IMG/VR virus record: IMGVR_UViG_3300045988_149625
Source of the DNA: a virus
Length of the DNA stretch: 64,000 nt
Strand: one strand, 5' to 3'
Under the pieces are notes generated by a model. That model was not told the DNA's origin. It saw only the letters and a program-made list of their open reading frames with translations, and ran no database searches. This document shows, one piece after another, positions 1-64,000 of this stretch; position 1 is the first letter of the stretch; each line of letters opens with the position of its first letter. The translations under genes were made by a program, and so were the position numbers.

Positions 1-3
1 TCA

Positions 4-3000
4 ATGGGACTTGATGGTAGACAGCTAGTACAGGAATTAAGGGATTTAGTTCAAGGTGGTATTCAAGCTTCAAGCTCAACTTTAGCAACAGCTTTAGGTT
101 TAACTGATAAGGATATTAAGGCAGCTAAACAAAGTAGCGAAGGTTTATTTAAATTCTTAATGAAACGCCTAGAAGGTTTTAAACAATCTTCCACAGAGTA
201 TGGCAATACTTTAAGTGGTATGCTTGCACAGGTTAAGGAAGGTTATGCACTTGCACAGGCACAAGCTGTTGAACCTTTACGTGATGCTGCTAAGGGCATC
301 TTAAAAGATATAAGGGATGTTCTCTATACAAAAGATATGCAAATAAATCCTGCTTTTGTGGAAGGATTTAAGGAAGTTGGAAATTACGTTTTAAAAATTT
401 GGGAAGCTTTAAAAGAGGTAGGCAGTAGTTTTATGCCTGCTATTGAAGCAGCTTTAAATATTGCAGTTCCTTTAGTTAAGTTAATAGTAGACAATCTTAA
501 AGAGCTTACTATAATGTTCTTGACTTGGAACATTGCTAAAAAGGTAAACACTTTATTTCAGATTAAAGAAGCCACTGATAGTGTAACTAGCAGTCAGATA
601 GCACAAAATAAAGCCATTGAGGAAGCAGAAGCAAAATACAAAAAGGCACAGAACGCTGCAATGGATTATGCTAATAGTTCTGCTTTAAAGTTTAATGCGC
701 ATGTCGAAGCAAATAATCAGAGAATAAATACAAATGCTATAGCAGGGCAGGTTAAGATGCTAGGCTCTATGTCTAATGATAAGTCCTTACAACTTTGGGG
801 AGAGGAACTAACTAAGTTGGAAGGTAAGTATCAAAAGCTTGGAGCATCTGCAAATGAAGCCGCTAAGTATGCAAATCTTGTAGCAGAAATTACTATAAAA
901 GGCAGTAAAGAATCTGCAAAGGAACTTGATAGAGAAATAGAAAAACGTCTAGAAGTAGCACGTGCCGCTGAAAAAGAATATCAAGGACAAATTAAGCTTG
1001 AAGGCGAAAAGAAGAAAAACTTAGAATCTACAAACAAGCTAATGGGCAAATTTAGTGTCTTTGCTAATGTGACAGGTGGCGTTGGAGATGCTTTAATGAG
1101 CCTAGGTTTAATTTTAGGACTAACCGCAGATAAAAACGATGAATCTGCTAGACAGACCGCCGCTAATATTGAGCAATTTGGCTTTTTAATGGCAATGGCA
1201 GGAAATTTAGCATCTACACTTACAAATACCCTAGTTCCTGCGATAATGAAAGCTGTTGAATGGTTTGCAAAGCTAAAACTTGTAGCTGCAATGGGTGGTG
1301 TGGGTGCTGCCTTAGGTAAAGGTGCTTTAGTGCTTTCACCTGCTTTAATAGCCGCAGGTGCTGCAAACTACTTTAAAAAAGACGACGACCCTACCAAGAT
1401 AAAATTTGACAGTTTTGAAAGTGTTGGCGCAGGGCTTTGGCGCAATTATATTTATAACCCAAAAGCTGAAAAAGAAAAATTGGAGGCAGCTGCTAAAGCG
1501 GCTGCGGATAAAAAAGCTGCTGATGAAAAAGAAATGCAAGAGCAGGCAGAAAAGATTAGGCAACAATTAGCAGGTTTAGAGCTTAAATTCCCTAAGAGTC
1601 CTACTGGCGGTGGTACTAAAGGAAGCGCCGCCGCAGGTAGGGCAGCAGATAAGGCAGCTAGAAATCAAGCTAAAAACGCCTATAAAGTTTTAGAAACTGC
1701 TTTAAAAGCGGAAAAAGAAGCAATTAAACAACAGCAGTTACAACTTGAAAGTGCTTATAAATTTGACTTAACTTCTACACAAGATTATATGCAGACTAAG
1801 TTTAAATACGATTCTGATATAATAGAAGCAGAAATTAAGAATTATGAAAAGCGCAGGGAGATTGCAAAATCTTTAGGACAAGATTCTGACGTAGAATCAT
1901 TCACGAATAAGATAGGTGAACTTAAAGAATCTGCTATTACAAAATACATAGAATATGTAAATGATTTAAAAGATAAGTATAAAGAATTATATGATAGATT
2001 AGATGATATAAAAGGCAAGTATGAAGATATAGTTGGTGTATCAGAAGAAGCTTTTAAAACAAATTTAGTTAAAGAGTATGCAGCAGATTTTTCAAGGGTA
2101 TATGCAGAGCTTGAAACTGCGCAAAAAGGTTTAGCAAAAGCGCAAGAAGATGGTAACACAAGTGATATAAAAGCTTGGAGTACCTTGATAAGCAAAATGC
2201 AGGTTGCTAAACAGCAATTAGAGCAGATAGTATACTTACGAAAACTAGAGCGTGATGCACAAGAGTCTATCGCTCGTGCTCAGAATGTAGGATTACAAGC
2301 ACAGTCTGCAAACCTTGACTATCAGCTTTCAACAGGTGTTCATAGTGACTTTCAGAAAGAAAGTGACTTATGGATTAGAAGCCATTCTGATATGCAGTCT
2401 GTAATAGACCAGTATAGAACTGCGATTGCTAATTACACTGCTCAACTGAGTATGGCAAATAGTGAAGAGAGAAAGAGCCAAATACTACAAAATATTGTAG
2501 ACGCTAAACAAGCTATTAAAGATTTGATGGACGAAGTACATCCATTAGAATCTTTAATTAAGGATAATTTAGTTAGTGGTTTATCAGATGCTTTTCAAAG
2601 TATTTACTGGGGAGAAAAATCAGCGAAAGAAGCCTTACAAGATTTTGCAAATACTTTCTTACAGACCTTTACTAAGAAGATGTTTGATACAGCTTTTGAT
2701 GAGTTGTTTGGTAATATCTTTGACAGTATTTCTGGAAGAAATACTTTGGATACAGATGTTGTAACAAATGTTGAATCACGTGTTACAGTTGATATGACAA
2801 AGTTTCAGCAAGATGTTACAGATGCAGGACTTACTTTACAGCAGGAGCTTAATGGTCAGTTAATACCTTCTTTCCAAGCTTTAAATTCTGTTATACAGGA
2901 AATTTTGACAAAAGCAGGTGTAACAAGCGTTGGTGTTAGCGGTGCAACAGGTATCAGCGGTGTCACAGGAAGTGTCACAGGAAGTGTCACAGGAAGTGTC

Positions 3001-3753
3001 ACAGGACAGCCTAACACTGAAAGCACAACTATTGGAAGTGGCATAGCAATGCCAGACTTATCTAGCTCCGTTAAGGGTTTAGAAAGATTTGACAAAGGTG
3101 TTATTTCTGCAACAGGTGCTATCGCAGAAGATACAGCGGCTACTAAGATAAGCACTGGTGCTACTGATAATTTAAGCAGTGTTACTAAATCCACAGGAAA
3201 TAGCGCAATGCCTGCTTTAATGGCAGCCGTAACCGCTGTAAGTGGTAGTTTAGGAAAATTTGGTACTGTATTACAGACTGTAATGATGATATTGCAGATT
3301 GCGCAAGCAACCCACATTCTTGGACTTGCAGATGGTGGTGCTGTTAGTGGGGCAGGTACAGGTACTAGCGATAGTATTCCTGCTAGATTGTCTAATGGGG
3401 AGTATGTAATAAAGGCAAGTTCTGCAAAGGCTTTAGGTACAAATTTCCTTGACCGCTTAAACAGTGTTGGTGATGGAAGAACAATTCGTAGTGGTAGACT
3501 TCCACGTTTTAAATACGCAGATGGTGGCGAAGTAAGAACAGAGGATAGTCAGCTAGGAAATACAATGCCTATGCAACAGGCAAATGAATTGCCCTCAACA
3601 GTAGGCGTTACTATGAATATGACATTCCAGTCACTTGACCCAGAGGCTAATATGAAGCTGTTTAATAAGCAATATGAGAACTTTAAGAGTAAGTTAATAA
3701 ATGATATTCAGAAAAATACAAGTATGCGAACAGCAATTAGAGGTGTTACATAA
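4..3753 (+). CDS. Tail tape measure protein (5'-partial)
   Basis: 1249-aa ORF open to the window start. It is Ala/Lys/Gln-rich with coiled-coil character, has a Gly/Ser/Thr-rich C-terminal half, and sits immediately upstream of the tail-tip genes. It contains an internal GSVT tandem repeat. Confidence 0.7.
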   Translation: MGLDGRQLVQELRDLVQGGIQASSSTLATALGLTDKDIKAAKQSSEGLFKFLMKRLEGFKQSSTEYGNTLSGMLAQVKEGYALAQAQAVEPLRDAAKGILKDIRDVLYTKDMQINPAFVEGFKEVGNYVLKIWEALKEVGSSFMPAIEAALNIAVPLVKLIVDNLKELTIMFLTWNIAKKVNTLFQIKEATDSVTSSQIAQNKAIEEAEAKYKKAQNAAMDYANSSALKFNAHVEANNQRINTNAIAGQVKMLGSMSNDKSLQLWGEELTKLEGKYQKLGASANEAAKYANLVAEITIKGSKESAKELDREIEKRLEVARAAEKEYQGQIKLEGEKKKNLESTNKLMGKFSVFANVTGGVGDALMSLGLILGLTADKNDESARQTAANIEQFGFLMAMAGNLASTLTNTLVPAIMKAVEWFAKLKLVAAMGGVGAALGKGALVLSPALIAAGAANYFKKDDDPTKIKFDSFESVGAGLWRNYIYNPKAEKEKLEAAAKAAADKKAADEKEMQEQAEKIRQQLAGLELKFPKSPTGGGTKGSAAAGRAADKAARNQAKNAYKVLETALKAEKEAIKQQQLQLESAYKFDLTSTQDYMQTKFKYDSDIIEAEIKNYEKRREIAKSLGQDSDVESFTNKIGELKESAITKYIEYVNDLKDKYKELYDRLDDIKGKYEDIVGVSEEAFKTNLVKEYAADFSRVYAELETAQKGLAKAQEDGNTSDIKAWSTLISKMQVAKQQLEQIVYLRKLERDAQESIARAQNVGLQAQSANLDYQLSTGVHSDFQKESDLWIRSHSDMQSVIDQYRTAIANYTAQLSMANSEERKSQILQNIVDAKQAIKDLMDEVHPLESLIKDNLVSGLSDAFQSIYWGEKSAKEALQDFANTFLQTFTKKMFDTAFDELFGNIFDSISGRNTLDTDVVTNVESRVTVDMTKFQQDVTDAGLTLQQELNGQLIPSFQALNSVIQEILTKAGVTSVGVSGATGISGVTGSVTGSVTGSVTGQPNTESTTIGSGIAMPDLSSSVKGLERFDKGVISATGAIAEDTAATKISTGATDNLSSVTKSTGNSAMPALMAAVTAVSGSLGKFGTVLQTVMMILQIAQATHILGLADGGAVSGAGTGTSDSIPARLSNGEYVIKASSAKALGTNFLDRLNSVGDGRTIRSGRLPRFKYADGGEVRTEDSQLGNTMPMQQANELPSTVGVTMNMTFQSLDPEANMKLFNKQYENFKSKLINDIQKNTSMRTAIRGVT
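2953..3004 (+). repeat. 12-bp tandem repeat (ggtgtcacagga / ggaagtgtcaca, about 4 copies) encoding (GSVT)n inside the tape measure protein
   Basis: Direct reading of 'ggtgtcacaggaagtgtcacaggaagtgtcacaggaagtgtcacagga'. Coordinates are approximate. Confidence 0.8.
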
Positions 3754-4181
3754 TGTTAGGTTTAGATATAACTACAAATACTGATTATAAAGCTGCTGGC
3801 AATTTAGAAGTTTGGGGTATAACTGCTTTACAGTTATACTCCTACACCCTTGAATTTAATACACTTGTTGATGAAAAGTGGACAGGTAATGAACAGCGTA
3901 GGGCGCAGTGGTCAGAACCTAGAAGAACTTGGACACTCAAATTCCAAAAGACACCTGCGGGCGGCAGGAAGTTAGAGGAATTTTTTAAGCAAGTGAAAGG
4001 TAAATATAGAGCTTTTAAATTTAAGTGGGCAAGGATTTATGCAGATGATGGCACTGATAATGGCGGCGACGATAATTGGTATTATGTTAGATTTGACAGT
4101 GACTCCATGCAGTTTACCATGAATTATATGGGGTACAGAGAAGTTTCTATAAATTTAATAGAAGTAAGGAATGGTTCATAA
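3753..4181 (+). CDS. Minor tail protein (gpM-like position)
   Basis: 142-aa ORF directly after the tape measure protein, with its ATG overlapping the tape measure stop codon. Assignment is by gene order only. Confidence 0.35.
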   Translation: MLGLDITTNTDYKAAGNLEVWGITALQLYSYTLEFNTLVDEKWTGNEQRRAQWSEPRRTWTLKFQKTPAGGRKLEEFFKQVKGKYRAFKFKWARIYADDGTDNGGDDNWYYVRFDSDSMQFTMNYMGYREVSINLIEVRNGS

Positions 4182-4798
4182 TGACAGTAGGTATTAAACA
4201 AGACATTGCTCAATACTTAGCACAAAGCGAGATTGAAACGCGCCTATTAGTAGTTATTGAGTATGATAAAGATAACATATATAGATTTATAGCAGATGAA
4301 AGTTTAGAATCTTTTGAAATTTGTGGAAATACTTACTTATCTACACAAATTGAGAGAGGTAGTAGGCAGGAGAACGCAGATAACTCTATTGATAGTGTTT
4401 CTTTGACACTCTCTAATCATTGGCAAGAATGGGCAGCGATTGTAGCGAATCATGGCAACGAATTTCTGGGAAAAAGGTGTACGCTTTATGAGTGGTTTCC
4501 AGAATATCCAGAGGATGAGCCAGTACCTATGTATAGTGGCGTTTTAGATGAAATTAAAATGTCAGCCACAAGTTTTGAAATGGAGGTTGTTAGGGTATTA
4601 GGTGACTACGACCAAGAAGCACCTTTAATGACCTACGACCCGAACTGTCAGTTTATTTATAAGGATGCTAGATGTAAGGCAAAAAATACAATTTACTATT
4701 CATGTGGTAAAACGCTGAATGACTGCATACAGCGTGGTAACGTATTAAATTTCGGTGGGTATGTCGCCGTACCGAGAGAATATTTAGTTAAACATTAA
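4181..4798 (+). CDS. Minor tail protein L-like
   Basis: 205 aa. The C-terminus carries four cysteines (CQF..C..C..C), reminiscent of the Fe-S cluster of lambda gpL. Position is second after the tape measure protein. Confidence 0.45.
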   Translation: MTVGIKQDIAQYLAQSEIETRLLVVIEYDKDNIYRFIADESLESFEICGNTYLSTQIERGSRQENADNSIDSVSLTLSNHWQEWAAIVANHGNEFLGKRCTLYEWFPEYPEDEPVPMYSGVLDEIKMSATSFEMEVVRVLGDYDQEAPLMTYDPNCQFIYKDARCKAKNTIYYSCGKTLNDCIQRGNVLNFGGYVAVPREYLVKH

Positions 4799-4814
4799 AG
4801 GGGGGGGGGGCAGG

Positions 4815-5204
4815 ATGATTCCCAGAGAAGATGTAAAAGATTACATAGGATTACCTTTTGTACAGGAAAAGGACGGATACGCTTGGGGATGTCTTGCTCC
4901 TTTTTATCAAATTCACCCAGAATTTGAGCATATTAAAGCATATAGGTATCCTGTAAGTGAGGATGCTAATATGCTAAAGCATTTTAAAAGCCATTTTAAA
5001 GAAGTTGATTTAGAAGATGCCGTTTATGGGGATGTTTTGGTTATAAAATTACCTATGAATCAATGGCATTTAGCAGTGTATTTAGGGGACGGCAAGTTAA
5101 TGCACTGTACATTACATATAGACACAGAAATTACAAGACTTGAAAATTTTTCACAAGGCAGGATAAAGGGGGTATTTAGGTGTCAGGTGCAGCAGCAGCA
5201 TTAG
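4815..5204 (+). CDS. Tail-associated NlpC/P60-like peptidase (gpK-like)
   Basis: 129 aa with a Cys (GCLAPF) and downstream His (HLAVYLGDGKLMHC), consistent with an NlpC/P60 Cys-His catalytic pair. A poly-G tract lies just upstream at 4801-4811. Confidence 0.4.
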   Translation: MIPREDVKDYIGLPFVQEKDGYAWGCLAPFYQIHPEFEHIKAYRYPVSEDANMLKHFKSHFKEVDLEDAVYGDVLVIKLPMNQWHLAVYLGDGKLMHCTLHIDTEITRLENFSQGRIKGVFRCQVQQQH

Positions 5205-8191
5205 GTTGGGTAGGTATTGGTATTGCCCTTGTCAGTATGTTTGTAAGCCTTAGACAACAAAAGAAATTGTCTAAAAAAAAGGCTTCCTATACATACGGTG
5301 AGGGCGCACTGACTACCAACGTGAGCACCACAGACCCAGTACCTATTATATATGGTACTGTAAAAACTGCGGGAAACATGATTTATTCTAGATTAAGTAA
5401 TGATAAAAAAGTGCTCTATAAATTAGTATCTGTTGCGGATGGTAAGATTAAGGGCATAAGGGATTTGCAATTTGATGATTTAGATGCAAATAGCAGTAAG
5501 TATGAGGGCGTTAGCTATAACTATTACTATGGTGATGGCGTACAAGAAATAGATAGCCGTGTAATCGGAGATACACAAGAAGATAAAGCAATGCTAGTTG
5601 GCGGTTTAAAGTATTTGGCATACATAGCTTTACAGGCAAAGGCGAATGAAAATTTAAGCAGTAGTTTTAATGTTACTTGTTTAGTAGACGGTTCTATTGT
5701 AAAGATATATGAGAACGCAAACGATTTGACGCAGTATCGAGAGGAATGGACGGATAATCCTGCATGGTGTGTTTTAGATTTTATGACACGTTATAATGGA
5801 TGCGGAATGAGCCTTGATGAAATTGATGTTCAAAGTTTTATAGACGGAGCTAAATTCTTTAAAGAAAAGAATTATACATTAAATTTAGCTTTAGATGAAC
5901 AAAGAAGCCGTTTAGAGTGGATACAGTATATGTTAAACTGTTGCCGTTCACTGCTTATATATAGAGCAGGTAAATATAGTTTATTCGTGGAAAAGGCAGA
6001 TGAGGTAGTTCAATCATATACTCCGAATGACATACACGATTTGAGTATATGGTTCAGTCCTTTATCAGAAGTCCCAGATATTTATAGAATTACTTATATT
6101 GACCCTAAAAATGAGTGGGTAAAAGTAAATGCAGAAGCTTCTTTAAGCCCAGATAGCTATTTAAGAAAACAGCCAATGGTTGAAACTTTGGAGCTAATGG
6201 GTGTAACAACTTTTGACCAAGCAAGTAGATTAGCATGGTTCTACTTAAATCAAGCACTGACTTGTCAAACCTACATTTCTTTTAAAACAGATAGACGCGC
6301 TTTAAATAGAACTGTTGGCGATGTAATAGAGGTTACAGACTATGTAACAGAGTTTCAAAAGAAAAAATTTAGAATAATAAAAATTGAAGATGAGCAAAAT
6401 GAAAGTATAAAGCTTACATGTAGAGAGTACAACGAATCTATTTATAGTGAGCAACGTGGAGCGAGTGACCCTGTAATAAATGTTACAGAACTCACTGACC
6501 CGCAACAAACGCCGCCAGAAATAGTATATGTAGGAAATGAGCAAGACTATTATATACTACCAGATAAAACGGTAGTAAGTAATATAATGTTAGATGTAAT
6601 TTATACAGATTGGACTTATAATAAGAGTTTCAATGTTTCGTACCGTAAGAAGGATTCAGATAAGTGGCTTTTTGGTGGAACATTTGATGATGGTACTTAC
6701 AGGGCTGTTATAGAGAATATGGAAATATACGAAACCTACATTTTCAGATTTCAGAATATGAGTAAGTACGGCAAATTTTCAGCATATACTTATTCCCCAG
6801 AGATTTACATTACAGGTAAAAATGTAGCTCCTAATATGCCTTCTAATTTTCACGGTGAAGAGGTGGTAGGAGGTTTTAAACTTTATTGGGACGCTGGTGA
6901 AAAGGATGTAGATTATTATTTGTTATATTTAGGTTCTGTATCAGAAGAAGCTAAAATAGCACAAGTATATGGAACATCTTATTACTATCCTGCAGATGTT
7001 GGTGAATATACTTTTTATTTAGTAGCTGTTGATACAGCAGGTAATCGTTCCACTCCTGCAAGACTACTTTTAGAAATTTTATGCCCCTCAGACGTAAACG
7101 GCTTTGACTGTGTACAGAATGAACGCAACATAGAGTTTCATTGGAATTTAGTGGAAGGAGCTTCTTACTATGTACTTAAAGAGGGTGAGAACTGGGAATA
7201 TGGTAATACCTTAGCAACAAGTTCTGGACATTTCTTTAGTTACCCATATGCACAAGCAACAAGCACTACTTTTTGGATGAAAGCGTATACTGAATATGGC
7301 GTGCCTAGTGTAAACCCTGCATACTGTCAATTAAGTGTAGCATCTATACCTAATAGGAACATGATTTTAGAATATGATGCAGTAGAAGATGGTTGGAGTG
7401 GTAAGAAATATAACATGCACGTAAATGCAGGTGGTATACAATTAGATGCAGGCAAGGTTTATGGGGACTATATATATCCTATGGAGTTAGACCAAGAGTA
7501 TTGCGCAAGAAACTGGACAGAGAAAACTATCAAGCCAGTAAACGCGGAGTTAGAGCTTATGTGGAAGGATGCTCATTTTACATGGGCGAGTGCGAACGCT
7601 AAACGAAGAACTTGGTTTCCATTAGGCATAGATGATATATACAATTCATGGACGGAAATTGCAATATATAATGAAGCAAGTAAAGAGGATATAGTCGAAA
7701 GAATGTCATTGAATGAAACACTTGTTTCAGATAGTGGTAAAAAGCCTGTAGGAAATGTTGGTACACCCACATATGGTGCAGGAAGATTTGAAAAAGGTCT
7801 TGTGTTAGATGGAAAGTGCCGTCCAAAATGGAAAAATTTGCCCATTGATGATGCTTTCTCATTCAGTTTTAATCTTTACGTGCCTTTTGACAGTGTAAAT
7901 AATTACTCGATTCTTACTTTAAGGAATGATTTAGGTGATTATTTATGGCTTCATTATAGAGAAGATGATGATATGTTTGTATGTACCTTTTCAGATGGTA
8001 GAGAGTATGAGTTAAAAGATTTTTCTGGAAAGGGCGATTATCTACATTTTATAATTTCACAAGGCGCAGGATATTTTACATTTGTTATATATGACGTAGG
8101 TTATGATTCCTATGTTATAAATAGAAAGAAAATTTCTACAATGAAGCGATACACGCAGGTAGCTTTGTACGGTGATTTCAATAGGGAATAG
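5180..8191 (+). CDS. Tail tip / host-specificity protein (gpJ-like)
   Basis: 1003 aa, the largest structural ORF after the M/L/K-like genes. It has an N-terminal hydrophobic segment and a beta-rich, FN3-like repeat composition. Confidence 0.5.
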   Translation: MSGAAAALGWVGIGIALVSMFVSLRQQKKLSKKKASYTYGEGALTTNVSTTDPVPIIYGTVKTAGNMIYSRLSNDKKVLYKLVSVADGKIKGIRDLQFDDLDANSSKYEGVSYNYYYGDGVQEIDSRVIGDTQEDKAMLVGGLKYLAYIALQAKANENLSSSFNVTCLVDGSIVKIYENANDLTQYREEWTDNPAWCVLDFMTRYNGCGMSLDEIDVQSFIDGAKFFKEKNYTLNLALDEQRSRLEWIQYMLNCCRSLLIYRAGKYSLFVEKADEVVQSYTPNDIHDLSIWFSPLSEVPDIYRITYIDPKNEWVKVNAEASLSPDSYLRKQPMVETLELMGVTTFDQASRLAWFYLNQALTCQTYISFKTDRRALNRTVGDVIEVTDYVTEFQKKKFRIIKIEDEQNESIKLTCREYNESIYSEQRGASDPVINVTELTDPQQTPPEIVYVGNEQDYYILPDKTVVSNIMLDVIYTDWTYNKSFNVSYRKKDSDKWLFGGTFDDGTYRAVIENMEIYETYIFRFQNMSKYGKFSAYTYSPEIYITGKNVAPNMPSNFHGEEVVGGFKLYWDAGEKDVDYYLLYLGSVSEEAKIAQVYGTSYYYPADVGEYTFYLVAVDTAGNRSTPARLLLEILCPSDVNGFDCVQNERNIEFHWNLVEGASYYVLKEGENWEYGNTLATSSGHFFSYPYAQATSTTFWMKAYTEYGVPSVNPAYCQLSVASIPNRNMILEYDAVEDGWSGKKYNMHVNAGGIQLDAGKVYGDYIYPMELDQEYCARNWTEKTIKPVNAELELMWKDAHFTWASANAKRRTWFPLGIDDIYNSWTEIAIYNEASKEDIVERMSLNETLVSDSGKKPVGNVGTPTYGAGRFEKGLVLDGKCRPKWKNLPIDDAFSFSFNLYVPFDSVNNYSILTLRNDLGDYLWLHYREDDDMFVCTFSDGREYELKDFSGKGDYLHFIISQGAGYFTFVIYDVGYDSYVINRKKISTMKRYTQVALYGDFNRE

Positions 8192-8202
8192 GAGAGGATT
8201 AA

Positions 8203-8649
8203 ATGAATACAGAAATGTCAGTTGTTGTTACAGGAATACTGTATGACGAGAATAATAATATTAAACAAAAGTTTGTAAAGCATAATTTGATTACAAGTGT
8301 AGGTTTTGATTTTGTAAGTAATTGCTTGGGTTCAACAACAAGACCAAAACCTATTAGTCAAATTGGTGTAGGAACTAATAATACTGCCCCCGCTCTAGGG
8401 GATACAAACTTGAAAGCACTTAAACTTAAAAAGGCTTGTACCTACACTCATACAGCAGGAACTACTTCCCTTGTATTCCAGACAGTTTTTGGTGCTGGGG
8501 AGGCAACGGGCGCTTTGGTGGAAGCGGGTATTTTTACAGGGGATGGTATTTTATTTGATAGAGTTGTATACCCAGTAATTAATAAAGAAGATGTAGATAC
8601 TTATGCAATGACTTTTGAAATTATTTTGAAGGAAGTATCAGTAGTATGA
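8203..8649 (+). CDS. Tail or baseplate structural protein
   Basis: 148-aa ORF with a 5' GGAG RBS, in the tail module. Confidence 0.3.
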   Translation: MNTEMSVVVTGILYDENNNIKQKFVKHNLITSVGFDFVSNCLGSTTRPKPISQIGVGTNNTAPALGDTNLKALKLKKACTYTHTAGTTSLVFQTVFGAGEATGALVEAGIFTGDGILFDRVVYPVINKEDVDTYAMTFEIILKEVSVV

Positions 8650-9386
8650 GTTTTACGATTAGAGAGGAAATTCGTGGCATAAAATTAAAAGAAGTCGCAT
8701 TTCCTATCAGCCATTTTAAAGGGAAACGCTTAAAAGATTTTCGAGGAACAGCTTACATTGCAGACTGGAAAGATTTACTAAGCTTCGACCTAGATGCTAC
8801 AACTGTAAATGCTTATTCTAGAAAATTTAGTACAGCATTGGGGATACAAGAGGCACATAATAAGAAAACTATAAAGCATATTAAAGAGATATTTGGAATT
8901 GGTGTATTAAAAATAAATAATGCACAACAAGTATTAAGTGATTTACGCTTCTATGATAAGGTTCTAAATGAAACAAATTTTGATGAAACATTTACACCTT
9001 TTGGTTATAGTAAGTGGAAGAAAATGATTACAGGCGATTATATATATCAAAAAGCATTATGTAAATATGTAATGCAAGCTAGTCTTAATGCAGATAGACC
9101 TAATGCAAGGGCGTATACGCATAAAGTAGATGTGCCAGACCTTTTGGCTCAAGGTACGGTAGAATTAACAGTGAGTAATCAACCACGGGAGGTACACTTT
9201 CCTAAGGATAGGACTTTCCATATTGTACCAGAAATGAATATATCTATTAAGAGTTACAGTGGCACAGGTGCAACACCTTTAGTGTTGGCTTACAATGTTA
9301 CTACAAAAGGTTTTATGGTGTCTATGAAAAACGAAGATGGCGGCTATGTTGAGGGGACAATAACTTATGCAGCCCGCGGATATTGA
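8646..9386 (+). CDS. Tail structural protein
   Basis: 246-aa ORF translationally coupled to the upstream ORF (ATGA overlap). Confidence 0.3.
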   Translation: MSFTIREEIRGIKLKEVAFPISHFKGKRLKDFRGTAYIADWKDLLSFDLDATTVNAYSRKFSTALGIQEAHNKKTIKHIKEIFGIGVLKINNAQQVLSDLRFYDKVLNETNFDETFTPFGYSKWKKMITGDYIYQKALCKYVMQASLNADRPNARAYTHKVDVPDLLAQGTVELTVSNQPREVHFPKDRTFHIVPEMNISIKSYSGTGATPLVLAYNVTTKGFMVSMKNEDGGYVEGTITYAARGY

Positions 9387-9395
9387 GGTGAGATA

Positions 9396-10001
9396 ATGCA
9401 GAGATTAAGAAGAATAGAAGAAACTGAAACACTTGCAAACTCCTTAGACCCTATAAATAAGAATTTTGAAAGTGTACAATCACAACATAGTGGTACAAGT
9501 TTCCCCCAAGATAATTTAGTTTTGGGACAACCTTGTTTTAGAACAGATACAATGAGTCTTTATATCCTATCTAATGTGGAGTATAACTTATGGATAAAGG
9601 TAGCAGATTTAACATTAACACTTGTTAATAAGGAGTATGTGGATACATTCCATATCCCTCTTAGCAGGGTGGATGATATAATAGATGCTGCTACAAATAA
9701 GATTAAAATGAGCCTTATGTATACAGGCACACAAAATGGACAATTAGTAATGGTAGGAAATAATAATAAGATAGCAACAAGCCTTATTGATACAGGGGTT
9801 AAGGCAGGACAGGTTGTGATGGTAAATGCAGATGGTAAAATACCTAATGGTATTTTAAATATAGGTTATGGTAGGGAAGAGATACCTATATTGAATGATA
9901 AAGCACTTATTCCAGATACCATTTTACCGAGTAATTTAGCGCGTTTTAATGAGAGCGGACAAATAGTATTTCCTAATGGTACGAAAATGTGGGTGAAATA
10001 G
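9396..10001 (+). CDS. Tail fibre / structural protein
   Basis: 201-aa ORF with a GAGG RBS. Confidence 0.3.
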   Translation: MQRLRRIEETETLANSLDPINKNFESVQSQHSGTSFPQDNLVLGQPCFRTDTMSLYILSNVEYNLWIKVADLTLTLVNKEYVDTFHIPLSRVDDIIDAATNKIKMSLMYTGTQNGQLVMVGNNNKIATSLIDTGVKAGQVVMVNADGKIPNGILNIGYGREEIPILNDKALIPDTILPSNLARFNESGQIVFPNGTKMWVK

Positions 10002-10002
10002 T

Positions 10003-10806
10003 ATGGGTGTAACAGAGCATGTTTTAAACATACAAAGTAGTAATAATAAAAAAGTAGTTCCTTTATATGATACACCTACTTGTAGCTATACAGGAAGGTC
10101 TTTACCAATTAAATTAGCTAATGGTTCAACTGTGTATGCACCTCTAGGTGTTACAGATGATTTGTATGGAACACAGCTTTGGGTAGAAATTGATGGAGCG
10201 TCTTATAGAGTGGTTGAGCAAAGTGTGCAAGGTATTCAAGGTGTAAACTTTGATAAGACTGTAAAAATAGAATTTAGTGGTAGCGGTGAGCGCACAGCTA
10301 AATATGATACTTTTTATTTTGTAGCACCAAGAAGAACCAAGTTTCATTATAAAAGTATGGTTAATTACGGACAAACTGGTTGGGGATACAGCTCTGATAG
10401 GTGGCAACGTAGTGATATATGGATAAACTTAGATGGAAATCTACTTGTTAAGAAAACTTTTAGACGCAGTGCAGGCATTAATTGGAAAACTCTATATGAT
10501 GGGGACATTGAATTAGATGCAGGAACACATCGAATGGAACTTTGGCTTTTGGGGCAAGGCTCTAGTAAAGATAGTCATTTAACTGTTTGTTATGCTTGGA
10601 ACAATGATTTGTTAATGTCTGGACAACAATTTGTCCAATATTCAAGTCCAGGTACGTATGACTTCACAGTTCCTAAGGGTGTGGAAAGCATTACCATCGT
10701 GACTGTTGGTGGTGGCGGTGGTGGAGCAGGGTATGGATACACCCCCCAAGAAGATAGTGGTAGCGGCCCCAGTCAAGGTGAAGGTAGTGGAGGCGAAGGA
10801 GCATGA
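10003..10806 (+). CDS. Glycine-rich tail fibre protein
   Basis: 267 aa. The C-terminus reads VTVGGGGGGAGYGY...GSGGEGA. Confidence 0.4.
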   Translation: MGVTEHVLNIQSSNNKKVVPLYDTPTCSYTGRSLPIKLANGSTVYAPLGVTDDLYGTQLWVEIDGASYRVVEQSVQGIQGVNFDKTVKIEFSGSGERTAKYDTFYFVAPRRTKFHYKSMVNYGQTGWGYSSDRWQRSDIWINLDGNLLVKKTFRRSAGINWKTLYDGDIELDAGTHRMELWLLGQGSSKDSHLTVCYAWNNDLLMSGQQFVQYSSPGTYDFTVPKGVESITIVTVGGGGGGAGYGYTPQEDSGSGPSQGEGSGGEGA

Positions 10807-11285
10807 GTAGTTATCCTTATACACAAGTTATTGTAGATGCTAAAGGCACAGATGGTGGAAATTCTAAGGCTTCTTTAAATGGAGCAGATATAATTCTTGC
10901 AACTGGGGGCAGTGGTGCAAAATATAAAAGAACTCGTACCCATGTTAATTGGCACAGCTCTACTGAGTCCGAAGAAAAGCAGGTAGGTAGGGGTGGTACA
11001 CCAAATGGCATAGATGGCACTTATTCAGTATCTGGCACAAAGGGGTATGATATTCGTCCAGAGGTTACTAGAGGTTCTTATGGTAGCGGGGGAGGTTGTT
11101 CAAATACTAATACAGTTGTATATCCTGTATCTGGGGGCAGTGGTGGTATTAATATTGTCACCATTCCTGTTAAGGAAGGGGATAGATTACAAATCACTGT
11201 TGGAAGCGCGGGTGCAGGTGGTGGAATTGGTTTAGCAGGAAATGCAGGAGCGGTAGCATTATGGTATTACAAATTGGGAAACTAA
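10803..11285 (+). CDS. Glycine-rich tail fibre protein
   Basis: 160 aa with GGSG/GAGGG tracts. Coupled to the upstream ORF by an ATGA overlap. Confidence 0.4.
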   Translation: MSSYPYTQVIVDAKGTDGGNSKASLNGADIILATGGSGAKYKRTRTHVNWHSSTESEEKQVGRGGTPNGIDGTYSVSGTKGYDIRPEVTRGSYGSGGGCSNTNTVVYPVSGGSGGINIVTIPVKEGDRLQITVGSAGAGGGIGLAGNAGAVALWYYKLGN

Positions 11286-12484
11286 TAGATAATATATTAG
11301 TGGCAAAATTTATAACAAATAATACATTAAAAGAGTTTAAAGATTTAGTTGGGGAAGGAGATTATGTGGATATTACAGGGGTCGACATTCAAGAGGGTGA
11401 CAAATTTGTTAATGGGGATGCTATTCATTGTGAGGGCGATTCATTATCCAAGGAAGGTGTAAAAGCACTTTATCTGATGCTAGGCAGTGCGTGTAATATG
11501 TCTTGCAGACATTGTACACAAACTCCTATTAAAGGTAATGTTGCTTTTCCTACTACTGAGTTAAGTAAGGATGTACTAGATTTTATAGTAAATTGGGATA
11601 AAAATGGCGGTGGAAGGTTATATTTTTGGGGCGGTGAACCTTTACTTTATTGGAATACAATAAAGAAACTTATAGAAGAGTTTGAAAAAATGGGAATGAG
11701 AAATACTTCTTATCGCATTTTCACCAATGGTCTATTACTTTCAAATTCCATTGTAGACTTTTGTAACAAACATAATATATGGGTAATTATGAGTTATGAT
11801 GCACCTAACCCCTTAGCTGCAAGAAACGCCATGCCGTCAGAGAGAAATATAGAAGCTTTCTTGTTGGCAGAAAAAAGAACAGTAAATGGTGTATACAATG
11901 CCTTAAACTGTGATATGGTAGCTGCTTTTAAATACTTGGAGTCAAAATTTCCTAATACTGAGGTAACTCTAGGGTTTATAAATGTATTATGGGATATACC
12001 AAAAGACTTATACGCTTTTGGAAAAGGCGAAGTAAGAAAGGCGGTAAAAGATTTATTTGAATATTATAAAGAAACAAGGGATTCAAATGTACACAGGTGG
12101 TTTGAAACTAAACTTAGAAGAGGGAATTACTTTTCCATTGAAGAATTTATGCTTTCCCCATTTCCTCCCTGTGCACCTGGGCGTATCTCTTTATCTATAG
12201 ATTTTGCAGGTAATATAATAAGATGCCACAATGACGATAAAGTGGTTGCAAATATTAAAGATGATTATTCAGATATATTAAAAGCACATGAAATGGAGTG
12301 GCTAAAGTTATTGCCAAGAAATTGTGCAGAATGTGAATGTCTACCTTTGTGCAGGTCAATTTGTCCAATAGCCTATAAGAAAGAAAACAAAGAAGAATTT
12401 GTACAATGTGATTATATAAGGGAGTTTTTTAGCGCGGTGCAGGAATGTGCCGATGATTTTTGGAGAATGGAAGGTGAGATGTAA
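11261..12484 (+). CDS. Radical SAM enzyme with C-terminal SPASM-like Cys-rich domain
   Basis: CNMSCRHC is a Cx3Cx2C motif. The GGEPLL motif is present. The C-terminus has CAECECLPLCRSIC plus additional cysteines. The true start may be an internal Met just before the motif. Confidence 0.75.
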   Translation: MVLQIGKLIDNILVAKFITNNTLKEFKDLVGEGDYVDITGVDIQEGDKFVNGDAIHCEGDSLSKEGVKALYLMLGSACNMSCRHCTQTPIKGNVAFPTTELSKDVLDFIVNWDKNGGGRLYFWGGEPLLYWNTIKKLIEEFEKMGMRNTSYRIFTNGLLLSNSIVDFCNKHNIWVIMSYDAPNPLAARNAMPSERNIEAFLLAEKRTVNGVYNALNCDMVAAFKYLESKFPNTEVTLGFINVLWDIPKDLYAFGKGEVRKAVKDLFEYYKETRDSNVHRWFETKLRRGNYFSIEEFMLSPFPPCAPGRISLSIDFAGNIIRCHNDDKVVANIKDDYSDILKAHEMEWLKLLPRNCAECECLPLCRSICPIAYKKENKEEFVQCDYIREFFSAVQECADDFWRMEGEM

Positions 12485-14419
12485 ATGGCAAGCTTTCATA
12501 ACTGGACAGGTGATGAATTAATTGATACACAAGTCCCACAGTTTTTAAATGAAGATAATGCAGCAACACAGGAGAAATTAGACACTAAATTTAATAAATC
12601 CTTAGATATAGCAGAAGCCTCAGACTTAAACAATTTTAAGGATGAGGGGTTCTACTGCTGTAATTCTAATTCTCGTGCTGAAACTATTTTAAATTGTCCT
12701 ACTAATTATGCTTTCGGTTTAATGGTATGGGGTAAAGGCGAAATAGTCTATCAAGAAGTGCGCGAATTTAACAGAGGCTCTAACCAAGATTACAATAACT
12801 GTTGGAGAAGAAGTTATTCTGGGGGCGGACAAGGTGTGTGGTCTAACTGGCAGAAAGTGGCTTATGCAGCTACTACTTTAGCAGAATACGGAATAACAGA
12901 CGGTATGGGCAAGAACGCCACAAACAGTGTGGGTGTGACAGATATTATTAAAAGAAGTATTAATACGTCGTACTTGCGTTTAACAGGTGGCAATACATTT
13001 GATAAAAGTGCAACTCTTCAACTCTGCGGAGGTACTTATGCAACAAACGCAGGACAGTTTTTATTAAAAGCAGCAGATTCAGCACACTCAGCAACTCTTT
13101 CAGGTAATCCTTCTGGGCTACTTAAATGGAATGATAAAAATATAGTACGTTCAGTAAATAATTCTGTTGCAGATGAACATGGTAATGTAACTTTACTGTT
13201 CCCCGACTCAGATGTAACGCAGGAAGGCGCGGGGTACTGGAAGCCTAATGAATCAGTACAAGAAGGGGATATACGTTATGTGTATGGTAGAGGAAACACA
13301 GGTGTTGTTTTAAAATGTGTGAAAGCAGGAATAACAGGAGCAGAATTACCAGATTTAGAGGCTGCTTCAAATGCTGTGCAATTAGTAACAGAAACTACTA
13401 CTGAGGTAAAACCTTTTGATATATTGGATTATGTATCACAAGTACCAGAATATTACACACGCCCTAGTTTGTATACAGTTTCAAAAAAATCTATAACTAT
13501 ACCTAAGGGGTTACGTGTAAGAATTGGTGATAAAGGTTATGAGAGTGTTAGTACAACTACATTAAGCACTACATCTTTGGGAAGTTTGGCAGCAAAAGAT
13601 GTTTATATATATGCTTGTGCTCCTATTACTTTATCTACTGAGCCAATATTTGTACTTTCATTAAATAGTACAGTACCTAGTGGGTATACCGCAGAAAACA
13701 GTCGCAAGATTGGCGGTTTTCATTGCTTATGTGCAGATGTTGGTACAATAAGTGGACATACTTTAAGTGGTTATGTAGCAGGTGACATACTTCCTGCTTC
13801 TGCATGGGATTTAATTCATCGTCCACGATGTTCCCCCGAAGCAATGGTGTATTGTGATACGGTGGACTTTTGGGTCGATATATATTTGGATAGTTGGGAT
13901 GGTAACAAATTAGTATCTGTATACAAAGGTGTTACAGCAGACGGAACTTCCACTAAAAAGTTTCATGGTGAGCTTTTTGTAGATGAGCTTGCAAAATTGA
14001 ATAAAAGACTACCTCCAAGAAGAGTATTTCAAGCAATAATGAAAGGCTCAAATGAACGCACCAATGTTAAAGGTTCGAAAGACGTAAATACTACTGGTGG
14101 TAATGTAGATACAGCAGGTCGAAGAATGATAAGTAATTATGGTTGTGAAGATGGCTGCGGTTTCTTGTGGCAATGGTCTGATGAACTAGGTTTTGCAGGT
14201 GGTAGTGCATGGACAGATTCAGTATATAATTCAAGTGTCGATTCTGAAAGAATTGGACAAACTTATGGAACTTTGTATAGAGCTGCGCTGGGCGGTTGCT
14301 GGGTTCACGGCGGTTCTTGTGGTTCGCGGTCGGTGTTTTGCAGCCATTCCTCGGCTCTTGTCAGTGCTTATTTTGGCGGTCGCGGCGCTTGCGAGCCGAA
14401 GGTCGCAAAGTTCTATTAG
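12485..14419 (+). CDS. DGR target protein: tail fibre / receptor-binding protein with C-terminal variable region
   Basis: 644 aa. The last ~40 codons (nt 14276-14394) are the VR copy of the downstream TR. The C-terminus GGCWVHGG...YFGGRGAC is typical of DGR C-type-lectin-fold variable proteins. Confidence 0.85.
   Translation: MASFHNWTGDELIDTQVPQFLNEDNAATQEKLDTKFNKSLDIAEASDLNNFKDEGFYCCNSNSRAETILNCPTNYAFGLMVWGKGEIVYQEVREFNRGSNQDYNNCWRRSYSGGGQGVWSNWQKVAYAATTLAEYGITDGMGKNATNSVGVTDIIKRSINTSYLRLTGGNTFDKSATLQLCGGTYATNAGQFLLKAADSAHSATLSGNPSGLLKWNDKNIVRSVNNSVADEHGNVTLLFPDSDVTQEGAGYWKPNESVQEGDIRYVYGRGNTGVVLKCVKAGITGAELPDLEAASNAVQLVTETTTEVKPFDILDYVSQVPEYYTRPSLYTVSKKSITIPKGLRVRIGDKGYESVSTTTLSTTSLGSLAAKDVYIYACAPITLSTEPIFVLSLNSTVPSGYTAENSRKIGGFHCLCADVGTISGHTLSGYVAGDILPASAWDLIHRPRCSPEAMVYCDTVDFWVDIYLDSWDGNKLVSVYKGVTADGTSTKKFHGELFVDELAKLNKRLPPRRVFQAIMKGSNERTNVKGSKDVNTTGGNVDTAGRRMISNYGCEDGCGFLWQWSDELGFAGGSAWTDSVYNSSVDSERIGQTYGTLYRAALGGCWVHGGSCGSRSVFCSHSSALVSAYFGGRGACEPKVAKFY
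14276..14394 (+). repeat. DGR variable region (VR)
   Basis: 119 bp, collinear with TR at 14492-14610. All 23 mismatches in the aligned 116 bp fall at TR adenines. The 3' 26 bp (ggcggtcgcggcgcttgcga...) are identical to TR and GC-rich, like an IMH element. Confidence 0.9.
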
Positions 14420-14423
14420 AACT
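14409..14423 (+). promoter_or_regulatory. Hairpin immediately downstream of VR (agttcta t tagaact)
   Basis: Perfect 7-bp inverted repeat 14 nt after the end of VR homology, spanning the target stop codon. It is analogous to the DGR target-recognition hairpin. Confidence 0.4.
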
Positions 14424-14491
14424 AGGTATACGGCTACATGAAGTTGTTAAGGAACACGAAGTAGTCTTGAATATACTGGGTTGTGGTTGTT

Positions 14492-14610
14492 AAAAGAGCT
14501 AAACTAGGCGGTAACTGGGATAACAGCAGTTCTTGTAGTTCGCAGTCAGTGAATTGCAACAATTCCTCAGCTAATGTCAATGCTAATTATGGCGGTCGCG
14601 GCGCTTGCGA
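14492..14610 (+). repeat. DGR template region (TR)
   Basis: Adenine-rich (AAC/AAT codons) invariant copy of VR, located between the target gene and the RT. The ORF-track call 14483..14695 across this region is an artefact of TR copying coding sequence. Confidence 0.9.
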
Positions 14611-14865
14611 TACGGAGAGAGCTATTCCTTCGGCTGAACCACAATCCATTCTAGCAGAGAAATACTGTATAGAAAAACACACAACAGGAGTATAGAAGGG
14701 CTAGTAGTGTAAACGAACGTCATTCTATAAAACTCCGTATCTTTAAATAAAGGAGAAATAAACTTGAAAAGAATTGGGAATTTATGAACTAAAATTATAG
14801 ATAAAGAAAATATTAAGGAGAGTATTTTAAGCGCTGCAAAACATAAGAAAAAGCGCCCTGCGGTA

Positions 14866-16158
14866 ATGAAGGTACTCAATAATATAGACGAATATGTAGA
14901 AAAGATTCACAAATTGTTAGTAAACAAGGAGTATAAAGTTTCGGAATATTATATAAAAGCAATTTATGAGCCTAAGCTAAGGCTTATTTACATATTACCC
15001 TTTTATCCAGATAATATAATATTTCACTGCATAATGAGGGTATTAGAGCCTATATGGGACAGTAGGTTTATTTATGATACTTATTCATGCAGGAAGGGTA
15101 AGGGGCAACATAAAGGAATGTTAAAGAGCACTATATACGTAAAGAATTACAAATACTGCTTAAAATGTGATATAAGTCAGTTTTACCCAAGCCTTAATCA
15201 TAGAATACTAAAGGAAAGTTTCCGTTGGAAAATCAAAGATAAGGACGTATTGGAGCTACTTGACTTAATAGTAGATAGTGTTTCTGTGCGGGAAAGGAAT
15301 CTAGATTTTTTAAAGTGCTGCAAGGCAAGTGATAAACATATGATGGAACAGAAGCTTCAAACATTAAAAGAAGAGTTCCCAGAAGGAGATTTCGGTGTGC
15401 CTATTGGTAATTATCCTTCACAATGGTTCGGAAACCTTTATATGAACCCTTTAGATAACCTTATTAAGTACTGTTTCCATGCAAAAGCATATGTAAGATA
15501 CTGCGACGATTTTGTTGTTTACAGTAATGATAAAAAGTGGTTACATAGTGTAGCTGCGGAGATAGAGAACTTTTGTAAGGAAAGATTAAAATTAAAGATG
15601 AGTAAGTGTCGGGTATTTCCTACGAAGTGTGGAGTAGATTTCTTAGGGTATAAAGCATTTCCCAGTGGTAAGATTCTTTTGCGTAAAAGGACAGCAAAAA
15701 GAGTCCATAAACAAATAAAAGCATTATGGAAAGAGCTATCTTATGGGAACTATGAACAAATGCTTTCTAAAGTGGGAAGCAGAATGGGGTATTTAAGGTA
15801 CGCTAAAAGTTATAATTTTAGATTACAAATAAAGATTAAAGAGTTGGAAAGGGAACTAAAAAGGAGGATTAGTATGGTAGGTTATCCAAAAAATTTAAGC
15901 ACAAAAGAAGATTATGAGTACGTGAGAACACATTTCCCTAAAAGTGATTGGCAGAAAGACTTTGAAAGTCTTTTACCTCGCAAGGAATGGTTCTTCATTG
16001 AAGAAACTAAGGTTAATAAAAAAGAAGATGCTACTCATAAAACAGAACCCTCTGACGATGAAGGGGTATTCTATCGTTATGAATTGAGGGGGGTAAGTAA
16101 GGCAGCAGAAATTGGATATACGGTAGAAGAAGTAGAGAAGATTCTAAGGAGTGAATAA
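14866..16158 (+). CDS. DGR reverse transcriptase
   Basis: YCDDFVVY is the YxDD motif. IGNYPSQWFGN is the DGR-specific GxxxSQ motif. The N-terminal RT-like sequence (..ENIKESILSAAKHKKKRPAV) continues in frame upstream to 14788 without an ATG. Confidence 0.9.
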   Translation: MKVLNNIDEYVEKIHKLLVNKEYKVSEYYIKAIYEPKLRLIYILPFYPDNIIFHCIMRVLEPIWDSRFIYDTYSCRKGKGQHKGMLKSTIYVKNYKYCLKCDISQFYPSLNHRILKESFRWKIKDKDVLELLDLIVDSVSVRERNLDFLKCCKASDKHMMEQKLQTLKEEFPEGDFGVPIGNYPSQWFGNLYMNPLDNLIKYCFHAKAYVRYCDDFVVYSNDKKWLHSVAAEIENFCKERLKLKMSKCRVFPTKCGVDFLGYKAFPSGKILLRKRTAKRVHKQIKALWKELSYGNYEQMLSKVGSRMGYLRYAKSYNFRLQIKIKELERELKRRISMVGYPKNLSTKEDYEYVRTHFPKSDWQKDFESLLPRKEWFFIEETKVNKKEDATHKTEPSDDEGVFYRYELRGVSKAAEIGYTVEEVEKILRSE

Positions 16159-16160
16159 TA

Positions 16161-17168
16161 ATGGTAGTAGATAATACAGTACAGTGGTTACAGCTTAATT
16201 TAAAAGAAACAGGTTTGCCAGTAGGGTTTGAATACTTTACAATGAACCCAAACATACCCGCAGGAAGTTTGCCGCTACAAGGTGGTCTTTATAGCAGATT
16301 AGCATATTCAGACCTTTGGGAATGGGTACAGAAACAGACAGGATATTTAAAGGCTGAGTCAGAGTGGCAGGAACTTGCGGTCAGTAATAGTGGAAATGTG
16401 CCGTTTTACAGTAGCGGTGATGGTAGCACTACATTTAGAGTTCCTGCGCTGAAATGCTGGGTGCGGGGTGCTAGTAGCATTAGTGAGGTTGGTGGCTATT
16501 TGACTGCTGGATTGCCGAATATTACAGGAAGTATGGGACTAGCTGGTGCTCCTATATCAAATGCTAATAATAGAAACTTATATCCAAGCATTCTAAATGG
16601 TGTGTTTGAGATACAAGAAGGGCAAGAAGAACATTGGGCGGGTGAGCATAAGGCAAATACTTTTTCAAAAGATGCGATTATATTTAACGCTTTTCTTTCT
16701 AATCCCATCTACGGTGCATCCGATACTGTACAACCACCATCCATCGTAGGCTTATGGTGTGTAAAGGCTTATGGCACTGTTACAAATGTTGGTAGCACGG
16801 ATGTGGCTAATTTAGCACAAGGACTAACACAAACTGAAACACGTATAAGTGCATTGGAAACAAACAAGGTTGACAAGGCTGGTAATGCATGGGTGGTAGA
16901 ATCTTACCGCAACGGCACTGAATGGTATAGAGTATGGTCAGATGGTTGGGTAGAACAAGGTGGATATTTTGAAAAGAAAAGAGACACGGCTTTAACTGTT
17001 ACATTTTTGAAGCCTTACGTAGATAATGAATATACGTTTGCTTGTATGCTAGCTAGAGAAAATGGTTCTACACCAAAACTAACCACAAAGACTACAACAG
17101 GTTTTTCTATGTACACTGCCTCATGGGACTATGATATGTATTGGCGCACAGAAGGTAAGGGGGCTTAA
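16161..17168 (+). CDS. Tail fibre protein
   Basis: 335-aa Gly/Ser/Thr-rich ORF immediately after the RT. No VR-like copy is detectable in it. Confidence 0.4.
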   Translation: MVVDNTVQWLQLNLKETGLPVGFEYFTMNPNIPAGSLPLQGGLYSRLAYSDLWEWVQKQTGYLKAESEWQELAVSNSGNVPFYSSGDGSTTFRVPALKCWVRGASSISEVGGYLTAGLPNITGSMGLAGAPISNANNRNLYPSILNGVFEIQEGQEEHWAGEHKANTFSKDAIIFNAFLSNPIYGASDTVQPPSIVGLWCVKAYGTVTNVGSTDVANLAQGLTQTETRISALETNKVDKAGNAWVVESYRNGTEWYRVWSDGWVEQGGYFEKKRDTALTVTFLKPYVDNEYTFACMLARENGSTPKLTTKTTTGFSMYTASWDYDMYWRTEGKGA

Positions 17169-17174
17169 TTTATT

Positions 17175-17654
17175 ATGTTAGGCACAAAAATCTATAAAAC
17201 TGATATGAGCAATTACACTGATTGTGCTATTTGGTGTAATCAAAACAAAGCAACTATTGAGGATAGGGGCACTTATTACGAAGTGGTAACTTTACCACTC
17301 CCGACGCTGCAAGAAATTAAGGTTGCCAAAATCGCAGAGCTTAAAGCCGAGAGGGATGCAAAAGAGGTTGAGCCGATTACCTACAACGGCAACAGCTATG
17401 ATTACGATGACAAGGCACGTGACCGCATTAATGCAGCTATTGTTGCCCTGTCTGTACAAGGCACTGGTGCTGACTTAATGTGGACTACCGCTGACAACAA
17501 AGAAGTCCCTGTGACTGCCGACGATTTACGTATGGTAATCGCTGCTGTGGCGGTACGTAGCAATGCTTTGCATACTGCCTACCGTATAGCGAAAGAAAAA
17601 GTTGAAGCAGCGCAGAATAAAGAAGAAGTTGAAGCTATAATATTAAATGTGTAA
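17175..17654 (+). CDS. Tail fibre assembly / chaperone-like protein
   Basis: 159-aa ORF following the fibre gene. Assignment is by position only. Confidence 0.3.
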   Translation: MLGTKIYKTDMSNYTDCAIWCNQNKATIEDRGTYYEVVTLPLPTLQEIKVAKIAELKAERDAKEVEPITYNGNSYDYDDKARDRINAAIVALSVQGTGADLMWTTADNKEVPVTADDLRMVIAAVAVRSNALHTAYRIAKEKVEAAQNKEEVEAIILNV

Positions 17655-17672
17655 TATTGAGAGGGTGGACTA

Positions 17673-17963
17673 ATGGATGGAAGAAATTTTGCAAATAGAT
17701 TAAATAAAATGTCAAAGAATGTACTTAAACCTTTAATACCTGCACTTGGTTTACACAAGCGGGTTGAAAGGGTATTATATTTGAGGTACATTGAAGAGCA
17801 AAGTATTTATGATATAGCAGAGGATGCAGGAATGTCCTTTGATTCTCTTAATAATTATCTTAGTTTTGCAAGACATGAAATGCTTTCTACAATGCAACGA
17901 GATTTTGAGATATTACCAGATGATATTAAAAAGTTGATTAACATTGTATTATCAGACTGTTAA
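17673..17963 (+). CDS. Sigma-70 region-4-like HTH protein (putative late transcription regulator)
   Basis: RVERVLYLRYIEEQSIYDIAEDAGMS resembles the sigma region 4 helix-turn-helix. 96 aa. Confidence 0.35.
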   Translation: MDGRNFANRLNKMSKNVLKPLIPALGLHKRVERVLYLRYIEEQSIYDIAEDAGMSFDSLNNYLSFARHEMLSTMQRDFEILPDDIKKLINIVLSDC

Positions 17964-18028
17964 AAGTTAGTTATTCACCCTTTAAAATATATGCTATAAT
18001 TAAAATGTAAGTTGAGGAGGGGTGTGAA

Positions 18029-18439
18029 ATGTATCCTAATAATAATTACTTTGGGCAAGGTTATATGAATTACCCATATTTTAATATGAATCAATCTGGG
18101 CAGCAAGGTTTTCAGCAGGGACAACAAGTAATGCCCCCAAATAAACCTCAAATGCCAAAAACCGCATTTGTAGCAAGTTTTGATGAGGTTAAATCTGCCG
18201 CTGTAGATTATGATGGAAGCCTTAAGGTTTTTGTAGATACGCAGCAGGACAGAATTTATACAAAACAGTTTACAAATGAGGGTAAAGTTGATTATAAAGT
18301 ATTTATTTTAAGTAAGGATGAACCGAGGGAAATAAGCCCTGCAAATTTTGCAACTAAAGACGACTTAGAGGTGTTGCTAAGTGAAGTTGCAGAATTAAAG
18401 GATAGTTTGAATAGGTTGGAAGGGGGAGCTACTAAATGA
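18029..18439 (+). CDS. Q/N/Y-rich low-complexity protein
   Basis: The N-terminal 45 aa read MYPNNNYFGQGYMNYPYFNMNQSGQQGFQQGQQ and are followed by a folded-looking C-terminal half. An extended -10 (tgctataat) and a GAGGAGG RBS lie upstream. Confidence 0.45.
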   Translation: MYPNNNYFGQGYMNYPYFNMNQSGQQGFQQGQQVMPPNKPQMPKTAFVASFDEVKSAAVDYDGSLKVFVDTQQDRIYTKQFTNEGKVDYKVFILSKDEPREISPANFATKDDLEVLLSEVAELKDSLNRLEGGATK

Positions 18440-18663
18440 TGAATCCGATGCAGTTAATGGGAATGGTACAGGGGTCACAAAATCCCATGCAGTTAATGCA
18501 ACAAATGTTTGGTGGCAATCCCCTATTTAACCAAGCTATGCAAATGGGACGGGGGAAAAGCCCTGAACAGTTGCAACAAATAGTTAGAAATATTGCGCAT
18601 ACAAAAGGTATGAGTGATAATGATTTAAATAATTTTCTTTCACAATTTAACCTAAGATTTTAG
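18436..18663 (+). CDS. Met/Gln-rich small protein with NPMQLM repeats
   Basis: 75 aa. The unit NPMQLM(G/Q) occurs twice. Coupled to the upstream ORF. Confidence 0.35.
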   Translation: MMNPMQLMGMVQGSQNPMQLMQQMFGGNPLFNQAMQMGRGKSPEQLQQIVRNIAHTKGMSDNDLNNFLSQFNLRF

Positions 18664-18720
18664 CAGACGCGCGGGCTAGAAGATTGGGCTGAAAATAAAT
18701 CAATATAGGAGGTACTTACT

Positions 18721-19395
18721 ATGGAAGGTACTGGTGTTGTTCCTGTAATGAATATGAACCGTGGATATGACAACGATTGGAGTAATGGTTGTGGTATGTG
18801 GTTCATGTGGATTATTGTTATCTTTGCCTTAATGGGCGGATGGGGAAATGGTTTCGGTAATAACAGGGGTTTAAACGAAGCCTTAACTAGAAGCGACCTG
18901 CAAGCAGGTTTTGATAACCAATCTGTTCAAAGAGGTATAGCAGGTATTCAAAATGGTCTGTGTGACGGCTTTTATGCACAGAACACAACTATGTTAAACG
19001 GTTTCAATGGAGTACAGCGTGATTTAATGGCGAATGGTTATCAGTTAGGTAATCAAATCGCAGAAAACCGCTTTGCTGCACAAGATTGTTGCTGCACCAC
19101 AAATCGCAACATAGATTCTGTAAGAGCTGAAAACTATAAGAATACTTGTGAAATTGTGAACGCAATTAATGCGGATGGTGAAAAGACACGTGCAGTAATG
19201 GTAGCTAATACCATTCAAGAACTTCGTGATAAACTTGCTGACAGAGATAGAGATTTGCAGACTGCTAATTTCCAGCTTAGTCAACAAGCGCAAAGTGCAG
19301 CCTTAATTGGTGCGCTTAGACCCTTCCCGCAGCCTGCATTTTTAACCTGCTCTCCTTATCAGAGCGCAGCAAATAATGTTTGTGGTTGTGTTTAA
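18721..19395 (+). CDS. Membrane-anchored Gly/Asn/Gln-rich protein
   Basis: 224 aa with one TM segment (WFMWIIVIFALMGGW), a CCC triplet, and a GGAGG RBS. Confidence 0.4.
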   Translation: MEGTGVVPVMNMNRGYDNDWSNGCGMWFMWIIVIFALMGGWGNGFGNNRGLNEALTRSDLQAGFDNQSVQRGIAGIQNGLCDGFYAQNTTMLNGFNGVQRDLMANGYQLGNQIAENRFAAQDCCCTTNRNIDSVRAENYKNTCEIVNAINADGEKTRAVMVANTIQELRDKLADRDRDLQTANFQLSQQAQSAALIGALRPFPQPAFLTCSPYQSAANNVCGCV

Positions 19396-19443
19396 ATAAC
19401 TTGGGGTGTTAGTTCACCCCTTTATTTAAAGGAGGGATAAGGA

Positions 19444-19869
19444 ATGGCTTACTTAAATGCTATTAACTCTGTCACTCAGACAGTGGTAGCTGATGGGTAT
19501 TTAGTATACGACACAAAAGCTGTAAGCGGTTGCAATAGTTGTTGCAATCAAGGAATTTTATTTACAGCAGGTAGTAATACAATTACTTTACGTAAAGCAG
19601 GAACTTACTTAGTCACTGTTAATGCGAATGTTACACCTACTGCGGCGGGGGATATTTCCCTACGCTTGGTTAAGAACGGTGTAGCAGTCCCTGGTGCTAG
19701 TGCTACTGCGACAGGTGTGGTAGCTACTACATTCCCTGCAAGTTTTACCACTTTGATTACGGTTCTACCTTCTTGCAAAGCTATCAATAATGTAGCTTCA
19801 CTGCAAGTACAGTTGACAGCTGCGGGAACGGTAACAAGCACTTCTTTCACCGCTGTAAAAATTGCGTAG
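19444..19869 (+). CDS. BclA C-terminal-domain-like (C1q/TNF-like jelly-roll) protein
   Basis: 141 aa. The Thr/Val/Ala-rich beta pattern ...TITLRKAGTYLVTVNANVTP... resembles exosporium BclA C-terminal domains. Confidence 0.35.
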   Translation: MAYLNAINSVTQTVVADGYLVYDTKAVSGCNSCCNQGILFTAGSNTITLRKAGTYLVTVNANVTPTAAGDISLRLVKNGVAVPGASATATGVVATTFPASFTTLITVLPSCKAINNVASLQVQLTAAGTVTSTSFTAVKIA

Positions 19870-19881
19870 AAGGGTGATTGA

Positions 19882-20211
19882 ATGGATAAAGAGGATAAAT
19901 TACTAGAAGCTTTATTGAAGTCCACTAGCGATTGTGCTGAAATCAAGCATAGTCAAGAAAGAGATATGAAAGAGATAGATGCAGTTAGAGAAAAGCTTGA
20001 ACTGCAAGGCAAAAATATTGCCTTTCTTGAAGCCTCTTTGAAAGGTTTAGGGGAGTCCTTAGACCAAGAACGTAAACTTAATAGAGATAGACAGTTGGAT
20101 TTTTCAAAATTATTGGAAGATAAGATAGGCACTCTGTATAAAGGAGTGTCTATTCTTACTGCTATAATATCTTTAGTTATAAGTTTAATTCATAATTTCT
20201 TTTCAAAGTAA
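19882..20211 (+). CDS. xhlA: XhlA-like haemolysin / lysis accessory protein
   Basis: 109-aa coiled-coil protein with a C-terminal TM segment (ILTAIISLVISLI), sited just upstream of the holin. Confidence 0.5.
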   Translation: MDKEDKLLEALLKSTSDCAEIKHSQERDMKEIDAVREKLELQGKNIAFLEASLKGLGESLDQERKLNRDRQLDFSKLLEDKIGTLYKGVSILTAIISLVISLIHNFFSK

Positions 20212-20214
20212 GGA

Positions 20215-20478
20215 GTGCATTATATGAAAAGTTGGCTAGAAGTTTTTAAAGAGGGTGGAATCCTCAGTTTAACAAGGATATTAATAACACTTGGTTATGT
20301 AACATTTTTAGTGCTTTCTTGTATTCTTGCATTAACAGGACATTTTTGGGGCAATTATGCAGAATTTGCGTTTGCTACTGGTGGTGCGGTACTCGTACAG
20401 CTTGGTAATAAATACATTAATTCTCGTTATAATACGCCAGAAGGTTGTTTAGGCAAGGAAGTGAAACGTGATGTATAA
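20215..20478 (+). CDS. Holin
   Basis: 87 aa with two predicted TM helices and a charged C-terminus, immediately 5' of the endolysin. Confidence 0.55.
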   Translation: MHYMKSWLEVFKEGGILSLTRILITLGYVTFLVLSCILALTGHFWGNYAEFAFATGGAVLVQLGNKYINSRYNTPEGCLGKEVKRDV

Positions 20479-20896
20479 AAGTAAACATTGGACAGTAAAT
20501 GAATGGGACTGCTTACAACGCAGCGAAAATCCATTTGCTTGGACAGAAGGTGGTAGACTTTGTACAGATGATGAGAGAACTGCAAATCTCTTTAAGATAT
20601 TGGATATGCTAAGGGATTGGAATCCAAACTGGGTAGTTAATACTACAAATGCAGGATATAAAAGCGGTTATCGTACAGAGTATATTAACGCCCTAGTTGG
20701 TGGTACAGGGGGAAGCTTGCATACACAAGGCTGTGCTGCTGACATACATATAGCAGGGCAAGACGATACAGATACAGCATTAGCAGATACAGTGTTGGTA
20801 GCTGCGGATGCTTGGGGCTTAAAAGATAAGCTAGGTATTGGATACTATGGTGATTGGATTCACATAGACTGCCGTGGGTATACATCAAGATGGTAA
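20468..20896 (+). CDS. Endolysin, peptidase M15 family (L-alanyl-D-glutamate peptidase type)
   Basis: SLHTQGCAADIH is the SxHxxGxAxD zinc motif, and DWIHID supplies a second His. Confidence 0.7.
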   Translation: MMYKSKHWTVNEWDCLQRSENPFAWTEGGRLCTDDERTANLFKILDMLRDWNPNWVVNTTNAGYKSGYRTEYINALVGGTGGSLHTQGCAADIHIAGQDDTDTALADTVLVAADAWGLKDKLGIGYYGDWIHIDCRGYTSRW

Positions 20897-20900
20897 TTTA

Positions 20901-20929
20901 GGGGTACAAAAGTACCCCTTATTTTTTAT
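20901..20929 (+). terminator. Rho-independent terminator after the lysis cassette
   Basis: Hairpin ggggtac aaaa gtacccc followed by ttatttttt. Confidence 0.7.
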
Positions 20930-20931
20930 TC

Positions 20932-20960
20932 TTGACAGATGTTGTGTAATATGTTATACT
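20932..20960 (+). promoter_or_regulatory. Consensus sigma-A promoter (TTGACA-17-TATACT)
   Basis: Read directly from the sequence. It drives the replication-module operon. Confidence 0.65.
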
Positions 20961-20975
20961 AACCATAGTTTAAAA

Positions 20976-21329
20976 ATGAAAGGAGTCTTAGAGATGAAAG
21001 TAGTAGATTTGATTAAAATATTGCAGGGGCATCCAATGGACGCTTCTGTTTCTATTGAAGGTGATATGCTTAGAGTAGCAGGTTACGATAGCTGCATCTG
21101 TTCCACCGCTTACATATCTTTAAAAGATATTGTAAGCAAAAAGTTTCCTTTATCTAAAGAAAAAAGAGATGCAGTTTTAGAAGCATTGAATTTATTACAT
21201 AATACATGCAAAGGTACAGACTGCTCGGACTGTGTTTTAGCTAGTGATTCTGGTGATTGTATCCTACTATTAAATTCGCCTGATAGGTGGGGTTTGAAAA
21301 TAGTGGAACAGAATTGTAAGGAGGAATAA
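20976..21329 (+). CDS. Hypothetical protein
   Basis: ORF beginning MKGVLEMKVVDL, downstream of the promoter. The ORF-track start at 20874 is upstream of the promoter and was trimmed. Confidence 0.35.
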   Translation: MKGVLEMKVVDLIKILQGHPMDASVSIEGDMLRVAGYDSCICSTAYISLKDIVSKKFPLSKEKRDAVLEALNLLHNTCKGTDCSDCVLASDSGDCILLLNSPDRWGLKIVEQNCKEE

Positions 21330-21512
21330 ATGAAAGTATCAGAGTTTTGTGAAAGATTGTTAAGGCTCAGTGATGCGGACGGTGAATTGGTGTTTGTAAC
21401 AGATACAGGTAGATTATATCATGCAGAGGATTGTGACATTTACCTAAAAGTTTTCGGAGCAAATACAGATAGGCTAATAATTGCCTTAGATGGTGATTTG
21501 GAGGGACATTAA
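21330..21512 (+). CDS. Hypothetical protein
   Basis: 60 aa, GGAGG RBS, coupled to its neighbours. Confidence 0.3.
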   Translation: MKVSEFCERLLRLSDADGELVFVTDTGRLYHAEDCDIYLKVFGANTDRLIIALDGDLEGH

Positions 21513-21514
21513 AA

Positions 21515-21703
21515 ATGTTAGTAGGCGTTAATTCAGATGAGAGAATTGTCATTAAGAAGGATAATCATATTGAAATTGCTTATTTAGATGATGCAGGAAT
21601 CCCACACATTACATTAAATTTTTTTAAGTTAAACAGTAAAGAAGTGCAGGCGTTTTGGGAGTTGGTTAATAAATTTAGGGGAGATATAAATGATAACTTA
21701 TGA
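21515..21703 (+). CDS. Hypothetical protein
   Basis: 62-aa ORF, coupled. Confidence 0.3.
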   Translation: MLVGVNSDERIVIKKDNHIEIAYLDDAGIPHITLNFFKLNSKEVQAFWELVNKFRGDINDNL

Positions 21704-23177
21704 AGAAAAACAGGGGCAGAAGTTGTTTAAAGGATTAACTCTTGAACAGCTTTCTAAGATTAAAGAAGATTTAACTTTTGATAACCCACAATATCAGAGT
21801 GCTATCCATTACAGTAAGTGGGGAAGTGTGCGTATTCCTTCAAAATTAAGATACTATAAACTAATTTCAAATGATATTTTAGTTCCTTTGGGGTACGAGG
21901 CACGTCCTTGTGCGGTTTTTGTTAAGAGCGACGCAAAGGATGATGTTGTCGAATACCCCCCTTTTCAATTAGAATTACGTGATATTCAAAAGAAAGCAGT
22001 TTCTACTTTTAGGGGCTTAGGAACACTTGTTTTACCAACAGGTACTGGAAAGAGTATTTGCGGTCTTTATTTGGCAGGTAAATTAGGTAAGAAAACTTTA
22101 ATCGTGGTAAATAAAGATGATTTAGTAGATGGCTGGATTCAAGATGCAAAACTAGCCTATAATGATGCTTTGGATATTGGTTTGGTTAAAGGTAAGGTAT
22201 TCAAAATTGGTGAACATATTACACTTACTACAATACAAACACTTTCTCGTTTAGGTGCGGATAAGCTTAAAAAATTGCATAATGAAATTTCCATGCTGAT
22301 TGTAGATGAGGTACATCGTGCAGGTGCAGTTAGTTATCAAGTTCTTAATGAGTTCCCTGCATACATTAGGTTAGGTCTGACAGCTACTAAAATGCGTAAT
22401 GATGGCTTAGTAGATGTTATTGACTTACTCTGCGGCAGAACCTTATTTGATGGGACAATGTGTGAAACAGATGCAATAATTCCTGCTGAGAACATTCATG
22501 TCATAAGCAGGAAAAGCAATATTTTTTGGCGGCCTAAAAAGGCGTATTATAGTGTACACACAAAGAGAACTATAGAAGATTATGTCTGCAATCACAAAAC
22601 TTATAAACGTGGTACTATTGAATGGGTATTAAAAATGGAAGAGCTTGTATCAGAAGGTCTTGTGAAGCCATATCCATTACGTTTGCATGATGCTTATGAT
22701 AAAATTGCAACAGATGAGGAATTTAATAACTTAGTTTGTGAGGATATTAAAAATGCTTATATGCAGAACAAGTCTTGCATAGTTTTCTGTAAAACTATTG
22801 AGCAGCTAGAACTTCTTTATAATAAGTTAATTCCTACCTGCCCTAAAATTCAGAAATTTTATGGGAATATGTCTGATTCAAAGGCAGATATTAAAGCACG
22901 TGCTGAAAGTAAGGAAGTTCTTGTAACATTAGCAACGCTTTCCATTGCGTGTGAGGGTACAAATGTTAAAGCTTGGGAATATGGGTTTTTGGTAGCAGAT
23001 ATTGCAAATGACAAAGACTTGATACAAGCACTTGGAAGGTTGCGGAGAACAGTTGAGGGAAAGACTGATGTTTATATTTTTGACTACCAACATCCTTTAA
23101 TGGTAGCCATTAAAAACCATTGGTCTAAGCGTGTAGAATGTTATAAATCTCTTGGAATACCTATTGACAACTTTTAA
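21690..23177 (+). CDS. Superfamily-2 DEAD/DEAH-box-like helicase
   Basis: Walker A PTGTGKS, DEVH box (IVDEVHRAG), and C-terminal helicase motifs (QALGRLRR). Confidence 0.75.
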   Translation: MITYEEKQGQKLFKGLTLEQLSKIKEDLTFDNPQYQSAIHYSKWGSVRIPSKLRYYKLISNDILVPLGYEARPCAVFVKSDAKDDVVEYPPFQLELRDIQKKAVSTFRGLGTLVLPTGTGKSICGLYLAGKLGKKTLIVVNKDDLVDGWIQDAKLAYNDALDIGLVKGKVFKIGEHITLTTIQTLSRLGADKLKKLHNEISMLIVDEVHRAGAVSYQVLNEFPAYIRLGLTATKMRNDGLVDVIDLLCGRTLFDGTMCETDAIIPAENIHVISRKSNIFWRPKKAYYSVHTKRTIEDYVCNHKTYKRGTIEWVLKMEELVSEGLVKPYPLRLHDAYDKIATDEEFNNLVCEDIKNAYMQNKSCIVFCKTIEQLELLYNKLIPTCPKIQKFYGNMSDSKADIKARAESKEVLVTLATLSIACEGTNVKAWEYGFLVADIANDKDLIQALGRLRRTVEGKTDVYIFDYQHPLMVAIKNHWSKRVECYKSLGIPIDNF

Positions 23178-23192
23178 AGTGTGTGGTATAAT
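23164..23192 (+). promoter_or_regulatory. Consensus sigma-A promoter (TTGACA-17-TATAAT with TG extension)
   Basis: ttgacaacttttaaagtgtgtggtataat. Confidence 0.6.
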
Positions 23193-23369
23193 TAGTTACA
23201 GACATTGAGAAATGTTTATTTAAAGATTATTTGGAGGTTTTAAGAATGGACGAAAAACAATTTAAGGATTTTAAAAGACGTATTCCAATGTGCACAAAGA
23301 GCCGTAAATGGTTGCCCAATAATGCAGTAGAACGCCGTTTGTGGACAAAAATGCGCAAGGAGAATAAGA

Positions 23370-23840
23370 ATGAAAATTAATATTCCAACCAAAGAGAAGC
23401 AAATTGTTGATTTAAATGAAGCACCAAAAGAAACAACATTGACTGAGCTTTATGATGCGTATGCCTTATTCAGTAAAGTAGAAAATGATGCTAAAAAGAA
23501 AAAGGCAGAGATTAAGAAGCAGTTAGATGAATATTTTGACACGCAAGGTGTTAAAGATACTATGGGTAATGTTTGGCTTAACACACCGAACGGAAGCTTT
23601 AAAAAGCAGCAAAGGGTATCTCTTGGAATTAATGAAGAACTTGCAACACAGGTATTAAGACGCTTAGATTTATTTGATAAGGTTGTTTCCTATGAACCAG
23701 TCTTTGATGTAGATGCGATTCAAGGATTTATTGCAGACGGCGTTATTTCCGATGAAGATATGAATAAGATATTTGAAAGGAAGATTACATATGCCCTTAC
23801 CACGCAAAAAGGGAAGAAAGCGGAAGAAGTTTCCGAATAA
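23370..23840 (+). CDS. Hypothetical protein
   Basis: 156-aa ORF. Confidence 0.35.
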   Translation: MKINIPTKEKQIVDLNEAPKETTLTELYDAYALFSKVENDAKKKKAEIKKQLDEYFDTQGVKDTMGNVWLNTPNGSFKKQQRVSLGINEELATQVLRRLDLFDKVVSYEPVFDVDAIQGFIADGVISDEDMNKIFERKITYALTTQKGKKAEEVSE

Positions 23841-24186
23841 GCGCAGATGTTCTGCCCACTTTAAAGAGTGGGCGACAAATGGCAGGAAGATGATTATAAA
23901 CGGAAAAGAAATGACTGTTTATACAAGTGGTAAATTGGTAGAAGCATTTGCCAATGTAGGAATACCCAGAACTTATATGTGCTTTCATTTGTGGATTAAA
24001 AATGGTTATATGCCAGAGTCCCCAATTAAAACAAAGAATAGGTCATGGTACACTAGAGGTATGATTGAGTGTCTTGCAATGACGGCACTCGAATGTGGTA
24101 TGACAAAGACTACACCTAACATGGAATTTATGAAAGTACGTTGGTTTGAGGAATTTGATAAAGTAGTTAGAAAGGAGTTAATGTAA
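23773..24186 (+). CDS. Hypothetical basic protein
   Basis: 137 aa with an Arg/Lys-rich N-terminus (PRKKGRKRKKFPNKRR). Confidence 0.3.
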   Translation: MKGRLHMPLPRKKGRKRKKFPNKRRCSAHFKEWATNGRKMIINGKEMTVYTSGKLVEAFANVGIPRTYMCFHLWIKNGYMPESPIKTKNRSWYTRGMIECLAMTALECGMTKTTPNMEFMKVRWFEEFDKVVRKELM

Positions 24187-24389
24187 TGGAAAAGGGTGAA
24201 ACTTTAGTTAGAGTTGTTAAAAGCTTTACAAAAAATTTAGGTAACTATGAGAGTGCTAGGATTGAGCTTGGCATGGAGAGAATTGTAGAGGACTCTAAAA
24301 TTGAGTTTACTAAACAACAATTAAGCGCAGAAATTGATGAATTTATCAACGCTGAAATTACAGATTTGGTTTCTGATAATGCACATTAA
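24186..24389 (+). CDS. Hypothetical protein
   Basis: 67 aa, coupled. Confidence 0.3.
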   Translation: MEKGETLVRVVKSFTKNLGNYESARIELGMERIVEDSKIEFTKQQLSAEIDEFINAEITDLVSDNAH

Positions 24390-24825
24390 TAAAGCAATGA
24401 GTGCTGCCCTCTTTGGTAGGGCAGTAGTCACACCGAAAGCAAGTGGCATTATTAAATCAGATGTAGATGTTTCTGTCTTTACTCCTACTGATTTTCTGCG
24501 TTATTGGAAGGATAAAGCGAAACAGCGTGACATAAAGTATGTCACAGTTCAATATAAGGATAATGCCATTTTGAAGTCAGTAATGAAGTCCTATACTAAT
24601 ACAGAGGTTAAATTAATGATAGACTATCTTTGGGATAGTGGAGAGCGCATTTCTAGTAATGATAAAGAAATCCCCTATACAGATTACGGTATTTACTTAC
24701 TTTCGTCTGGTTGGGCAAATTCCATTTATAATCGTGCTAACTTTTGGAAGAAGCACTTTAAGGATAAGGAATTGCGCGGTTGGGAAAATACAAGAGGTGA
24801 GAATGTTGCCGAAATTGAGTTCTAG
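24334..24825 (+). CDS. Hypothetical protein (possible replication initiator or organiser)
   Basis: 163-aa ORF directly 5' of the DnaC-like loader. The call is by position only. Confidence 0.3.
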   Translation: MMNLSTLKLQIWFLIMHINKAMSAALFGRAVVTPKASGIIKSDVDVSVFTPTDFLRYWKDKAKQRDIKYVTVQYKDNAILKSVMKSYTNTEVKLMIDYLWDSGERISSNDKEIPYTDYGIYLLSSGWANSIYNRANFWKKHFKDKELRGWENTRGENVAEIEF

Positions 24826-25414
24826 GAGAACATTTTTAAGCAGAGAAGCCTTATCTTTAATGGGCATCCCTATTATGTACCAAGGTCTTTCTTGGAAAGA
24901 TTATCGGTTTCCCAACGAACAAATGGAACATCTGTTACGTGGTTATACAACGCATTGTGATGAAATGTTGCGGGACTGTGTTGGACTTCTTTTTATAGGG
25001 CAGAATGGTTGTGGTAAATCATTCGTATCTAGTATTATACTGCAATATTGTTATTCTTATTACCATACATGCAGAATGACAACTTTTAAAGAACTTATTT
25101 CCAAGGCTTTCAGTAAGGATGATTCTTATAACGAGTTTCTTGGGGCAGAGTTCTTAGTAATTGATGAACTTGGTGCAGAAGTAAGTTTGAAGTCAGATGC
25201 TGAAAAGTCGCTCTTAGAGGATATTCTAAAGCAGAGATTTACGAAAGGATACCCAACGATTATTTGTAGTAATTTAGATACTGTGCAGTTAAAAGAGCGT
25301 TATGGAAATACTTTCTATTCTATGCTTTCAGAATTTGTTAAGGTTAAGCTTTTAGGTGAGGATGGCAGAAAGCAGGCTTTTCGTAATAAAAAAGCCTTGG
25401 AGTTTTTAAAGTAA
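24803..25414 (+). CDS. DnaC/IstB-like AAA+ helicase loader
   Basis: Walker A GQNGCGKSF, Walker B FLVIDELG. The start was set to the internal ATG at 24803 (RBS aggtgag). The longer ORF-track start at 24638 overlaps the upstream gene. Confidence 0.6.
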   Translation: MLPKLSSRRTFLSREALSLMGIPIMYQGLSWKDYRFPNEQMEHLLRGYTTHCDEMLRDCVGLLFIGQNGCGKSFVSSIILQYCYSYYHTCRMTTFKELISKAFSKDDSYNEFLGAEFLVIDELGAEVSLKSDAEKSLLEDILKQRFTKGYPTIICSNLDTVQLKERYGNTFYSMLSEFVKVKLLGEDGRKQAFRNKKALEFLK

Positions 25415-25571
25415 GGAAGTGATTATATGATTAAAAAAGATGAGTGCTTTAATTGCGGAAGCAAAGATGTTACAGGTTTTGCAGGAAAACAAGAATTTCC
25501 TTTATGCACAGCTTGCTGGCAAAAGCTTTTGGCTAAAGAATTGACCTTAGAATCTTTGGAGAATAAGCTAA

Positions 25572-25967
25572 ATGAACAGAAAAGGTGAACTTTCTAATAG
25601 AGTAGCGGCCATCGTAGCTATCGATTACGATACAATTTTTAGTAAAAAACCTTCTTTAAAGGATTTTTTTACGAAAAGTAAGTTACAACGCACCTTTAAG
25701 CAGGAATATAGGGATTTAACCCTAAAGTTGTATTCTGCTGGGTTTAGTATTTATATTATAAGTAAGGATTTAAAAAAGACAAAATCAGAGCTTGACGACT
25801 TGTATTTTGGTAGGTATATATTCTATACAGACTTTATACAGTATGAGAATCTTAATGATTTAGCAGTAGATTGTAGGTCACTTTTTAAATATTTTATTTG
25901 CGAAACCCCAAAAGGTGCGTTTTTAGATAATGTGTATTCCTTAGAGTCTTTCAAGGAGTTGTTATAA
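25572..25967 (+). CDS. Hypothetical protein
   Basis: 131-aa ORF. Confidence 0.3.
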   Translation: MNRKGELSNRVAAIVAIDYDTIFSKKPSLKDFFTKSKLQRTFKQEYRDLTLKLYSAGFSIYIISKDLKKTKSELDDLYFGRYIFYTDFIQYENLNDLAVDCRSLFKYFICETPKGAFLDNVYSLESFKELL

Positions 25968-27223
25968 TGTCAGTAGAAAATAAGTTAATTTTAAAACTCC
26001 TAGAGAGTAAGGATTGGGACGTTGTAGTTGATAAAGGTATTACACAGAACTACTTTACAGGCTCTAACAAACGTGCCTTTAAGTGGATAAGTAACTTCAA
26101 ACTTAACTATGGTACATTACCAGACCTAGATACTTTTAAGAAACACTTCCCTGAAGTAAATCTTCTAGTAGATGCTAGAGAATGTACTGCTTACTATTGC
26201 GACGAGGTTCGTAAGAAGATTAGGCAGAATAAGTTGGTGTCTGTACTAGAGGGGGCTGCGGATAAAATAAATGCAGGTAATGTAGATTCTGTCTATACAG
26301 ATTTAACGAAGTTACTCATGGAAGTCAACACAGAGTTCACTTTTGCCGAGAAAGTGGATATTGGTAGACAGACTGAGGAACGCTTTAAAGAGTACGAGCT
26401 TAATAAGATAACAGGCGGTATGACAGGTATTCCATTAGGTATTTTACCAATAGATAAGCAAACTGGCGGTGTAAAGGATATGGACTTGTACACTTTCCTC
26501 GGAAAATCTGGTTCTGGCAAGAGTTGGATGCTTTGTATTTTAGCTGCCAATCTTATTAAGGCAGGGTATAAAGTAATGCTACTTACTAAAGAAATGTCCC
26601 CTAAACAGCTCTTAAAGCGTATGGATGCTATCATGGCGTGTGTTAGTTATAATGCTTTGAAGAATGGTAAATTACCTGCAAATGAAGAAGCACAGTACAA
26701 AACATACTTAGAACAATACGCTCCTAAATACAAGGACAAACTTAGTATTGAGCTTGTTACAAATGGTGTTGATGAAGCTATCAGTAAAATAGATAACTTT
26801 CAACCAGACATTGCTTTGGTAGATGGCGGTTATCTGTTGAGTGAGGGCGCAGACCCAGAAGATTGGAAAGCAGTTATTGGTGTATGGAAAGCTTTCAAAG
26901 TATTTGCTTTAAGCAGAAAAATACCAGTCATTCTTACATCACAATTAACTGATAAGAATACTGTTGCATACTCAACTGGTTTAAAGCAATATTGTGACGG
27001 TATTTGGGCTATGAAGCAGGACGATGTACAAAGGGCAGCCAAAGAGATTCAAATAGAGAACATTAAGATTCGTGACGGTGAACATTTATTACCCTTTACA
27101 ATGTCTTGGGACTTTTCAAGCTCACCAATGAATTATGAAGTAGTGCATCAAGCATATAACTCTGAAACAAATAAAGGCTTTTTAGTGAAAGATGAGCCAA
27201 TAAGCTTAAAGAAGGTAGAATAG
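25967..27223 (+). CDS. DnaB-like replicative helicase
   Basis: Walker A GKSGSGKSW, and the DnaB-type motif GIPLGILPIDKQTGG upstream of it. Confidence 0.75.
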   Translation: MSVENKLILKLLESKDWDVVVDKGITQNYFTGSNKRAFKWISNFKLNYGTLPDLDTFKKHFPEVNLLVDARECTAYYCDEVRKKIRQNKLVSVLEGAADKINAGNVDSVYTDLTKLLMEVNTEFTFAEKVDIGRQTEERFKEYELNKITGGMTGIPLGILPIDKQTGGVKDMDLYTFLGKSGSGKSWMLCILAANLIKAGYKVMLLTKEMSPKQLLKRMDAIMACVSYNALKNGKLPANEEAQYKTYLEQYAPKYKDKLSIELVTNGVDEAISKIDNFQPDIALVDGGYLLSEGADPEDWKAVIGVWKAFKVFALSRKIPVILTSQLTDKNTVAYSTGLKQYCDGIWAMKQDDVQRAAKEIQIENIKIRDGEHLLPFTMSWDFSSSPMNYEVVHQAYNSETNKGFLVKDEPISLKKVE

Positions 27224-27384
27224 ATGAATTGTGATAAATGTAAATATTCTCAAAAGTTTAATGGTATGTGTATGTGCCATAAGTTTAAAAAGATAGTCGC
27301 TAATGAAACAGGTGACAAACCTTGTTTTGAACCTAGAAATTCTGGTGAGTTTTTAAAAGATTTTTTTAATTTAGTAGGTGGGTA

Positions 27385-27413
27385 TTGACACGCTTATAAA
27401 AGTGTGTTATAAT
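27385..27413 (+). promoter_or_regulatory. Consensus sigma-A promoter (TTGACA-17-TATAAT)
   Basis: ttgacacgcttataaaagtgtgttataat. Confidence 0.6.
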
Positions 27414-27434
27414 AGATACATGAGGTGTTAAGAA

Positions 27435-28409
27435 ATGTTAGCAGACGAAATGGTTTCTTTGTGTAGAGAGCTAGGTTTGGAAAAAATCAAAGTACGTGGA
27501 GATAATGTTACGTTTTGTTGTCCTTCACATGGCGAGAATAATCCTTCCTGTGGAATCTCTATTACAAAAGAAATTGGAGGTTGTTTTGCTTGTGGATGGC
27601 ACTTCAATTTAATTCAGTTAGTAGCTTTTTGTAAGCAGATTCAAGAATGGGAAGCTATTGAATATCTCAACAGTTATTTTAATCGCGATTTTCGTAAAGT
27701 TGATTGTGCAGGGAAGTTCCCACTTTATAGTGAGGATAAGGCAAGCGTTTCAAGCTTTCTTCCGCACACAGCACTTGCCCCTTTTCGGAGCGGCGAAATT
27801 TCGCACCCATACTTGATAAAGCGTGGTTTTAGTGAGCAAGATTTTATAAATTTTAAGTTAGGGTGGGATAGTAATTTAAAACGTATTACAATTCCTTTCT
27901 ACGATACTAAGGGGAATTTACTAGGTTTTAGCGGTAGAGCGGTTCTAAATGAATCTAATCCGAATTATGGAGTTGTTTATGGTAATTCCCCTAAGTATCT
28001 AATTTATAATAATTTTAAAGCTAAAGACACGTTGTTTCCCCTAAATCTATATAAAAAGTCAGACACGCTTATTTTAGTTGAGGGCTTGTTAGATGCCTTG
28101 TGGCTGCATAAAATGCAGTTTACTAATACGCTTTCCGTTATAAGCGCGCAGATAAGTAGGGCGCAGCTAGAGATTTTAAAATCACTAGACGTTAAAACAA
28201 TTATTCTTTGTCTTGACAATGATAAGTATGGGGAAGCAGGTTGTAAAAAGCTATATGACAATTTAAAAGGCAATTTTGTATTTAAGAAAGTGATTTTTCC
28301 AGAAGGTAAAAAAGACGTTCAAGAATGTACAAAAGAAGAATTAGATTTCATGTTTAAGAATTTGATTAATTATCCAGTGAGAAATTTTAAGTTTTATGAA
28401 GGAGAATGA
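27435..28409 (+). CDS. DNA primase (DnaG-like: zinc-binding plus TOPRIM)
   Basis: CCPSHGENNPSC...CFACGWH zinc finger. TOPRIM acidic motifs (LVEGLLD, LCLDNDKYGE). Confidence 0.7.
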   Translation: MLADEMVSLCRELGLEKIKVRGDNVTFCCPSHGENNPSCGISITKEIGGCFACGWHFNLIQLVAFCKQIQEWEAIEYLNSYFNRDFRKVDCAGKFPLYSEDKASVSSFLPHTALAPFRSGEISHPYLIKRGFSEQDFINFKLGWDSNLKRITIPFYDTKGNLLGFSGRAVLNESNPNYGVVYGNSPKYLIYNNFKAKDTLFPLNLYKKSDTLILVEGLLDALWLHKMQFTNTLSVISAQISRAQLEILKSLDVKTIILCLDNDKYGEAGCKKLYDNLKGNFVFKKVIFPEGKKDVQECTKEELDFMFKNLINYPVRNFKFYEGE

Positions 28410-29158
28410 TAATAATGAAAATGGGATTTTTTAACAGAGGTATTGAAGCAACACAAAAATTGGCAGATGCACATAAAGCATCTTTTTCAAGTAATGGTAT
28501 TTATGATTTCTATGTAAAAGACGGACAAGAAGCACTCATGCGTTTCTTAACAGATGAACCTGTTTCTTTTATGGCACATAATATTAAGGTAGGCAAAGCA
28601 CCAAGAACCTTTGTTTGTACTGGTGACGCAGATTGCCAAGGTTGTAAACAAGCAGATAGTTTCGACCCGACTAAACCGAACAAGCCTGTTGTACGTGCAG
28701 CATATCTTGTATTGGATGGCACTGTTACTGAAAAGGATGAAATGCAGGACGGAAAGCCTACTGGCAAAAAGGTACAATACACTGACCAGATTAAGGTAAT
28801 GGTACGTGGTACAAGTGATATTGCAGCTATTGAGCGTTGTAAAGAGAAATACGGCTTGCTGGGACGTGCTTATTATGTAAGTAAAAATGGTAAAAAGAAT
28901 CCTTATGCTTTTGACCGTGCAGATGGTTGCCCACATGGTAAAGATGAAGAGTTTTGGGGACAGCATGAACTTTCTGCTGAGGCTATTGAAAAGCTTATTG
29001 AGAAGCTTCCAGAAAAGTACAGAGATTTGGCGCGTCAAGAAGGTGGCTTCTATAATGTAATTGAAGCACTGTTTACACCTTATGGTGTTTCTAGTGATTC
29101 TGAGGAAATTCCCTTTGCTACGTCAGTAGAAGAACCACAGAGCTTGAATAGAATGTAA
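28406..29158 (+). CDS. Hypothetical protein (possible ssDNA-binding protein; acidic C-terminal tail)
   Basis: 250 aa with an acidic C-terminus, positioned between primase and polymerase. The function is a guess. Confidence 0.25.
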   Translation: MIIMKMGFFNRGIEATQKLADAHKASFSSNGIYDFYVKDGQEALMRFLTDEPVSFMAHNIKVGKAPRTFVCTGDADCQGCKQADSFDPTKPNKPVVRAAYLVLDGTVTEKDEMQDGKPTGKKVQYTDQIKVMVRGTSDIAAIERCKEKYGLLGRAYYVSKNGKKNPYAFDRADGCPHGKDEEFWGQHELSAEAIEKLIEKLPEKYRDLARQEGGFYNVIEALFTPYGVSSDSEEIPFATSVEEPQSLNRM

Positions 29159-29208
29159 TTTATTAGGGAGGGGGCATTAGCTCCCTTTCTTTTTAAGGAG
29201 ATATAAAC

Positions 29209-29514
29209 ATGAGAGTAAACGGTGAAATATTTGCAAGGCATATCGCAAGGGTTAATAATGTTTCTATCAAAGAAGGTTGGCGTATCTATAAAGCTTTTAT
29301 GACAGCTTTTTCAGAAACAGTGTCTGAGGGCTGCGACACTTTTGACTTTATAAACTATTTTAGAATCGAGTTTAAAGCTTATAAGGCTAAGGGAATGGAT
29401 TTAGTTCGCCAAGAAACTGTTGAAAGGCAGATTGTGCGTGGAAAGGTAAAGCCATATTCTAAATTACGTAAGCGCATTTTGGAGGCACAAAATGTATCAC
29501 CAAAAGTATTTTAA
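29209..29514 (+). CDS. HU/IHF-like (DNABII family) DNA-binding protein
   Basis: FRIEFKAYKAKGMDLVRQETVERQIVRGKVKPYSKLRKRI matches the HU arm pattern (GFGxFxV..R..RNPxTGE..I..KxPxFKxGK). Confidence 0.4.
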   Translation: MRVNGEIFARHIARVNNVSIKEGWRIYKAFMTAFSETVSEGCDTFDFINYFRIEFKAYKAKGMDLVRQETVERQIVRGKVKPYSKLRKRILEAQNVSPKVF

Positions 29515-31252
29515 ATTACATATTGTTCAAGAAGATACCTTAAATGACTTTTTAAATCTTTTTAAAAAAGCAAAGCAAGTCTTTTGGGACACTGAAACAT
29601 CTGGGTTAAATGTACGTGCTGTAGGTAAAGATTATACAGTAGGCTTTACGTATGCTTTTGATGATACTACATCTAAAGACGTTTTTTACGTTCCTGTAAG
29701 ACATGTGTTCGAGGGAAAATATGAGGATAATGGCAGATTCTCTTTCTTGAAGAAATCACAGCTTGAAAAGTTTCCAGATTTTTGCCCAGAAAAATTTGAA
29801 GGAACTTATTATAATGTAGATTCTTTTAAGTTTGCAGCAGAGCTTAAAACTATTATGGAGCGTGGCGGTAAAGAGTATATCGCACATAATCAAGATTATG
29901 ATTTACATTTACTAGCTAATGAAGGAATTGATATTTATAAAGTCTTTGACGTAAACACTTTTCAAGATACACAAATAATGGTGCATACACTAGATGAGAA
30001 TGTAGAAAAGAATCTTGAAAGTGTTACTAAGATGATTTTTAAAGTTGAAAAGTCGCATTATAGTGATACCATTAAAACTGTTACTAAAGAAGAAAAGCTT
30101 TCACAGGGTTTAAAGGCTACTAATAATGCAAGCTTTCAGCATGTTCAAATTCCAATAGGTGCACAGTATTCAGCAGAGGACGTTTGGTTTATGAAGCAAA
30201 TGTATCCAATGCTTGAAAAAGGTTTAAAAGAAGATGATTCTTATGACATATATCTTAAATGCCGTATGCCTTTTATGAAAGCCCTTTGGAAAATGGAAAG
30301 AAAAGGTGTAAGTGTAGATATTGCTGCCCTGGATAAGATGCAGGAACTTGCGGAGAAAGAATTAGAAAACTCTAAATATAAAATGTTTTCTTTGGCAGGA
30401 GTGGAGTTCAATCCCGATAGTGGACAACATCTTTATGAAATCCTTTTTGGCTTTAAAAAGAAAGTTATGAGGCTTACTCCAAGCGCACAAAATGCTTTTG
30501 AAATGGAAAGTGCTGGATACACTACGACTGAAAAAACTAAGCTTAAAAACTTGTATATGAATGAGCCGTCACATGTAATGTTCGTAGAATCTTGCAATAA
30601 TAATTTAGTAGATGTAAACTTTGGCTTTAAACCAATAGAGTTTACAACAGGCGGTAAGTATGGCTATGAAGAGTTACAAACGCCGAAAACAGGTGGAGAT
30701 ATTTTAAAAGCATTGTTAAAGCAGAAAAATGTTGATGCAAAAGCGCATGATTTTATTACAGAGCTTGTAACTTATAAAAAACTCTCTAAACTTATTAGTG
30801 CATTTATGATAGGGTTAAGAGAGAATATTTATAGTGATGGCAAAGTGCATTGTAGCTTGAATTTAACAGGAACAGATTCGTGGCGAATTAGTAGTCAGAT
30901 GCCGAATCTCCAGCAGCTACCGCACCCACTAGAAGAGCCGAAAGCGGGGGAAGATAGAACCTACTTTGATTTTTGGGAACGGTTTGAAATAAGAAAACTG
31001 TTTATAGCCGATGAAGGTTATAGTGTAATAGCTTGCGACTATCATGCTTTGGAGAAATACTTAACGGCGCATTTGTCACAAGATAAGATGCTTTTAAAGA
31101 TGTTGAGGGAGAATTTAGACCCGCACGGTACAGTTGCAACTATCGTTTTTCCAGAACTTGCAAACATGAATCCAAATGACGTAAAGAAGCGTGAGCCTGC
31201 TAAAAGGCAAATTGCAAAAAAAATAGGCTTCGCTAAAGGTATGGTGAAGTAA
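29492..31252 (+). CDS. polA: DNA polymerase I (family A), exon 1 (3'-5' exonuclease plus polymerase motifs A and B)
   Basis: Exo I motif FWDTETSGL. Motif A CDYHALEKYLTAHLSQD. Motif B RQIAKKIGFA is truncated by an in-frame stop at 31250. Exon sequence probably ends near 31234. Confidence 0.8.
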   Translation: MYHQKYFKLHIVQEDTLNDFLNLFKKAKQVFWDTETSGLNVRAVGKDYTVGFTYAFDDTTSKDVFYVPVRHVFEGKYEDNGRFSFLKKSQLEKFPDFCPEKFEGTYYNVDSFKFAAELKTIMERGGKEYIAHNQDYDLHLLANEGIDIYKVFDVNTFQDTQIMVHTLDENVEKNLESVTKMIFKVEKSHYSDTIKTVTKEEKLSQGLKATNNASFQHVQIPIGAQYSAEDVWFMKQMYPMLEKGLKEDDSYDIYLKCRMPFMKALWKMERKGVSVDIAALDKMQELAEKELENSKYKMFSLAGVEFNPDSGQHLYEILFGFKKKVMRLTPSAQNAFEMESAGYTTTEKTKLKNLYMNEPSHVMFVESCNNNLVDVNFGFKPIEFTTGGKYGYEELQTPKTGGDILKALLKQKNVDAKAHDFITELVTYKKLSKLISAFMIGLRENIYSDGKVHCSLNLTGTDSWRISSQMPNLQQLPHPLEEPKAGEDRTYFDFWERFEIRKLFIADEGYSVIACDYHALEKYLTAHLSQDKMLLKMLRENLDPHGTVATIVFPELANMNPNDVKKREPAKRQIAKKIGFAKGMVK

Positions 31253-31648
31253 AATTCCTCTCATAACGGTGAAAGCCATTAAGATTGCCATAACTTAATG
31301 GTCAACGCCGTGCCGAACTTCTTTGTAAAAAGACGGTGTAACGACTTATAATGTATCGCTATACTTTAAGTATAAATCTTACGAATACATTTAATGGGGA
31401 ACATGAACTATGTAAGAAGTGCCATCAAAAAGAGCATCATGCAGTTACCTATTTACTTTGTGATTGCGATGGCAATGTATTACATACGTTGATTAGTAAA
31501 AAGAGTGTGTTAAAGTTTTTAAATAGCCTTGGTTACTTTCCTAAAGATACAAGTGGTATTAGAGGGGTTATTAGAAATAAAACTAAAATATATGGTTTTT
31601 ACTGGCAGCGAGTTCTAAAGGCATAGTCTGACACCAGTAGTAATACTG
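31235..31648 (+). mobile_element. Intervening sequence in polA (group-I-intron-like) carrying an HNH homing endonuclease
   Basis: Motif B and the following QKYIDRYF helix are separated by ~415 bp containing stop codons and a free-standing ORF. P7-like R/S elements (gtaacgact ... atagtct) are present. Boundaries are approximate. Confidence 0.6.
31351..31626 (+). CDS. HNH homing endonuclease with AP2-like DNA-binding domain (intron-encoded)
   Basis: CKKCHQKEHH is an HNH-type Cys/His motif. GIRGVIRNKTKIYGFYWQ is AP2-like. Confidence 0.55.
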   Translation: MYRYTLSINLTNTFNGEHELCKKCHQKEHHAVTYLLCDCDGNVLHTLISKKSVLKFLNSLGYFPKDTSGIRGVIRNKTKIYGFYWQRVLKA

Positions 31649-32173
31649 GACAACGGACTGGTAGATTATGGCGGCACTTCTGTTGCGGTAAGTAAGAATT
31701 TGGATGTAGACCAAAAGACAGCACAGAAATACATTGACCGTTATTTTGAAGGTTTCTATGGTTTGCATACTTATGATAAAGCTGTAATACGTTTTGCACA
31801 GTCAAATGGGTTTGTAAAGACGCTTGGTGGACATAAAAGGCATTTATGGGATATTAACAGCAGTGATAAGAAAGTATCTTCTTACTTAGAGCGTGTTGCA
31901 GTAAATGTAATGAGCCAGGGTGCAGGTGGGGACGTAGCAATGTTTGCTACATTAGATGTTGACCGCGACCCAGTGCTTAAAGCAATAGGTGCATACTTAT
32001 TTTTAAATGTACACGATGAGTTAGGCTTAATGTGTCCAACTAAATACGTGGAGCTTGGAATGGAGCGTTTACAATATCATATGGAACATTGTTTACAGAA
32101 CCGTGGAATTAATCTGACAATTCCTTTGGAGGCAGTCCCAGATTATGGGCATAGCTATTATGATGCAAAATAA
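31649..32173 (+). CDS. polA: DNA polymerase I (family A), exon 2 (motif C)
   Basis: The frame is open from 31619. LVDYGGTSVAVSKNLDVDQKTAQKYIDRYF aligns to the post-motif-B segment of Pol I, and VHDELGL is motif C. The ORF track begins at a TTG at 31700, but the true exon start is upstream and approximate. Confidence 0.7.
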   Translation, partial: DNGLVDYGGTSVAVSKNLDVDQKTAQKYIDRYFEGFYGLHTYDKAVIRFAQSNGFVKTLGGHKRHLWDINSSDKKVSSYLERVAVNVMSQGAGGDVAMFATLDVDRDPVLKAIGAYLFLNVHDELGLMCPTKYVELGMERLQYHMEHCLQNRGINLTIPLEAVPDYGHSYYDAK

Positions 32174-32176
32174 GAG

Positions 32177-33247
32177 GTGAAAATAGTGGTAGAAATTGAT
32201 AAATTAGTTAAAGATATTAATAAGAAGTTTGGTACAAATGCAATAAGATTGGGACGAAATATTAGAGAGGATATGAATTTTAAAATCCCCTTAGGCAGTG
32301 TTGGTTTAAATGACGCATTGGGCGGTGGACTTCCGAGTGGGCGTTATATCACACTTGCAGGGCAGGAAAGCAGCGGTAAAAGCTTACTTGCTTATAAAGC
32401 TATTGCTGCTGTGCAGAATCTGCGCAAAAAATTGGTTGGGGAAGGTGCAGATGCCTATGAGGTTGTTGCAGATGATGGTGACACTCCTTTAACCGCAGCA
32501 CTTATTCAGCTTGAATGTGGTAGTTATTCCCCAGATTGGGGCGAAGTCCACGGTATTGACAATGATAGATTAATATTTGTACAGCCAGAGGGTATGGAAC
32601 AGGCTTTAGACCTTGCCTGTGCTCTCCAACGTGCTGGGGTTGAATTTATTGTCATTGATAGTATTGCAGCAATGCTGCCTACTAAAGAGATTGAAACAGA
32701 CCAAGAGGACACTGTACAAATGGGACTTAGGGCAAAGGCTTTAAATGTTTTTCATGGCAAGTTTCAAAGTATTAACAACTCCTTAGAAAGAAATGGTAAA
32801 TTGCCTACTACTTTATTGGCAATTAATCAGTTACGTGAAAAGATTGGTGCTTATGGTAATCCATTGTACGCACCTGGGGGTAGTAGCCAAAAATTCACCA
32901 ATGCTATTGAAATTCGTACACGTGTAGGTGATATTATTCGTGAGGGTACTGGCGTAAACGCTAGAACCGTGGGAAGGATTATTAAGTGGAAGATTGAGAA
33001 AAATAAAACAGGTAAGGCTTTTAGTGACGGAGAATATGACCTTTATGTAGATGATGCACTACTTCCAAGAGGAAGCATTGATACAGGCAAAGAGTTGGTT
33101 ATTCTTGCAATGTCTAAAGGCTTGATTGAGCGCCGTGGTGGTTGGTTCTATTATAATGGTGAGCAGCTGGGGCAAGGACAGGACAATGTAGTTGCTAAAT
33201 TAAGAGAGAACCAAGAACTGTTCATGGAGATTGTTGAGAAGTTATAG
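32177..33247 (+). CDS. recA: RecA-family recombinase
   Basis: GGGLPSGRYITLAGQESSGKS (Walker A in RecA context) and VIDSIAAMLP (Walker B region). Confidence 0.75.
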   Translation: MKIVVEIDKLVKDINKKFGTNAIRLGRNIREDMNFKIPLGSVGLNDALGGGLPSGRYITLAGQESSGKSLLAYKAIAAVQNLRKKLVGEGADAYEVVADDGDTPLTAALIQLECGSYSPDWGEVHGIDNDRLIFVQPEGMEQALDLACALQRAGVEFIVIDSIAAMLPTKEIETDQEDTVQMGLRAKALNVFHGKFQSINNSLERNGKLPTTLLAINQLREKIGAYGNPLYAPGGSSQKFTNAIEIRTRVGDIIREGTGVNARTVGRIIKWKIEKNKTGKAFSDGEYDLYVDDALLPRGSIDTGKELVILAMSKGLIERRGGWFYYNGEQLGQGQDNVVAKLRENQELFMEIVEKL

Positions 33248-33250
33248 GAG

Positions 33251-33457
33251 TTGATTAATATTTTTAAGAGGGGATATACTAAAGAATTGGCACAAAGAAT
33301 AAAAAAGGGTGCTAAATTTATCGCAAGGTGTGAAAGTTGTAAATATTATGATGAGTTTAAGAGCTGTACAAATTGTAATGTTACAGAGTTTGACCTTGTT
33401 ACTGAGGGTGACAGACATTTCTGTCTTTTATGGAGTCCCGAAGATGGTACAAACTGA
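33251..33457 (+). CDS. Small zinc-ribbon protein
   Basis: 68 aa with CESC...CTNC. Confidence 0.3.
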   Translation: MINIFKRGYTKELAQRIKKGAKFIARCESCKYYDEFKSCTNCNVTEFDLVTEGDRHFCLLWSPEDGTN

Positions 33458-33929
33458 AAATAAGAAGATGAGTGAAGCCCATGAGAGATTCATTGCAGAA
33501 TCTCTCAACGGCAAAACCACGATTGCTAGTGGAGCACTTTGGATGGCAAAATCAGATGTAGTTACTTCCCTTTATCAGATAGAGTGCAAAGCTACTCGGA
33601 AAAATTACTATATCTTAAAATCAAAAATTGTAGAGAAGATTAGAGGGGAGGCATTGAAAAGTGGTAGGATTCCTTTACTCGCTATTCGGTGTTCTCTTGG
33701 TGACTTTATACTTTTTAGGGTTTATGATTTCTTTACAGAAATTACGGAAACATCTTTAAAGTGTAGTAGCTCTTTAAAGATTACACAGGATATTTTTGAA
33801 GGTTTGTTTGAAGGTTTTAGAGAGATTGATGTAAATGGCAATGTTTGGGGTTTAATAAGATTAACGGATTTTCAATTTTATATAGACGGAGGTACGGATG
33901 AAGATAAAAGGAAGCTTAAAAAATATTAA
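33444..33929 (+). CDS. PD-(D/E)XK nuclease, Hjc-like Holliday junction resolvase
   Basis: AHERFIAESLNG...SGALW...DVV...IECKAT fits the archaeal Hjc pattern (ER..L..G...SG..DV...IExK). The start was set to the internal ATG at 33444, in frame with ORF 33309. Confidence 0.45.
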   Translation: MVQTENKKMSEAHERFIAESLNGKTTIASGALWMAKSDVVTSLYQIECKATRKNYYILKSKIVEKIRGEALKSGRIPLLAIRCSLGDFILFRVYDFFTEITETSLKCSSSLKITQDIFEGLFEGFREIDVNGNVWGLIRLTDFQFYIDGGTDEDKRKLKKY

Positions 33930-34779
33930 TAAAATTTCCAATGATACAGCGGATAAGTTACTTATTCCTGCTATTGAAGAAACTTTGCGTAATTTAAAAG
34001 CAGGTGTTGATAGAGGACATGGTTGGAACAGTCCTAGTAGCGTTGGTTATTGTAGTAGAAGTGTTTACTTTGGACGTATAGGTTTACCGCCAGACTTTCC
34101 TAGTAACGAACCACGTTTACAGCGAATCTTTGACAATGGTACTTATACACATATTCGCTTACAGAATTATCTTCTGCAAAGTGGTGTTCTTTTAGCAGAT
34201 GAAGCCCCTTTATATGATAAAGCTTATCAAATTATGGGAACAACAGATGGTTTGCTTTTAGATAAAGATAGGTCTATTGCAGTGCTTGAAATTAAAAGCA
34301 TTAATTCTATGGGATTTGCGGGGCTTAAAGATGCAAAACCAGAACATAAGATGCAGGCAAGTATCTACATGTATTGTTTAAATACTATGCGTAATTTAAT
34401 CTTATTAGGAAAGCGCAAAGAGTTAGAACAAGAGTATCTATATAAACTAGATTCTTTTTTGGAAGATACTACCTCTTTAGACGGAAAAGTGCATTTCAAA
34501 AAGGATAAGGTAAACAGCAGGTTTAAAGATTTTAAGAACACCCTTGACTTTTTAGAACAATACCCAAAACCTATAAAAAAAGTTATATTTCTTTATGAGA
34601 ATAAGGATACACAAGAGTTGAAAGAGTTTGCTTATACAGATAAGGCAGCCACTACTAAAGCTCTTAAAAAGTTCTCGGCTATAAACGACGCTGTTAGGGG
34701 GCGAAAAGTTCCAGCAGCAGAAAAGACATTTATGTGTAATGGCTGCCATTATAGAAAGGTGTGTGCTAATTATGATTGA
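33898..34779 (+). CDS. Cas4/RecB-like PD-(D/E)XK exonuclease with Fe-S cysteines
   Basis: DGLLLD...LEIKS core. N-terminal Cys (GYCSRS) plus C-terminal CNGCHYRKVC is the DUF83/Cas4 four-Cys pattern. Confidence 0.5.
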   Translation: MKIKGSLKNINKISNDTADKLLIPAIEETLRNLKAGVDRGHGWNSPSSVGYCSRSVYFGRIGLPPDFPSNEPRLQRIFDNGTYTHIRLQNYLLQSGVLLADEAPLYDKAYQIMGTTDGLLLDKDRSIAVLEIKSINSMGFAGLKDAKPEHKMQASIYMYCLNTMRNLILLGKRKELEQEYLYKLDSFLEDTTSLDGKVHFKKDKVNSRFKDFKNTLDFLEQYPKPIKKVIFLYENKDTQELKEFAYTDKAATTKALKKFSAINDAVRGRKVPAAEKTFMCNGCHYRKVCANYD

Positions 34780-34993
34780 AAAGTTACTAGATGTTTTTGC
34801 AGTTCTTATTATTTTTCTGACCTTGGTATTAGGTGCATTAGTCTTTATTTTAAGTTTGATGTATATTGGGGCTTGGGGAGCTTCTTTCTTCACAGGAGTA
34901 GCTAATATTGTTTTTTGGGTATTATGGACATTTGTTACAGTAGGTGCTTTAAATGGTATTTCCACAGTTATCAGTAAAAGAGTTTCTAATTAG
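34739..34993 (+). CDS. Small membrane protein
   Basis: 84 aa with two TM helices. Confidence 0.3.
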   Translation: MAAIIERCVLIMIEKLLDVFAVLIIFLTLVLGALVFILSLMYIGAWGASFFTGVANIVFWVLWTFVTVGALNGISTVISKRVSN

Positions 34994-35471
34994 TCTGTTG
35001 GTTTTAGCCCTATTTGGGGGATGTGTATATTTCTACACACACCCCAAAATAAAAGAGGTTGAAAAGGTTAGAGAGAAGCCAGTAATACATGAGGTTGTAC
35101 AAAAAGAAACGATTAATACAATCACTGCAAAAGAGAAAGTCAGCCCTAAAGACGCAGACTTGGTTGTAAATACTAAAGATACAGTAAAGGTCAGTATTAA
35201 TGGTAAAGAGGCAGAAATTAAGCCAAAAACAAGTTCTAAATATGAGTATGGTAAAGATTATTTAGAATTTAATCAGAAGAGTATTTATACTTTAGATGTA
35301 AAGACTAAAGCTCTTGAACCTGCGTGGGGGGTAGGTATGGGATACACAAGTAATAACAAACCTGCGGGATTTTTTCAAGTACGTGTAAAGAAAACACCTG
35401 CTCATGTATGGGTAATGTCAGACGGAAAGACACATGCCGCAGGTGTAATGTTCAGCACGAATTATCATTAA
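34953..35471 (+). CDS. Membrane-anchored hypothetical protein
   Basis: 172 aa with an N-terminal TM segment and a Lys-rich ectodomain. Confidence 0.3.
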   Translation: MVFPQLSVKEFLISLLVLALFGGCVYFYTHPKIKEVEKVREKPVIHEVVQKETINTITAKEKVSPKDADLVVNTKDTVKVSINGKEAEIKPKTSSKYEYGKDYLEFNQKSIYTLDVKTKALEPAWGVGMGYTSNNKPAGFFQVRVKKTPAHVWVMSDGKTHAAGVMFSTNYH

Positions 35472-35486
35472 GGAGGATACTCAAAT

Positions 35487-35966
35487 ATGGAAACAAATTT
35501 AGATAGAATTAAAGAATTTTTAAAAGAAACAGGGGTAAACACTTTTGACAATCAGAATGTAGATGCAGAGTATTTAAAACTTCCTAAAGATTTAACAGAA
35601 TTGCCTACTAATGAGATTAGCAAATACTTAAATGCAATTACGCAGCAGAGAATGTATGTACGTACCTTAGCAAGTCAGGCTAGAGCAATTTATAGGGAAG
35701 CAAAGTCCGCATATGATAGAGAAAAATGTAGAGTTTTCTCGCTTGCTCCAGCAAAGATGAGTGTTACAGAAAAAGAACTGCGTGTTTATCAAGATGAGCA
35801 GGCAAGTGAGATTCGTGCAACTATGGAGTATTCCTTAGAACGCTTTGACTTTTTAAAAGACATTATGGATAGCTTGGACGATGGCACTTTCCTTGTAAGT
35901 AGGGAACTTACACGTCGTTTAAAAGATTTTGACGATAATAGTAGAAATGGGCGATTTAATGCGTAA
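35487..35966 (+). CDS. Hypothetical protein
   Basis: 159-aa ORF with a GGAGG RBS. Confidence 0.3.
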   Translation: METNLDRIKEFLKETGVNTFDNQNVDAEYLKLPKDLTELPTNEISKYLNAITQQRMYVRTLASQARAIYREAKSAYDREKCRVFSLAPAKMSVTEKELRVYQDEQASEIRATMEYSLERFDFLKDIMDSLDDGTFLVSRELTRRLKDFDDNSRNGRFNA

Positions 35967-36480
35967 CAGTGATTTATTAAGAGATAAAATTGCTTTCCTT
36001 GAAGAACACGCTCCGCAGAGTGAAGAAATTGCGCTTTTAAAAAAGAAATTAGGATATAGTAAGAGGGGAAGAAGTTCCAAAACAAAAGGTGCTACTTATG
36101 AACGTAAGATAGTAAAGTTTTTAAAGGAACAATTCCCTGCCCTAACTTTTGGGCGCACACCTTCAAGCGGCGGGTATAAAAAAGAATTAGAAAGCAATAC
36201 ATTGCGTGGTGACGTTGTGTGTTTAGATGATAATGTAGATTTTGCACTTCATTTAGAGCTTAAAAATAGGAAAGCGGGTTGGAAAGTAGTGCAAGATTGG
36301 TTTAAGCAGGCAGAGGATGATTGTATTAAAGGTAAATACCCTTGCTTAGTTATGCACCAATCACAAGAAAAGGGAAAATATAGGTCAGAGGACTTTATTA
36401 TGTTGAAACTGAAAGACTTTTTTAATCTTGTGGATAAAAAACTTTTAGTAAGGGGTATTGACAAAACAAGAATTTTGTGA
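35929..36480 (+). CDS. PD-(D/E)XK nuclease, Hjc/RecU-like (second copy)
   Basis: KGATYERKIVKFL...TPSSGG...GDVVC...LELKNRK. Confidence 0.4.
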   Translation: MTIIVEMGDLMRNSDLLRDKIAFLEEHAPQSEEIALLKKKLGYSKRGRSSKTKGATYERKIVKFLKEQFPALTFGRTPSSGGYKKELESNTLRGDVVCLDDNVDFALHLELKNRKAGWKVVQDWFKQAEDDCIKGKYPCLVMHQSQEKGKYRSEDFIMLKLKDFFNLVDKKLLVRGIDKTRIL

Positions 36481-36486
36481 TATAAT
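36458..36486 (+). promoter_or_regulatory. Consensus sigma-A promoter (TTGACA-17-TATAAT) for SpoVS
   Basis: ttgacaaaacaagaattttgtgatataat, overlapping the end of the upstream ORF. Confidence 0.6.
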
Positions 36487-36578
36487 AATAAAGTAGAACT
36501 ATAATTGAATAATTACGGCTATAATCTTAGAAAAATCATTGTATAAACGTGTAGAAATTATGGGAAGGAATTTTAGTT

Positions 36579-36860
36579 ATGAAGGAAGTAATTTTCAGAG
36601 TAAGCAGCATTAGCAATGTTAAAAAGCTTGCAGGAAGTATTGCACACACTGTAAAAGGTGACGGAGAAACCGTAGCAGCAAATGTTGTGCTGAATTGCTG
36701 TGGTGCATCAGCAGTGAGTCAAGCAGTTAAAGCAGTTGCAGTTGCTCGTGGATTTCTAGCCTCTAATGGTAGGGATTTGGTTGTAAGACCTGGGTTCGAT
36801 ACCGCTTTTATAGAGGGTGAAGAAAGAACAGTTATCAAACTTTTTATAAGTTTGAATTGA
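36579..36860 (+). CDS. spoVS: SpoVS (stage V sporulation protein S) homologue
   Basis: GSIAHT..NCCGASAVSQAVKAVAVARGFLASNGRDLVVRPGFDTAFIEGEERTVIKLFI is near-collinear with bacterial SpoVS (~86 aa). Confidence 0.75.
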   Translation: MKEVIFRVSSISNVKKLAGSIAHTVKGDGETVAANVVLNCCGASAVSQAVKAVAVARGFLASNGRDLVVRPGFDTAFIEGEERTVIKLFISLN

Positions 36861-36862
36861 TT

Positions 36863-36890
36863 ATAGCCCCTATATAGGGGCTATTTTTAT
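36863..36890 (+). terminator. Rho-independent terminator
   Basis: 22-nt palindrome tagcccctata/taggggcta followed by tttttatt. Confidence 0.65.
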
Positions 36891-36903
36891 TAGGAGGAGT
36901 CAG

Positions 36904-37302
36904 ATGTACAATAATTTTTTTACTACTGTACGTGGTGGTTCAAGGTATGTAATTTTAATAGGAAATCTTGCTATTAAATTCCCATACCTACGTTTTCCAT
37001 ATCACGGACGTAAGCAAAACTTGAAGGAGTGGGAATACAGGAATAAAAGCAAGTATTTAGCTAAATTATATATTTCATTCCCTTTTGGTTGGTGCAATGT
37101 AATGGAGAGGGTGCAGCCCTTAGCTAAGTCTTTAAGCAGTGTGGATTGCACCAATTTGATAAGAGCTTATTTTAAGAATAAAGTTACAGGTGATGAGCTT
37201 GCTTTTTTATTGGAGGATAGCACCTTGGAAAACTTTGGTACTAAAAACGGTAGGATAGTTAAGCTTGACTGGGGAGGTTTTGGGCGAAGTGAAAGTATGT
37301 GA
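36904..37302 (+). CDS. Hypothetical protein
   Basis: 132-aa ORF. Confidence 0.3.
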   Translation: MYNNFFTTVRGGSRYVILIGNLAIKFPYLRFPYHGRKQNLKEWEYRNKSKYLAKLYISFPFGWCNVMERVQPLAKSLSSVDCTNLIRAYFKNKVTGDELAFLLEDSTLENFGTKNGRIVKLDWGGFGRSESM

Positions 37303-37849
37303 AATTTATTCGGCTTTACAGGGGGAGGGCAGGTATACAGGATATGCAACGACTTTTATACAAGAGCCTATTGATTTAGCCAAAGGCACAGATTGGTCAA
37401 TAGATAGGATTCTCTCAAAAGTAAATAAATTAGGGAACAGGCATGTTTGTATAAAAGGTGAAACGCTTTTGCAGGAAGATAGTTATACACTTGTATATGA
37501 GTTGTTAGCCTACTCATATATTGTAACTATGGAAACGTCTTGTAGAATCCCTTTAGAAGATTGTTTATATGACAGAACTTATGCTTACAATGTAATTATA
37601 AACTGTGCTAATGAAAATATCTTAAATAATTTAAGATTATTGCACAGTAATGATGAAGTTAAATTCGTAATAAAAGATGATTCTGATTTTGATTATGTAA
37701 AGAAAGCTTTAAAGAAATACCCAACGTCTGCTATGGTTACACTTTATCCTTTTAAAAATGATTTAAATATCTTTAAAAAAATAGAAGATTTCTTAATGAA
37801 AAACCGTTTAAATGCAAGAGCAGGTTTAAAGTTACATAAATTGATTTAG
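37265..37849 (+). CDS. QueE-like protein lacking the radical-SAM cysteine motif
   Basis: EIYSALQGEGRYTGYATTFIQ matches the QueE N-terminal signature (EIFxSxQGEGxxxGxPxxFxR), and VCIKGETLLQ matches the ITGGEPLL motif. The segment where Cx14CxxC should be has no Cys. Confidence 0.4.
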   Translation: MTGEVLGEVKVCEIYSALQGEGRYTGYATTFIQEPIDLAKGTDWSIDRILSKVNKLGNRHVCIKGETLLQEDSYTLVYELLAYSYIVTMETSCRIPLEDCLYDRTYAYNVIINCANENILNNLRLLHSNDEVKFVIKDDSDFDYVKKALKKYPTSAMVTLYPFKNDLNIFKKIEDFLMKNRLNARAGLKLHKLI

Positions 37850-37856
37850 AAAAGTG

Positions 37857-37885
37857 TTGACAATACCTTTAAGGTGTGCTATAAT
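37857..37885 (+). promoter_or_regulatory. Consensus sigma-A promoter (TTGACA-17-TATAAT)
   Basis: ttgacaatacctttaaggtgtgctataat. Confidence 0.6.
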
Positions 37886-37906
37886 ATACACATAAGGAGG
37901 TAGGTT

Positions 37907-38305
37907 ATGGAATACACTAAAGAAAACGTAGTAAAAATTGTAGAAGATTTTAAAGACCTAATTTTAGCCATTGAAATGGAACGCAGAATCCGTTATGATG
38001 CTGTACATGAGAATGATTGCGCTTTAGGGGATATTCGACATTTTTGTGAGCTGGAATATCCTACGGAGCGCAGTATGCGCACTAAAATTTGTCAATTAAT
38101 GCGTGATATCAGCAAGAAAAGGCGTGAGGACAAAGACTTCTTAGATGTCACACAGCCTTTGGCAGAATTTCTTTCTGGCTCACCTAATTTAAAGGTAAAT
38201 TTAGGCAAAACAACTAATAACATGAAAAAAGCGTTGGTTAAAACACAGGGGGAACGTGTTTACGTTCCCAGAGTGCTTAATGATTTATTTAAAAAGGAGA
38301 TTTAA
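37907..38305 (+). CDS. Hypothetical protein
   Basis: 132-aa ORF with an AGGAGG RBS. Confidence 0.35.
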   Translation: MEYTKENVVKIVEDFKDLILAIEMERRIRYDAVHENDCALGDIRHFCELEYPTERSMRTKICQLMRDISKKRREDKDFLDVTQPLAEFLSGSPNLKVNLGKTTNNMKKALVKTQGERVYVPRVLNDLFKKEI

Positions 38306-38429
38306 AAATGCAAAAAAGATTACACACTAAAAATTGGAACACTAAACCTAAAAATAGAGAATTACCCGCTATTTTTCAAGCTTTTAATCTAAGACAGTTT
38401 CAGAAAGCATTTATCGGAGGTTCTAAAAA

Positions 38430-38777
38430 TTGTTAATTACCAATATTAAAATTTATGGACTAGAAGAATCCATTTATGCAAGTGGGTATCCAATGCTTTC
38501 AAAACCACCTACTAAAGAAGAGTTTGAGAGTGGGGTATCTGATGTAACAACGAATATTTTTATGCGTGAAACTGTAGGAGCAAAAGCAGCAGGTGCACAT
38601 ATTAAAAGGGCTTTAAAGCTTGGCAGTGCAGCCGCAGGAACTGGGCACAATAACTTTTTAAAGGGAATTATTGTGCAAATGGATGTTAATGCACCGCAGT
38701 ATTGGTGGCAACAGGCACAGCGTTATCACTGGTTCGATTTCGTTAGCTCGAAGGGCGTTTTAGTAGGTAACTATTAA
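38430..38777 (+). CDS. thyX: ThyX-like flavin-dependent thymidylate synthase, exon 1
   Basis: VQMDVNAPQYWWQQAQRYHW aligns to ThyX FHVKAPIFVARQWFRHR. The ORF then runs into a stop at 38775. The exon probably ends ~38760. Confidence 0.5.
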   Translation: MLITNIKIYGLEESIYASGYPMLSKPPTKEEFESGVSDVTTNIFMRETVGAKAAGAHIKRALKLGSAAAGTGHNNFLKGIIVQMDVNAPQYWWQQAQRYHWFDFVSSKGVLVGNY

Positions 38778-39110
38778 AATTATGAATTGGTGAACCTAGA
38801 AATCTAGGGTGTGCGACTTATGTCGTGCTAACGGTAAGAGTTAAATAAGACTGGGAATATGACAATTATTCTCTTTAGCCATAGGCGAATACGCTCTCTA
38901 AGAGAAGCTAAGGACTTTCGTAAGTTAGCTTGCTAATACCGTGCTAAGTTTTTCTATTCTCATGTAATTTGAGAATAGATTAAAAAGTGTAACGACTAAC
39001 CGAAGTATTAACATACTTCAAGAGGTTTAAGGTGAAATTCCTTATTCCGTAGCGCCAATTACCCTATAAGGGTAAAGAGATAGTCTAATCCCACTATTAA
39101 ATTAGTGTTA
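38761..39110 (+). mobile_element. ORF-less group-I-like intron in thyX
   Basis: ~350 bp non-coding insert between two halves of one ThyX homologue. It contains R-like (acgactaacc) and S-like (gatagtcta) P7 elements. Boundaries are approximate. Confidence 0.5.
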
Positions 39111-39449
39111 AAGTACGCCGAAAGGCGGGGTAGAAATGCAATGAGTAAGGTACATTGCCTTACAAAAATGGATATTGACAGTATGTGTGACAGCACTGTA
39201 ACGGAAACAGCGAAGCTCAATTTAGTTGGGGCAATTCAAGATTACACTGAGGGCAAGATTGACTTTGACACTATGATGTGTAATGTTCCTATGGGATTGC
39301 ATTTAACTGCAAGAATGACAACAAATTATTTGCAGCTTAAAACGATGTATGCACAAAGACAGCATCACAAATCTAAAGAGTGGCAGGAGTTCTGTAAGTG
39401 GGTAACATATTTACCTATGAGCTATTTAATTACAGGAGGTACTATGTAA
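39105..39449 (+). CDS. thyX: ThyX-like thymidylate synthase, exon 2
   Basis: VPMGLHLTARMTTNYLQLKTMYAQRQHHKSKEWQEF aligns to ThyX [36 protein letters not shown]. The frame is open from 39084. Confidence 0.5.
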   Translation: MLKYAERRGRNAMSKVHCLTKMDIDSMCDSTVTETAKLNLVGAIQDYTEGKIDFDTMMCNVPMGLHLTARMTTNYLQLKTMYAQRQHHKSKEWQEFCKWVTYLPMSYLITGGTM

Positions 39450-39766
39450 TGAGTAATTCTAAGGAGTTTATACAATTTCAAAAGGATTACATCTTGTTTC
39501 CTTGGGGAGAGCAAGAAGTTATTGGGTATTTTAAATGCCCCGTTTGTGGTAAGCCAATTTATGTTTTAGAGTTTTTTGGCGGTGAGGAAGAGCACTATTA
39601 CTATCTTTATCATTTTAATTCTTGGGATGATAAGAAATTATGTCCTATTGCGCAGGATGACTGTTCCACACCTTTCACTATCCTAGGTGGTATTACCTAC
39701 GATAATTTTGAAGAAATTGTAGATACATGGGCGTATGGTATCCGTACAGTGGAGTGTACAGAATGA
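39398..39766 (+). CDS. Hypothetical CxxC protein
   Basis: 122 aa with FKCPVCGKP. Confidence 0.3.
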   Translation: MGNIFTYELFNYRRYYVMSNSKEFIQFQKDYILFPWGEQEVIGYFKCPVCGKPIYVLEFFGGEEEHYYYLYHFNSWDDKKLCPIAQDDCSTPFTILGGITYDNFEEIVDTWAYGIRTVECTE

Positions 39767-40176
39767 TTTATGCAATAGATTTTGATGGTACGCTAGTTAA
39801 AAATCAATATCCCTATATAGGGGAAGAGCAAAAGATTTCTACACACATGCTTGACAAGACAAAAATTGAGAAGTTTATTCCTGCCACAGACTTTTGCAAG
39901 GAATTGCAACGTGAGGGACATAAACTTATTTTGTGGACTTGCAGAGAGGGTGAGCTTTTACAAGAGGCATTACGCTGGTGCCTTTATAGAGGGTTAATCT
40001 TTGATGCAGTAAATGATGATTTGCCACAAGTAAAGCAATGTTTTCCAGATGAACTTAAATCGTGGGAAGGTTCAGAACGTGCAAGAAAAATCCATGCAGA
40101 TGTGTATATTGATGATAAAGCAGTTGTACCGATTTGTGAGGATAAAGATAAAAATGTACGTTATCGCGAGTTTTGA
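39763..40176 (+). CDS. Small HAD-superfamily hydrolase-like protein
   Basis: MIYAIDFDGTLV is HAD motif I (DxDGT). The start was trimmed to the internal ATG. Confidence 0.4.
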   Translation: MIYAIDFDGTLVKNQYPYIGEEQKISTHMLDKTKIEKFIPATDFCKELQREGHKLILWTCREGELLQEALRWCLYRGLIFDAVNDDLPQVKQCFPDELKSWEGSERARKIHADVYIDDKAVVPICEDKDKNVRYREF

Positions 40177-40466
40177 AAATTTTAAAGGAACAAGTTATCA
40201 TGTGCTAGATGTTTTATCTTTTCATTTTAATGGTTCTAAAGGAACTTGCGTTATCGTGGGGGGTATTCCCCCCATTTTAGAACCATTTTTAAAGGATTGG
40301 GCAGATAAGAATGATATACATTTAGTACAGTGTACTAAAGACGATTTTAAAGACTTAGATATGCTTTTTGGAGATATTTCAGTCATTATCTTTGGCATGA
40401 ACACATTTCTTCTAAAGAAAAGTTTAGAATTAAGTCTTAGATATTATATTATAAAAGAGGAATAAA

Positions 40467-41063
40467 ATGACTAATATTATATGTATGAGTGGCGGTTATG
40501 ACAGTACCGTACTTTATGATTATCTGAAAAAAGATGAACATTTAGATTTAAAGGTTTACCATGCGCTTTATACTAAAGTTGAAGGTGGCACATATAATTT
40601 AAATGAGTTTAAACGTCTTTCACAAAAGTTTAATAATGAAATAGATTATTTAGCGCACTTTAACTTACATTTATTAGGTGAGGATTACATTCCGAACAGA
40701 AACACTCTATTTGTAATGGATATCATTGCAAAGCTTTATGTTGGAGAGCCTTTAAATATTTACCTGGGAATTATTAAGAATTTTCCTAGATACCCAGACT
40801 GTACACATGAATGGTTGGAGGCTCTTAATTCATTTTTAAGCATTGAATTTCCAAATGTTAAAGTTTTAGCACCCTTTATAGACCTTACAAAAGACGATGT
40901 TTTCAAGATTGGATGCAAGCTTGGCGTAAAATTAGAGGATACTTTTTCATGTAACTTTTCTGATAATGGTGAGCCTTGCGGTGTTTGTGAGAATTGTAAA
41001 TGGCGCGCAGCGCATATGTACCCTAGTTATTTTTTGAAGGAGGGGAATGAAATTGGCAAATAA
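40467..41063 (+). CDS. queC: 7-cyano-7-deazaguanine synthase QueC
   Basis: PP-loop SGGYDST, NRNT, YPDC, and the C-terminal zinc motif CGVCENCKWR. Confidence 0.75.
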   Translation: MTNIICMSGGYDSTVLYDYLKKDEHLDLKVYHALYTKVEGGTYNLNEFKRLSQKFNNEIDYLAHFNLHLLGEDYIPNRNTLFVMDIIAKLYVGEPLNIYLGIIKNFPRYPDCTHEWLEALNSFLSIEFPNVKVLAPFIDLTKDDVFKIGCKLGVKLEDTFSCNFSDNGEPCGVCENCKWRAAHMYPSYFLKEGNEIGK

Positions 41064-41271
41064 ATCTAATTCGGAGAAGAAAAATTCTGTTCCGCAGATT
41101 AAAATTGCAGCAAGAAGTGTTGAAAAGACTAAAGGTGGATTTTTAAGTATTAAGCAGGGAAGAACAGGCGACACAAATAACTTACAGACTAATCCATATT
41201 ATAGATTTATGAATAGAACTTCTTGGAAAACTAAGAATAAAAAAGGCATTACACCTTGGGGGCGTATTTAA
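41047..41271 (+). CDS. Small basic protein
   Basis: 74-aa Lys/Arg-rich ORF. Confidence 0.25.
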   Translation: MKLANKSNSEKKNSVPQIKIAARSVEKTKGGFLSIKQGRTGDTNNLQTNPYYRFMNRTSWKTKNKKGITPWGRI

Positions 41272-43166
41272 AAATGAAAGGTGATTTTACGCTTTTATTA
41301 TCTGGTGTTGAGCCTAAGGAAAACTGGGAAGTAGCATCTTCTGTAACAAAGAATGTGCTACTTTCCTATAAGTATATTCGTAAACGTGGATTAGATGAAA
41401 TTGTAAAGCGTTTAAAGTCCCATAGGGGAATGAAAGTTTTAATTGATAGTGGTGCTTATACATTCTTTAATGATAAAGAGTTTAATAATAAGACTATTGA
41501 ATGGTGGGAAGATTATTTAGTAAAGTATATTAACTTTATACGTGAGTACCGTGACTATATCTTTGCCTGCGTGGAACTAGATATTGATAGTATTGTTGGC
41601 GAGGATATTGTAGAAGGTTGGCGTGAAAAGTATTTCTACCCATTAGAAAGAGAAGGAATAAATGTTATTTATCTTTATCATTTAGATAAAGATTTATCGC
41701 ATTTTGAAAAGCTTTGTAAGCAGCATCCTTATGTTGGATTTTCGTACATGGAGATAAAGCATACTATTGAGGATATGGGGGAAAGAGAAAATCTCATTTC
41801 ACAACTATTCCAAATAGCTAAAAGGTATAAATCTGCTATTCATGGTTTTGCAATTACAGGTAATAAGCTACTATTGAGTTATCCATTCTTTTCCGCAGAT
41901 TCTACTACGTATTTAACAGGTGCGCAATTTGGTACAATTACCTACTTTGAAGCAGGTCAAATGAAGCATCTTGAAAAAACACAGTGGAAAACAGAATATA
42001 TGGAAAAACTAAAGGCGTTGGGGTTAAAGGAGAAATTGCTTGAAATAGAATCTCCTTATGAGCTTATAAGAGCAAATGCCATTAGCTATAAGAAATTTGA
42101 AGAATACGTTAAAAATGTTATGCGGCCACAAAAATATTGGGAAGCACGTTCAAACACTAAATACTCTATTCCAGATGCATCATGGTTTGAAGGGGATATG
42201 CAAGATTGGCAGGAACGCTTAGAACTAGCAGGAATTGATACAAACATTCCTCAAACAGCGGGTGAAACAATTTTACATGATGCTTATATTTTTCTAAATG
42301 AGCCTAAAGAAGCCAAGAATTATGAACTTGACGACCTTGTGGGTTTATGTGCAATGTTTGGTGCAACAGGTGCAAACTATAATACAAAAGATAAGTGTAT
42401 AAAGTTTTTGCAGGAAGCTTTCAAAGAACATGTTGACGGTATGCGAAACGAGTTGTCAAATTTGCAGAATCCAGAAGAGGGGCAGCGTATAGCACTTGAA
42501 CGTGAGGACTATATTACAGAGAAAGAGTATTTAGAGGTTGAAATGAGTAGGGAAGAATGTGGAGAACTTCTACCTGCATTATTAACTTCTGGATATGATA
42601 AAGATGATGTTGAAAAATCTTTAATAGAACAAGGTATTAAACCAATCTATGATAAAAATGGTAATATCTTAAAAGGTATCAAAAAGGTTAAGCGACAGAA
42701 AAAGCTTTCCACAAGGGCTTTGCCTAGACTTTCTTGTGATAGATGCGTAATGGCAGCAAACTGTACAGAGTACCAAGCAGGATATATTTGTGCATACGAT
42801 AAAATGTTCCGCAGATTTAACACCAGGGAACAAGAAGATGTTATACAGGGAATGACAGCTATTGCTGATTTAGCAATAGAACGTGCTCAAAAAGCCTTTA
42901 TGCTTGAAACAGCTATGGGTGGGACACCTACAAAGGCTACTTCACAGGCAATGCAGGATGCTTTTGGATATTTAACTAAGTTAAAAGAATTGCAAGATGA
43001 AGTAAAAGGACGACCAGTTATGGTTTCACAAACAAAAATCAAGGGCGGCAGTATCGAACAAACTGTTGTTCATGGTGCTAATCCTCAATCTGGCGGCATT
43101 TTAGAGCGAATTTTTATGGAAGATACAGACGATGAAAAAACAGTAGAAGCGGAGGTAGTTAAATGA
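41256..43166 (+). CDS. dpdA: DpdA / tRNA-guanine-transglycosylase-like protein (7-deazaguanine DNA insertion enzyme candidate)
   Basis: TGT-fold signature VLLSYKY...VLIDSGAYTF (compare TGT DSGGFQ). The C-terminus has a Cys cluster (CDRCVMAANC...C). It is co-located with QueC and QueE-like genes. Confidence 0.5.
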   Translation: MGAYLKMKGDFTLLLSGVEPKENWEVASSVTKNVLLSYKYIRKRGLDEIVKRLKSHRGMKVLIDSGAYTFFNDKEFNNKTIEWWEDYLVKYINFIREYRDYIFACVELDIDSIVGEDIVEGWREKYFYPLEREGINVIYLYHLDKDLSHFEKLCKQHPYVGFSYMEIKHTIEDMGERENLISQLFQIAKRYKSAIHGFAITGNKLLLSYPFFSADSTTYLTGAQFGTITYFEAGQMKHLEKTQWKTEYMEKLKALGLKEKLLEIESPYELIRANAISYKKFEEYVKNVMRPQKYWEARSNTKYSIPDASWFEGDMQDWQERLELAGIDTNIPQTAGETILHDAYIFLNEPKEAKNYELDDLVGLCAMFGATGANYNTKDKCIKFLQEAFKEHVDGMRNELSNLQNPEEGQRIALEREDYITEKEYLEVEMSREECGELLPALLTSGYDKDDVEKSLIEQGIKPIYDKNGNILKGIKKVKRQKKLSTRALPRLSCDRCVMAANCTEYQAGYICAYDKMFRRFNTREQEDVIQGMTAIADLAIERAQKAFMLETAMGGTPTKATSQAMQDAFGYLTKLKELQDEVKGRPVMVSQTKIKGGSIEQTVVHGANPQSGGILERIFMEDTDDEKTVEAEVVK

Positions 43167-45322
43167 GAAAATTAGCAAGTGTAGAAATTATAGATAAATT
43201 AGAGCCTATCCCAAATGCTGATAGAATTTTAAAAGCAACTGTAAAAGGTTGGGAATGTGTTGTAAGTAAGAGTGACAACTTTCAGCAAGGCGATAAAGTA
43301 GTGTATATTGAAGTAGATTCTGTTCTCCCTGCAAGACCAGAATTTGCCTTCCTTAAAGACAGAAAGTACCGCATTAAGACTATTAAGTTGCGTAAACAGA
43401 TTTCACAAGGTTTGATTCTGCCTTTAAGTTACTTGCCAAACAAAGAATACGCTGTTGGGGAAGATGTAACTAAAATATTGAATATTAAGAAATTTGACCC
43501 GCAGCTTGAAGCAGAGAATAAAATCATGGCAGTTGCTGCCCCAAAAGGAAGATTCACATTCTTATGGAAGCCTTTAATGCGTTTCCGTTGGTTTAGACGC
43601 TTATATGCAAAATTCCATGTACAGAATGAAAAGTTCCCTACTTACATTGCAAGCAAGACTGATGAAGAACGCTGGCAGAATATTACTGACAAGCTTGAAC
43701 AATGGAGAGATACAAATGTCCCCCTGATTTGTACAGAGAAGGTCGACGGCTGCCATTCATACAGAAGTAGTGTAATTACAAATAAGGGGTTCTTGCCAAT
43801 AGGTAAAATTGTAAATGAAAAACTTGATGTGGAAGTTCTTACTTATAATGAAGAATCCAAATGTTGTGAGTTTAAACCTATTATAGATTATCATAAAATC
43901 TTATGTACAAAGCCTACATACCGCATTGGTGTAGGAAGTCGTGGTAAGGGAAATAAGCCTAAATATATTGAGTGTACCTCTAACCATGAATTTTTAACAC
44001 AAGACGGCTGGAAGCAAGCGGATGAGCTTACTTTAGATGATACTCTAATGCACTATTTTTCTGTTATTAACTATGATATTCAAAGTATTATCTTAGGCTG
44101 CTTACTAGGGGATAGCAGCATTAATGGCAATAGAAAAGGTACATCTTACTTAACTGTACTGTTTGGGCACTCTGAAAAACAAGTAGAATATTTTAATTAT
44201 AAGAAGCAGCTTTTTGGAAATCTTTTTATTGAACAAAAGGATACTTTAAGTGGATATGGCAGTGTAATTAAACATGGTATTTTACGTTCCAATGAGGGTG
44301 TTCGTAGACTTATTGAGGAGTATTGTTTGGTAGATGATAAATTTGCGGTAACACAAAAATATTGCGATGCTTTAACACCTATGTCATTGGCATTTTGGTA
44401 TATGGACGACGGAAGCCTTTTAACAGGTACTTTACGACCAAAAGCAATTTTAAATACGCAAGCATATGATTTAAATACTATCAAAATGCTTGTAGAAACC
44501 TTACGTAACCGCTTTGGTTTAGAGGCATTTATTGGAGATAAAGAAGTTTATAAAGGATACGTTATTTATTTCTCTGTGGAATCTACCCTTAAATTTGCAC
44601 AATTAATTGCCCCCTATGTATGCGAAAGTATGAGATATAAATTACCAGAACAGTATAGAAGTTATGGATGTGCTTTAAATAGTGTAAATACAGAAGTGCA
44701 AGATATTTTACCCACAAAAATTCTCTCCATTGAAGAGTTTGAAGCAGGTCATTTTGGCAAGCATATGTATGATTTAACTATTCAAGATAATCATAATTAT
44801 TTTGTACATAGTATTTTAACTCATAATTGTTCCTCAACCTTCTTTTTAGACGGCGGCACTTTTGGGGTTTGCAGTAGAAATATTTGGCTACGTAAGGAAG
44901 ATAATTCGCCCTATTGGGAAATTGCAAGACGCTTTCAGATTGAGGAAGCTTTAAAGGAGATTCAAAAGTGCTTTGGTTTTAGAAAAATTGTTTTACAAGG
45001 TGAGATTATTGGGCAAAATATCCAAGCTAATAAATATAAGATTAGCGGGTATGATTTTTATGCCTATAATTTAATCCTTGACGGCATTAAAGTTTCACAA
45101 GTAAAAATGGAAGAGCTTCTTAAAGAATTTCGCATTAAAACAGTGCCTGTAGTTTATAAGCATATCAATGTGCCAAGTGACTTACAGACCTTAAACAATC
45201 TTGCGAGTGGTAAAAGTGTATTACTTGATACACAAGAGCGTGAAGGTATCGTTTGCAGAAATTATGAGCAGGGGATTTCTTTTAAAGCGATTTCCCCAAC
45301 TTTCTTGCTAAAAGAAGAATAA
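43163..45322 (+). CDS. ATP-dependent RNA/DNA-ligase-family nucleotidyltransferase containing an intein
   Basis: KxDG motif TEKVDG is directly followed by an intein. The extein resumes CSSTFFLDGG. Confidence 0.55.
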   Translation: MRKLASVEIIDKLEPIPNADRILKATVKGWECVVSKSDNFQQGDKVVYIEVDSVLPARPEFAFLKDRKYRIKTIKLRKQISQGLILPLSYLPNKEYAVGEDVTKILNIKKFDPQLEAENKIMAVAAPKGRFTFLWKPLMRFRWFRRLYAKFHVQNEKFPTYIASKTDEERWQNITDKLEQWRDTNVPLICTEKVDGCHSYRSSVITNKGFLPIGKIVNEKLDVEVLTYNEESKCCEFKPIIDYHKILCTKPTYRIGVGSRGKGNKPKYIECTSNHEFLTQDGWKQADELTLDDTLMHYFSVINYDIQSIILGCLLGDSSINGNRKGTSYLTVLFGHSEKQVEYFNYKKQLFGNLFIEQKDTLSGYGSVIKHGILRSNEGVRRLIEEYCLVDDKFAVTQKYCDALTPMSLAFWYMDDGSLLTGTLRPKAILNTQAYDLNTIKMLVETLRNRFGLEAFIGDKEVYKGYVIYFSVESTLKFAQLIAPYVCESMRYKLPEQYRSYGCALNSVNTEVQDILPTKILSIEEFEAGHFGKHMYDLTIQDNHNYFVHSILTHNCSSTFFLDGGTFGVCSRNIWLRKEDNSPYWEIARRFQIEEALKEIQKCFGFRKIVLQGEIIGQNIQANKYKISGYDFYAYNLILDGIKVSQVKMEELLKEFRIKTVPVVYKHINVPSDLQTLNNLASGKSVLLDTQEREGIVCRNYEQGISFKAISPTFLLKEE
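43751..44827 (+). mobile_element. Intein (359 aa) with LAGLIDADG homing endonuclease
   Basis: N-terminal Cys (CHSYRSSVITNKGFLPIGKIV, block A). LAGLIDADG blocks ILGCLLGDSS and LAFWYMDDGS. C-terminal FVHSILTHN followed by C+1. Confidence 0.75.
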
Positions 45323-45327
45323 AGTAG

Positions 45328-45356
45328 TTGACAAGCCTTTTTGATTGTGTTATAAT
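45328..45356 (+). promoter_or_regulatory. Consensus sigma-A promoter (TTGACA-17-TATAAT)
   Basis: ttgacaagcctttttgattgtgttataat. Confidence 0.6.
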
Positions 45357-45391
45357 AAAGACACATTCAGAAAGGCTTTTATTATAGGTGG

Positions 45392-45745
45392 TTGAAAATG
45401 AAAATCTCGGTAACTGAAATTAAACGTAAAAAAGAGTTTCCTAAATACATACTTACAGAGTCAAGTGATAAATTGGTAGTAAATACTGGCAATTTAAAAT
45501 TCCTAGCAAGCTGTATTTATGCGTCAAATCATTATCCTGTCCGCATTGTTATTGATGAGGGGGGTGAGGATTTTACCTATGGTTTTGTAGTCTATATTTC
45601 AAAGGAATTTCTTATATGTATTGATACAAGTTCTGAGAATGAAAATTTTCAATCAATCTTTAAAATTCCTGTTGACAGCTTTTCAAAGCTGTGTTATAAT
45701 GGATGTAGATTCAAGATATACATTAAAGAATCATTATGTAAATAA
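45392..45745 (+). CDS. Hypothetical protein
   Basis: 117-aa ORF. Confidence 0.3.
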   Translation: MKMKISVTEIKRKKEFPKYILTESSDKLVVNTGNLKFLASCIYASNHYPVRIVIDEGGEDFTYGFVVYISKEFLICIDTSSENENFQSIFKIPVDSFSKLCYNGCRFKIYIKESLCK

Positions 45746-45756
45746 GGAGTGTCAAA

Positions 45757-46182
45757 ATGAAGCAACCAATTATGCGTTTTAAAGATGAGAAAGATTTGCA
45801 GCAAGCTACTCGGAAATGGCAAGGAATTTTGCAGCTAAATGATTGGCTGATTAAAACAAACCTTGTAGATGATGCTATTAAAGATGGTAACGATACTTGT
45901 GACGGCATTAATAATGTTACTCATTCAACTAAAACAGCCATAATTACAATCTCGCATTGTAATGATGTAGACTTTGTTTTTAAACATTGTGAAGAACTTG
46001 TTTTAATTCACGAGTTACTTCACTGTACTATTATGGCTGTGGGGAACACGCAGAGAAGTATTGAAGCCTGTGTCTATGAAGAGGTAATGCACCAGCCTAT
46101 TGATACTATTGCACGTGCATTACTTATGACAGAGTACAATTTAACATTTGAGTGGTTTATGGAGGATGAAATTAAGGAATAA
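45757..46182 (+). CDS. Small HExxH protein (putative zinc metallopeptidase / ImmA-like)
   Basis: VLIHELLHCTI carries the HExxH motif. Confidence 0.3.
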   Translation: MKQPIMRFKDEKDLQQATRKWQGILQLNDWLIKTNLVDDAIKDGNDTCDGINNVTHSTKTAIITISHCNDVDFVFKHCEELVLIHELLHCTIMAVGNTQRSIEACVYEEVMHQPIDTIARALLMTEYNLTFEWFMEDEIKE

Positions 46183-46266
46183 GAGGTGTCTTATGTTAAT
46201 TCGTTCACCGCCGATTTAAAAACTCTTAAAGTCTACAAACTCCTTTAAAATAAAGGAGAATTTAAA

Positions 46267-46497
46267 TTGGTACTTATTATTACAGGAATTATTATCTTAT
46301 TTGCACCTATGGTTATTTTTACAAAGGGTTATTTTAAAATCCCTACTGATATGGCGCAAGTTTTTGATACTATGAAATCCGCTACTGGCGTAGACTTGAA
46401 AGCTATTGCAGACGCAAATACCATTGATGCAAAAGTTAATAAGAATGTTGCTATTAAAGGAGCAATTCCTGTTAAAAATGCAGCTAAAAAGTCTTAA
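46267..46497 (+). CDS. Small membrane-anchored protein
   Basis: 76 aa with an N-terminal TM segment. Confidence 0.3.
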   Translation: MVLIITGIIILFAPMVIFTKGYFKIPTDMAQVFDTMKSATGVDLKAIADANTIDAKVNKNVAIKGAIPVKNAAKKS

Positions 46498-46502
46498 TTA
46501 GC

Positions 46503-46540
46503 AAGGGTGCTCCTAATGGAGCACTCTTTATTTATATACC
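46503..46540 (+). terminator. Rho-independent terminator
   Basis: gggtgctcc taat ggagcactc followed by tttatttat. Confidence 0.55.
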
Positions 46541-46549
46541 CCAGACGCA

Positions 46550-46593
46550 CAGATTTGGCTTGTATGCGTTCCAAAGTGAAGATAGGTATAAAT
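46550..46593 (+). repeat. Conserved 44-bp intergenic element, copy 1 (cagatttggctt-N8-N12-ataggtataaat)
   Basis: Same-length, ~75% identical copy at 57109-57152. Both copies follow a terminator and precede a consensus promoter. Confidence 0.5.
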
Positions 46594-46623
46594 TTACCTA
46601 ACCTATAAATTTAAAAATAGTGC

Positions 46624-46652
46624 TTGACAATGCTTAGAAAATGTGGTACTAT
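46624..46652 (+). promoter_or_regulatory. Consensus sigma-A promoter (TTGACA-17-TACTAT)
   Basis: ttgacaatgcttagaaaatgtggtactat. Confidence 0.55.
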
Positions 46653-46679
46653 ATAGGTAACAAAGAAAAGGAGGTTACT

Positions 46680-47033
46680 ATGAAACGATATCATAAAGAT
46701 GTATATTTTCCAGTATTTTTAGACTTAGACGGCTTTTTGAAGAATTTGCCACAACTGACGTATTCAAAACACTTTTTGCAGCAGCTTGGCAAAAAGGGAA
46801 GAACAAAAATTCCCCAAATAAATGCAGCTATTGCAAGGACAAGGGGTAATATTTTCGAGGTTTATGTTGAAAATGGTGTAATTGAAAAAGCCTGCATAAG
46901 CATAAGAGTTGATAGATTTAAGTCTTATGTCTATGTTATTGCAAAGAGCGGATATGTCGTTACTGCATGGGTAACACGTAAAGAGGGAATACTTTGCAAT
47001 ATGAATAAGTCTTTATATGAAAGGGGCAATTAA
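46680..47033 (+). CDS. Hypothetical protein
   Basis: Starts MKRYHKDVYF after an AAGGAGG RBS. The ORF-track start at 46641 lies within the promoter. Confidence 0.35.
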   Translation: MKRYHKDVYFPVFLDLDGFLKNLPQLTYSKHFLQQLGKKGRTKIPQINAAIARTRGNIFEVYVENGVIEKACISIRVDRFKSYVYVIAKSGYVVTAWVTRKEGILCNMNKSLYERGN

Positions 47034-47247
47034 AATGTTTATATTTCGTTGTAATAATACGATTTTTATGAATGTTATAAGTGTATCTTTAGGTATGGAT
47101 GCTAACCATACACCTGTATTAAAGGTAAAAACATCAGATTTAGATACAGCCATAATTAAAACATATAAAACATCAGAAGATGCTTTGGCAGCCTTTAATA
47201 GAATTTGCAATGAGCTTAAAATTGGCAAGACTTATATTGAGGTGTAA
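47017..47247 (+). CDS. Hypothetical protein
   Basis: 76-aa ORF. Confidence 0.25.
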   Translation: MKGAIKMFIFRCNNTIFMNVISVSLGMDANHTPVLKVKTSDLDTAIIKTYKTSEDALAAFNRICNELKIGKTYIEV

Positions 47248-47350
47248 TAATGGACGAAAGTTACGTATTTTGCTTTTTCACGATTTGTTCCTTCACTTTT
47301 GCGTGTGTCACATTGTATTTTATGTATTTAATGGAAAGAGGTGATAAATA

Positions 47351-47545
47351 ATGTATACTCCAACTAAAACGCCAAACACTTTAAGTGTTAAAATTGTGCA
47401 AGATTTTTTTAAAGATATTAACAAGAAGGGTGCGCCTGTTTTAGTAGTGATTGATAATAAAGAATATGTCTTAGAATGTTTATTAGAGCAAAAAGACAGT
47501 GTTTGTTTATATGCAGGTGAAGTTTATACACGTAAGGGGGTATAA
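47351..47545 (+). CDS. Hypothetical protein
   Basis: 64-aa ORF with an RBS. Confidence 0.25.
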   Translation: MYTPTKTPNTLSVKIVQDFFKDINKKGAPVLVVIDNKEYVLECLLEQKDSVCLYAGEVYTRKGV

Positions 47546-47547
47546 AT

Positions 47548-47994
47548 ATGGAAACTTTAAAACTTTTTAATACTATTATGGACGAATTTTCTAATAAAAC
47601 TGAACAAGAAAATTTCTTTAAAAAATTTGAGGAAGTTGTTGGAAAGCCTGTTATGCAAAAAGCTTTTTATCCAATGTATACATATCTTTACGGCGAGCAT
47701 TTTAATAGTGAGCTTGCAACAGAGGCTGTACAGGGTATGGATAATATAAACGGCACTAAAGGGGAAACTTATACATTCACTGCTTGTGTAGATGCAGCTG
47801 AAAAACTTGGTTTAAGTTGGGAAAAATATAATAAATTTGATTGGTACTTTACACTTAATATGATTGCAAGCGATTATGCAGGTATTGTAGAGGATGTAAA
47901 ATTTGTTGAAATTGCAAAAGCTTGGCTTGAAGATAAAGACGTTCCAGAAGGGAAAGCTTTACGATATTGGTGGAAGGTGGTGAAGTGTAATTGA
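47548..47994 (+). CDS. Hypothetical protein
   Basis: 148-aa ORF. Confidence 0.3.
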   Translation: METLKLFNTIMDEFSNKTEQENFFKKFEEVVGKPVMQKAFYPMYTYLYGEHFNSELATEAVQGMDNINGTKGETYTFTACVDAAEKLGLSWEKYNKFDWYFTLNMIASDYAGIVEDVKFVEIAKAWLEDKDVPEGKALRYWWKVVKCN

Positions 47995-48284
47995 TTACAG
48001 AGTTTCCTTATGATAATACCTTCGATACTATATTTAATAAGATTAAGAATGGGGATACTATTCTAATTACAGATATTGAGGGCAAATTATTTTGGAACAC
48101 AGTACAAGCACATGCACTAGAAAAAGGAGATTCCTATTTAAACGCAAGTAAAGCTAGTTATACTATTTTTGTTTATAAAGACATTACTTGGGGCGCAACT
48201 TTAAATAAGAATGATTCTACAATTAAATTATGCAAGGTGCGGAAAGTAGAATATGTTTATCATGCTTGGGAAGAAGTAGAATAA
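47991..48284 (+). CDS. Hypothetical protein
   Basis: 97-aa ORF, coupled. Confidence 0.3.
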   Translation: MITEFPYDNTFDTIFNKIKNGDTILITDIEGKLFWNTVQAHALEKGDSYLNASKASYTIFVYKDITWGATLNKNDSTIKLCKVRKVEYVYHAWEEVE

Positions 48285-48289
48285 TAAAG

Positions 48290-48324
48290 CGCACTTGACA
48301 TGGTGCGCTTTTTCTGTTATAATA
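48290..48324 (+). promoter_or_regulatory. Overlapping terminator hairpin and consensus promoter (agcgcac-TTGACAtg-gtgcgct-ttttt ... TATAAT)
   Basis: A 7-bp inverted repeat flanks the -35 box and is followed by a T-run. The -10 tataat is at 48319-48324. Confidence 0.5.
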
Positions 48325-48345
48325 AGCGCATAAGGAGGTATTCAT

Positions 48346-48846
48346 ATGAGCGCAGAAGATTATATGTTTGAAAGTGGCGATTGGGCTGATTGGTCATATA
48401 CATATAGCGGATACCATAAGCGCAGACGTTATAAACAATATGATAGTTTTGATTACAGTTTTTACAACAAGTCTTATACTACCAGTGAGCGTAGAGCTTA
48501 TGGGTATAGAAAAGTACGTGCTTTTTATAGGGAGTTTTTAAAAGCACTCCCCTTAGCATTAAAGGAAAAAGCTTTTTATAAGCTTTTTAAACGTAATTTG
48601 CAGTATAGGGCACTTTCCTATACGGAAGATGTGCCAGAACAGTATGAAAATGTTTTTACACGTCTGGTAATTAATTTGGCAACTACAGAAGATTTAACAA
48701 ATGCTTGGTTAAATATGAATGTCTATGAATATTTTAGGAAACTTCCTAGAGTGTTGCAGGAAAGTTTGTTAAAAGGTTTTGTAGATAATTACAACTTAGA
48801 TTTAAGCAAGCTGTCGCATATAAAGGAATATAATATTAATGCTTGA
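48346..48846 (+). CDS. Hypothetical protein
   Basis: 166-aa ORF with an AGGAGG RBS. Confidence 0.35.
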   Translation: MSAEDYMFESGDWADWSYTYSGYHKRRRYKQYDSFDYSFYNKSYTTSERRAYGYRKVRAFYREFLKALPLALKEKAFYKLFKRNLQYRALSYTEDVPEQYENVFTRLVINLATTEDLTNAWLNMNVYEYFRKLPRVLQESLLKGFVDNYNLDLSKLSHIKEYNINA

Positions 48847-48898
48847 CATTCTGTGAGGATTGCGTTATACTTAATATATCAAAGAAAGGGGCAATAAC

Positions 48899-49084
48899 AT
48901 GATTACTGTAAAAGTAACAACTACTAAACAACTATATTCCTTAATTAACTGTTTATTCGAGCTACATAGGAATGAGCTTGAAACGGAGGAAAAGAAGCAG
49001 CTAACGGCTGTGACACTACTCCCATACAATCAATCTATCTATATGCCTGTAGAGCTTTATTTGAAGATAAGGGGGATATTATGA
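48899..49084 (+). CDS. Hypothetical protein
   Basis: 61-aa ORF downstream of promoter TTGACA(48843)-TATACT. Confidence 0.25.
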   Translation: MITVKVTTTKQLYSLINCLFELHRNELETEEKKQLTAVTLLPYNQSIYMPVELYLKIRGIL

Positions 49085-49566
49085 TTTATCTTGTAGCCGA
49101 CACACACTTCAACCATGATATGATGATTGAGAGTGGTTTGCGCCCAAAAGAGTATGAACGAAAGCTTATTAGAAATTGGAATAAGCAGGTAAAAGATGAA
49201 GATATTGTCATTCTCTTAGGGGATATTTCTTGGCGAAATGATTATAGTGTTCTTGAAAAATTGCATGGAAGAAAGATTCTTGTAAGAGGTAATCATGATA
49301 AACATTCCTGCGAGGCTTTTATGAAAGTCTTTGACTTTGCGTGTGATTCGTTTACAATGGACTACAAGGGAATTAATATCATTTTTACGCATAAACCATT
49401 AAAGCGTTTTTCACAAGATGTAAATATTCATGGACATTTACATGATAAACCTGCTTTAAGAGATAAAAGACACATTCTTATTTCCCTGGAAAAAATGGGA
49501 TACTGTGTGTTCCCTTTAAAGGGAATTATTAAGAAGTGGAAAAAGCTTAATATGGAGGGATGCTAA
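49081..49566 (+). CDS. Calcineurin-like metallophosphoesterase
   Basis: VADTHFNHD, LGDISW, GNHDK. Confidence 0.6.
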   Translation: MIYLVADTHFNHDMMIESGLRPKEYERKLIRNWNKQVKDEDIVILLGDISWRNDYSVLEKLHGRKILVRGNHDKHSCEAFMKVFDFACDSFTMDYKGINIIFTHKPLKRFSQDVNIHGHLHDKPALRDKRHILISLEKMGYCVFPLKGIIKKWKKLNMEGC

Positions 49567-50295
49567 TTGATTTATATTACAGGTGATATTCACCAAAATT
49601 TTGATACTTGGAAGTTTGACGGAATTGATTTTAAATCAGAAGATTTCCTAATTATATGCGGAGATTTTGGTTGGGTATGGGCACATTCTTCTTTAAAGAA
49701 GCAAGTCTTAGATGAGAAGAAAAGACTACGTGCTTTTGTTCAAAAGCTGAAATGTACAGTGCTTTTCTGTGACGGAAACCACGAAAACTTTGCAAGATTG
49801 AATGATTATAAAGAATTTCCAGTTACAAAGCGTTGGGGTGGTAAGGTACAAAAACTATGTAATAAATGTTATCATTTAGTACGTGGTGAAAGCTTCCTCA
49901 TTGACGGCAAAAAATTCCTTGCTTTAGGTGGAGCGGAGTCACATGATAAATTTCTTAGAACGCCAAATTTATCATGGTGGGAACAAGAAACGATTGAGGA
50001 TGCAGAAGTTGAAAACGCTATAAAAAATTCTGACAATGTAGATTGTGTTATAACACATTGTTGTCCTACATCTATTCTTACAGATTTATATGCAGCAAGG
50101 TGTATTGACAGTGTGCAGCCTACACTTTCCACGGAACAATTAGAAAAGTTGTATAAACATTTATGTACTAAAAATCATAAATTTAAATGGTTCTTTGGAC
50201 ATTATCATTTTGATAGGAATTTTACAAAGGGAGCAGGAGATTTCTATTTACTGTATGATGCAATTTATTGTTTAGATACAGACAGCCATTTTTAA
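49567..50295 (+). CDS. Calcineurin-like metallophosphoesterase (second, tandem)
   Basis: TGDIHQN, CGDFGW, GNHENF. Confidence 0.6.
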   Translation: MIYITGDIHQNFDTWKFDGIDFKSEDFLIICGDFGWVWAHSSLKKQVLDEKKRLRAFVQKLKCTVLFCDGNHENFARLNDYKEFPVTKRWGGKVQKLCNKCYHLVRGESFLIDGKKFLALGGAESHDKFLRTPNLSWWEQETIEDAEVENAIKNSDNVDCVITHCCPTSILTDLYAARCIDSVQPTLSTEQLEKLYKHLCTKNHKFKWFFGHYHFDRNFTKGAGDFYLLYDAIYCLDTDSHF

Positions 50296-50353
50296 TTGAC
50301 AATCCCCCTTTGACGTGTTAGACTGATAAGGGGAATTTTTATAGGAGGTTAGA

Positions 50354-50539
50354 ATGAATTACGTTATCTTTATTTTAATTCTATGTATGGCAGCTATTGT
50401 TATTCTTACATTTAAAGCGCACCTTTTTATAAGCGGCGTTTTTGCAGCAATATGTTTGTATCGAATAATTTTTGAAGCTTTTTCAAAAATAAGTGTTGAC
50501 AAACAGTTTGTAAGATGCTATAATAAACACATCAAATGA
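50354..50539 (+). CDS. Small membrane protein
   Basis: 61 aa with two hydrophobic helices. Confidence 0.3.
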   Translation: MNYVIFILILCMAAIVILTFKAHLFISGVFAAICLYRIIFEAFSKISVDKQFVRCYNKHIK

Positions 50540-50557
50540 AAGCGAGGTAATTTAACA

Positions 50558-51025
50558 ATGAGAGCAGACACATTTATTATTGTAGATATTACTTTTAACG
50601 GAGCGCATGAAAGCCTTGACCTGCTTGATTATCTTGATTGGGATGAGTTGAAAGTAGACTTGAAACACATCTTTAATGTTAAGAATGTAGACGGAGTTGA
50701 AGGAGTTATTACAAAGACTTCCTTCGGCGATATGGGTGGTAATGTAACTCTTGAAAACGCTATGAACTTCTTGGAATATGCTTATGATAATTATGATACA
50801 GACCTTATCGACGCATTATTTTATGCGACACCTTATAACTTCCTTTGTTGGAGCTGCAATGACTTAGATTACGAGGTAAGACATTGCAAGTTTTATGGCA
50901 AAGATTTAATCTCTTATGTTTACGATGATGAAGCAAGAGTAAGTAGTAGCTTGCGTAATAAGGTGTACAATGAAATTGCTGAAAACGTAGAGGAAACGCC
51001 TTGGGGGTACATTGATATTGAATAA
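50558..51025 (+). CDS. Hypothetical acidic protein
   Basis: 155-aa ORF after promoter TTGACA(50496)-TATAAT. Confidence 0.35.
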   Translation: MRADTFIIVDITFNGAHESLDLLDYLDWDELKVDLKHIFNVKNVDGVEGVITKTSFGDMGGNVTLENAMNFLEYAYDNYDTDLIDALFYATPYNFLCWSCNDLDYEVRHCKFYGKDLISYVYDDEARVSSSLRNKVYNEIAENVEETPWGYIDIE

Positions 51026-51178
51026 ATTATTGTTGGCTATATACTTTGTGTTTATTTTATTGACTTCCCAAATCTCTCTGTGGATGATTTACCACGGAGA
51101 GTATTTGGTAGGAGCATTTTATATACCTTTTATCCTTTTCGGTATTTATGATTTTGTAGAAGAATTGGGGGAATTAAA

Positions 51179-51418
51179 TTGAAAAACGACGTTAAAGAGA
51201 AAGCATTTTTGAAACTTCATCATAGCTTGCTTGCTTTAGAACGTGCTTACCAGGTGCGCAGGAACTATAAAGCAGCTGGAAAGACTGATACACCCATGTA
51301 TAGAGGAAATGAAGCAGCAATCTCCAAAAGACTTATTGAAATTAATTGTTTAATGGAACTTTTTGATTTAAACCTTAAAAATCATTTGGAGTTGTTATAC
51401 GATATGTACAATGATTAG
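51179..51418 (+). CDS. Hypothetical protein
   Basis: 79-aa ORF. Confidence 0.3.
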   Translation: MKNDVKEKAFLKLHHSLLALERAYQVRRNYKAAGKTDTPMYRGNEAAISKRLIEINCLMELFDLNLKNHLELLYDMYND

Positions 51419-51561
51419 AACTTATGCGGTAATTATTTTACCGCATTTTTTCTTGCAAATTTATAAAAAAGTGCTTGACAGTATGCAAAAACTATGGTAT
51501 TATATAGTCAAGGTAGTTAAAGGAAATAAACGTGCTACCAATTACATAAGGAGGCTATTAA

Positions 51562-51789
51562 ATGAAAACGAAGCAGAACAAAAAGCACATTGTAAACGTG
51601 CAGAGTGAAAGACAGATGATTCCAATTAAATCTAAAATTGAGAACGAATTGCACAGTTATGTACTAATAGATAAAAGCAATGCAATTATTGTAAGAGGAC
51701 GTGAGGACAAAATAGAATACACTATTATTGATAGCGGAAGAATTGCTTACACACAATCAAGATATAGAGAAGTATGGGATAATGAATGA
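51562..51789 (+). CDS. Small protein, KKHIV-family paralogue A
   Basis: N-terminus MKTKQNKKHIV. It is a paralogue of the ORF at 51877. Promoter TTGACA 51475. Confidence 0.35.
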   Translation: MKTKQNKKHIVNVQSERQMIPIKSKIENELHSYVLIDKSNAIIVRGREDKIEYTIIDSGRIAYTQSRYREVWDNE

Positions 51790-51876
51790 ACTTTTATCGG
51801 TACTACCGCTTCGGCGGTGGTACTCATTAAGAGCTTATTAAACTCTTAAACTTAATAATTAGGAGGCGCAAAACAA

Positions 51877-52089
51877 ATGAAAAGACGACAAACTAAAAAG
51901 CACATTGTAGAACCAGAAAAAATAGGCTACAAAAAACAAAGTAGCAGCAGCGGCTATATTATCAAAAAGTACACACGCATGTATAACTGCTATCGAGGGG
52001 ATTATACAGTAATAGTTAGTAACTACGCTACACTTAATGTCCTGCATTTATACGGCAATCATGCAGATGTACATTTATACCGCTATTAA
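51877..52089 (+). CDS. Small protein, KKHIV-family paralogue B
   Basis: N-terminus MKRRQTKKHIV. Confidence 0.35.
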   Translation: MKRRQTKKHIVEPEKIGYKKQSSSSGYIIKKYTRMYNCYRGDYTVIVSNYATLNVLHLYGNHADVHLYRY

Positions 52090-52109
52090 AGGAGGGGAGG
52101 CTATAAGAA

Positions 52110-52277
52110 ATGAAAGTAGTTTTAATGAAGGGTAATAGAGCTGTAATAAGTTATAAAGTATCTATGCTAAAGTCTATTAAATTTGATAATGATAACTTAA
52201 TGTACATAGTGGAATTTAATGACGGCAGGAAACACCTTATTTCCGCATATAACCATTATTTTGATTTTGTGGATTGA
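52110..52277 (+). CDS. Hypothetical small protein (56 aa, not in ORF track)
   Basis: atgaaagtagtt...tga with a GGAGG RBS. Confidence 0.25.
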   Translation: MKVVLMKGNRAVISYKVSMLKSIKFDNDNLMYIVEFNDGRKHLISAYNHYFDFVD

Positions 52278-52333
52278 CAAGCAGCGAAAAGTATTGTATA
52301 ATCATTGTATAATCATTTTAGGAGGTATGAAAC

Positions 52334-52597
52334 ATGGCAAGACCAATTAACAGTAAGAACAAAACACAAGGAAAGAAAATCTTTTTAACCCTGGCTGACG
52401 GCTCTAATTTATGGCAAGTTAGCATGACTTATACAGGAGGACACTTCTGTGTAACACACTACTTTGACGGCTTTCCAGATAAGCAGGAACGTTTGAAGCA
52501 AGCAGAAGCTTTAAAGCTTTTGCAAGACTTTTCAGATTTTGGAATTAAGGATATTCCTACACTGAAAAATTTCTTCAAAGTACGTGAAAAATGCTAA
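52334..52597 (+). CDS. Hypothetical protein
   Basis: 87-aa ORF after promoter TTGACA(52274)-TATAAT and an AGGAGG RBS. Confidence 0.35.
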   Translation: MARPINSKNKTQGKKIFLTLADGSNLWQVSMTYTGGHFCVTHYFDGFPDKQERLKQAEALKLLQDFSDFGIKDIPTLKNFFKVREKC

Positions 52598-53027
52598 TTG
52601 TGTTTTTGGGGGCGCATTGAAATTTTGAAAAAAAAAATTGCTAGAATCATAAATAAGTCATTGACAAGTGTGTCAATTACTGTTATAATATAGTCAAGTT
52701 AAGGGAATAAACTGAATACAGAGGAGGAAACAACGATGTTGCAATAAATTAAAAATAATGTTTATAATGCGGAAATAGTAGTAAGCGACGGCGAAAATCG
52801 CTACGCAGTATTCGAGCCAGATTGGAACGGCGAATATTGGGAAGCAATACTTTGCACGGAAAGCGGCAACATTGTCAAAGGTAAAACTGTAAGATTGTTC
52901 CCAGTGCAGGAGTACAATGAAGAACATGATGTATGGGAAATAGTTGGTTATGAAGTTAGATAATGCCTAGCTATAAACCACCACCACCACAGCGCAAGCA
53001 GTGCTATTACGAAAGGAGAGAGAAAAC

Positions 53028-53249
53028 ATGAAATATTATTATATTGAACGTATCAACACACAGGACGGCAGCCGTAATGGGTTCTATATCCAAAAGGCAG
53101 CTAATCTAGAAAAAGTCCTTTTTGCCTTTGACGAGGGCGAAAGCGACGGCGGCTTATACGCACCGCATATTGCCGAAATCACTGAAGCAGAATTTAATAA
53201 TTTTCCGCATTTTATTCCCCAAAATTGGGTATATGGAATGGAGAACTGA
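53028..53249 (+). CDS. Hypothetical protein
   Basis: Starts MKYYYIERINTQDG. The start was trimmed from ORF 53001. Confidence 0.3.
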   Translation: MKYYYIERINTQDGSRNGFYIQKAANLEKVLFAFDEGESDGGLYAPHIAEITEAEFNNFPHFIPQNWVYGMEN

Positions 53250-53346
53250 TATTTTATATAAAAAGTGCTTGACTTATTCATGGAAGTATGCTACAATATA
53301 ATCAAGGTTAGAGATAACCTACAATAAAGAAAAGGGGTAATTTAAC

Positions 53347-53898
53347 ATGAAAAACGATTACAAGAAAATTCAAGAGAAAATTGAGAAGGCTGTTGTAAAG
53401 CATCTTGATAGCGTAGTGACAAACACTGTTGAGCGCAATTCAATCTTATACAGTGATTATAATGAGTATGTACTTATGACCGCTTTTAACCACCAGGAAT
53501 ATTTCATTCCGAAAGATGAAGTGGTAGATTCAACAGTAATTGCTTATGGACAGAAGGACATTGATTCTATGGTCGGCTTGACTGATAGGGTTATGAAGCA
53601 AGCAACGTGTGTATTGAAATACTTAGGTGTATATAAAGGCTACAAAAAAGAATACGTTCTGTTTGAAGGCGAAAATGATAATGGTTCTTACATGGTAGCT
53701 ATTGACAAGAAAAACATTGCAGCTATTAAATATGATACAGTTTATGGCAGCGGTTCTAAACAGCCTGCATTATTTTATAATGAAGGTATTCCAGTGCTTT
53801 TGCAAGCTCCGTGTGTTTTGTCAAAAGAGAACTTAGAGGATATTAATGAAGATTTAAAGCATCTTAGAGCTATTAAACATTTCAAAATTAAACTGTAA
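53347..53898 (+). CDS. Hypothetical protein
   Basis: 183-aa ORF after the promoter at 53268. Confidence 0.35.
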   Translation: MKNDYKKIQEKIEKAVVKHLDSVVTNTVERNSILYSDYNEYVLMTAFNHQEYFIPKDEVVDSTVIAYGQKDIDSMVGLTDRVMKQATCVLKYLGVYKGYKKEYVLFEGENDNGSYMVAIDKKNIAAIKYDTVYGSGSKQPALFYNEGIPVLLQAPCVLSKENLEDINEDLKHLRAIKHFKIKL

Positions 53899-54040
53899 TA
53901 TTATTGGAGAGTAGTATATACTACTCTCTTTTCTTTTTGGGGCGATATTTTCAGAATATTAAATCACGAAAAAGTAGTTGACAGTGCTCTTATAGCATGG
54001 TATAATATAACCAACAAAGGGGCAAGGGGGTAAATTAGAA

Positions 54041-54283
54041 ATGAAAACTTTTAAATTAAACAATCGTAGGCCTTTGGCAACGCTTTCCTTATCTGCATTT
54101 TATGCTTTAGGAATCTTTGACACAAATGATGTACAGTGTGACGAAGTATTAGTTGCATTTTATAATGATGAAGAACGTGGGAAGCTGACATGGTGTAAGC
54201 TTTACGAAAATGCGGAAGGTGATGTCTTTTTTAAAAAATTCGGAAAAAGATATTACTTAAAAGATTTTTTAAAAACACCTTGA
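54041..54283 (+). CDS. Hypothetical protein
   Basis: 80-aa ORF after the promoter at 53978. Confidence 0.3.
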   Translation: MKTFKLNNRRPLATLSLSAFYALGIFDTNDVQCDEVLVAFYNDEERGKLTWCKLYENAEGDVFFKKFGKRYYLKDFLKTP

Positions 54284-54340
54284 CAGTTATCAAAAACTAT
54301 GCTATAATGAATACAACAAATGAAAGTGAGGTACTTAAAC

Positions 54341-54697
54341 ATGAATGAAAAAGAGATTTTAAAGATTTTGCAAGAAACACAAGATTTTGATTATGAAAAT
54401 CTTGTAAAAGTATGGAACTCATATTGTGAGGAAAGAGGTTATCTTGAAAACAAAATCTATAAGAACACTGTAGAAAATCTTGTAGCTTTGCTGCCCGAAA
54501 ATCCGTTAGATGCGTTCTTAATGGGGCAATATGTAGGCGATACATATTTTCAAACTGATATGTGGTTGGCTGTTGACGAAAATAACAATGTATTCTCATT
54601 AACAGATGATATGTTGCTGGATAGTGCAATAAATATTTATAATTTGGCAATCTATATTGCTAATTTTAATGCGGATAAACAGAGAGAGAAATTTTAG
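54341..54697 (+). CDS. Hypothetical protein
   Basis: Starts MNEKEILK. Trimmed from ORF 54320 to lie downstream of the promoter at 54280. Confidence 0.3.
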   Translation: MNEKEILKILQETQDFDYENLVKVWNSYCEERGYLENKIYKNTVENLVALLPENPLDAFLMGQYVGDTYFQTDMWLAVDENNNVFSLTDDMLLDSAINIYNLAIYIANFNADKQREKF

Positions 54698-54723
54698 ACG
54701 AATTATTTTAAGGAGGCTGTATT

Positions 54724-55158
54724 ATGTGGTTTGAAGTAATTGTGAAAGATGCTGAAAAGGAAATTAAGCTTTCCTTGCCGTGTGATGAGCAGGAATTAAA
54801 AGACAGCTATACTATTGTAAGCTGTGAAAATAGCTGGGATTATGAGAATGCGGATTTGACTTTGAAAGAGCTGAATAATCTTGCGCAAGATTTGCAAGAT
54901 ATTGAGGATAACGGCGATGAAGATTGGCTTGAAGCTTATATTGAAGCTACTGGCTGTGATTTAAATATTGCCGTTGATAAATATGATACATCGACTTTTT
55001 ATCATGATATGAGCTTGGTAGACGTTGCATATGATATTGTAGAAGAGTGTTACAACCTGCCAGAGAACTTAGAGCGTTATTTTGATTATGAAGCTTTTGC
55101 AAGAGATTTGGAGATTGAAGGTTATACAGAAACATACTATGGAACTATTTTAGTTTAA
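54724..55158 (+). CDS. Hypothetical acidic protein
   Basis: 144 aa, Asp/Glu-rich. Confidence 0.3.
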   Translation: MWFEVIVKDAEKEIKLSLPCDEQELKDSYTIVSCENSWDYENADLTLKELNNLAQDLQDIEDNGDEDWLEAYIEATGCDLNIAVDKYDTSTFYHDMSLVDVAYDIVEECYNLPENLERYFDYEAFARDLEIEGYTETYYGTILV

Positions 55159-55290
55159 TAACTTGTGTATATTTGCAGGGTACAAATTTTGTGCCTTGCA
55201 GAAGTTATATAAATTATTTATGAAAAACACTTGACAGTGTGTTGTTTATATGGTAATATATAACTAACGAAAGGTAAGGAGGTAATAATC

Positions 55291-55677
55291 ATGTTATTCG
55301 ATTTTTATTATGGTGAAGCAGAAAAAATGTCACCTACTGTTTATGAAGGTTTACCTATTTACAGTGAATCTGACTTAATTTCCCTCATTAGAGAGAAGTG
55401 CGATGATGATTTGGCAGAAGCTGTACAGCGTTATGTAGACTCTTTGAAGGCACAAGCAGCACCTGCACCGCAACAAAAAGACAGTGATGAGGACGCTTAT
55501 TTGGCAATGTTGGAAAGTCGCTGCACACAATTACAAGATGTAGAAGAGGAAATTAGAGATATAGAAGATATTCTCTTTGACCAACTTTATAATCAAAAAC
55601 GTACTAATAGAAAAGCTTTAGAAAAAGCTTGCGATAGCCTGGGCGACTTGCGGGAAAGTATTCACGAAAGTTTATAA
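55291..55677 (+). CDS. Hypothetical acidic protein
   Basis: 128-aa ORF after the promoter at 55231. Confidence 0.3.
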   Translation: MLFDFYYGEAEKMSPTVYEGLPIYSESDLISLIREKCDDDLAEAVQRYVDSLKAQAAPAPQQKDSDEDAYLAMLESRCTQLQDVEEEIRDIEDILFDQLYNQKRTNRKALEKACDSLGDLRESIHESL

Positions 55678-55747
55678 AAAAAATAGTTGACAAACAATTC
55701 ATTGTATAGTAAAATATAAACAACGAAAGACAAGGAGGACAATAAAC

Positions 55748-56029
55748 ATGACAATTTTTGAAGAAAGATTAATGGGTTTTGTGCTTGAAGGTGTTTCCTT
55801 TGAAGATTTCCCGCTTAGCGATATTAAGGTAATTTGTACCGATGTTTATGGAAATCGTACAATCGTGCTTGTTGGCGATTATGGTAAATCTACATTTGCT
55901 TGCAAGCCTGCTTTTTCGGACATATGGTTAATTTCGTATGACTGTATGGAAGGTGAAACAGAAAATTATGTAGAAGCTGTTCTTCACAGGATTTTGGCTA
56001 CACACGGAAAAACTTTTAAATATCTGTAA
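55748..56029 (+). CDS. Hypothetical protein
   Basis: 93-aa ORF after the promoter at 55685. Confidence 0.3.
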   Translation: MTIFEERLMGFVLEGVSFEDFPLSDIKVICTDVYGNRTIVLVGDYGKSTFACKPAFSDIWLISYDCMEGETENYVEAVLHRILATHGKTFKYL

Positions 56030-56097
56030 AAAAGTGCTTGACAACTTGTTGGCTATATGTTATTATATAGCCAACAAGATAAAAGGGGGTACTAAAC

Positions 56098-56391
56098 ATG
56101 TACACAAGAAGAATAATTATAGTCGACAACGGATTTGCCCATGCACTTATGGGCAAGGATATTGACAAAGTTGTTGCAGGCTTGCAGGAGGCTGCAAAAC
56201 AAATCGGCTTTGCAGCAAGCTTTGATGCAAGCTTTGCAAAGGTCAATTTCTGGGGGCAACACTACTCTAAAGAGCGTCAAGTGCTTTATCCCTTTGACGT
56301 TAGATTTTTCAATGGTGTTGAGAATATCCGTATCTATGGAAAAAGCAATGAAAAAAACATCATTGAAGAAGTAAAAATTATAACTTTTTAG
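56098..56391 (+). CDS. Hypothetical protein
   Basis: 97-aa ORF after the promoter at 56037. Confidence 0.3.
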   Translation: MYTRRIIIVDNGFAHALMGKDIDKVVAGLQEAAKQIGFAASFDASFAKVNFWGQHYSKERQVLYPFDVRFFNGVENIRIYGKSNEKNIIEEVKIITF

Positions 56392-56445
56392 TTGACATTG
56401 CCTAAAAAGTATGATATTATAGATACAACAAAGGGAGGTAATAAA

Positions 56446-56736
56446 ATGAAAATTTTCGATTGGCAAGATATTCCGATGATTGGTAAGAACGTATATGACG
56501 TGTTTGATGAGCTTTTTTACCGCTCCGAAAAAGCAGGTATGGAAACACAAGATAACAACGTCATTATGGACGTTGCAATTTTAAATACATACCTTTGGAA
56601 TTGTCTTTACACTGAAGCTCCAAAGGATAAATTGGTAGACTTCCAGATTGACTTTTTTGACGGCGAACAAGGTGTTATCCTTTATGGAAAATGTCATTAT
56701 GTTGGCGGCAAGATTGAATCGGTAAAAATTGGATAA
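56446..56736 (+). CDS. Hypothetical protein
   Basis: Starts MKIFDWQD after the promoter at 56392. Trimmed from ORF 56392. Confidence 0.3.
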   Translation: MKIFDWQDIPMIGKNVYDVFDELFYRSEKAGMETQDNNVIMDVAILNTYLWNCLYTEAPKDKLVDFQIDFFDGEQGVILYGKCHYVGGKIESVKIG

Positions 56737-56806
56737 AAAAGTGCTTGACAATTAATTAAGCATGTGTTATAATATGTACAACAAAAGAAATTGGAGGTAA
56801 TTTAAC

Positions 56807-57049
56807 ATGATTAAAGATTTTAATTACAAAGGTGCTGCAAAGTTGGCGGTATGCGAATTTCTTGGCAATGACATTAACGGCAATGGTCGTTACAGAGTTG
56901 TTGTTATCATTGATAACAAGGTGTACACGGCAAGCGGTAAAGGTTATTACCGCAGTTATGAAACATCTAACGGCGATACCTTGCGTGATGTAAAAGTTGC
57001 AATCCGCCGCATGAAGGGCGGCAATTATCGCCTGGACGATTTAGAATAA
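56807..57049 (+). CDS. Hypothetical protein
   Basis: 80-aa ORF after the promoter at 56745. Confidence 0.3.
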   Translation: MIKDFNYKGAAKLAVCEFLGNDINGNGRYRVVVIIDNKVYTASGKGYYRSYETSNGDTLRDVKVAIRRMKGGNYRLDDLE

Positions 57050-57062
57050 AATTTTGAACTCC

Positions 57063-57088
57063 CCGTTATGGGGAGTTTTCTTTTTGTT
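57063..57088 (+). terminator. Rho-independent terminator
   Basis: aactcccc gtta tggggagtt followed by ttctttttg. Confidence 0.6.
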
Positions 57089-57108
57089 AAAGATATTGCC
57101 AGCGCGCC

Positions 57109-57152
57109 CAGATTTGGCTTATAAGCGTCTGAAATGTAAAATAGGTATAAAT
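57109..57152 (+). repeat. Conserved 44-bp intergenic element, copy 2
   Basis: cagatttggcttataagcgtctgaaatgtaaaataggtataaat. See copy 1 at 46550. Confidence 0.5.
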
Positions 57153-57316
57153 ATATGCGTAAACGAAAAAAGCTGCTTAGAACGCAAATATGGACGTGTG
57201 ACAAGGTTTTCAATTTTTTTAAAAAATTTGGGGAAAAGTAGTTGACAACTTATGTATGTTATGGTACTATATACATGTAGCAAGGATAGAGCTACAAACA
57301 AAGGAGGTAACAATCA

Positions 57317-57553
57317 ATGGAACAAAATGTAAAAATCTTTATGCAAGATAATTGCACAAAAGCAGAAGCTGAACACTATATCAAGAATGGCAGCGAAGTA
57401 GTCAATGTTGCCGATTGGGAACAGTATGCAAAAGATAATGACGTGCGCAATGAGGATGGCGAATACATCACGCTTGATGATTTGCGTGGGGAAAGAGATA
57501 TTTCCTTTGTCCAATTTGAGGGGCAAGAATACATCTTGTTGTATGTTTTGTAA
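57317..57553 (+). CDS. Hypothetical protein
   Basis: 78-aa ORF after the promoter at 57242. Confidence 0.3.
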   Translation: MEQNVKIFMQDNCTKAEAEHYIKNGSEVVNVADWEQYAKDNDVRNEDGEYITLDDLRGERDISFVQFEGQEYILLYVL

Positions 57554-57565
57554 GGAGGTAATAAA

Positions 57566-57856
57566 ATGTTTGTAACGTGTGAAGAACTGAATAAGAGCTT
57601 GACTGTAAGTGTTCGTTTTTTCAAGGAGGGAAATTGGACACCAGATGAGAGTAACGATTTGCTTTCCGACATGTCTACTTATGACGGAGCGGACATTTCC
57701 GCAGAATATTTTGAAAACTTAAAAGTGTTCTTGGAATCTGAAGAAGATACTCTCCAACGTGGCGGCCGCTCTGATGATTGGTTGAGTAACATGACTTTGG
57801 ATGAACTAGGTTTTGAAGGCATTAATATTGATATTGTAGAAGATGAGCTTGAATAA
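57566..57856 (+). CDS. Hypothetical acidic protein
   Basis: 96-aa ORF. Confidence 0.3.
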   Translation: MFVTCEELNKSLTVSVRFFKEGNWTPDESNDLLSDMSTYDGADISAEYFENLKVFLESEEDTLQRGGRSDDWLSNMTLDELGFEGINIDIVEDELE

Positions 57857-57974
57857 TTTTTCCATAAAACTTCAAAAAGTATTTGACAACTTGCAAGGTA
57901 AATGCTATAATATAATCAAAGAGCAGGGGAAAACAAAATTTCCCCTGCCAAACAAAACAAAGGAGTTGTATAAC

Positions 57975-58373
57975 ATGCAAGTAAACATTGTAAAAACTAT
58001 TGAAAAAATTGAAGGTCTGAAATTTCGTTCTACCTGGCAAAAAGCCGTAAAAGAGGACGCAAGCTGGTTGCTTTGGGAACTCATGGACGGACGCTATGAT
58101 GATATTGTAGAGGATGTTATGACTTTTAAAAACATTGAAGGCTTTGAACGTGCTTTGCGTAACGGCGCTGAAACATGGAAAGACTTCTCTGAAGGCGGCA
58201 GCGCACTTATCTCTGATGAAGATATTGCTAAACATTATTGCACGGCAAGCGAATTGAAAAAGACTCACAACGGCGAAAAAGCTCCAAATAGTAGAGAGAA
58301 CTGGCTTGATGTACAAGCAAGAGCATTTTGGCAAGCTGCTTTACTGGTCAAACAAAATTTAGTAACTGAATAA
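57975..58373 (+). CDS. Hypothetical protein
   Basis: Starts MQVNIVKT after the promoter at 57884. Trimmed from ORF 57843. Confidence 0.3.
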   Translation: MQVNIVKTIEKIEGLKFRSTWQKAVKEDASWLLWELMDGRYDDIVEDVMTFKNIEGFERALRNGAETWKDFSEGGSALISDEDIAKHYCTASELKKTHNGEKAPNSRENWLDVQARAFWQAALLVKQNLVTE

Positions 58374-58549
58374 TCCTAAAGCTCCTCCTTGTTGTGGAGC
58401 TTTTCTTTTTCCGGCGGCAGGATGTTCCACGTGAAACATTAGAAAAAACTTGCAATTTTTATAAAAAAGTGTTGACAAAGTGCGGTAAAGCTGCTATAAT
58501 AAAAGCATAGACAAACAGTCTAATAAATAAGGAAAGAGGTAATTTAACA

Positions 58550-58819
58550 ATGAAAAAAGCAACTGAAATTAAGGAACATTATTTTGAGGTGTTGGCTAAA
58601 GCGCAGCCGTTTATGTGGGGCTTGCCTATGGAGATTGAGCAAAATCTCAAAAAATTTAACGAACAATTTGACAAGCTTGTAGAAAAAGAACTTGCTGCTG
58701 AATGTGAAAGATACTATTGGAAAGATTGGGTACAAGAGGCAAAAACGCTCGCATGGGTACTTAATAGGGACGTATACAAAGATTGTGAAAAACTTTATCA
58801 AGAGAGTCACAAGGAATAA
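58550..58819 (+). CDS. Hypothetical protein
   Basis: 89-aa ORF after the promoter at 58472. Confidence 0.3.
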   Translation: MKKATEIKEHYFEVLAKAQPFMWGLPMEIEQNLKKFNEQFDKLVEKELAAECERYYWKDWVQEAKTLAWVLNRDVYKDCEKLYQESHKE

Positions 58820-58943
58820 AAAATAATGCGCTTACTTTTGTAGGCGCATTTTCTTTTTACCGCAATTTTTGAAAAAAGATGTTGACTTTGCGGAAAAGGT
58901 ATGCTATAATATAGTCAAGTTAAAGTTAGGAGGTAACAAAAGC

Positions 58944-59075
58944 ATGGATGATTATGGTTACGATATTCCAGAACGCTTTAAAGCGGCACTAGAGGAATGG
59001 AAAAGAGATAATCCTGATATTCAGAAGCTTTGTGAAGAGCTTGACAACAAAGTTATTATTAAGGAGGTAATGTAA
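58944..59075 (+). CDS. Hypothetical small protein
   Basis: Starts MDDYGYDIPE after the promoter at 58882. Confidence 0.25.
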   Translation: MDDYGYDIPERFKAALEEWKRDNPDIQKLCEELDNKVIIKEVM

Positions 59076-59076
59076 C

Positions 59077-59427
59077 ATGAAAAAAAGATATTATGTACTT
59101 TGGGACAATGACGAATTGCAAGGCTGTACAGCGGAAAGCAAGGCGGCGGCAATGAAAGCAGCAAGAGCTTATAAACGTGCCTGGTGTACCGCTGATAAGC
59201 CGCTGAAGGCGTTTACAGAGGATGAAGCAATAGCTTACAGAAAACATAAATGCTTGCAAAACATAGCGGACATGAAGGAAAGTTGCAGCTATTGGGACGA
59301 TTTGAAAAAGTACGTTCCGCTGTATGAAAGAGGTTACAAAGTGCTTGAAAAGCTTTTAAAGCATAACCATGATATTGACAAGTCTAATCATTTAATTCTT
59401 GCGATATTATCCAACATGCCAAGGTAA
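59077..59427 (+). CDS. Hypothetical protein, paralogue pair member A
   Basis: MKKRYYVLWDNDELQGCTAESKAAAMKAARAYKR is paralogous to 59551. Confidence 0.35.
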   Translation: MKKRYYVLWDNDELQGCTAESKAAAMKAARAYKRAWCTADKPLKAFTEDEAIAYRKHKCLQNIADMKESCSYWDDLKKYVPLYERGYKVLEKLLKHNHDIDKSNHLILAILSNMPR

Positions 59428-59550
59428 ATTGTTCCCTGCTTCGGCAGGGAATTTTTTTTGTAAAAGGGGAAATTTTTTGCGGAAAAATGTTGACAATGTT
59501 ATGCAGGTATGCTATAATATACTTAACTTAAGGAAAGAAGGTAATAAATC

Positions 59551-59751
59551 GTGAAAGATGAATATTCTGTACTTTGGAAAAACGGAGAATTGCAAGCTTG
59601 TTGGGCAGCAAGCAAAGCTGAAGCACTGAAAATAGCAAGAGCTTATAAAAGAGAATATCATATTGAGTATAATTACCCAATAAAAGCTCTTACATACGCT
59701 GAAGCAACGGAGATTATAAGAGCAAGACTGTTAAATGAAGTTGAAAAATAA
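59551..59751 (+). CDS. Hypothetical protein, paralogue pair member B
   Basis: MKDEYSVLWKNGELQACWAASKAEALKIARAYKR. The upstream terminator, spacer and promoter block is also duplicated. Confidence 0.35.
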   Translation: MKDEYSVLWKNGELQACWAASKAEALKIARAYKREYHIEYNYPIKALTYAEATEIIRARLLNEVEK

Positions 59752-59887
59752 AAATTACCTCCCCCGCTACGGCGGGGGATTTTTTGCAAAAAGGGGAAAT
59801 TTTGCGGGAAAAGTGTTGACATATTAGTACAGTAATGTTATAATATACATGTAGTCGATAAGACAACAATAAAAGGAGGCAATAATT

Positions 59888-60193
59888 ATGGATTATTTAG
59901 AAATCGTATCTTATGAACGCCAATCAAAAGATTGTACAAAAGTTATTCTGAAAATAAACCGTGGGAATGACGAGTTGCTTTTCAGAGTTGAGCATCCGTA
60001 TGTCCCCAGTGCCGCAAAATACTACACTTGTTACGTAGAAAATATTGGTTTTGACAAACAAGTCTATGCTATTGGAGAAAAGTATAAAGAGCACTTCTGT
60101 TCTGGCTATATATATAGTGACCAAAACCATAGGATTCTTGCCGATATAGGAAAAGTGGTGAACCCGTTTATAAGAAAAATTCGCCAATTTTAA
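59888..60193 (+). CDS. Hypothetical protein
   Basis: 101-aa ORF after the promoter at 59816. Confidence 0.3.
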   Translation: MDYLEIVSYERQSKDCTKVILKINRGNDELLFRVEHPYVPSAAKYYTCYVENIGFDKQVYAIGEKYKEHFCSGYIYSDQNHRILADIGKVVNPFIRKIRQF

Positions 60194-60259
60194 GATTAAC
60201 GAGTTGACTTTTTCGCCGCAAAGAGGTATAATAGTAATATCAAAGAGGAGGCAAAAATC

Positions 60260-60475
60260 ATGCAATTAACATTAGAACAACAAAAAGCAAAGCTTGTAGA
60301 TAACTATATGGAGATTTTAAGAATTTTTAGGAAGTTTGAAAGCTTTAATAAGTTTGTTCCGCTGCAGGAACGTGCTTGCAACATCATGCAAAAGGCTTGC
60401 AAGAGTAACCACGATTTGAGTAAACTAAACATAATCTTAGGCGATTATCTTGTAAAAAAATTTAATGCAATGTAG
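60260..60475 (+). CDS. Hypothetical protein
   Basis: 71-aa ORF after the promoter at 60204. Confidence 0.3.
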   Translation: MQLTLEQQKAKLVDNYMEILRIFRKFESFNKFVPLQERACNIMQKACKSNHDLSKLNIILGDYLVKKFNAM

Positions 60476-60480
60476 TAAAT

Positions 60481-60513
60481 TAGAGGGACGCAAGTTGTCC
60501 CTCTTTTATTTTG
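60481..60513 (+). terminator. Rho-independent terminator
   Basis: gagggac gcaagtt gtccctc followed by ttttatttt. Confidence 0.6.
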
Positions 60514-60589
60514 TAAAGAGTGGGACATAAAAAGTCCCTATAAAGCAGCGTAAAAAAGGGGGAAAATGCGGCCGCCAAAAGGGGTAGTA

Positions 60590-62300
60590 GTAATATAGGT
60601 AATATAGTATAGTATATAGTAATAGGTAGTAAATAACAATATCTAAAGTATTCATCAGTTGTTTGATAACAATTACTTATTAATAATAATTATCCATTAG
60701 TAATTTTTCGCAAAAAACTAGTAAAATGGGCGTACACCTTTCACTGAATATTCGCACAATTTGTAACATTTGTTACACTTTTGTCCTAAATAGGAACAAT
60801 TCCTAAAAAATTTCGCATCTTAAAAGCTAGTAGTTTGGGCGTACACCTTTGGTGTATAATAAAATTTAATAAAAAGCATACATTTATACATCATTTATGC
60901 AGTTTTTGCATAAAAGTGGTATTTTACCCCTAGGAAAAGTAGTATAAATTAGCATATTTATACATTCTCTATGTATAATATACAAGATATGTATATAAAC
61001 TGTATAAATAGAAAATTAGCATACAATATAAGAAAATACCAGGGAAAACGGGTAAAAAGCAAGGAAAATGCGGTATAAAGCAGCTATATAGGTATATAGT
61101 ATAGTAATAGCCTTTATAAGTACAGAAATAACCCTCTTTGGCGGCATATTCATCCCCCCTATATAGTAATACCTATGGAAAATAGAACCTTTTTAGGGCG
61201 CATTTCCTGCCCTCTCATGGGTATGATTTAATCTTCTGAATATTTATCTTATCTATTGACTTATATACTACTGTATAGTATAATAGAAATGAATACTCTT
61301 TTGGGGCGGCGATTTCCCTTCCCTTTAGTAGTATATTCCTATATACTATACCTATTGATAATTCTTCCTATTTAGGGCGGCATCCTTCCTACCCCATGTT
61401 GGTAGGTGTAGCGGCGGTGTAATAGGTAGTTACTATTTAATAGTAGTAGTTACTATATAGGCTCTTAAATAGGAAATATTCCTATTTGGGCGGCGTTCCC
61501 TTTAACTACTCGTTCCTTAATAGGAATAGTTACTATTTAAGAGCCTTTTCTACTTAAAAAATTTTCCTTATTAGGAATAATTCTTAATTAGTACGTACTC
61601 CTTATTAAGACATATTCCTTATTAGTAATGGTTACTACGTACACTTCTTTCCTAAATTTATTTTACTCCTTAATAGGACGAGTTCCTACGTACACTTTAT
61701 TCCTTAGTGATAATAATTCTCATTAGTGGGTACACCTAATGAGAATTATTCCTATTTGTACGGTAGTAGCACGTACACTCTATTCCTTATTGTAACTTAT
61801 TCCTATTTGTTGGTTAGAAGGACGTACACCTCTGTTCCCGCCCTTTTCTACCAGGGCGATACTTAATAGGAATAATTCCTACTATGAATATTATGAATTG
61901 TCTAATTATTAGACAATTCTGTTAATATGAATATTCATATTATTTGAATTGTCTGATTAATATGAATAGTCTGATTATAAGAATAGTCTGAAAAATATGA
62001 GTTGCGGGAAAAGTTAAATAATATGAATTATCTGAATATTTTAATAAGAGGGAAAATTTCGAGGATAAAGAATATTCTGATTATTAATAATCTGAATATT
62101 AAGTAAATGAATAGTCTGATAATTAATAATAGTCTGAAATTTTAAATATTATTGAATAGTCTGAATAATATACTATATTCATAAACATATAAATATTCAG
62201 ACTATTTTATGTCTTAATCTTCAGATTATTTAATTTTCAGACGATTTACGCCTCCTGCTAATTATCTGAAAATTCCAATAACTTGCAACGGTGGTAGCTA
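60590..62300. repeat. Repeat-dense non-coding region with three iteron families and palindromes (candidate origin, partition or packaging region)
   Basis: There is no ORF >60 aa. Motif families are: TATAGTA/ACTATATAG low complexity; five TTT(A)GGGCGGC(R)TTTCC boxes (61134-61500); at least 7 (A/G)CGTACAC(C/T)T boxes (60730-61829); at least 10 (G)AATAGTCTGA(T/A) boxes (61945-62270); and a 25-nt perfect palindrome at 61895-61919. Confidence 0.7.
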
Positions 62301-62517
62301 AAATTTGACTATTTGACTTTTTTATATAATAAATATGCCTCTGACACCGCCGTAAATAGCCCTAGAATTAATTTTAAGCGAAATAGGTATAGTTATATCT
62401 AAAAATGCTAAAATAGCATGACGGGGCGTTTACATCGTTCTAAAGGCTATTCCTGCATTTTTGGCAGGATAAAAATAGCCTGCATATGCTATGCAGGGTA
62501 AAACACTTTCCTTCTAT

Positions 62518-62536
62518 TATATATATATATATATAT
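62518..62536. repeat. (TA)9 microsatellite
   Basis: tatatatatatatatatat. Confidence 0.8.
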
Positions 62537-62735
62537 GCCGTTCCTTTTTCCACGCTTGCAGCAGTATCAGTAGGAAATTGTCAGAAAATTACATCTTTTT
62601 AAATTCCCAAAAAAGTTAAAAAATACTATTGAAAATATCCGCAACATCTGCTATACTATATACAGAGGTTGGGAATGAAAGGAGCTCAACCTAATGACCG
62701 AACCTTGATAATTAAATATCGTATCTTAAAAGCAA

Positions 62736-62800
62736 CCTGCCCACGTGGGCAGGCAGGCAACCGCCGAAGAGGTTGCCGTCGACGTGGTGAAGCGTCGCAA
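62736..62800 (+). other. GC-rich island with stacked palindromes in an AT-rich context
   Basis: cctgcccacgtgggcagg is a perfect 18-nt palindrome. ggcaacc-gccgaagag-ggttgcc is a stem-loop. gacg..cgtc forms a further small stem. Confidence 0.5.
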
Positions 62801-62842
62801 TGAGATTGCGCCGTAGACAATTTATATAGGGAGGTAAAAAAC

Positions 62843-63130
62843 ATGAGATTTTACAAAAATATAACACACGAAGTCGTTAAATTGTCTTTGGACAATTTGA
62901 GAGCGTCCCGTTTTTGGGAGGCGCAGGCAATGGAAGCCTACGAAGCGGATTATAATAACCATTATGGTATTAGTTACGCTAGTAGCAAGGCTGAAGCCTT
63001 TAAAAACGTTGCCTATGGTCAATTTAGAATCAGTCAATTAATGCGTAGTGCCTCAAACACACGCATTAAAAGACTGTATAAACAAGCTTTAATTTTGGAA
63101 GAGGAGGCATGGAGAATTGACAATAGATAA
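62843..63130 (+). CDS. Hypothetical protein
   Basis: 95 aa with a GGGAGG RBS. Confidence 0.35.
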   Translation: MRFYKNITHEVVKLSLDNLRASRFWEAQAMEAYEADYNNHYGISYASSKAEAFKNVAYGQFRISQLMRSASNTRIKRLYKQALILEEEAWRIDNR

Positions 63131-63270
63131 AAAAATACAGCTCCTACAAGAGCTGTTAGAGCGTCGCTATCCTGCGGATACATACGATGTATCCGAAAAA
63201 AATAACATTTTCCGCTTGCATGCGGATAAGATTATAAACAAACTTTACAAGTTAGAGGAGGAGTTAAATC

Positions 63271-63651
63271 ATGAATAAGAAAGAACTTACTACTATTGCA
63301 ACAGAGGAACAACGTTTATACCTGCGTATGAAATACACCAAAAAACGTGCAAAGCATTTTTATAACTTTGCCGTTAAACATCGCAAGCAAGGTAATACCC
63401 ATCAAGCTGGGCTTTTTTGGAAGTATTGCAAGGAGGAGTGCATAAATGCGGAAAAAGCCTTCACCGCATGGGAGGCACTCTTCAACCTAAAATCCCTTTT
63501 ACAATTACCCATTGAAAAATATATGCAGGCTGTTGATGAAAAACAGCTTGCAAATGAGAATTGGATATATGACAATTCGTTCGATGACGTGAAAAAAAAC
63601 GTGCCGTTTTCCTTTATTTGGGCGGTCAAAAAAACGGCTAAAATTAATTAA
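63271..63651 (+). CDS. Hypothetical basic protein
   Basis: 126 aa with a GAGGAGG RBS. Confidence 0.35.
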   Translation: MNKKELTTIATEEQRLYLRMKYTKKRAKHFYNFAVKHRKQGNTHQAGLFWKYCKEECINAEKAFTAWEALFNLKSLLQLPIEKYMQAVDEKQLANENWIYDNSFDDVKKNVPFSFIWAVKKTAKIN

Positions 63652-63666
63652 GGGGGGTAAATAAAC

Positions 63667-63894
63667 ATGATTAATTTAAAAGAATTTGTTAACTATTTGG
63701 CAAACAAAAAACCTTTTCAAGCGTCAAATATTTTCGCTTGCCTGAACGAAAAGAGCGAGTATATTGTATACTCATATCAGACAATTATACTCCGTTTGAA
63801 TAGTGCAGGCGAAGTCGAATACTTCGACGGCGGATATTATTCCCGCACTACGTCAAAATTACAGAATAAGATTAAACAAGCGTTTAATCTGTAA
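63667..63894 (+). CDS. Hypothetical protein
   Basis: 75 aa with an AGGGGGG RBS. Confidence 0.3.
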   Translation: MINLKEFVNYLANKKPFQASNIFACLNEKSEYIVYSYQTIILRLNSAGEVEYFDGGYYSRTTSKLQNKIKQAFNL

Positions 63895-63949
63895 AACTAC
63901 ATTCGGGGAGGCAAGAGCCTCCCTGCTTACTAATAGGGGGGATTAATAA

Positions 63950-64000
63950 ATGCGAACAGTCGTAGTTAATAAAGTGCATGCTTATGATGTTGCTTTCGAT
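63950..64000 (+). CDS. Hypothetical protein (3'-partial at window end)
   Basis: atgcgaacagtcgtagtt... with a GGGGGG RBS, running off the window. Confidence 0.25.
   Translation, partial: MRTVVVNKVHAYDVAFD

Follow-up and report, generated by a model that had tools for sequence, protein, structure and literature searches.

The locus considered here raises the question of what a radical SAM/SPASM enzyme does among the tail-fibre genes of a gut phage, and on which molecule it acts. The window, i.e., the whole analysed stretch of 64,000 nucleotides (IMG/VR record IMGVR_UViG_3300045988_149625), has been the subject of a preliminary description, in which such an enzyme was placed between glycine-rich fibre proteins and a DGR target, and it was proposed that a neighbouring fibre protein is modified, for example, by thioether crosslinks or formylglycine. 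The features on which the analysis draws are the following.

10003..10806, plus strand: Gly-rich ORF-A (267 aa), protein of the fibre module, candidate substrate
10645..10767, plus strand: N-terminal piece of Gly_rich_2 in ORF-A, residues 215-255 (PF21722 positions 2-38 of 226), GTYDFTVPKGVESITIVTVGGGGGGAG
10777..10803, plus strand: conserved C-terminal tail G-E-G-S-G-G-E-G-A of ORF-A with the stop, residues 259-267, the proposed modification site
10786-10788, plus strand: Ser262 codon in the ORF-A tail, aligned with Cys in other clades
10803..11285, plus strand: ORF-B, 160 aa, 21% Gly, with an ATGA overlap with ORF-A
11261..12484, plus strand: radical SAM/SPASM enzyme (407 aa), candidate maturase
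11261..11425, plus strand: N-terminal extension of the enzyme, residues 1-55, a small predicted domain, clade-specific
11492..11515, plus strand: CNMSCRHC (C78-x3-C82-x2-C85), ligands of the SAM-binding [4Fe-4S] cluster
12170..12409, plus strand: SPASM region of the enzyme, with C304, C322, C355, C358, C364, C368 and C383, G317 and the near-invariant H323-N324
12485-14419: Mtd-type DGR target, PF21916 match
41256-43166: queuine tRNA-ribosyltransferase-like gene, elsewhere on the same phage

Organization of the Locus

The flanking of the enzyme gene by the two Gly-rich ORFs and by the DGR target was borne out by the ORF calls and by the PF21916 match. The A-B-rSAM block is situated inside a co-directional, overlapping late structural operon, where the ATGA overlap of ORF-A with ORF-B and the 25-nt overlap of ORF-B with the rSAM gene point to translational coupling of all three genes; in the relatives, the rSAM start is found 1-4 nt away from the stop codon of the tail-bearing ORF. 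The scan of the block for promoters and terminators gave nothing clearly exceeding the shuffled expectation. Among the deposited phages, no match to positions 8000-18000 was obtained by megablast, and tblastn returned only relatives of at most 25% identity.

Class of the Enzyme

For the radical SAM superfamily, the CxxxCxxC motif, a core of the partial TIM-barrel kind and a score exceeding the Pfam gathering cutoff were demanded. The radical SAM core is indicated by the Pfam matches to PF04055 Radical_SAM (37.2 bits, cutoff 29.5) and Fer4_12 (25.2 bits, cutoff 22). For the SPASM domain, the demands were a score exceeding the curated cutoff together with the C-terminal seven-Cys pattern Cx9-15Gx4C, gap, Cx2Cx5Cx3C, gap, C. 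Residues 304-378 matched the NCBIfam model TIGR04085, which the preliminary description had recommended for comparison, with 31.5 bits (cutoff 27), and the signature C304-x12-G317-x4-C322, C355-x2-C358-x5-C364-x3-C368, C383 was kept in the alignments of 18 and 59 members; judged by this cysteine pattern, the domain is a full SPASM domain and not a partial 'twitch' one. C78, C82 and C85, as well as the SPASM cysteines, are invariant across 59 sequences, which argues that the enzyme is under selection, and the GGEP motif (G124-P127) is conserved among its relatives.

The AlphaFold2 model of the enzyme has a mean pLDDT of 93.2, with a core of alternating strands and helices of pLDDT >90. Its best PDB matches by Foldseek are all SPASM maturases, namely anSME, CteB, ChlB, TigE and SuiB, with anSME 4K37 (E 6e-14) on top by a small margin, while the closest by sequence in the PDB profile search are TigE 8VPO (1.3e-32) and CteB 5WGG (1e-28). 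The statistical tie of anSME, CteB, ChlB and TigE in these comparisons confirms the class and does not permit the chemistry to be assigned. The best NCBIfam matches are peptide or protein maturases throughout, PapB being aligned at full length (residues 67-371). Thus, with the motif, PF04055, TIGR04085 and the PDB matches in agreement, the proposed assignment to the radical SAM/SPASM enzymes of the peptide/protein-maturase kind was upheld.

It might be supposed that a radical SAM enzyme with a housekeeping or auxiliary task (for example, QueE, NrdG or a viperin-like protein) has come into the tail module by chance, the more so as a queuine tRNA-ribosyltransferase-like gene is present on the same phage and the prokaryotic viperin model gave a partial N-terminal match (50 bits, cutoff 180). 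However, that match is confined to the generic SAM-binding core at residues 76-186, the SPASM domain is full, neither QueE nor NrdG occurs among the best 25 of 60 matched NCBIfam families or in the PDB hits, and the gene is consistently found in tail modules beside a tail-bearing ORF. The QueE or NrdG identity was therefore rejected, and the supposition as a whole is effectively refuted; homology to these enzymes, the lack of an auxiliary-cluster domain and absence from related tail modules had been named in advance as arguments against the maturase proposal, and the reverse was found for each.

The N-terminal extension before the rSAM core, to which attention had been drawn earlier as a possible domain for substrate recognition, proved to be real: it is conserved in P0013 and P0014 (60-63% identical relatives), and its residues 1-55 are predicted by AlphaFold2 to be folded (pLDDT about 91), followed by a linker of low confidence (56-66). 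The predicted layout beta-beta-alpha-beta-beta-beta is unlike that of the PqqD-like RRE, and no PqqD/RRE match to the enzyme was found in Pfam. By BLAST against all ORFs of the fetched loci, the extension is limited to the window, L001, L002, L007, L008, L167, L168 and L169, which share the gene order A-B-rSAM, and it is absent from relatives of about 55% identity or less.

Comparison with the Named Maturase Families

The comparison with the anSME and sactisynthase families, also recommended at the outset, left the enzyme far under their cutoffs. Membership of the PapB family was defined by a score of at least 340 bits and a substrate with Cys-x3-Asp/Glu motifs; that of the SCIFF maturases by a score of at least 425, an N-terminal RRE and an adjacent precursor with six Cys in 45; and that of anSME by a score of at least 349, the motif C/S-x-P/A-x-R in a sulfatase and eight auxiliary-cluster Cys ligands. 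The enzyme reached 67.3 bits with NF047865 (PapB), 64.4 bits with TIGR03974 (SCIFF maturase, in the N-terminal core only) and 42.3 bits with TIGR03942 (anSME), and belongs to none of the three. No SCIFF-like peptide was found among the ORFs near the enzyme gene and no sulfatase among the ORFs scanned, and the anSME recognition motif is absent from the ORF-A tail. The QhpD model of NCBIfam matched the enzyme with E 1.9e-13.

In the core and SPASM architecture, the enzyme is similar to CteB/SCIFF maturases and TigE, which carry an N-terminal RRE and use short leader-containing peptides (Cys-rich for CteB, Val-rich for TigE), whereas the family described here is mostly without any N-terminal domain, and the extension in the window has another order of secondary structure. 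It would be akin to anSME as a SPASM enzyme without RRE acting on a full-size protein. The anSME chemistry is the SPASM chemistry known to accept Cys or Ser as natural alternatives at the target, which mirrors the Cys-type and Ser-type tails described below. In anSME, eight cysteines fully ligate both auxiliary clusters, and in CteB one site is open; in contrast to anSME, seven SPASM cysteines are conserved here (59 sequences).

The Conserved C-Terminal Tail of ORF-A

ORF-A is made up of an N-terminal structural domain of ~205 aa, the Gly_rich_2 piece and the conserved tail; its profile matches are phrog_4474 and phrog_863 tail, and a word-indexed search with ORF-A returned two clusters only. 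The tail has the form GEGSGGEG(A/N)-stop here and CGGGEA-stop or GCGGEGG-stop in the 36-40% identical relatives, and within these homologous proteins the Ser of the window aligns with the Cys of the relatives. The Ser codons vary (AGT, AGC, TCC), as do the Gly codons; the Ser codon crosses codon families, which shows that the tail is conserved at the protein level. At the same time, the GGN/GAR codons of the tail hold Shine-Dalgarno-like GGAGG/GAAGG sequences just upstream of the next start, so that the conservation could to some extent reflect the nucleotide sequence. The Shine-Dalgarno function alone was rejected as the reason for the conservation because of the switch of codon family and because the tail precedes different downstream genes. 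The string GEGSGGEG is of low complexity and is also found elsewhere without an rSAM gene.

Co-Occurrence of the Enzyme and the Tail

The enzyme and the tail strictly co-occur. A tail-bearing, same-strand ORF of the fibre module lies just upstream of the enzyme in 29/29 testable loci of the first set (those with an enzyme of at least 36% identity being counted), and likewise in 5/5 genome loci and in L167-L170 from metagenomes, L169 retaining the order A-tail/B/rSAM. At least five scaffolds, of 267, 62-69, 441, 593 and 171-201 aa, carry the tail, and they are spread over three or more tail architectures; in L011, L025, L031, L088 and L170, the scaffold is one other than Gly_rich_2. In the reverse test, an rSAM-SPASM gene followed each of the GEGSGGEG tails that are truly C-terminal and have sufficient sequence behind them (7/7) and none of the internal occurrences (0/46). 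The Ser and the Cys are equivalent in position between the clades, and the tail type varies with the enzyme: enzymes of at least 47% identity accompany Ser-type tails and those of 36-40% identity Cys-type tails, on scaffolds that are themselves homologous (47% identity, E 2e-45). The tail, ORF-B and the enzyme are also gained and lost jointly; thus, in the syntenic phage L174, the half-domain with the tail, ORF-B and the enzyme are all missing together, and the ORF-A homolog, P0098, ends at 208 aa.

The placing of the enzyme in the tail-fibre module was corroborated by the gene-neighbourhood comparison, in which the same setting recurs in several unrelated phage types; IMG/VR counts 480 relatives. 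Prophage copies of the enzyme are found in strict anaerobes, hosts that fit an oxygen-labile enzyme. One of the loci, L089, is a prophage of the cultured Succiniclasticum ruminis DSM 9236, where the tail is on the 441-aa protein. Moreover, in 34/42 distant loci, (CxC)n-tailed fibre proteins are found with one to three rSAM genes, and this sister set, which is much larger, suggests that the phenomenon is widespread in phages.

As the enzyme keeps company with a tail-bearing fibre protein, the phages probably modify their own host-recognition fibres. The enzyme would then, with somewhat better than even confidence, be a dedicated maturase for the free C-terminal tail of ORF-A of the phage's own distal fibre, although co-occurrence by itself is no proof of an enzyme-substrate relation. 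The specific substrate feature would be the conserved C-terminal tail on the split Gly-rich domain, which does not figure in the preliminary reading; of the neighbours which that reading had named as possible substrates, a neighbouring Gly-rich fibre ORF is the most likely, whereas the DGR target, absent from most relatives, is not retained.

It is rather unlikely that the enzyme acts elsewhere, be it on a different residue of ORF-A or ORF-B, on a further fibre protein, on a molecule of the host surface or on a small molecule, with the tail as the remnant of a flexible acidic linker or a coupling element. Such a role of the tail would accord with the Shine-Dalgarno-like sequences in its codons, while the absence of RRE from most family members and the position of the enzyme gene, which in many relatives is exactly at the split point of Gly_rich_2, as an insertion might be, could be read likewise. 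However, the tail is equally conserved before ORF-B in the window and before rSAM in the relatives, is not confined to the Gly_rich_2 scaffolds, and shows both the switch of Ser codon family and a Cys/Ser alternation that follows the enzyme clade; the invariance of the catalytic and SPASM cysteines further bespeaks an enzyme under selection.

The DGR and Its Target

The VR/TR pair of the DGR is 123 nt long, with 24/26 mismatches at template adenines. The modification of the DGR variable protein, e.g., by crosslinking or oxidizing residues in or near its hypervariable C-type-lectin tip, would be in keeping with the rSAM stop at 12484 abutting the target ATG at 12485, with the same gene order in L001 and with several Cys and Ser in the VR region. 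However, the enzyme occurs without any DGR in L003, L006, L009, L011, L014-L031, L087-L091 and L170, while the tail-bearing ORF is present in every testable locus; L007, whose enzyme is 95% identical, is devoid of the DGR cassette and has a non-DGR gene downstream, and L168 has another DGR target (DUF6273) and another RT. The DGR target as the partner, considered in the preliminary description, is therefore very improbable, and a DGR accessory component was rejected in view of no conserved co-occurrence with RT, TR and VR.

The Proposed Split of the Glycine-Rich Domain

The last ~50 residues of ORF-A appear to correspond to the first fifth of the Gly_rich_2 domain, with residues 215-255 scoring 14.6 bits against PF21722, i.e., below the cutoff of 24.3. 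The concatenated A' and B gave 16.1 bits (E 0.011), also below this gathering cutoff. In L003, the short ORF joined to the protein downstream of rSAM forms a continuous PF21722 match (positions 3-129, 40.9 bits), and in L006 the downstream partner scores 46.4 bits by itself (cutoff 24.3). The piece exists as a stand-alone ORF of 62-69 aa in L003, L006, L009, L014-L024, L087, L090 and L091. ORF-B may supply the remainder of the split Gly-rich domain: its hallmark motif VTIPVKEGDRLQITVGSAGAGG weakly matches the Gly_rich_2-type partners (hhalign E 0.004, probability 8%, a single strand motif), a similarity which by BLASTP and hhalign of the window ORF-B against the partners of the relatives is too weak to establish homology. 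The ORF-B family is narrow and consists of stand-alone proteins of 90-164 aa; by exhaustive phmmer, ORF-B has two or three true relatives, and none in which the gene is unsplit was found. No NCBIfam models were found for ORF-A, ORF-B, the short ORF or the Gly_rich_2 partner, and the single-sequence AlphaFold2 model of the A'+B chimera (pLDDT 36) was uninformative.

A programmed frameshift joining A and B was rejected, since ATGA/TAATG represents ordinary coupling and rSAM separates the halves in most relatives, and so was a split by sequencing error, since the same split is present in the independent assemblies L001, L002, L007, L008, L168 and L169. By the split, the tail would obtain its free C-terminus.

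The stand-alone form of the piece brings to mind a RiPP cassette carried as a moron, in which the short Gly-rich ORF or the ORF-A tail, instead of belonging to the virion, would give rise to a bioactive peptide that is set free, such as a bacteriocin or a signal. The 62-69-aa tail ORF is in many relatives located directly 5' of rSAM-SPASM, like a precursor/maturase pair, and the nearest named families are RiPP maturases. However, no protease, transporter or immunity gene lies alongside in the loci examined, the short ORF represents the N-terminal part of the structural Gly_rich_2, which is continued just after the enzyme gene, the window tail is joined to a tail-module protein of 205 aa having a syntenic homolog, the tail in other clades ends proteins of 171-593 aa, and the location is a co-directional, overlapping late structural operon; such a cassette is accordingly regarded as improbable.

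The glycine-rich adhesin domain of gp38 has been described as the receptor-binding tip of the phage fibre (e.g., PMC12032242). The likeness to the gp38 adhesins, with their polyglycine-rich motifs, and to Gly_rich_2 tips consists in the PF21722 matches of the ORF-A piece (below the cutoff) and of the relatives' partners and in the distal end of the fibre module, while, in distinction from the gp38-type tips, the domain here would be in two pieces, broken by the acidic Gly/Ser tail and a stop, and coupled to a radical SAM enzyme. In the literature, no report of enzymatic modification of gp38-type domains was found.

Possible Chemistry of the Tail Modification

In the preferred reading, with the ORF-A tail as the substrate, ORF-A would be made with a free, flexible C-terminal tail ending in GEGSGGEGA, and ORF-B and the radical SAM/SPASM enzyme would be translated from this same late operon, the genes of which are tightly coupled. 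SAM would be reductively cleaved, and the 5'-deoxyadenosyl radical would take a hydrogen from a tail residue, the likeliest targets being the C-beta of Ser262 or the carbon adjoining the Glu265 carboxylate. The auxiliary clusters would finish a two-electron oxidation to give a covalent change of the tail, either a small Ser-x-x-Glu ring or an aldehyde, and the modified ORF-A would assemble with ORF-B into the glycine-rich fibre-tip domain.

PapB forms a bond between Cys and the carboxylate-adjacent carbon of an Asp/Glu farther downstream, or between Cys and the C-terminal residue (PMC12373016), and QhpD makes the same link from Cys to the carboxylate neighbour within a full-size protein subunit (PMC8172795). 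Both are radical SAM/SPASM enzymes, PapB being the best full-length NCBIfam match, and their geometry is matched exactly by the C-G-G-(G)-E-x-stop tails of the 36-40% identical relatives; by analogy, a PapB/QhpD-like Cys-to-Glu thioether is likely in these Cys-type relatives. In contrast to PapB and QhpD, the window tail has Ser at the position that needs Cys, the substrate would be a phage fibre protein, with neither an RRE nor the logic of a leader peptide, and the candidate sites number one or two instead of three to six.

The thioether crosslinks envisaged at first, although they have the best precedent among the closest sequence relatives, are unlikely in this phage, because the conserved tail is without Cys, and the product must be Cys-independent; conserved Cys are absent from the partner ORFs as well, which leaves the thioether plausible for the Cys-type relatives only. 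For the Ser-type tail of the window, an ether or C-C ring and the conversion of Ser to formylglycine are both possible products, each with an equal and rather low chance, and another chemistry, such as epimerisation and the like, has a lower one. To our knowledge, there is no direct precedent on this motif for a SPASM enzyme that forms a Ser-based ring.

Implications for Phage Fibres

In the full-text literature, no description was found of radical-based enzymatic modification of phage structural proteins, and the words phage, viral and tail are absent from the 15,000-member compendium of RiPP radical SAM enzymes. As a general proposal, put forward tentatively and held with less than even confidence, phages of gut and rumen anaerobes may introduce covalent changes into their receptor-binding fibre proteins, at the free C-terminal tails, by means of dedicated radical SAM/SPASM enzymes, in a RiPP-like manner, with the whole structural protein as the 'leader'. 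The window would then represent a Cys-less, Ser-type branch, with a Ser-O-to-Glu ether ring or a virion-displayed formylglycine aldehyde, a new chemistry for the enzyme class on this motif, and the tip would be made as two polypeptides for the sake of a free C-terminus.

If the pairing of enzyme and tail is real, it would add a new layer to the ways in which phages build and stabilize the organelles of host recognition in anaerobic habitats that are reducing and rich in proteases, where disulfides cannot be relied upon. The natural matched pairs of enzyme and tail, Ser-type and Cys-type on homologous scaffolds, would make the chemistry directly testable and could be the source of a short, portable tag with which proteins are stapled or provided with an aldehyde by an enzyme. 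Attempts to predict the structure of such fibres or to express them heterologously, e.g., in host-range engineering, may be unsuccessful if the maturase and both half-domain genes are not expressed together.

The enzyme and its class

The open reading frame that the preliminary description assigned to a radical SAM/SPASM enzyme was recovered exactly at 11261-12484, and the assignment was borne out by the profile scores, with Radical_SAM at 37.2 bits against a cutoff of 29.5 (Pfam, where Fer4_12 was matched too) and the TIGR04085 SPASM domain, at residues 304-378, at 31.5 bits against the curated cutoff of 27 (NCBIfam). The motif C78-x3-C82-x2-C85 is invariant and the full seven-cysteine SPASM signature (C304-x12-G317-x4-C322, C355-x2-C358-x5-C364-x3-C368, C383) is kept in both alignments, with 18 and with 59 homologs. 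The AlphaFold2 model from the 59-sequence alignment has a mean pLDDT of 93.2, and its best fold matches in the PDB are all SPASM maturases (anSME, CteB, ChlB, TigE and SuiB; E 6e-14 to ~1e-8), while the profile search against PDB sequences gave TigE (8VPO, a cyclopropylglycine synthase; PMC10878394) at 1.3e-32, CteB at 1e-28 and anSME at 1e-16. No model of QueE or NrdG, named in the preliminary description as the housekeeping alternatives, is present among the NCBIfam matches listed. The best full-length NCBIfam match is PapB; because the scores lie far under the curated cutoffs of all named maturase families (PapB 67 against 340, SCIFF 64 against 425, anSME 42 against 349), the enzyme is, as judged from its sequence, a member of the class outside every described maturase family. 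The 96 homologous clusters in the protein database are all unnamed and all metagenomic. Two homologs of 669-677 aa (P0080 and P0084) consist of two rSAM/SPASM modules fused in tandem (CNLRCKHC..., CNFKCNYC...), the second module being the one related to the enzyme of the window.

Gene order in the fibre module

The genes of the fibre/tail region are all encoded on the + strand and overlap or abut, as follows.

4-3753, +, tape measure
Between the tape measure and the J-like fibre, +, DUF2460, tail assembly and minor tail genes
5180-8191, +, J-like central fibre (phrog_31, 8e-58)
Between the J-like fibre and ORF-A, +, three small ORFs
10003-10806, +, ORF-A, a fibre-module protein
10803-11285, +, ORF-B, a glycine-rich ORF
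11261-12484, +, radical SAM/SPASM enzyme, 407 aa
12485-14419, +, Mtd-type target of the diversity-generating cassette (DGR)
14866-16158, +, reverse transcriptase of the DGR, after the template repeat, with further fibre proteins downstream

ORF-A and ORF-B are joined by an ATGA overlap, ORF-B overlaps the enzyme gene by 25 nt, and the enzyme stop codon directly abuts the ATG of the DGR target. The DGR (12485-16158) is genuine, complete and of the Mtd type, its VR (14279-14401) and TR (14495-14617) being 123 nt long and 79% identical; 24 of their 26 mismatches lie at template adenines. A terminator-like hairpin (12435-12452, +; 7 pairs, then ATGATTTTTG) is located inside the 3' end of the enzyme gene, before the DGR target, and may be a chance occurrence, as 5.1 +/- 2.0 sites of this kind are expected in the region and 10 are present.

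Elsewhere in the window, all genuine-looking ORFs of at least 100 aa within 1-60000 are on the + strand, and the GC skew is strongly positive (0.17-0.29) up to ~60 kb, dropping then to about 0.04-0.07. The 719-aa RNA ligase at 43163-45322 (+), matched by phrog_968 at residues 1-280 and 561-702 and by a LAGLIDADG homing-endonuclease domain at 308-497, probably contains an intein. The 636-aa queuine tRNA-ribosyltransferase-like protein at 41256-43166 (+; phrog_887, E 1e-66) suggests that the phage has a pathway for 7-deazaguanine modification of DNA, unrelated to the SPASM enzyme.

The conserved partner of the enzyme

The placement of the enzyme in the tail module was upheld by the gene neighbourhoods of related and distant phages, which were compared over the range of enzyme divergence and in an additional 80 IMG/VR and 80 genome loci. 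The hypervariable DGR target, proposed as one possible partner, was rejected, since it is absent from most enzyme loci. No DGR was found beside the enzyme in the contractile-tail phages that encode Wedge1 and a sheath initiator (L003 and its relatives), in the P2-like prophages carrying it (L006, L170), or in the loci of the L011, L025, L031, L087 and L088 types. Even the locus with a 95% identical enzyme (L007) has a non-DGR gene downstream and no DGR, while another (L168, 63%) has a different, DUF6273-type target and another reverse transcriptase; close relatives can exchange the cassette.

An upstream same-strand ORF with a short conserved C-terminal tail was found in 29 of the 29 testable loci of the first set, in all five genome loci with at least 47% enzyme identity, and also in L167-L170. 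Near-identical loci, which are not independent events, contribute to these counts, yet no fewer than five scaffolds and three tail architectures are represented. The tail, GEGSGGEG(A/N) before the stop codon in the clade of the window (GEGSGGEGA in ORF-A) and in the L003 type, ends a 441-aa protein as EGSSGEGSGGEGSGGE in L011 and the Succiniclasticum ruminis prophage L089, a 593-aa protein as SQGEGSFSEGEGGGF in L088, and a 193-aa protein as GSGGEGSGGEGG in L170, whereas the clades of 36-40% identity end in SSCGSEGGCGGGEA (L025) and SGCGGEGG (L031). The codon for the invariant serine is AGT, AGC or TCC, and glycine codons vary freely, which indicates conservation at the protein level; some of it may be at the nucleotide level, because the tail codons hold Shine-Dalgarno-like GGAGG/GAAGG upstream of the next start. 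The Ser-type protein of L170 and the Cys-type protein of L025 are full-length homologs (47% identity, E 2e-45), and the serine of EGSGGEGG occupies the column of the second cysteine in the multiple alignment; therefore, enzyme clade and tail type co-vary. In the reverse scan of IMG/VR for DNA encoding GEGSGGEG, a low-complexity octapeptide not unique to this system, an rSAM-SPASM gene followed in 7 of the 7 genuine C-terminal cases with enough downstream sequence and in none of the 46 internal ones.

A glycine-rich domain encoded in two pieces

The ORF that bears the tail has just 62-69 aa in the L003, L006, L009, L014-L024, L087, L090 and L091 types (for example, MADKVDVVTSWSNAGTYTFTVPEGVTEITVEISGAGAGG...GEGSGGEGN and stop). 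Its stop codon and the start of the enzyme gene lie 1-4 nt apart, and the gene 3' of the enzyme opens with M(A)TIGYGERVTRxISVxPGTQYTxTIGAGGKGG. The short ORF covers positions ~3-40 of the Gly_rich_2 profile (Pfam), which the downstream protein enters at ~43 of 226; joined, they give a continuous match over 3-129 with 40.9 bits, compared with 34.4 when the second part is scored by itself.

In the window, this first piece is represented by the last ~50 residues of ORF-A (positions 2-38, 14.6 bits, under the cutoff), and the order is ORF-A with its half-domain, ORF-B, and the enzyme third. The same order, with a TAATG junction and a shorter, divergent ORF-B, is found in L169 (enzyme 60% identical). 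That ORF-B complements the half-domain of ORF-A is tentatively suggested by its 21% glycine, the hallmark strand motif VTIPVKEGDRLQITVGSAGAGG and the terminal GAVALWYY strand; its comparison with Gly_rich_2-type partners gave E 0.004 and 8% probability (hhalign), the concatenated ORF-A piece and ORF-B scored 16 bits (Pfam), their chimera had pLDDT 36 in a single-sequence model, and exhaustive phmmer yielded two or three stand-alone relatives of ORF-B.

A natural control is provided by L174, syntenic with the window in the tail module, where the ORF-A homolog P0098 (42% identity) stops at 208 aa without half-domain and tail, ORF-B and the enzyme are missing, and an ordinary fibre is the next gene; therefore, the half-domain with its tail, ORF-B and the enzyme are acquired or lost together.

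The N-terminal extension of the enzyme is, among the loci compared, confined to the clade with the order ORF-A, ORF-B, enzyme, and no similarity to anything else was found in them. In the AlphaFold2 model, the small domain formed by residues 1-55 has the order beta-beta-alpha-beta-beta-beta (pLDDT about 91), and a low-confidence linker connects it to the core. PqqD-like RREs have a three-strand, three-helix order, and such an element was rejected for the extension, as the order differs and no RRE model matched. Speculatively, the extension may make up for the lost adjacency between the enzyme gene and the tail.

Proposed chemistry

The modification of a neighbouring protein, as proposed in the preliminary description, thus stands for the enzyme class and for a fibre protein as target, with the tail of ORF-A the rather probable substrate on the neighbourhood evidence; it stands neither for the DGR target nor, in this phage, for thioether crosslinks. 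PapB joins a cysteine to the carbon beside the carboxylate of an Asp/Glu located C-terminal to it, even the C-terminal residue itself (PMC12373016), and QhpD makes such a join within a full-size protein subunit (PMC8172795). The Cys-type tails of the relatives (C-G-G-(G)-E-x-stop) share this substrate geometry; however, a thioether is unlikely in the phage of the window, because serine replaces the cysteine in its tail and no conserved cysteine was found in the ORF-A tail region or ORF-B. The enzyme would modify the free C-terminal tail of ORF-A, and the two most plausible products would be a Ser-x-x-Glu ring, by an ether or C-C bond, and formylglycine from an anSME-like oxidation of the serine. 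The SPASM enzyme anSME naturally accepts cysteine or serine at the target position. If the enzyme requires a free C-terminus, or at minimum a flexible end that is exposed, this would account for the two-piece encoding of the glycine-rich domain.

Wider distribution and significance

Enzyme relatives of 23-32% identity are also situated within fibre modules (IMG/VR loci L032-L085), and in 34 of 42 distant loci a same-strand ORF ends in (CxC)n...D/E, such as NCNCKCDCACSNNDEE before the stop codon; such ORFs make up 37 of 645 in the distant loci against 3 of 359 in the background set. These loci often contain two or three rSAM/SPASM genes, along with a conserved protein of 230-260 aa. The picture suggests a larger family, seemingly not yet described, in which Cys-tailed phage fibre proteins have maturases dedicated to them. 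Among cultured phages, distant relatives are encoded by Achromobacter phage JWF (gp030; L172, 3821-5185), between fibre genes and the endolysin, and by Ralstonia phage RSP15 (ORF045; L173, NC_030948, features at 1251-2123 and 3821-5161), two genes past the side tail fibre ORF048, which ends in NTNCQCGN. The hosts of JWF and RSP15 are aerobes, unlike those of the family of the window.

No description of an rSAM enzyme paired with phage fibre proteins was found in the full-text literature, a search mostly outside subscription journals, and a compendium of ~15,000 RiPP-associated rSAM proteins mentions neither phage, viral nor tail. The enzyme class is already known, whereas virion fibre proteins that carry a portable C-terminal tail would be a new class of substrate; the chemistry of the Ser-type branch is probably new as well. 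Close relatives of the enzyme were found as prophage copies in Segatella copri, Succiniclasticum ruminis DSM 9236, Phascolarctobacterium and Bacteroides, and of distant ones in Sutterellaceae, many of the MAG-based assignments being possibly mis-binned. The strictly anaerobic hosts of the prophage copies fit an oxygen-labile enzyme, and non-reducible crosslinks would be useful in anaerobic habitats.

Follow-up and report, generated by a model that had tools for sequence, protein, structure and literature searches.

The phage element described here is supported as a genuine diversity-generating retroelement (DGR), which rewrites the tip of an Mtd-like tail fiber at the positions where its template carries adenine. 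The assignment is supported by adenine-only mismatches between the variable repeat (VR) and the template repeat (TR), a target gene homologous to Mtd, a reverse transcriptase (RT) nearest to bRT, and TR changes that are mirrored in the VR. As a whole, the locus is very probably best explained as an active DGR in a tailed phage of ∼100 kb that is common in the human gut. DGRs are a well-known kind of element and this is an ordinary one, with unusual accessory and translational features: it has no Avd, a small uncharacterized domain is fused to its RT, and a conserved in-frame stop codon lies near the start of the RT gene. The arrangement is the hallmark one, with the VR in the 3′ part of the target gene and a non-coding TR adjoining the RT on the same strand. 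Its features, numbered within the window (the whole 64-kb stretch of DNA analyzed), are as follows.

12485..14419, + strand: Mtd-like tail-fiber/receptor-binding protein, 644 aa (stop TAG 14417-14419)
14276..14394, + strand: VR, codons 598-637 of the target; conservative homology start 14279
14389..14408, + strand: VR-end hairpin, TTGCGA-GCCGAAGG-TCGCAA, within the target gene
14492..14610, + strand: TR, non-coding and intergenic, with 34 adenines
14611..14763, + strand: TR-to-RT spacer of 153 nt, presumably the 3′ portion of the DGR RNA
14749..14766, + strand: Shine-Dalgarno sequence AAAGGAG (14749-14755) and TTG start (14764-14766) of the ancestral RT frame
14764..15873, + strand: RT proper (RVT_1), residues 1-370 of the reconstructed protein
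14785..14787, + strand: in-frame TGA at the conserved Trp-8 position of DGR RTs
14866..14868, + strand: ATG (Met-35), alternative internal start, chosen by gene callers
15874..16158, + strand: ‘ORF B’ domain, 94 aa, C-terminal and fused in frame to the RT (stop TAA 16156-16158)

The repeat pair and its target gene

VR and TR align without gaps at an offset of 216, the TR lying 72 bp beyond the end of the target gene. All 25 mismatches over the 119 bp fall where the TR has adenine (A>G 12, A>T 9, A>C 4), and nine further adenines of the TR are unchanged in the VR; the chance of 25 mismatches all landing on the 34 adenine positions is P = 1.6e-18. A sequence-only reading of the same DNA had counted 23 mismatches in 116 bp, every one at a TR adenine and with G, T or C in the VR, and re-alignment over 14279-14394 returns exactly this count; the tabulation by TR base that it had proposed places no mismatch elsewhere. 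The 116-bp figure may be the safer of the two, because repeat positions 1-3, which read TAT in all four VRs and AAA in the TR, perhaps lie beyond the true homology. Similarity collapses outside the repeat limits, and no second VR is present in the window, where the next-best stretch matches 38 of the 85 non-adenine TR positions. In the VR reading frame, 14 TR adenines occupy codon position 1 and 14 occupy position 2. The VR had also been taken for the very end of the fiber gene, which in fact continues for 25 bp, TAG stop included.

The target is homologous to known tail proteins over its C-terminal half. Residues 329-442 correspond to the Pfam ‘Mtd second domain’ (PF21916, E 7e-22), residues 316-641 to the tail protein family phrog_11262 (E 1e-57), and residues 338-638 align with residues 76-377 of BPP-1 Mtd (PDB 1YU0, 1yu0_A, E 4e-18). 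The homology runs through the C-type-lectin (CLec) domain of Mtd to the C-terminus, which would place the variable residues on a CLec fold, in agreement with the earlier proposal that the diversified C-terminus is the CLec-fold tip of a tail protein. Neighboring genes encode further tail-fiber proteins and a radical SAM enzyme.

At the 3′ end, the block shared identically by VR and TR measures 21 bp rather than the 26 bp first reported, the last mismatch being at repeat position 98. This block had been likened to an IMH. An identical block does exist, but two sister genomes (L001 and L085) carry TR-A/VR-G mismatches within it up to position 109, leaving an invariant stretch of ∼10 bp (GYGCTTGYGA) that is the same in VR and TR and is followed directly by divergent flanks. 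The IMH-like appearance thus seems to reflect simply a block poor in adenine. The hairpin is likewise real in modified form: described as a 7-bp stem following the VR, it has a 6-bp stem (TTGCGA/TCGCAA) and an 8-nt loop within which the fold prediction adds one C-G pair, and it overlaps the VR end. In an alternative reading, the loop holds an inner CC/GG stem capped by a GAA triloop. A 45-nt piece spanning this region folds as DNA at -10.1 kcal/mol, a stability that is unexceptional against shuffles (z -1.3). The hairpin was also picked up by a terminator-like scan, is identical in L001, L002 and L085, and is not formed at the equivalent TR flank in DNA folds. It is probably a target-recognition (cruciform) element; in archaeal DGRs, hairpins with a GRA triloop have been described within the target gene (PMC4372165).

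Comparison of sister genomes extends the adenine signature beyond a single phage. Across five assemblies the TR is identical or near-identical, while variation among the VRs of four lineages is concentrated at TR-adenine sites, and the mismatches of L001 (25/25) and L085 (26/26) all lie on TR adenines. Between the window and L001, seven of eight TR differences recur in the VR of the respective genome, as does the single non-adenine TR difference from L085; the other differences are new TR adenines that stand opposite G in the VR. No non-adenine VR/TR mismatch occurs in the window, L001 or L085. Because all non-adenine TR changes reappear in the VR of the same genome, copying from TR to VR appears to be ongoing, although recombination of the whole VR-TR block could mimic part of this co-variation. 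More broadly, TR/VR pairs are present at 39 distinct related loci, and nearly all of their mismatches coincide with adenines in the TR.

The reverse transcriptase and its fused domain

The RT carries both motifs previously noted in it, IGNYPSQ (residues encoded at 15403-15423, within IGNYPSQWFG, 15403-15432) and YCDD (15499-15510), the former matching the DGR signature [I/V/L]GxxxSQ as defined in PMC7826257. Its best solved relative is bRT (8ub7_A, E 3.6e-34, vs 4e-15 for the group II enzyme GsI-IIC), and profile searches return the same order (3e-63 vs 1e-29). Residues R73 and I214 are the equivalents of bRT R74 and I181, and an insertion of ∼35 aa relative to bRT separates motifs 2a and 3. 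Proximity to bRT together with the two motifs would place the enzyme with the DGR RTs, as first proposed.

Avd, the accessory protein of BPP-1-type systems, is a basic four-helix bundle of ∼130 aa. The sequence-only reading held that the element lacks it, and no Avd-type Pfam family is found among the 83 small ORFs of the window. That description is nevertheless incomplete, since a conserved 94-aa domain of accessory type forms the end of the RT ORF. ORF B is acidic (pI 5.1) and opens with an ATG of its own, preceded by AGGAGG. Its stand-alone homologs are 98-102 aa long, and the family comprises 342 clusters; among 87 loci, 58 encode ORF B separately, following the RT, and 12 have it fused to the RT. 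In relatives it is usually preceded by ORF A, a small basic OB-fold (SSB-like) gene that the window phage lacks. Structurally, the AF2 model of ORF B (pLDDT 88) has an alpha-alpha-beta3-alpha-alpha fold and not a helical bundle. Searches of Pfam, PHROG and NCBIfam returned no match to the sequence, and the model yielded no fold match and no recognizable motif. Synteny and fusion suggest that ORF B may act as an RT cofactor in this clade.

The start of the RT gene and its in-frame TGA

The conserved RT N-terminus begins at TTG 14764 and not at ATG 14866. Homologous N-termini (MKRxGNLW...) align from this TTG, phrog_1423 matches from residue 1, and the Shine-Dalgarno sequence and TTG are conserved in sister genomes. 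The TTG start is further favored because only with it does the TR-to-RT spacer, at 153 nt, fall in the family range (121-248 nt, mostly 125-180 nt); the 255 bp given earlier applies if translation starts at ATG 14866. The minimum-free-energy fold of the spacer is no better than shuffles (z -0.9), and its match to Rfam RT-14 is weak (24 bits, E 0.73, 14628-14729).

The frame opened by this TTG is interrupted at codon 8 by TGA, at a position occupied by W, F or Y in all other clades. The TGA is common to five independent assemblies (the window, L001, L002, L003 and L085). Both the TGA and the true RT start had gone unnoticed in the sequence-only reading. The RT downstream is under purifying selection: codons 35-369 give dN/dS of 0.05-0.20 at pS 0.06-0.12 in four TGA-carrying genomes, and 81 synonymous and 32 non-synonymous variants occur in the RT across the five. 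We favor occasional read-through of the UGA by tRNA-Trp, which would yield a little full-length RT; conserved in-frame stops under purifying selection have been documented in bacteria (PMC7918605).

The TGA could instead mean that the RT is made only in N-terminally truncated form, or not at all. The first of these is a plausible, if less likely, alternative: the enzyme would be made solely by initiation at the clade-specific AUG-35, and the TTG...UGA would be a 7-codon leader peptide, regulatory or vestigial, with no read-through. Gene callers pick this ATG, and Met-35 is found in the TGA clade and at one distant locus (L078), the other clades having K, R, Q, I or L. Between the window and L001, moreover, the first 34 codons show four non-synonymous changes to one synonymous, compared with a dN/dS of 0.08 downstream. 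Yet ATG 14866 has no obvious Shine-Dalgarno sequence upstream and lies 79 nt beyond the TGA, and truncation would remove a segment (KRxGNLW..I...N) that bRT and all other RTs of the family conserve. Across the five genomes, the 34 N-terminal codons remain open in 5/5 and carry six synonymous and six non-synonymous variants, fewer non-synonymous than the ∼1:4 expected under neutrality; with 12 variants, the difference from the RT body is not significant (Fisher p 0.18). These codons may be under constraint.

An improbable reading is that the TGA killed the RT in the ancestor of the clade, leaving the VR as a frozen record of old mutagenesis. The premature stop at codon 8 is what such a fossil would show, and decay of such RTs does occur, since nonsense codons turn up sporadically in related RTs of other clades (L006, L014, L016, L028, L034); L002 also has a further stop, a TAA within ORF B, and its TR is a corrupted hybrid. 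Against this, RT and ORF B have been under strong purifying selection since the TGA arose (dN/dS 0.05-0.2), the TR adenines are all retained, and the non-adenine TR substitutions that separate the TGA lineages have all been copied into their VRs.

Less probable still is an intact RT gene in a phage, or a host, for which TGA is a sense codon (code 4 or 25, or recoding of stop codons by the phage). Stop codons are known to be recoded in gut phages, and here TGA replaces a codon for Trp, which code 4 would predict. However, TGA terminates 14 of the 75 long + strand ORFs, late tail genes included (for example, ORFs ending at 8649, 9386 and 10806), and treating it as sense raises the + strand ORF total only from 17,485 to 18,149 aa. 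The other Trp codons in intact ORFs are all TGG, though by construction, and no suppressor or other tRNA was found in the window plus ∼10 kb of relatives' flank (∼75 kb of the ∼100-kb genome).

A different identity for the RT (group II intron, retron or defense RT), with the repeat pair as a coincidental duplication, is extremely improbable: NCBIfam does return only group II, retron and Drt models and no DGR-specific one, but all are far below cut-off (TIGR04416 105 vs 300 bits, retron St85 54 vs 235), whereas bRT leads the solved relatives by 19 orders of magnitude, the motif is IGxxxSQ and not QGxxxSP, Rfam finds no intron or retron RNA family, and both the improbability of adenine-only mismatches and the similar pairs at the 39 related loci argue against coincidence.

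Proposed mechanism and relation to known systems

In the DGR reading, with RT made by UGA read-through, the TR would be transcribed, probably together with the tail-fiber operon and the 153-nt spacer, and the RT would make a cDNA of it that is faithful except opposite adenines. This cDNA would replace the VR at the 3′ end of the Mtd-like receptor-binding gene, re-randomizing ∼20 codons of the CLec-fold tip. The VR-specific hairpin and the last ∼10 invariant bases would mark the 3′ boundary of transfer. Homing would proceed without Avd, the RT carrying the fused acidic ORF B domain instead, and RT output would be throttled at translation by the TTG start and the in-frame UGA at the conserved Trp-8 codon. 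A broader proposal, which we regard as speculative and rather unlikely, is that a large DGR clade of phages and archaeal viruses swapped Avd for ORF A (basic, OB-fold, SSB-like) and the novel-fold acidic ORF B, reduced here to ORF B fused to an RT whose synthesis is deliberately rationed by programmed read-through at Trp-8. If so, the window phage would possess a single-polypeptide, Avd-independent DGR enzyme.

The BPP-1 DGR (mtd-avd-TR-brt) has a homologous target, VR-bearing CLec domain included, and an RT with the same IGxxxSQ and YxDD motifs, whose R74 and I181 have equivalents here. In both elements the VR lies at the 3′ end of its target gene, a TR of ∼119 nt precedes the RT on the shared strand, substitution is specific to adenines, and a hairpin sits where the VR ends. 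Unlike BPP-1, the window phage has no avd between VR and TR or elsewhere in the 64 kb, its RT has the internal insertion and the C-terminal domain that bRT lacks, its RT gene starts with TTG and contains an in-frame TGA, and its hairpin lies inside coding sequence with no clear GC14/IMH vs IMH* pair. A BPP-1-type cassette (Architecture B1, target-avd-TR-RT) was considered and rejected, given the short target-to-TR gap, the lack of an Avd family, and the non-bundle fold of ORF B.

Avd-less target-TR-RT elements (‘Architecture A1’) make up 29% of the DGRs surveyed by Wu et al. (2018, PMC5758913), who proposed Avd-independent homing. The window element matches this order, with target (VR), TR and RT on one strand and no recognized accessory gene, but it is not truly accessory-free, because its RT ORF contains a conserved extra domain that relatives encode as a separate gene. 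The CH1 accessory, which flanks Avd-less Bacteroides DGRs of lineage 3a (PMC5758913), is described as an acidic protein of 160-169 aa; ORF B is acidic (pI 4.4-5.1) but measures only ∼100 aa.

Also close are DGRs of the same RT clade from uncultured gut phages and archaeal viruses (IMG/VR L005-L083, Caudoviricetes sp. vir525, ANMV-1), with 37-49% RT identity, phrog_11262/Mtd-type targets, adenine-specific TR/VR mismatches, spacers of ∼125-180 nt, and no avd between VR and TR. Most of them have three genes in the order RT, ORF A, ORF B. In the window clade, by contrast, ORF A is gone, ORF B has become part of the RT ORF, and Trp-8 has given way to TGA. The DGRs of crAss-like phages (e.g., crAssphage LMMB, PMC7290462) belong to a different phage lineage and have no ORF B homolog, but they too reside in gut phages and target tail fibers, with an RT core that is 35-40% identical.

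A DGR of the Mtd/bRT lineage and its repeats

The locus is a genuine diversity-generating retroelement (DGR) of the Mtd/bRT lineage, as the sequence-only reading had proposed: mismatches between the variable repeat (VR) and the template repeat (TR) are confined to adenines, the target is homologous to Mtd, and the reverse transcriptase (RT) is nearest to bRT, the enzyme of Bordetella phage BPP-1. It is very probably active, judging from sequence, and the gut phage that carries it is prevalent. DGRs are common in gut phages, so the element itself is no surprise; it is ordinary as to kind, a variant rather than a new category. Compared with the BPP-1 prototype, it lacks Avd, its RT carries a fused uncharacterized accessory domain, and codon 8 of its RT gene is a conserved UGA, yet the gene is under purifying selection.

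Features of the DGR and the tail module (window coordinates)
5180-8188: J-like central fiber protein, tail module
12485-14419, + strand: target gene, a 644-aa ORF that matches Pfam 'Mtd second domain' at E 7e-22, as well as phrog_11262, a family of tail proteins
14276-14394, + strand: VR, ungapped match to TR at an offset of 216 bp
14389-14408: VR-end hairpin, TTGCGA-GCCGAAGG-TCGCAA
14492-14610, + strand: TR, ungapped match to VR at the same offset
15874-16158, + strand: ORF B unit, formed by the final 94 codons of the RT ORF, with an ATG after AGGAGG
16161-17168 and 17175-17654: fiber proteins, tail module

Residues 338 to 638 of the target align with residues 76 to 377 of crystallized BPP-1 Mtd (1YU0, E 4e-18), across the C-terminal C-type-lectin domain, and the GG.W...GSR...FG.RG.C motifs are common to both. 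PHROG matches of the neighboring genes place the target in the tail module. The target's immediate upstream neighbor is a peptide-maturase-type radical SAM/SPASM enzyme (11261-12484; best NCBIfam matches sub-threshold PapB/SCIFF-type maturases, with a further match to phrog_1802), preceded by two glycine-rich small proteins (10003-10806, 10803-11285). This arrangement is kept in the sister-phage assembly L001 and in the related loci L091 to L094, and the enzyme might cross-link a tail-fiber component. The target gene has 576 aa in L001 versus 644 aa in the window, and the two phages also have fiber genes of different length behind the RT, which argues that fiber parts have been swapped in modules. 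The L001 tail module additionally contains an inserted HNH_3 endonuclease gene (L001 3978-4634).

Ungapped comparison of VR with TR gives 25 mismatches in 119 bp, all 25 on TR adenines (A>G 12, A>T 9, A>C 4; 9 TR adenines unaltered); the probability of all 25 landing on the 34 A positions by chance is 1.6e-18. A repeat finder recovers the identical pair. The earlier count of 23 mismatches in 116 bp is reproduced over 14279-14394, with none beyond TR adenines. Repeat positions 1 to 3, which read TAT in every one of the four VRs available, may not belong to the true VR/TR homology. When the 85 non-adenine TR positions were scored across both strands of the window, only TR and VR themselves reached 85/85; the runner-up site reached 38/85, so the window holds a single target. 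In the VR frame, 14 TR adenines occupy first and another 14 second codon positions, out of 34, in AAY, AGY and similar codons.

Some details of the repeat had to be corrected. The identical 3′ block measures 21 bp, not 26 bp; VR does not reach the gene end but stops 25 bp short of it; and the hairpin described as following VR overlaps its end. The IMH-like 3′ block is identical in the window's two repeats, as had been noted, because it contains no adenines there, but it is not shielded from mutagenesis: new adenines at positions 103 and 109 of sister TRs stand opposite G in VR, except at position 103 of L001, where VR still has A.

A 45-nt piece at the VR end folds at -10.1 kcal/mol, and no such hairpin occurs at the TR flank. 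By eye, the hairpin loop can also be drawn as a GAA triloop on an inner CC/GG stem, which resembles the GRA-triloop hairpins inside the target genes of archaeal DGRs (PMC4372165). No promoter-like site was found between target and TR, the TR-plus-spacer RNA folds no better than shuffled sequences, and neither a VR-flank pattern scan of IMG/VR nor a scan of genome contigs gave a match. A long-range ACGGAG/CTCCGT stem spotted by eye was dropped, being absent from the MFE structure. In Rfam, neither the TR-spacer RNA nor 14 relatives matched a family at the gathering threshold. A weak RT-14 match at 14628-14729 in the TR-RT spacer (24 bits versus a gathering score of 48, E 0.73) is probably due to chance, though it sits exactly where the 3′ domain of a DGR RNA would be expected.

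Continued TR-to-VR copying and its mutational signature

The same cassette occurs in four further assemblies, with RT identities of 96-98%.

Sister-phage assemblies
L001: SRR9866671
L002: ERZ28575021
L003: IMG/VR 3300045988_143506, 99 kb
L085: ERZ1034873, 103 kb

In addition, a 100,248-bp human-gut scaffold (ERZ28578854) shares 13.2 kb of identical sequence with the window, and the window's strain is also found in ERR209452, on a contig that breaks between VR and RT. A search for further VR alleles by exact protein match retrieved no strain other than the window's own. With one of its tail proteins indexed in 1,278 collection blocks, the phage is common.

Mismatches again fall on TR adenines in 25 of 25 cases in L001 and 26 of 26 in L085. 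The sister TRs differ from the window TR at non-adenine positions (13, 73, 93, 102, 105, 111 and 117), and each change is present in the VR of the same genome; TR-to-VR copying therefore went on after the lineages split. The VRs of four lineages differ at 19-24 positions, mostly TR-adenine sites, and 39 further distinct TR/VR pairs upstream of related RTs (IMG/VR; 37-49% identity) have mismatches almost exclusively on TR adenines. The L002 TR (1975-2093) bears the bases of its own VR (1758-1876) at repeat positions 46-89, replacing 8 former adenines; this hybrid reflects either chimeric assembly across the repeat or conversion of TR by VR. Two ~100-kb contigs of the phage begin or end between VR and TR (L003 1-180; L096/L098, ERZ910766 contig ends), as would be expected if assemblers open circular genomes at the DGR repeat.

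Seven TR adenines are G in all four VRs, with 0.9 expected. All seven lie in the dinucleotide 5′-AG-3′, and three fall at third codon positions. TR adenines before G occupy repeat positions 15, 34, 37, 46, 53, 57 and 78 in the window. Among the family's remaining distinct TR/VR pairs (~30 loci), an adenine before G became G in 88% of cases, was kept in 12% and never became C or T (n = 76); the outcome is equal at all three codon positions, and other contexts are mixed. The pattern points to a context-dependent mutational bias, not selection. It matches the context dependence recently reported for bRT together with a template-slippage idea (PMC12875486), and such near-deterministic AG-to-GG change in natural VRs extends laboratory work on context-dependent bRT errors.

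A reverse transcriptase gene with a conserved in-frame TGA

The RT is of the DGR kind, as had been recognized from its motifs. Its best solved relative is bRT (8UB7, E 3.6e-34, versus 4e-15 for group II intron RTs; 3e-63 versus 1e-29 in a family-profile search), and IGNYPSQ corresponds to the [I/V/L]GxxxSQ signature of DGR RTs, as opposed to QGxxxSP in introns and retroviruses (PMC7826257). R73 and I214 are equivalent to bRT R74 and I181, which promote adenine mutagenesis (PMC7826257). An NCBIfam scan gave no DGR-specific family, only group II, retron and Drt matches, all far under their cut-offs; a protein search returned only DGR RTs, at no more than 41% identity, and a megablast of the locus against GenBank phages gave no match.

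Gene callers have the RT begin at ATG 14866. Its frame reaches further upstream, to a TTG at 14764 with AAAGGAG ahead of it, and from this TTG reads LKRIGNL*TKIIDKENIKESIL..., the conserved DGR-RT N-terminus broken by a TGA at 14785-14787. With this TGA read as Trp, phrog_1423 (RT) covers residues 1-398 (E 1e-100). TR-to-RT distances in related IMG/VR loci are mostly 125-180 nt, and the window falls within this range, at 153 nt, only with the start at TTG 14764. Weak starts (TTG, GTG, even ATA-type) are frequent in the RT family. The RT genes of L005, L006, L063, L075 and L087 have no ATG, GTG or TTG before the conserved N-terminus and apparently start at ATA or ATT (IRRYGNLW, IKRHGDLW); the whole L087 clade lacks a canonical start ahead of IRRYGNLW (L087 3890-4000). 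Such non-canonical starts suggest habitually weak RT translation, and the frequency of weak starts is consistent with selection for low RT levels.

The TGA is present in all five assemblies despite differing neighbor codons, at a position where homologs have W (or F/Y). Even so, the RT gene does not look like a pseudogene at the sequence level: among the TGA-carrying genomes, dN/dS over RT codons 35-369 is 0.05-0.20 (pS 0.06-0.12), and variants across the five genomes comprise 81 synonymous and 32 non-synonymous changes. Nonsense codons in other clades are singletons, in one contig each (L006 3776, L014 5088, L016 5934, L028 2325, L034 3120), and so represent either sporadic inactivation or errors of sequencing; in three of these five cases a Trp codon was replaced (TGG to TGA or TAG).

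Two explanations for RT expression are each favored by two observations. Read-through of the UGA would yield the full-length RT; the 34 N-terminal codons stay open, with 6 synonymous to 6 non-synonymous changes against ~1:4 under neutrality (binomial p ~0.02, uncorrected for transition bias), and the Shine-Dalgarno sequence (SD) and TTG are conserved. Alternatively, translation would initiate at the internal Met codon 35 (ATG 14866): Met at this position is found in the TGA clade and elsewhere only at one distant locus (L078), and between window and L001 the first 34 codons carry 4 non-synonymous changes versus 1 synonymous, but no SD precedes this ATG. Phage-wide recoding of TGA is rejected, given that TGA terminates 14 of 75 long ORFs, tail genes included, and that reading it as sense barely lengthens ORFs; selenocysteine was set aside because the position is Trp, Phe or Tyr in all homologs. 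No tRNA gene, suppressor included, was found in the ~75 kb examined, all but ~25 kb of the genome. A TGA-region pattern scan of metagenomes gave no match. Conserved in-frame stops with low dN/dS are documented in bacteria and have been read as expression dampers (PMC7918605). A conserved UGA under purifying selection provides a clean natural setting in which to ask whether leaky translation determines the rate of hypermutation.

A proposed accessory module in place of Avd, and other genes

The earlier observation that no Avd-like ORF is present holds: the 72-bp gap between target and TR is empty, and no Avd-type Pfam family occurs among the 83 small ORFs of the window. Cassettes without Avd made up 29% of a curated DGR set in a 2018 survey, and Avd-independent homing has been proposed (PMC5758913); how such DGRs work has been in question since then. 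The clade of the window RT supplies candidates for this function, namely the acidic ORF B and ORF A, a small basic OB-fold gene of the relatives. ORF B is a separate gene of ~100 aa in most relatives and shows the conserved pattern MxGYPKxLNTKxDYEYVR...W..DF..LL...W...Y....GYT..EV..IL. Among 87 RT loci, a redundant set, it lies next to the RT or is fused with it in 70 (58 separate, 12 fused), ORF A stands between RT and ORF B in 63, and a single locus has neither; all fused loci lack ORF A. L002 has a second stop (TAA), which separates the RT from ORF B.

ORF B is acidic (pI 4.4-5.1) and forms 342 clusters at 50% identity, with no match in Pfam, PHROG, NCBIfam or a GenBank-phage protein search. 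Its confidently predicted structure (pLDDT 88) has an alpha-alpha-beta3-alpha-alpha arrangement with no significant structural neighbor in PDB or BFVD, and no description of the ORF A/ORF B module was found in the literature searched. From synteny and fusion, we infer an accessory role for this module. The window's RT-ORF B polypeptide, lacking ORF A, would be a minimal system to reconstitute and may offer a compact targeted-mutagenesis tool.

Replication module (window coordinates)
21690-23174: ResIII helicase
25967-27220: DnaB-like helicase
27435-28406: primase
32177-33244: RecA

The module also has a family A DNA polymerase, seemingly split into two ORFs (29492-31249 and a small ORF). Elsewhere in the window, an intein carrying a LAGLIDADG endonuclease interrupts an RNA ligase gene (43163-45319; Pfam Intein_splicing, LAGLIDADG_2, RNA_ligase, PHA02142 OB). 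Pfam matches of small ORFs include SpoVS, BclA_C, QueC, ArdA and a PDDEXK nuclease, the first two of which give a hint that the host is a spore-forming Firmicute.

Follow-up and report, generated by a model that had tools for sequence, protein, structure and literature searches.

The locus examined here raises the question of how a family-A DNA polymerase (PolA) gene that is interrupted within motif B could give rise to an active enzyme, and of what the interrupting DNA specifies. The gene lies in a 64,000-nucleotide stretch of viral DNA (the window; the exons, the intron, and the parts of the intron described below are on its plus strand) and belongs to a roughly 100-kb phage known from metagenomes. 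The N-terminal ORF (29492–31252) encodes 586 amino acids and ends in ...KRQIAKKIGFAKGMVK*. It matches the 381-position Pfam profile DNA_pol_A up to position 216 (E 1.4e-32), and the downstream frame is matched from position 219 (E 1.5e-30). Because the matches stop at 216 and resume at 219, the break is clean and falls inside motif B, as an earlier note on this DNA had proposed. Exon 1 (29492–31234, 581 codons; Pfam DNA_pol_A_exo1 and DNA_pol_A positions 55–216) contains the 3'-5' exonuclease domain, motif A, and the first half of motif B, with the C terminus ...AKKIGFA, and its frame extends six codons into the insert. The C-terminal frame reopens at 31628, with LVDYGG from 31658, ∼406 nt past the exon 1 stop codon; exon 2 (31661–32173; VDYGGTS..., DNA_pol_A positions 219–380) supplies the remainder of motif B, motif C (VHDE), and the stop. 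An intein is ruled out, as had been noted, by the in-frame stops at 31250–31252 and 31625–31627. Excision of 31235–31660 leaves an open 751-amino acid frame without internal stop. Overall, the results strongly support the view that the two halves would be rejoinable by RNA splicing only, and the predicted correct product is the 751-amino acid polymerase join(29492..31234, 31661..32173). Both exons are under purifying selection (13–33 synonymous versus 1–6 nonsynonymous changes). Megablast with the gene found no match among 50,697 phage records, and the closest cultured relative, Bacillus phage BCD7, has an uninterrupted polymerase with 30–40% amino acid identity.

The boundaries of the insert were obtained from a related phage, L004, which lacks it and reads contiguously ...GGCTTTGCT|GTAGATTAT... 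(KIGFA|VDYGG). Its junction sequence, ...AAGATAGGCTTTGCTGTAGATTATGGA..., encodes KIGFAVDYGG and reads GCT|GTA at the insertion point; the intron-less target sequence is ...AAAAAGATAGGCTTTGCTGTAGATTATGGAGGCACG..., also written ...GGCTTTGCTGTAGATTATGG.... This exact junction fixes the end of exon 1 at 31234 and places the intron at 31235–31660 (426 nt) without ambiguity. The last intron base, G31660 (the terminal G, or omega-G), is a G in 10 of 10 related introns. The insertion point is in motif B (the O-helix region), after the ...GFA codons and before those of VDYG...; taking K758/F762/Y766 as landmarks, we place it between the codons that correspond to E. coli Pol I residues 763 and 764. Further, alleles with and without the intron coexist at 96.5% nucleotide identity: L005, which is this close to L004, has an ORF-less intron of 234 nt in the same position. 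No co-conversion tract flanking the insertion site was visible when the window clade was compared with L004 and L005. An alternative 5' splice site after GGCTT was rejected; it would put the guide sequence inside P4/P5 and is contradicted by the intron-less allele. Every sequence feature described in the earlier note is present where it had been placed, and the exact element is 31235–31660.

The insert is strongly supported as folding into a group I ribozyme with P1, no P2, P3 to P9 with the P3/P7 pseudoknot, and the terminal G, and the earlier suggestion of a group-I-like intron is borne out by the exact intron-less junction, a covariation-backed fold, and significant but sub-threshold Rfam Intron_gpI matches. 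In group I introns, the 5' exon end pairs with an internal guide sequence to form P1, and a U•G wobble marks the 5' splice site. The P1 hairpin of the window (31227–31250) pairs exon cuucgcU (31228–31234) with guide GGUGAAG (31243–31249) at seven of seven positions; P1 is conserved in all alleles, and its wobble pair at the 5' splice site, U31234•G31243, is kept in 10 of 10 and present in the minimum free energy (MFE) fold. P3 is formed by uuccuc (31255–31260) and ggggaa (31396–31401), with covariation in four of six pairs and 100% of cells paired; in endonuclease-carrying relatives its 3' strand doubles as the Shine-Dalgarno sequence of the endonuclease gene. The P4-P5-P6-P6a domain (31266–31337), with a GUAA L6a loop, is supported by Rfam model positions 60–147, the MFE fold, and covariation. 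The P7-like strings reported previously, gtgtaacgact (31336–31346) and atagtctgacacc (31623–31635), are present and turn out to be the two strands of P7: J6/7 and the P7 5' strand (GU..GACU) occupy 31338–31346, the latter pairing with 31625–31632, and J8/7 (uaaaggcau) with the P7 3' strand (AGUC..AC) occupies 31616–31632, as aligned by Rfam, overlapping an ORF stop, TAG, at 31624–31626. The P7 helix is invariant in nine of nine introns, so that covariation support is neither gained nor lost from it. Between P7 and P3' lie P7.1 (outer) and P7.2 (inner hairpin) at 31350–31391, supported by covariation and the MFE fold; the outer 9-bp helix, which covaries in six of nine pairs, encloses a variable hairpin, and the P7.1 and P7.2 labels are our assignment. 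P8 pairs gaacu (31405–31409) with its complement aguuc (31611–31615), consistent with equivalent pairs found by eye in relatives (gaaug/cauuc, agacu/agucu, ggag/cucc, and gauaa/uuauc), and P9 (31634–31649) is a hairpin, ccagua GUAA uacugg, with covariation in five of six pairs. P10 is 3 bp in the window intron compared with 6–7 bp in relatives, and exon ligation may therefore be less well guided in this lineage; in L072, P10 covaries with the exon 2 sequence (uaaacuu/aaguuua). The extra helices P7.1/P7.2, which are the criterion for IA2 (PMC3428280), make the intron appear subgroup IA, IA2-like.

The fold was recovered by several comparative approaches. RNAalifold, applied to nine ORF-trimmed introns, independently recovered P1, P3, P4, P5, P6, P6a, P7.1, and P9, and 26 of the 48 pairs in this fold showed compensatory changes. 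When P7 was added (9 introns, 54 pairs), pair counting gave 96.9% paired cells versus 36–45% in slid controls, and 26 of the 54 pairs were altered on both sides versus 3–9 in the controls; none of 500 shuffles attained the observed pairing and covariation values. The MFE fold of the single sequence 31224–31412 contains the same helices (z = -3.0). A family covariance model (R1), built on the 5' half of the intron, scored the window intron at 139 bits (E 5e-33). The scan with Rfam group I models that the earlier note had suggested gave a divided answer: at the gathering threshold nothing was found in the whole window, but in E-value mode Intron_gpI (RF00028) gave partial matches of 20.9 bits (E 0.006) and 11.8 bits, the alignment spanning P4-P6, J6/7-P7, and J8/7-P7'-P9. 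The same model matched the ORF-less L005 intron across its full length with 37.6 bits (E 2.6e-8). Both introns score below the RF00028 gathering score of 50 bits, which is an operational threshold and not a defining property of the group I class. A second R1 match in the window (41057–41211; 13.4 bits, E 0.26) was rejected; it lies within a 74-codon ORF whose ribosome-binding site is strong, many of its base pairs are non-standard, and Rfam gives it no intron signal. Exact-pattern scans of IMG/VR with two core strings returned mostly chance matches, the only real ones being three contigs previously found, whereas a third pattern, from J6/7-P7, was productive.

The content of the insert was resolved by comparison with the sister phage L003, whose spliced polymerase gene is 94% identical to that of the window (96% at the protein level) and whose 743-nt intron carries an intact 177-amino acid HNH ORF (PHROG HNH family, E 3.8e-13; Pfam HNH_3, E 5e-5). 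Block alignment of the two introns revealed a 317-nt deletion in the window copy at a TATG microhomology, with the scar at 31409–31412; the original endonuclease start ATG (31410–31412) now directly precedes TAA. HNH homing endonucleases have a beta-beta-alpha-metal core with a His general base (HH), an Asn, and two CxxC pairs, and the deletion took, along with the start region of the gene, the zinc-binding CxxC that comes first and the His-His/Asn needed for catalysis (CEICGS...LVVHHRDGNRQNNEDTN). The resulting 91-amino acid ORF (31351–31626) consists of 20 codons of an upstream, non-conserved frame, which is 5 codons long in L070 and lies over P7.1/P7.2/P3' (that is, ribozyme sequence), followed by 71 codons of the C-terminal part of the endonuclease. 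It keeps ...LCKKCHQKEHH, the last CxxCHxxxH of the HNH motif, and the C-terminal domain. The strings from which an HNH-AP2 endonuclease had been read, CKKCHQKEHH and GIRGV...KIYGFYWQ, are indeed found in this ORF, but a complete HNH motif and an AP2 domain are not. Searches with the ORF gave no significant Pfam or PHROG HNH match (best phrog_119, E 0.084), and AP2 matches with E up to 10 were absent for both the window ORF and the 177-amino acid form. An AP2 profile covers ∼60 residues, three beta strands and then a helix, after a conserved YRG element; only 19 residues follow GIRGV, too few for such a domain, and the AP2-like reading of GIRGV fails also in that this string is a private variant, with GIRRA, GIRVA, or SIRMA in close alleles. 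In a model of the full-length homologue, the C-terminal domain is predicted as beta-beta-alpha-alpha-beta (pLDDT about 90). A Foldseek search of the PDB with the full-length model (pLDDT 76, pTM 0.42) gave nothing below E 0.001, and no AP2 structure was among the best 50 fold matches of this overall weak search. Sequence searches of the PDB with the endonuclease gave weak HNH-core matches only, among them I-HmuI (1u3e, E 0.034), whose likeness to the window-lineage enzyme is confined to that core. A NUMOD1-type helix-turn-helix, guessed for the C-terminal tail, was confirmed by no search.

Relatives of the window cover every stage of endonuclease decay: no intron (L004), an ORF-less intron (L005, L079, and 11 others), a pseudogene with nonsense and frameshift mutations (L068) or with the 317-nt deletion (the window, L002, and L069), and an intact gene (L003, L070, L071, and L072). 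Every endonuclease homologue found (55–57% and 47% identical) is flanked by the two halves of a split PolA gene, with the break at the same codon boundary.

We consider it highly likely that a group I intron in PolA motif B with a deletion remnant of an HNH gene is the best overall explanation of the locus. Splicing of 31235–31660, inferred from the features above, would proceed as follows. Folding of the pre-mRNA would pair the exon with the guide in P1, and the wobble pair would thereby mark the 5' splice site; an external guanosine docked in P7 would attack after U31234; and G31660 would next occupy the G site, allowing the freed 3'-OH of exon 1 to attack after G31660. Ligation of ...GGCTTCGCT to GTAGATTAT... 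would then give the 751-amino acid polymerase. The ancestral intron carried the 177-amino acid homing endonuclease gene in its P8 loop. The window copy is probably unable to home on its own, but sister phages that co-infect could still mobilize it in trans through their intact endonuclease.

Could the 91-amino acid ORF nevertheless be an active HNH-AP2 homing endonuclease, making this intron copy autonomously mobile? It retains CKKCHQKEHH and a well-predicted C-terminal domain, and it is open in many metagenomic variants. However, it is without the HH general base, Asn, and first CxxC of the intact form; it has no significant HNH or AP2 match; its first 20 residues come from a non-conserved frame; and its AUG (31351) is buried in the outer helix P7.1 and lacks a Shine-Dalgarno sequence. 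Moreover, the residual motif itself mutates (CHQEEHH, CHQEGHH, and CNKC in other alleles), nonsynonymous changes exceed synonymous ones (6:2, 4:2, and 9:2 versus 4:17 and 1:13 in the flanking exons), and one allele has a premature stop. We regard such activity as very unlikely; the substitution pattern indicates relaxed constraint, as if the ORF were evolving freely, and the ORF is most likely an inactive, decaying remnant. The ORF is nevertheless uninterrupted in numerous public variants, which comprise 116 distinct sequences including one present on 272 contigs. Residual function is therefore possible, and it is conceivable, if improbable, that the ORF is a domesticated protein with a DNA-binding domain only. 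A protein of this kind might shield the intron-plus allele by binding the homing site, compete with the sister-phage endonuclease, or aid splicing, and such selection, if real, could explain why the ORF is open in >100 variants and on hundreds of contigs.

The polymerase might instead be naturally split, with the 586-amino acid polypeptide and one of roughly 157–170 amino acids translated separately and then assembled without splicing. Both frames are intact, and split or "fractured" phage genes have precedent (PMC2677866). Yet the first possible start in the C-terminal frame is TTG 31700, which has no Shine-Dalgarno sequence and would cost VDYGGTSVAVSKN of motif B; the spacer RNA has a conserved, heavily covarying structure, for which a simple intergenic spacer would have no need; and the near-identical intron-less and intron-containing alleles coexist. 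Separate translation is thus extremely unlikely, and the intron-less allele together with the group I fold strongly supports the claim that splicing would be needed for an active polymerase. A related concern is that the intron may have lost the ability to splice and be a dead insertion, leaving a defective phage with a broken polymerase, as its weak, 3-bp P10 and already degenerate endonuclease gene might suggest. This is scarcely tenable: apart from the deletion, a single base (in the P6a region) separates the ribozyme core from that of L003 with its intact endonuclease gene, all core helices are intact in the window copy, both exons are under purifying selection, and the deletion allele recurs on hundreds of contigs, which reach 110 kb in length, as fits a replicating lineage.

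A splicing-competent intron, as predicted here, is well-supported as an ordinary example of an element type long known in phage polymerase genes, and the finding leaves the current understanding of phage introns unchanged. Self-splicing group IA2 introns have been described in the PolA genes of SPO1 (I-HmuI), SP82 (I-HmuII), Bastille (I-BasI), cyanophage Pf-WMP3 (I-PfoP3I), the T7-like PhiI/W31, and Xanthomonas phiL7 (PMC3428280); they share with the window intron a location in a conserved and functionally critical part of the gene, the lack of P2, P7.1/P7.2, and an association with an HNH homing endonuclease, of which the window copy has a remnant only. The sites listed in PMC3428280 (E. coli Pol I positions 674, 676, and 881) differ from that of the window intron (763/764), and the ORF is located in the P8 loop in the window lineage versus P6a in Pf-WMP3, PhiI, and W31. 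With this locus, an intron site in motif B (the O-helix) joins the three others reported for phage family-A polymerases in PMC3428280. Among the Bastillevirinae, split polymerase genes make up nearly half of the total, and some HNH genes are likewise partial or frameshifted (PMC11878797). PMC1865063 and PMC2790892 describe the T4 nrdB intron, with its defunct, deletion-inactivated I-TevIII, and a homing life cycle of invasion, fixation, decay, and loss. The window intron resembles this case in combining a predicted splicing-competent intron, a deletion-inactivated endonuclease, and an intact gene in close relatives, but differs in host gene, intron lineage, and endonuclease lineage, and its evidence is from metagenomes only. 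Automatic annotation with gene callers and default Rfam settings would overlook the intron and list a polymerase that seems truncated, a "hypothetical protein," and a C-terminal orphan fragment. In the examples found, the intron and endonuclease lineage is always at one codon boundary, in polymerases otherwise only distantly alike, and the public metagenome relatives provide a natural decay series in near-identical phages that could serve, for uncultured phage populations, in studies of how introns are gained, decay, and are lost.

The window resembles a phage genome, almost all of its long ORFs lying on the + strand. Its interrupted family-A DNA polymerase (PolA) gene (29492-32173) sits within a replication module together with genes for a DnaB-like helicase (25967-27223), a DnaG-type primase (27435-28409), RecA (32177-33247) and a Cas4/PD-(D/E)XK nuclease (33898-34779). 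The 5' ORF of PolA (29492-31252, 586 aa) ends in ...KRQIAKKIGFAKGMVK*, and Pfam DNA_pol_A (381 profile positions) matches it as far as position 216. The polymerase frame reopens at 31628, where the same profile resumes at position 219; therefore, the gene is cut cleanly inside motif B. A 91-aa ORF between the two halves (31351-31626) holds CKKCHQKEHH and GIRGV...KIYGFYWQ. Both the ORFs and the break in the Pfam match bear out the earlier note, which had described a polymerase split at motif B around an ORF with these two strings.

The limits of the element, 31235-31660 (426 nt), are exact because the bases just outside the insert do not match those just inside it, so that the boundaries cannot be slid. 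Four polymerase relatives were compared from IMG/VR: L002 (99% protein identity to the window) has the same 426-nt insert, L003 (96%) a 743-nt insert, L005 (64%) a 234-nt insert and L004 (65%) no insert, its uninterrupted sequence across the site being ...AAGATAGGCTTTGCTGTAGATTATGGAGGC... (KIGFAVDYGG). The spliced genes of L004 and L005 are 96.5% identical, and the difference between them is a presence/absence polymorphism in one phage lineage. Excision of 31235-31660 in silico gave an open 751-aa polymerase with the junction AKKIGFAVDYGG, which in length and spacing matches AKTINFLLVYGG in the uninterrupted polymerase of its nearest relative in culture, Bacillus phage BCD7. The gene is correctly modelled as join(29492..31234, 31661..32173), with predicted RNA splicing joining the two halves.

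The element is a group I ribozyme, as the earlier note had proposed. A scan of the window with Rfam reported no match at gathering score. When E-value mode was used instead, two stretches of the window aligned to the generic Intron_gpI model, 31266-31346 (P4-P6, J6/7 and the P7 5' strand; 11.8 bits) and 31480-31650 (J8/7, the P7 3' strand and P9; 20.9 bits, E 0.006), and the compact L005 intron matched the full-length model with 37.6 bits (E 2.6e-8). Further intron copies were gathered with the endonuclease protein and a J6/7-P7 sequence pattern, and nine introns were aligned with the ORF in the P8 loop trimmed away. Without a supplied structure, RNAalifold returned P1, P3, P4, P5, P6, P6a, a long P7-to-P3' helix and P9 from this alignment, with compensatory changes at 26 of 48 pairs. 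When pairs were counted with the P7 pseudoknot added, standard pairs occupied 96.9% of cells compared with 36-45% in slid controls, 26 pairs were altered on both sides compared with 3-9 in those controls, and none of 500 shuffles attained the observed pairing values. Consistent with this fold, 31224-31412 folded alone has a minimum-energy structure with the same set of helices (z = -3.0). R1, a covariance model built on the family's 5' half, gave the window copy 139 bits and found no second convincing intron copy in the window; a 13-bit match at 41057-41211 was rejected as it falls in a small protein gene. The source of this chance match is a 74-codon ORF (41049-41273, + strand; MKLANKSNSEKKNS...) with a strong ribosome-binding site (GAAGGAGGGGAATG), located between two longer ORFs.

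In the intron, P1 (31228-34 with 31243-49) carries U31234•G31243 at the splice site and is unchanged across all alleles. P2 is absent, and P3 (31255-60 with 31396-401) is followed by P4-P6a (31266-31337, with a GUAA loop on P6a) and P7 (31338-46 with 31625-32). Extra nested helices at 31350-91 are a hallmark of subgroup IA, P7.1/P7.2 being the IA2 criterion in PMC3428280. P8 (31405-09 with 31611-15) has the ORF in its loop, P9 (31634-49) has a GUAA loop, and omega-G is 31660. Further, P10 covaries with exon 2: in the related locus L072, where exon 2 differs (AAAGTTTA), the guide segment is changed to match (TAAACTT). P10 of the window's lineage comprises 3 bp only.

The L003 intron contains an intact 177-aa ORF (MKERVCEYCGN...CEICGSIKNLVVHHRDGNRQNNEDTNLQVLCKKCHQKEHH...) that matches PHROG HNH families (E 3.8e-13) and, slightly below cut-offs, Pfam HNH_3 and HNH. 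Compared with L003, the window has lost 317 nt between two TATG repeats; this deletion took out a zinc-ribbon-like part at the N terminus along with the first CxxC, the Asn residues and the general base HH. Since 317 is not divisible by three, the loss put the remaining tail of the gene out of the frame of its original ATG (31410-12), which now has TAA directly after it. The tail instead shares its frame with an upstream AUG (31351), located in a conserved stretch of helix P7.1, UAUAAUG. This upstream frame varies in length (20 codons in L003, about 30 in L005 and 5 in L070) and is not a conserved gene. Family searches with the 91-aa ORF gave no significant match, and neither it nor the 177-aa form matched AP2 at E up to 10. 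The earlier note's reading of this ORF as an HNH-AP2 endonuclease needs correcting. Where the window has GIRGV, the commonest alleles have GIRRA and others have GIRVA or SIRMA, and the 91-aa protein stops 19 residues past this motif. At 31563-31568 (remnant codons 52-53), one codon is unusually variable among otherwise near-identical alleles (GGG/ATG/GTG/AGG, encoding G/M/V/R), at the exact position that yields the RGV reading in the window. Nonsynonymous-to-synonymous counts between alleles are 6:2, 4:2 and 9:2 for the remnant ORF and 4:17 and 1:13 for the flanking polymerase exons; the 84-aa forms result from W65*, carried by the L069 allele; and the leftover HNH residues vary (CHQEEHH, CHQEGHH, CNKC). 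From such allele comparisons, the ORF appears to be decaying; it is a truncated, probably inactive remnant without an AP2 domain. Its exact 91-aa sequence is present in NCBI, IMG and ENA as "hypothetical protein". In the structure predicted for the full-length homologue, the C terminus forms a confidently modelled beta-beta-alpha-alpha-beta domain, for which a solved-structure search with the model gave no informative match; by analogy with two-domain HNH homing endonucleases, we infer that this domain may bind DNA.

All endonuclease homologues found are flanked by the two halves of a split PolA gene, and the split always falls at one codon boundary, after (G/N)FA (bases TTCGCT). They are P0006 (57% identical), P0007 (55%) and P0008 (47%), the host phage of the last (L072-L074) having a different gene neighbourhood and an exon 2 with KVYGQ, not VDYGG. 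In L003 (7860-7922), L070 (about 3946-4003) and L071 (about 2440-2455), the endonuclease Shine-Dalgarno sequence (GGGGAA, GGGGGA and GGAGGA, respectively) is the P3 3' strand, and the AUG lies in or beside the P8 5' strand; therefore, ribozyme folding should hide the translation start, which suggests that folding may restrain endonuclease translation. In L003, the 20-codon upstream frame ends in a TGA overlapping the endonuclease ATG (ATGA). Every stage of the homing-endonuclease cycle is represented among related phages: no intron (L004), an ORF-less intron (L005; L079 and 11 similar contigs), an intact endonuclease gene (L003, L070, L071 and L072), nonsense plus frameshift (L068) and the 317-nt deletion (the window, L002 and L069). 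Both the deleted and the intact form are common in public data, with 116 and 136 distinct sequences, respectively, at 90% identity and single variants on up to 272 and 47 contigs, respectively (contigs up to 110 kb).

Ever since SPO1, HNH-bearing group I introns have been known from the family-A polymerase genes of phages, and the window intron is a new example of this well-known kind of element. Its insertion site presumably lies between codons equivalent to 763 and 764, as placed by K758, F762 and Y766 of motif B. By this mapping of our own, it differs from the three sites in PMC3428280 (E. coli Pol I numbering), namely 674 (SPO1, SP82, Bastille and Pf-WMP3), 676 (phiL7) and 881 (PhiI/W31), where the introns are all IA2; the same paper describes the intron of Pf-WMP3, which was modelled on PhiI/W31, as having no P2. 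With a junction-spanning query, the window's site was uninterrupted in nearly every sampled record of cultured phages, the exception being Enterococcus phage vB_EfaM_LG1, which carries an insert of about 473 nt at that boundary (NFG|IAYG). In this unannotated record (L138, MZ420150), the insert spans 2028-2500 (AAC TTC GGT | ~473 nt | ATT GCA TAT GGT). It has P1-like and P7-like strings, matches neither R1 nor Rfam Intron_gpI, and contains a match to Rfam drum RNA (RF02958) at 2232-2328 (47.5 bits; gathering score 43). Because this insert shares the boundary and is unrecognised by the family model, more than one element has hit the site. A related intron (R1, 121.7 bits), whose long P8 holds an HNH ORF of its own, lies two codons upstream of the window's site in the T7-like PolA of L122 (IMGVR_UViG_3300002163_000219; reverse strand, rc about 2719-3390; spliced reading KFIT|FGIMYG).

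A second, weaker intron-model match (about 31 bits, E about 5e-5) was observed in 11 L070-like phage contigs from IMG/VR (L084, L095, L097, L103, L105, L112, L116, L117, L119, L120 and L123), on the strand of the motif-B intron and 0.6-1.1 kb upstream of it, and probably marks a further group I intron within that polymerase gene; the R1 search found no such second copy in the window's polymerase. The window does have a second mobile element, acting at the protein level: a 719-aa RNA ligase (43163-45322, + strand; PHA02142 OB-fold, residues 4-88; RNA_ligase, residues 556-709) is interrupted by an intein (Intein_splicing, residues 214-555) with a LAGLIDADG_2 homing endonuclease (residues 308-478).
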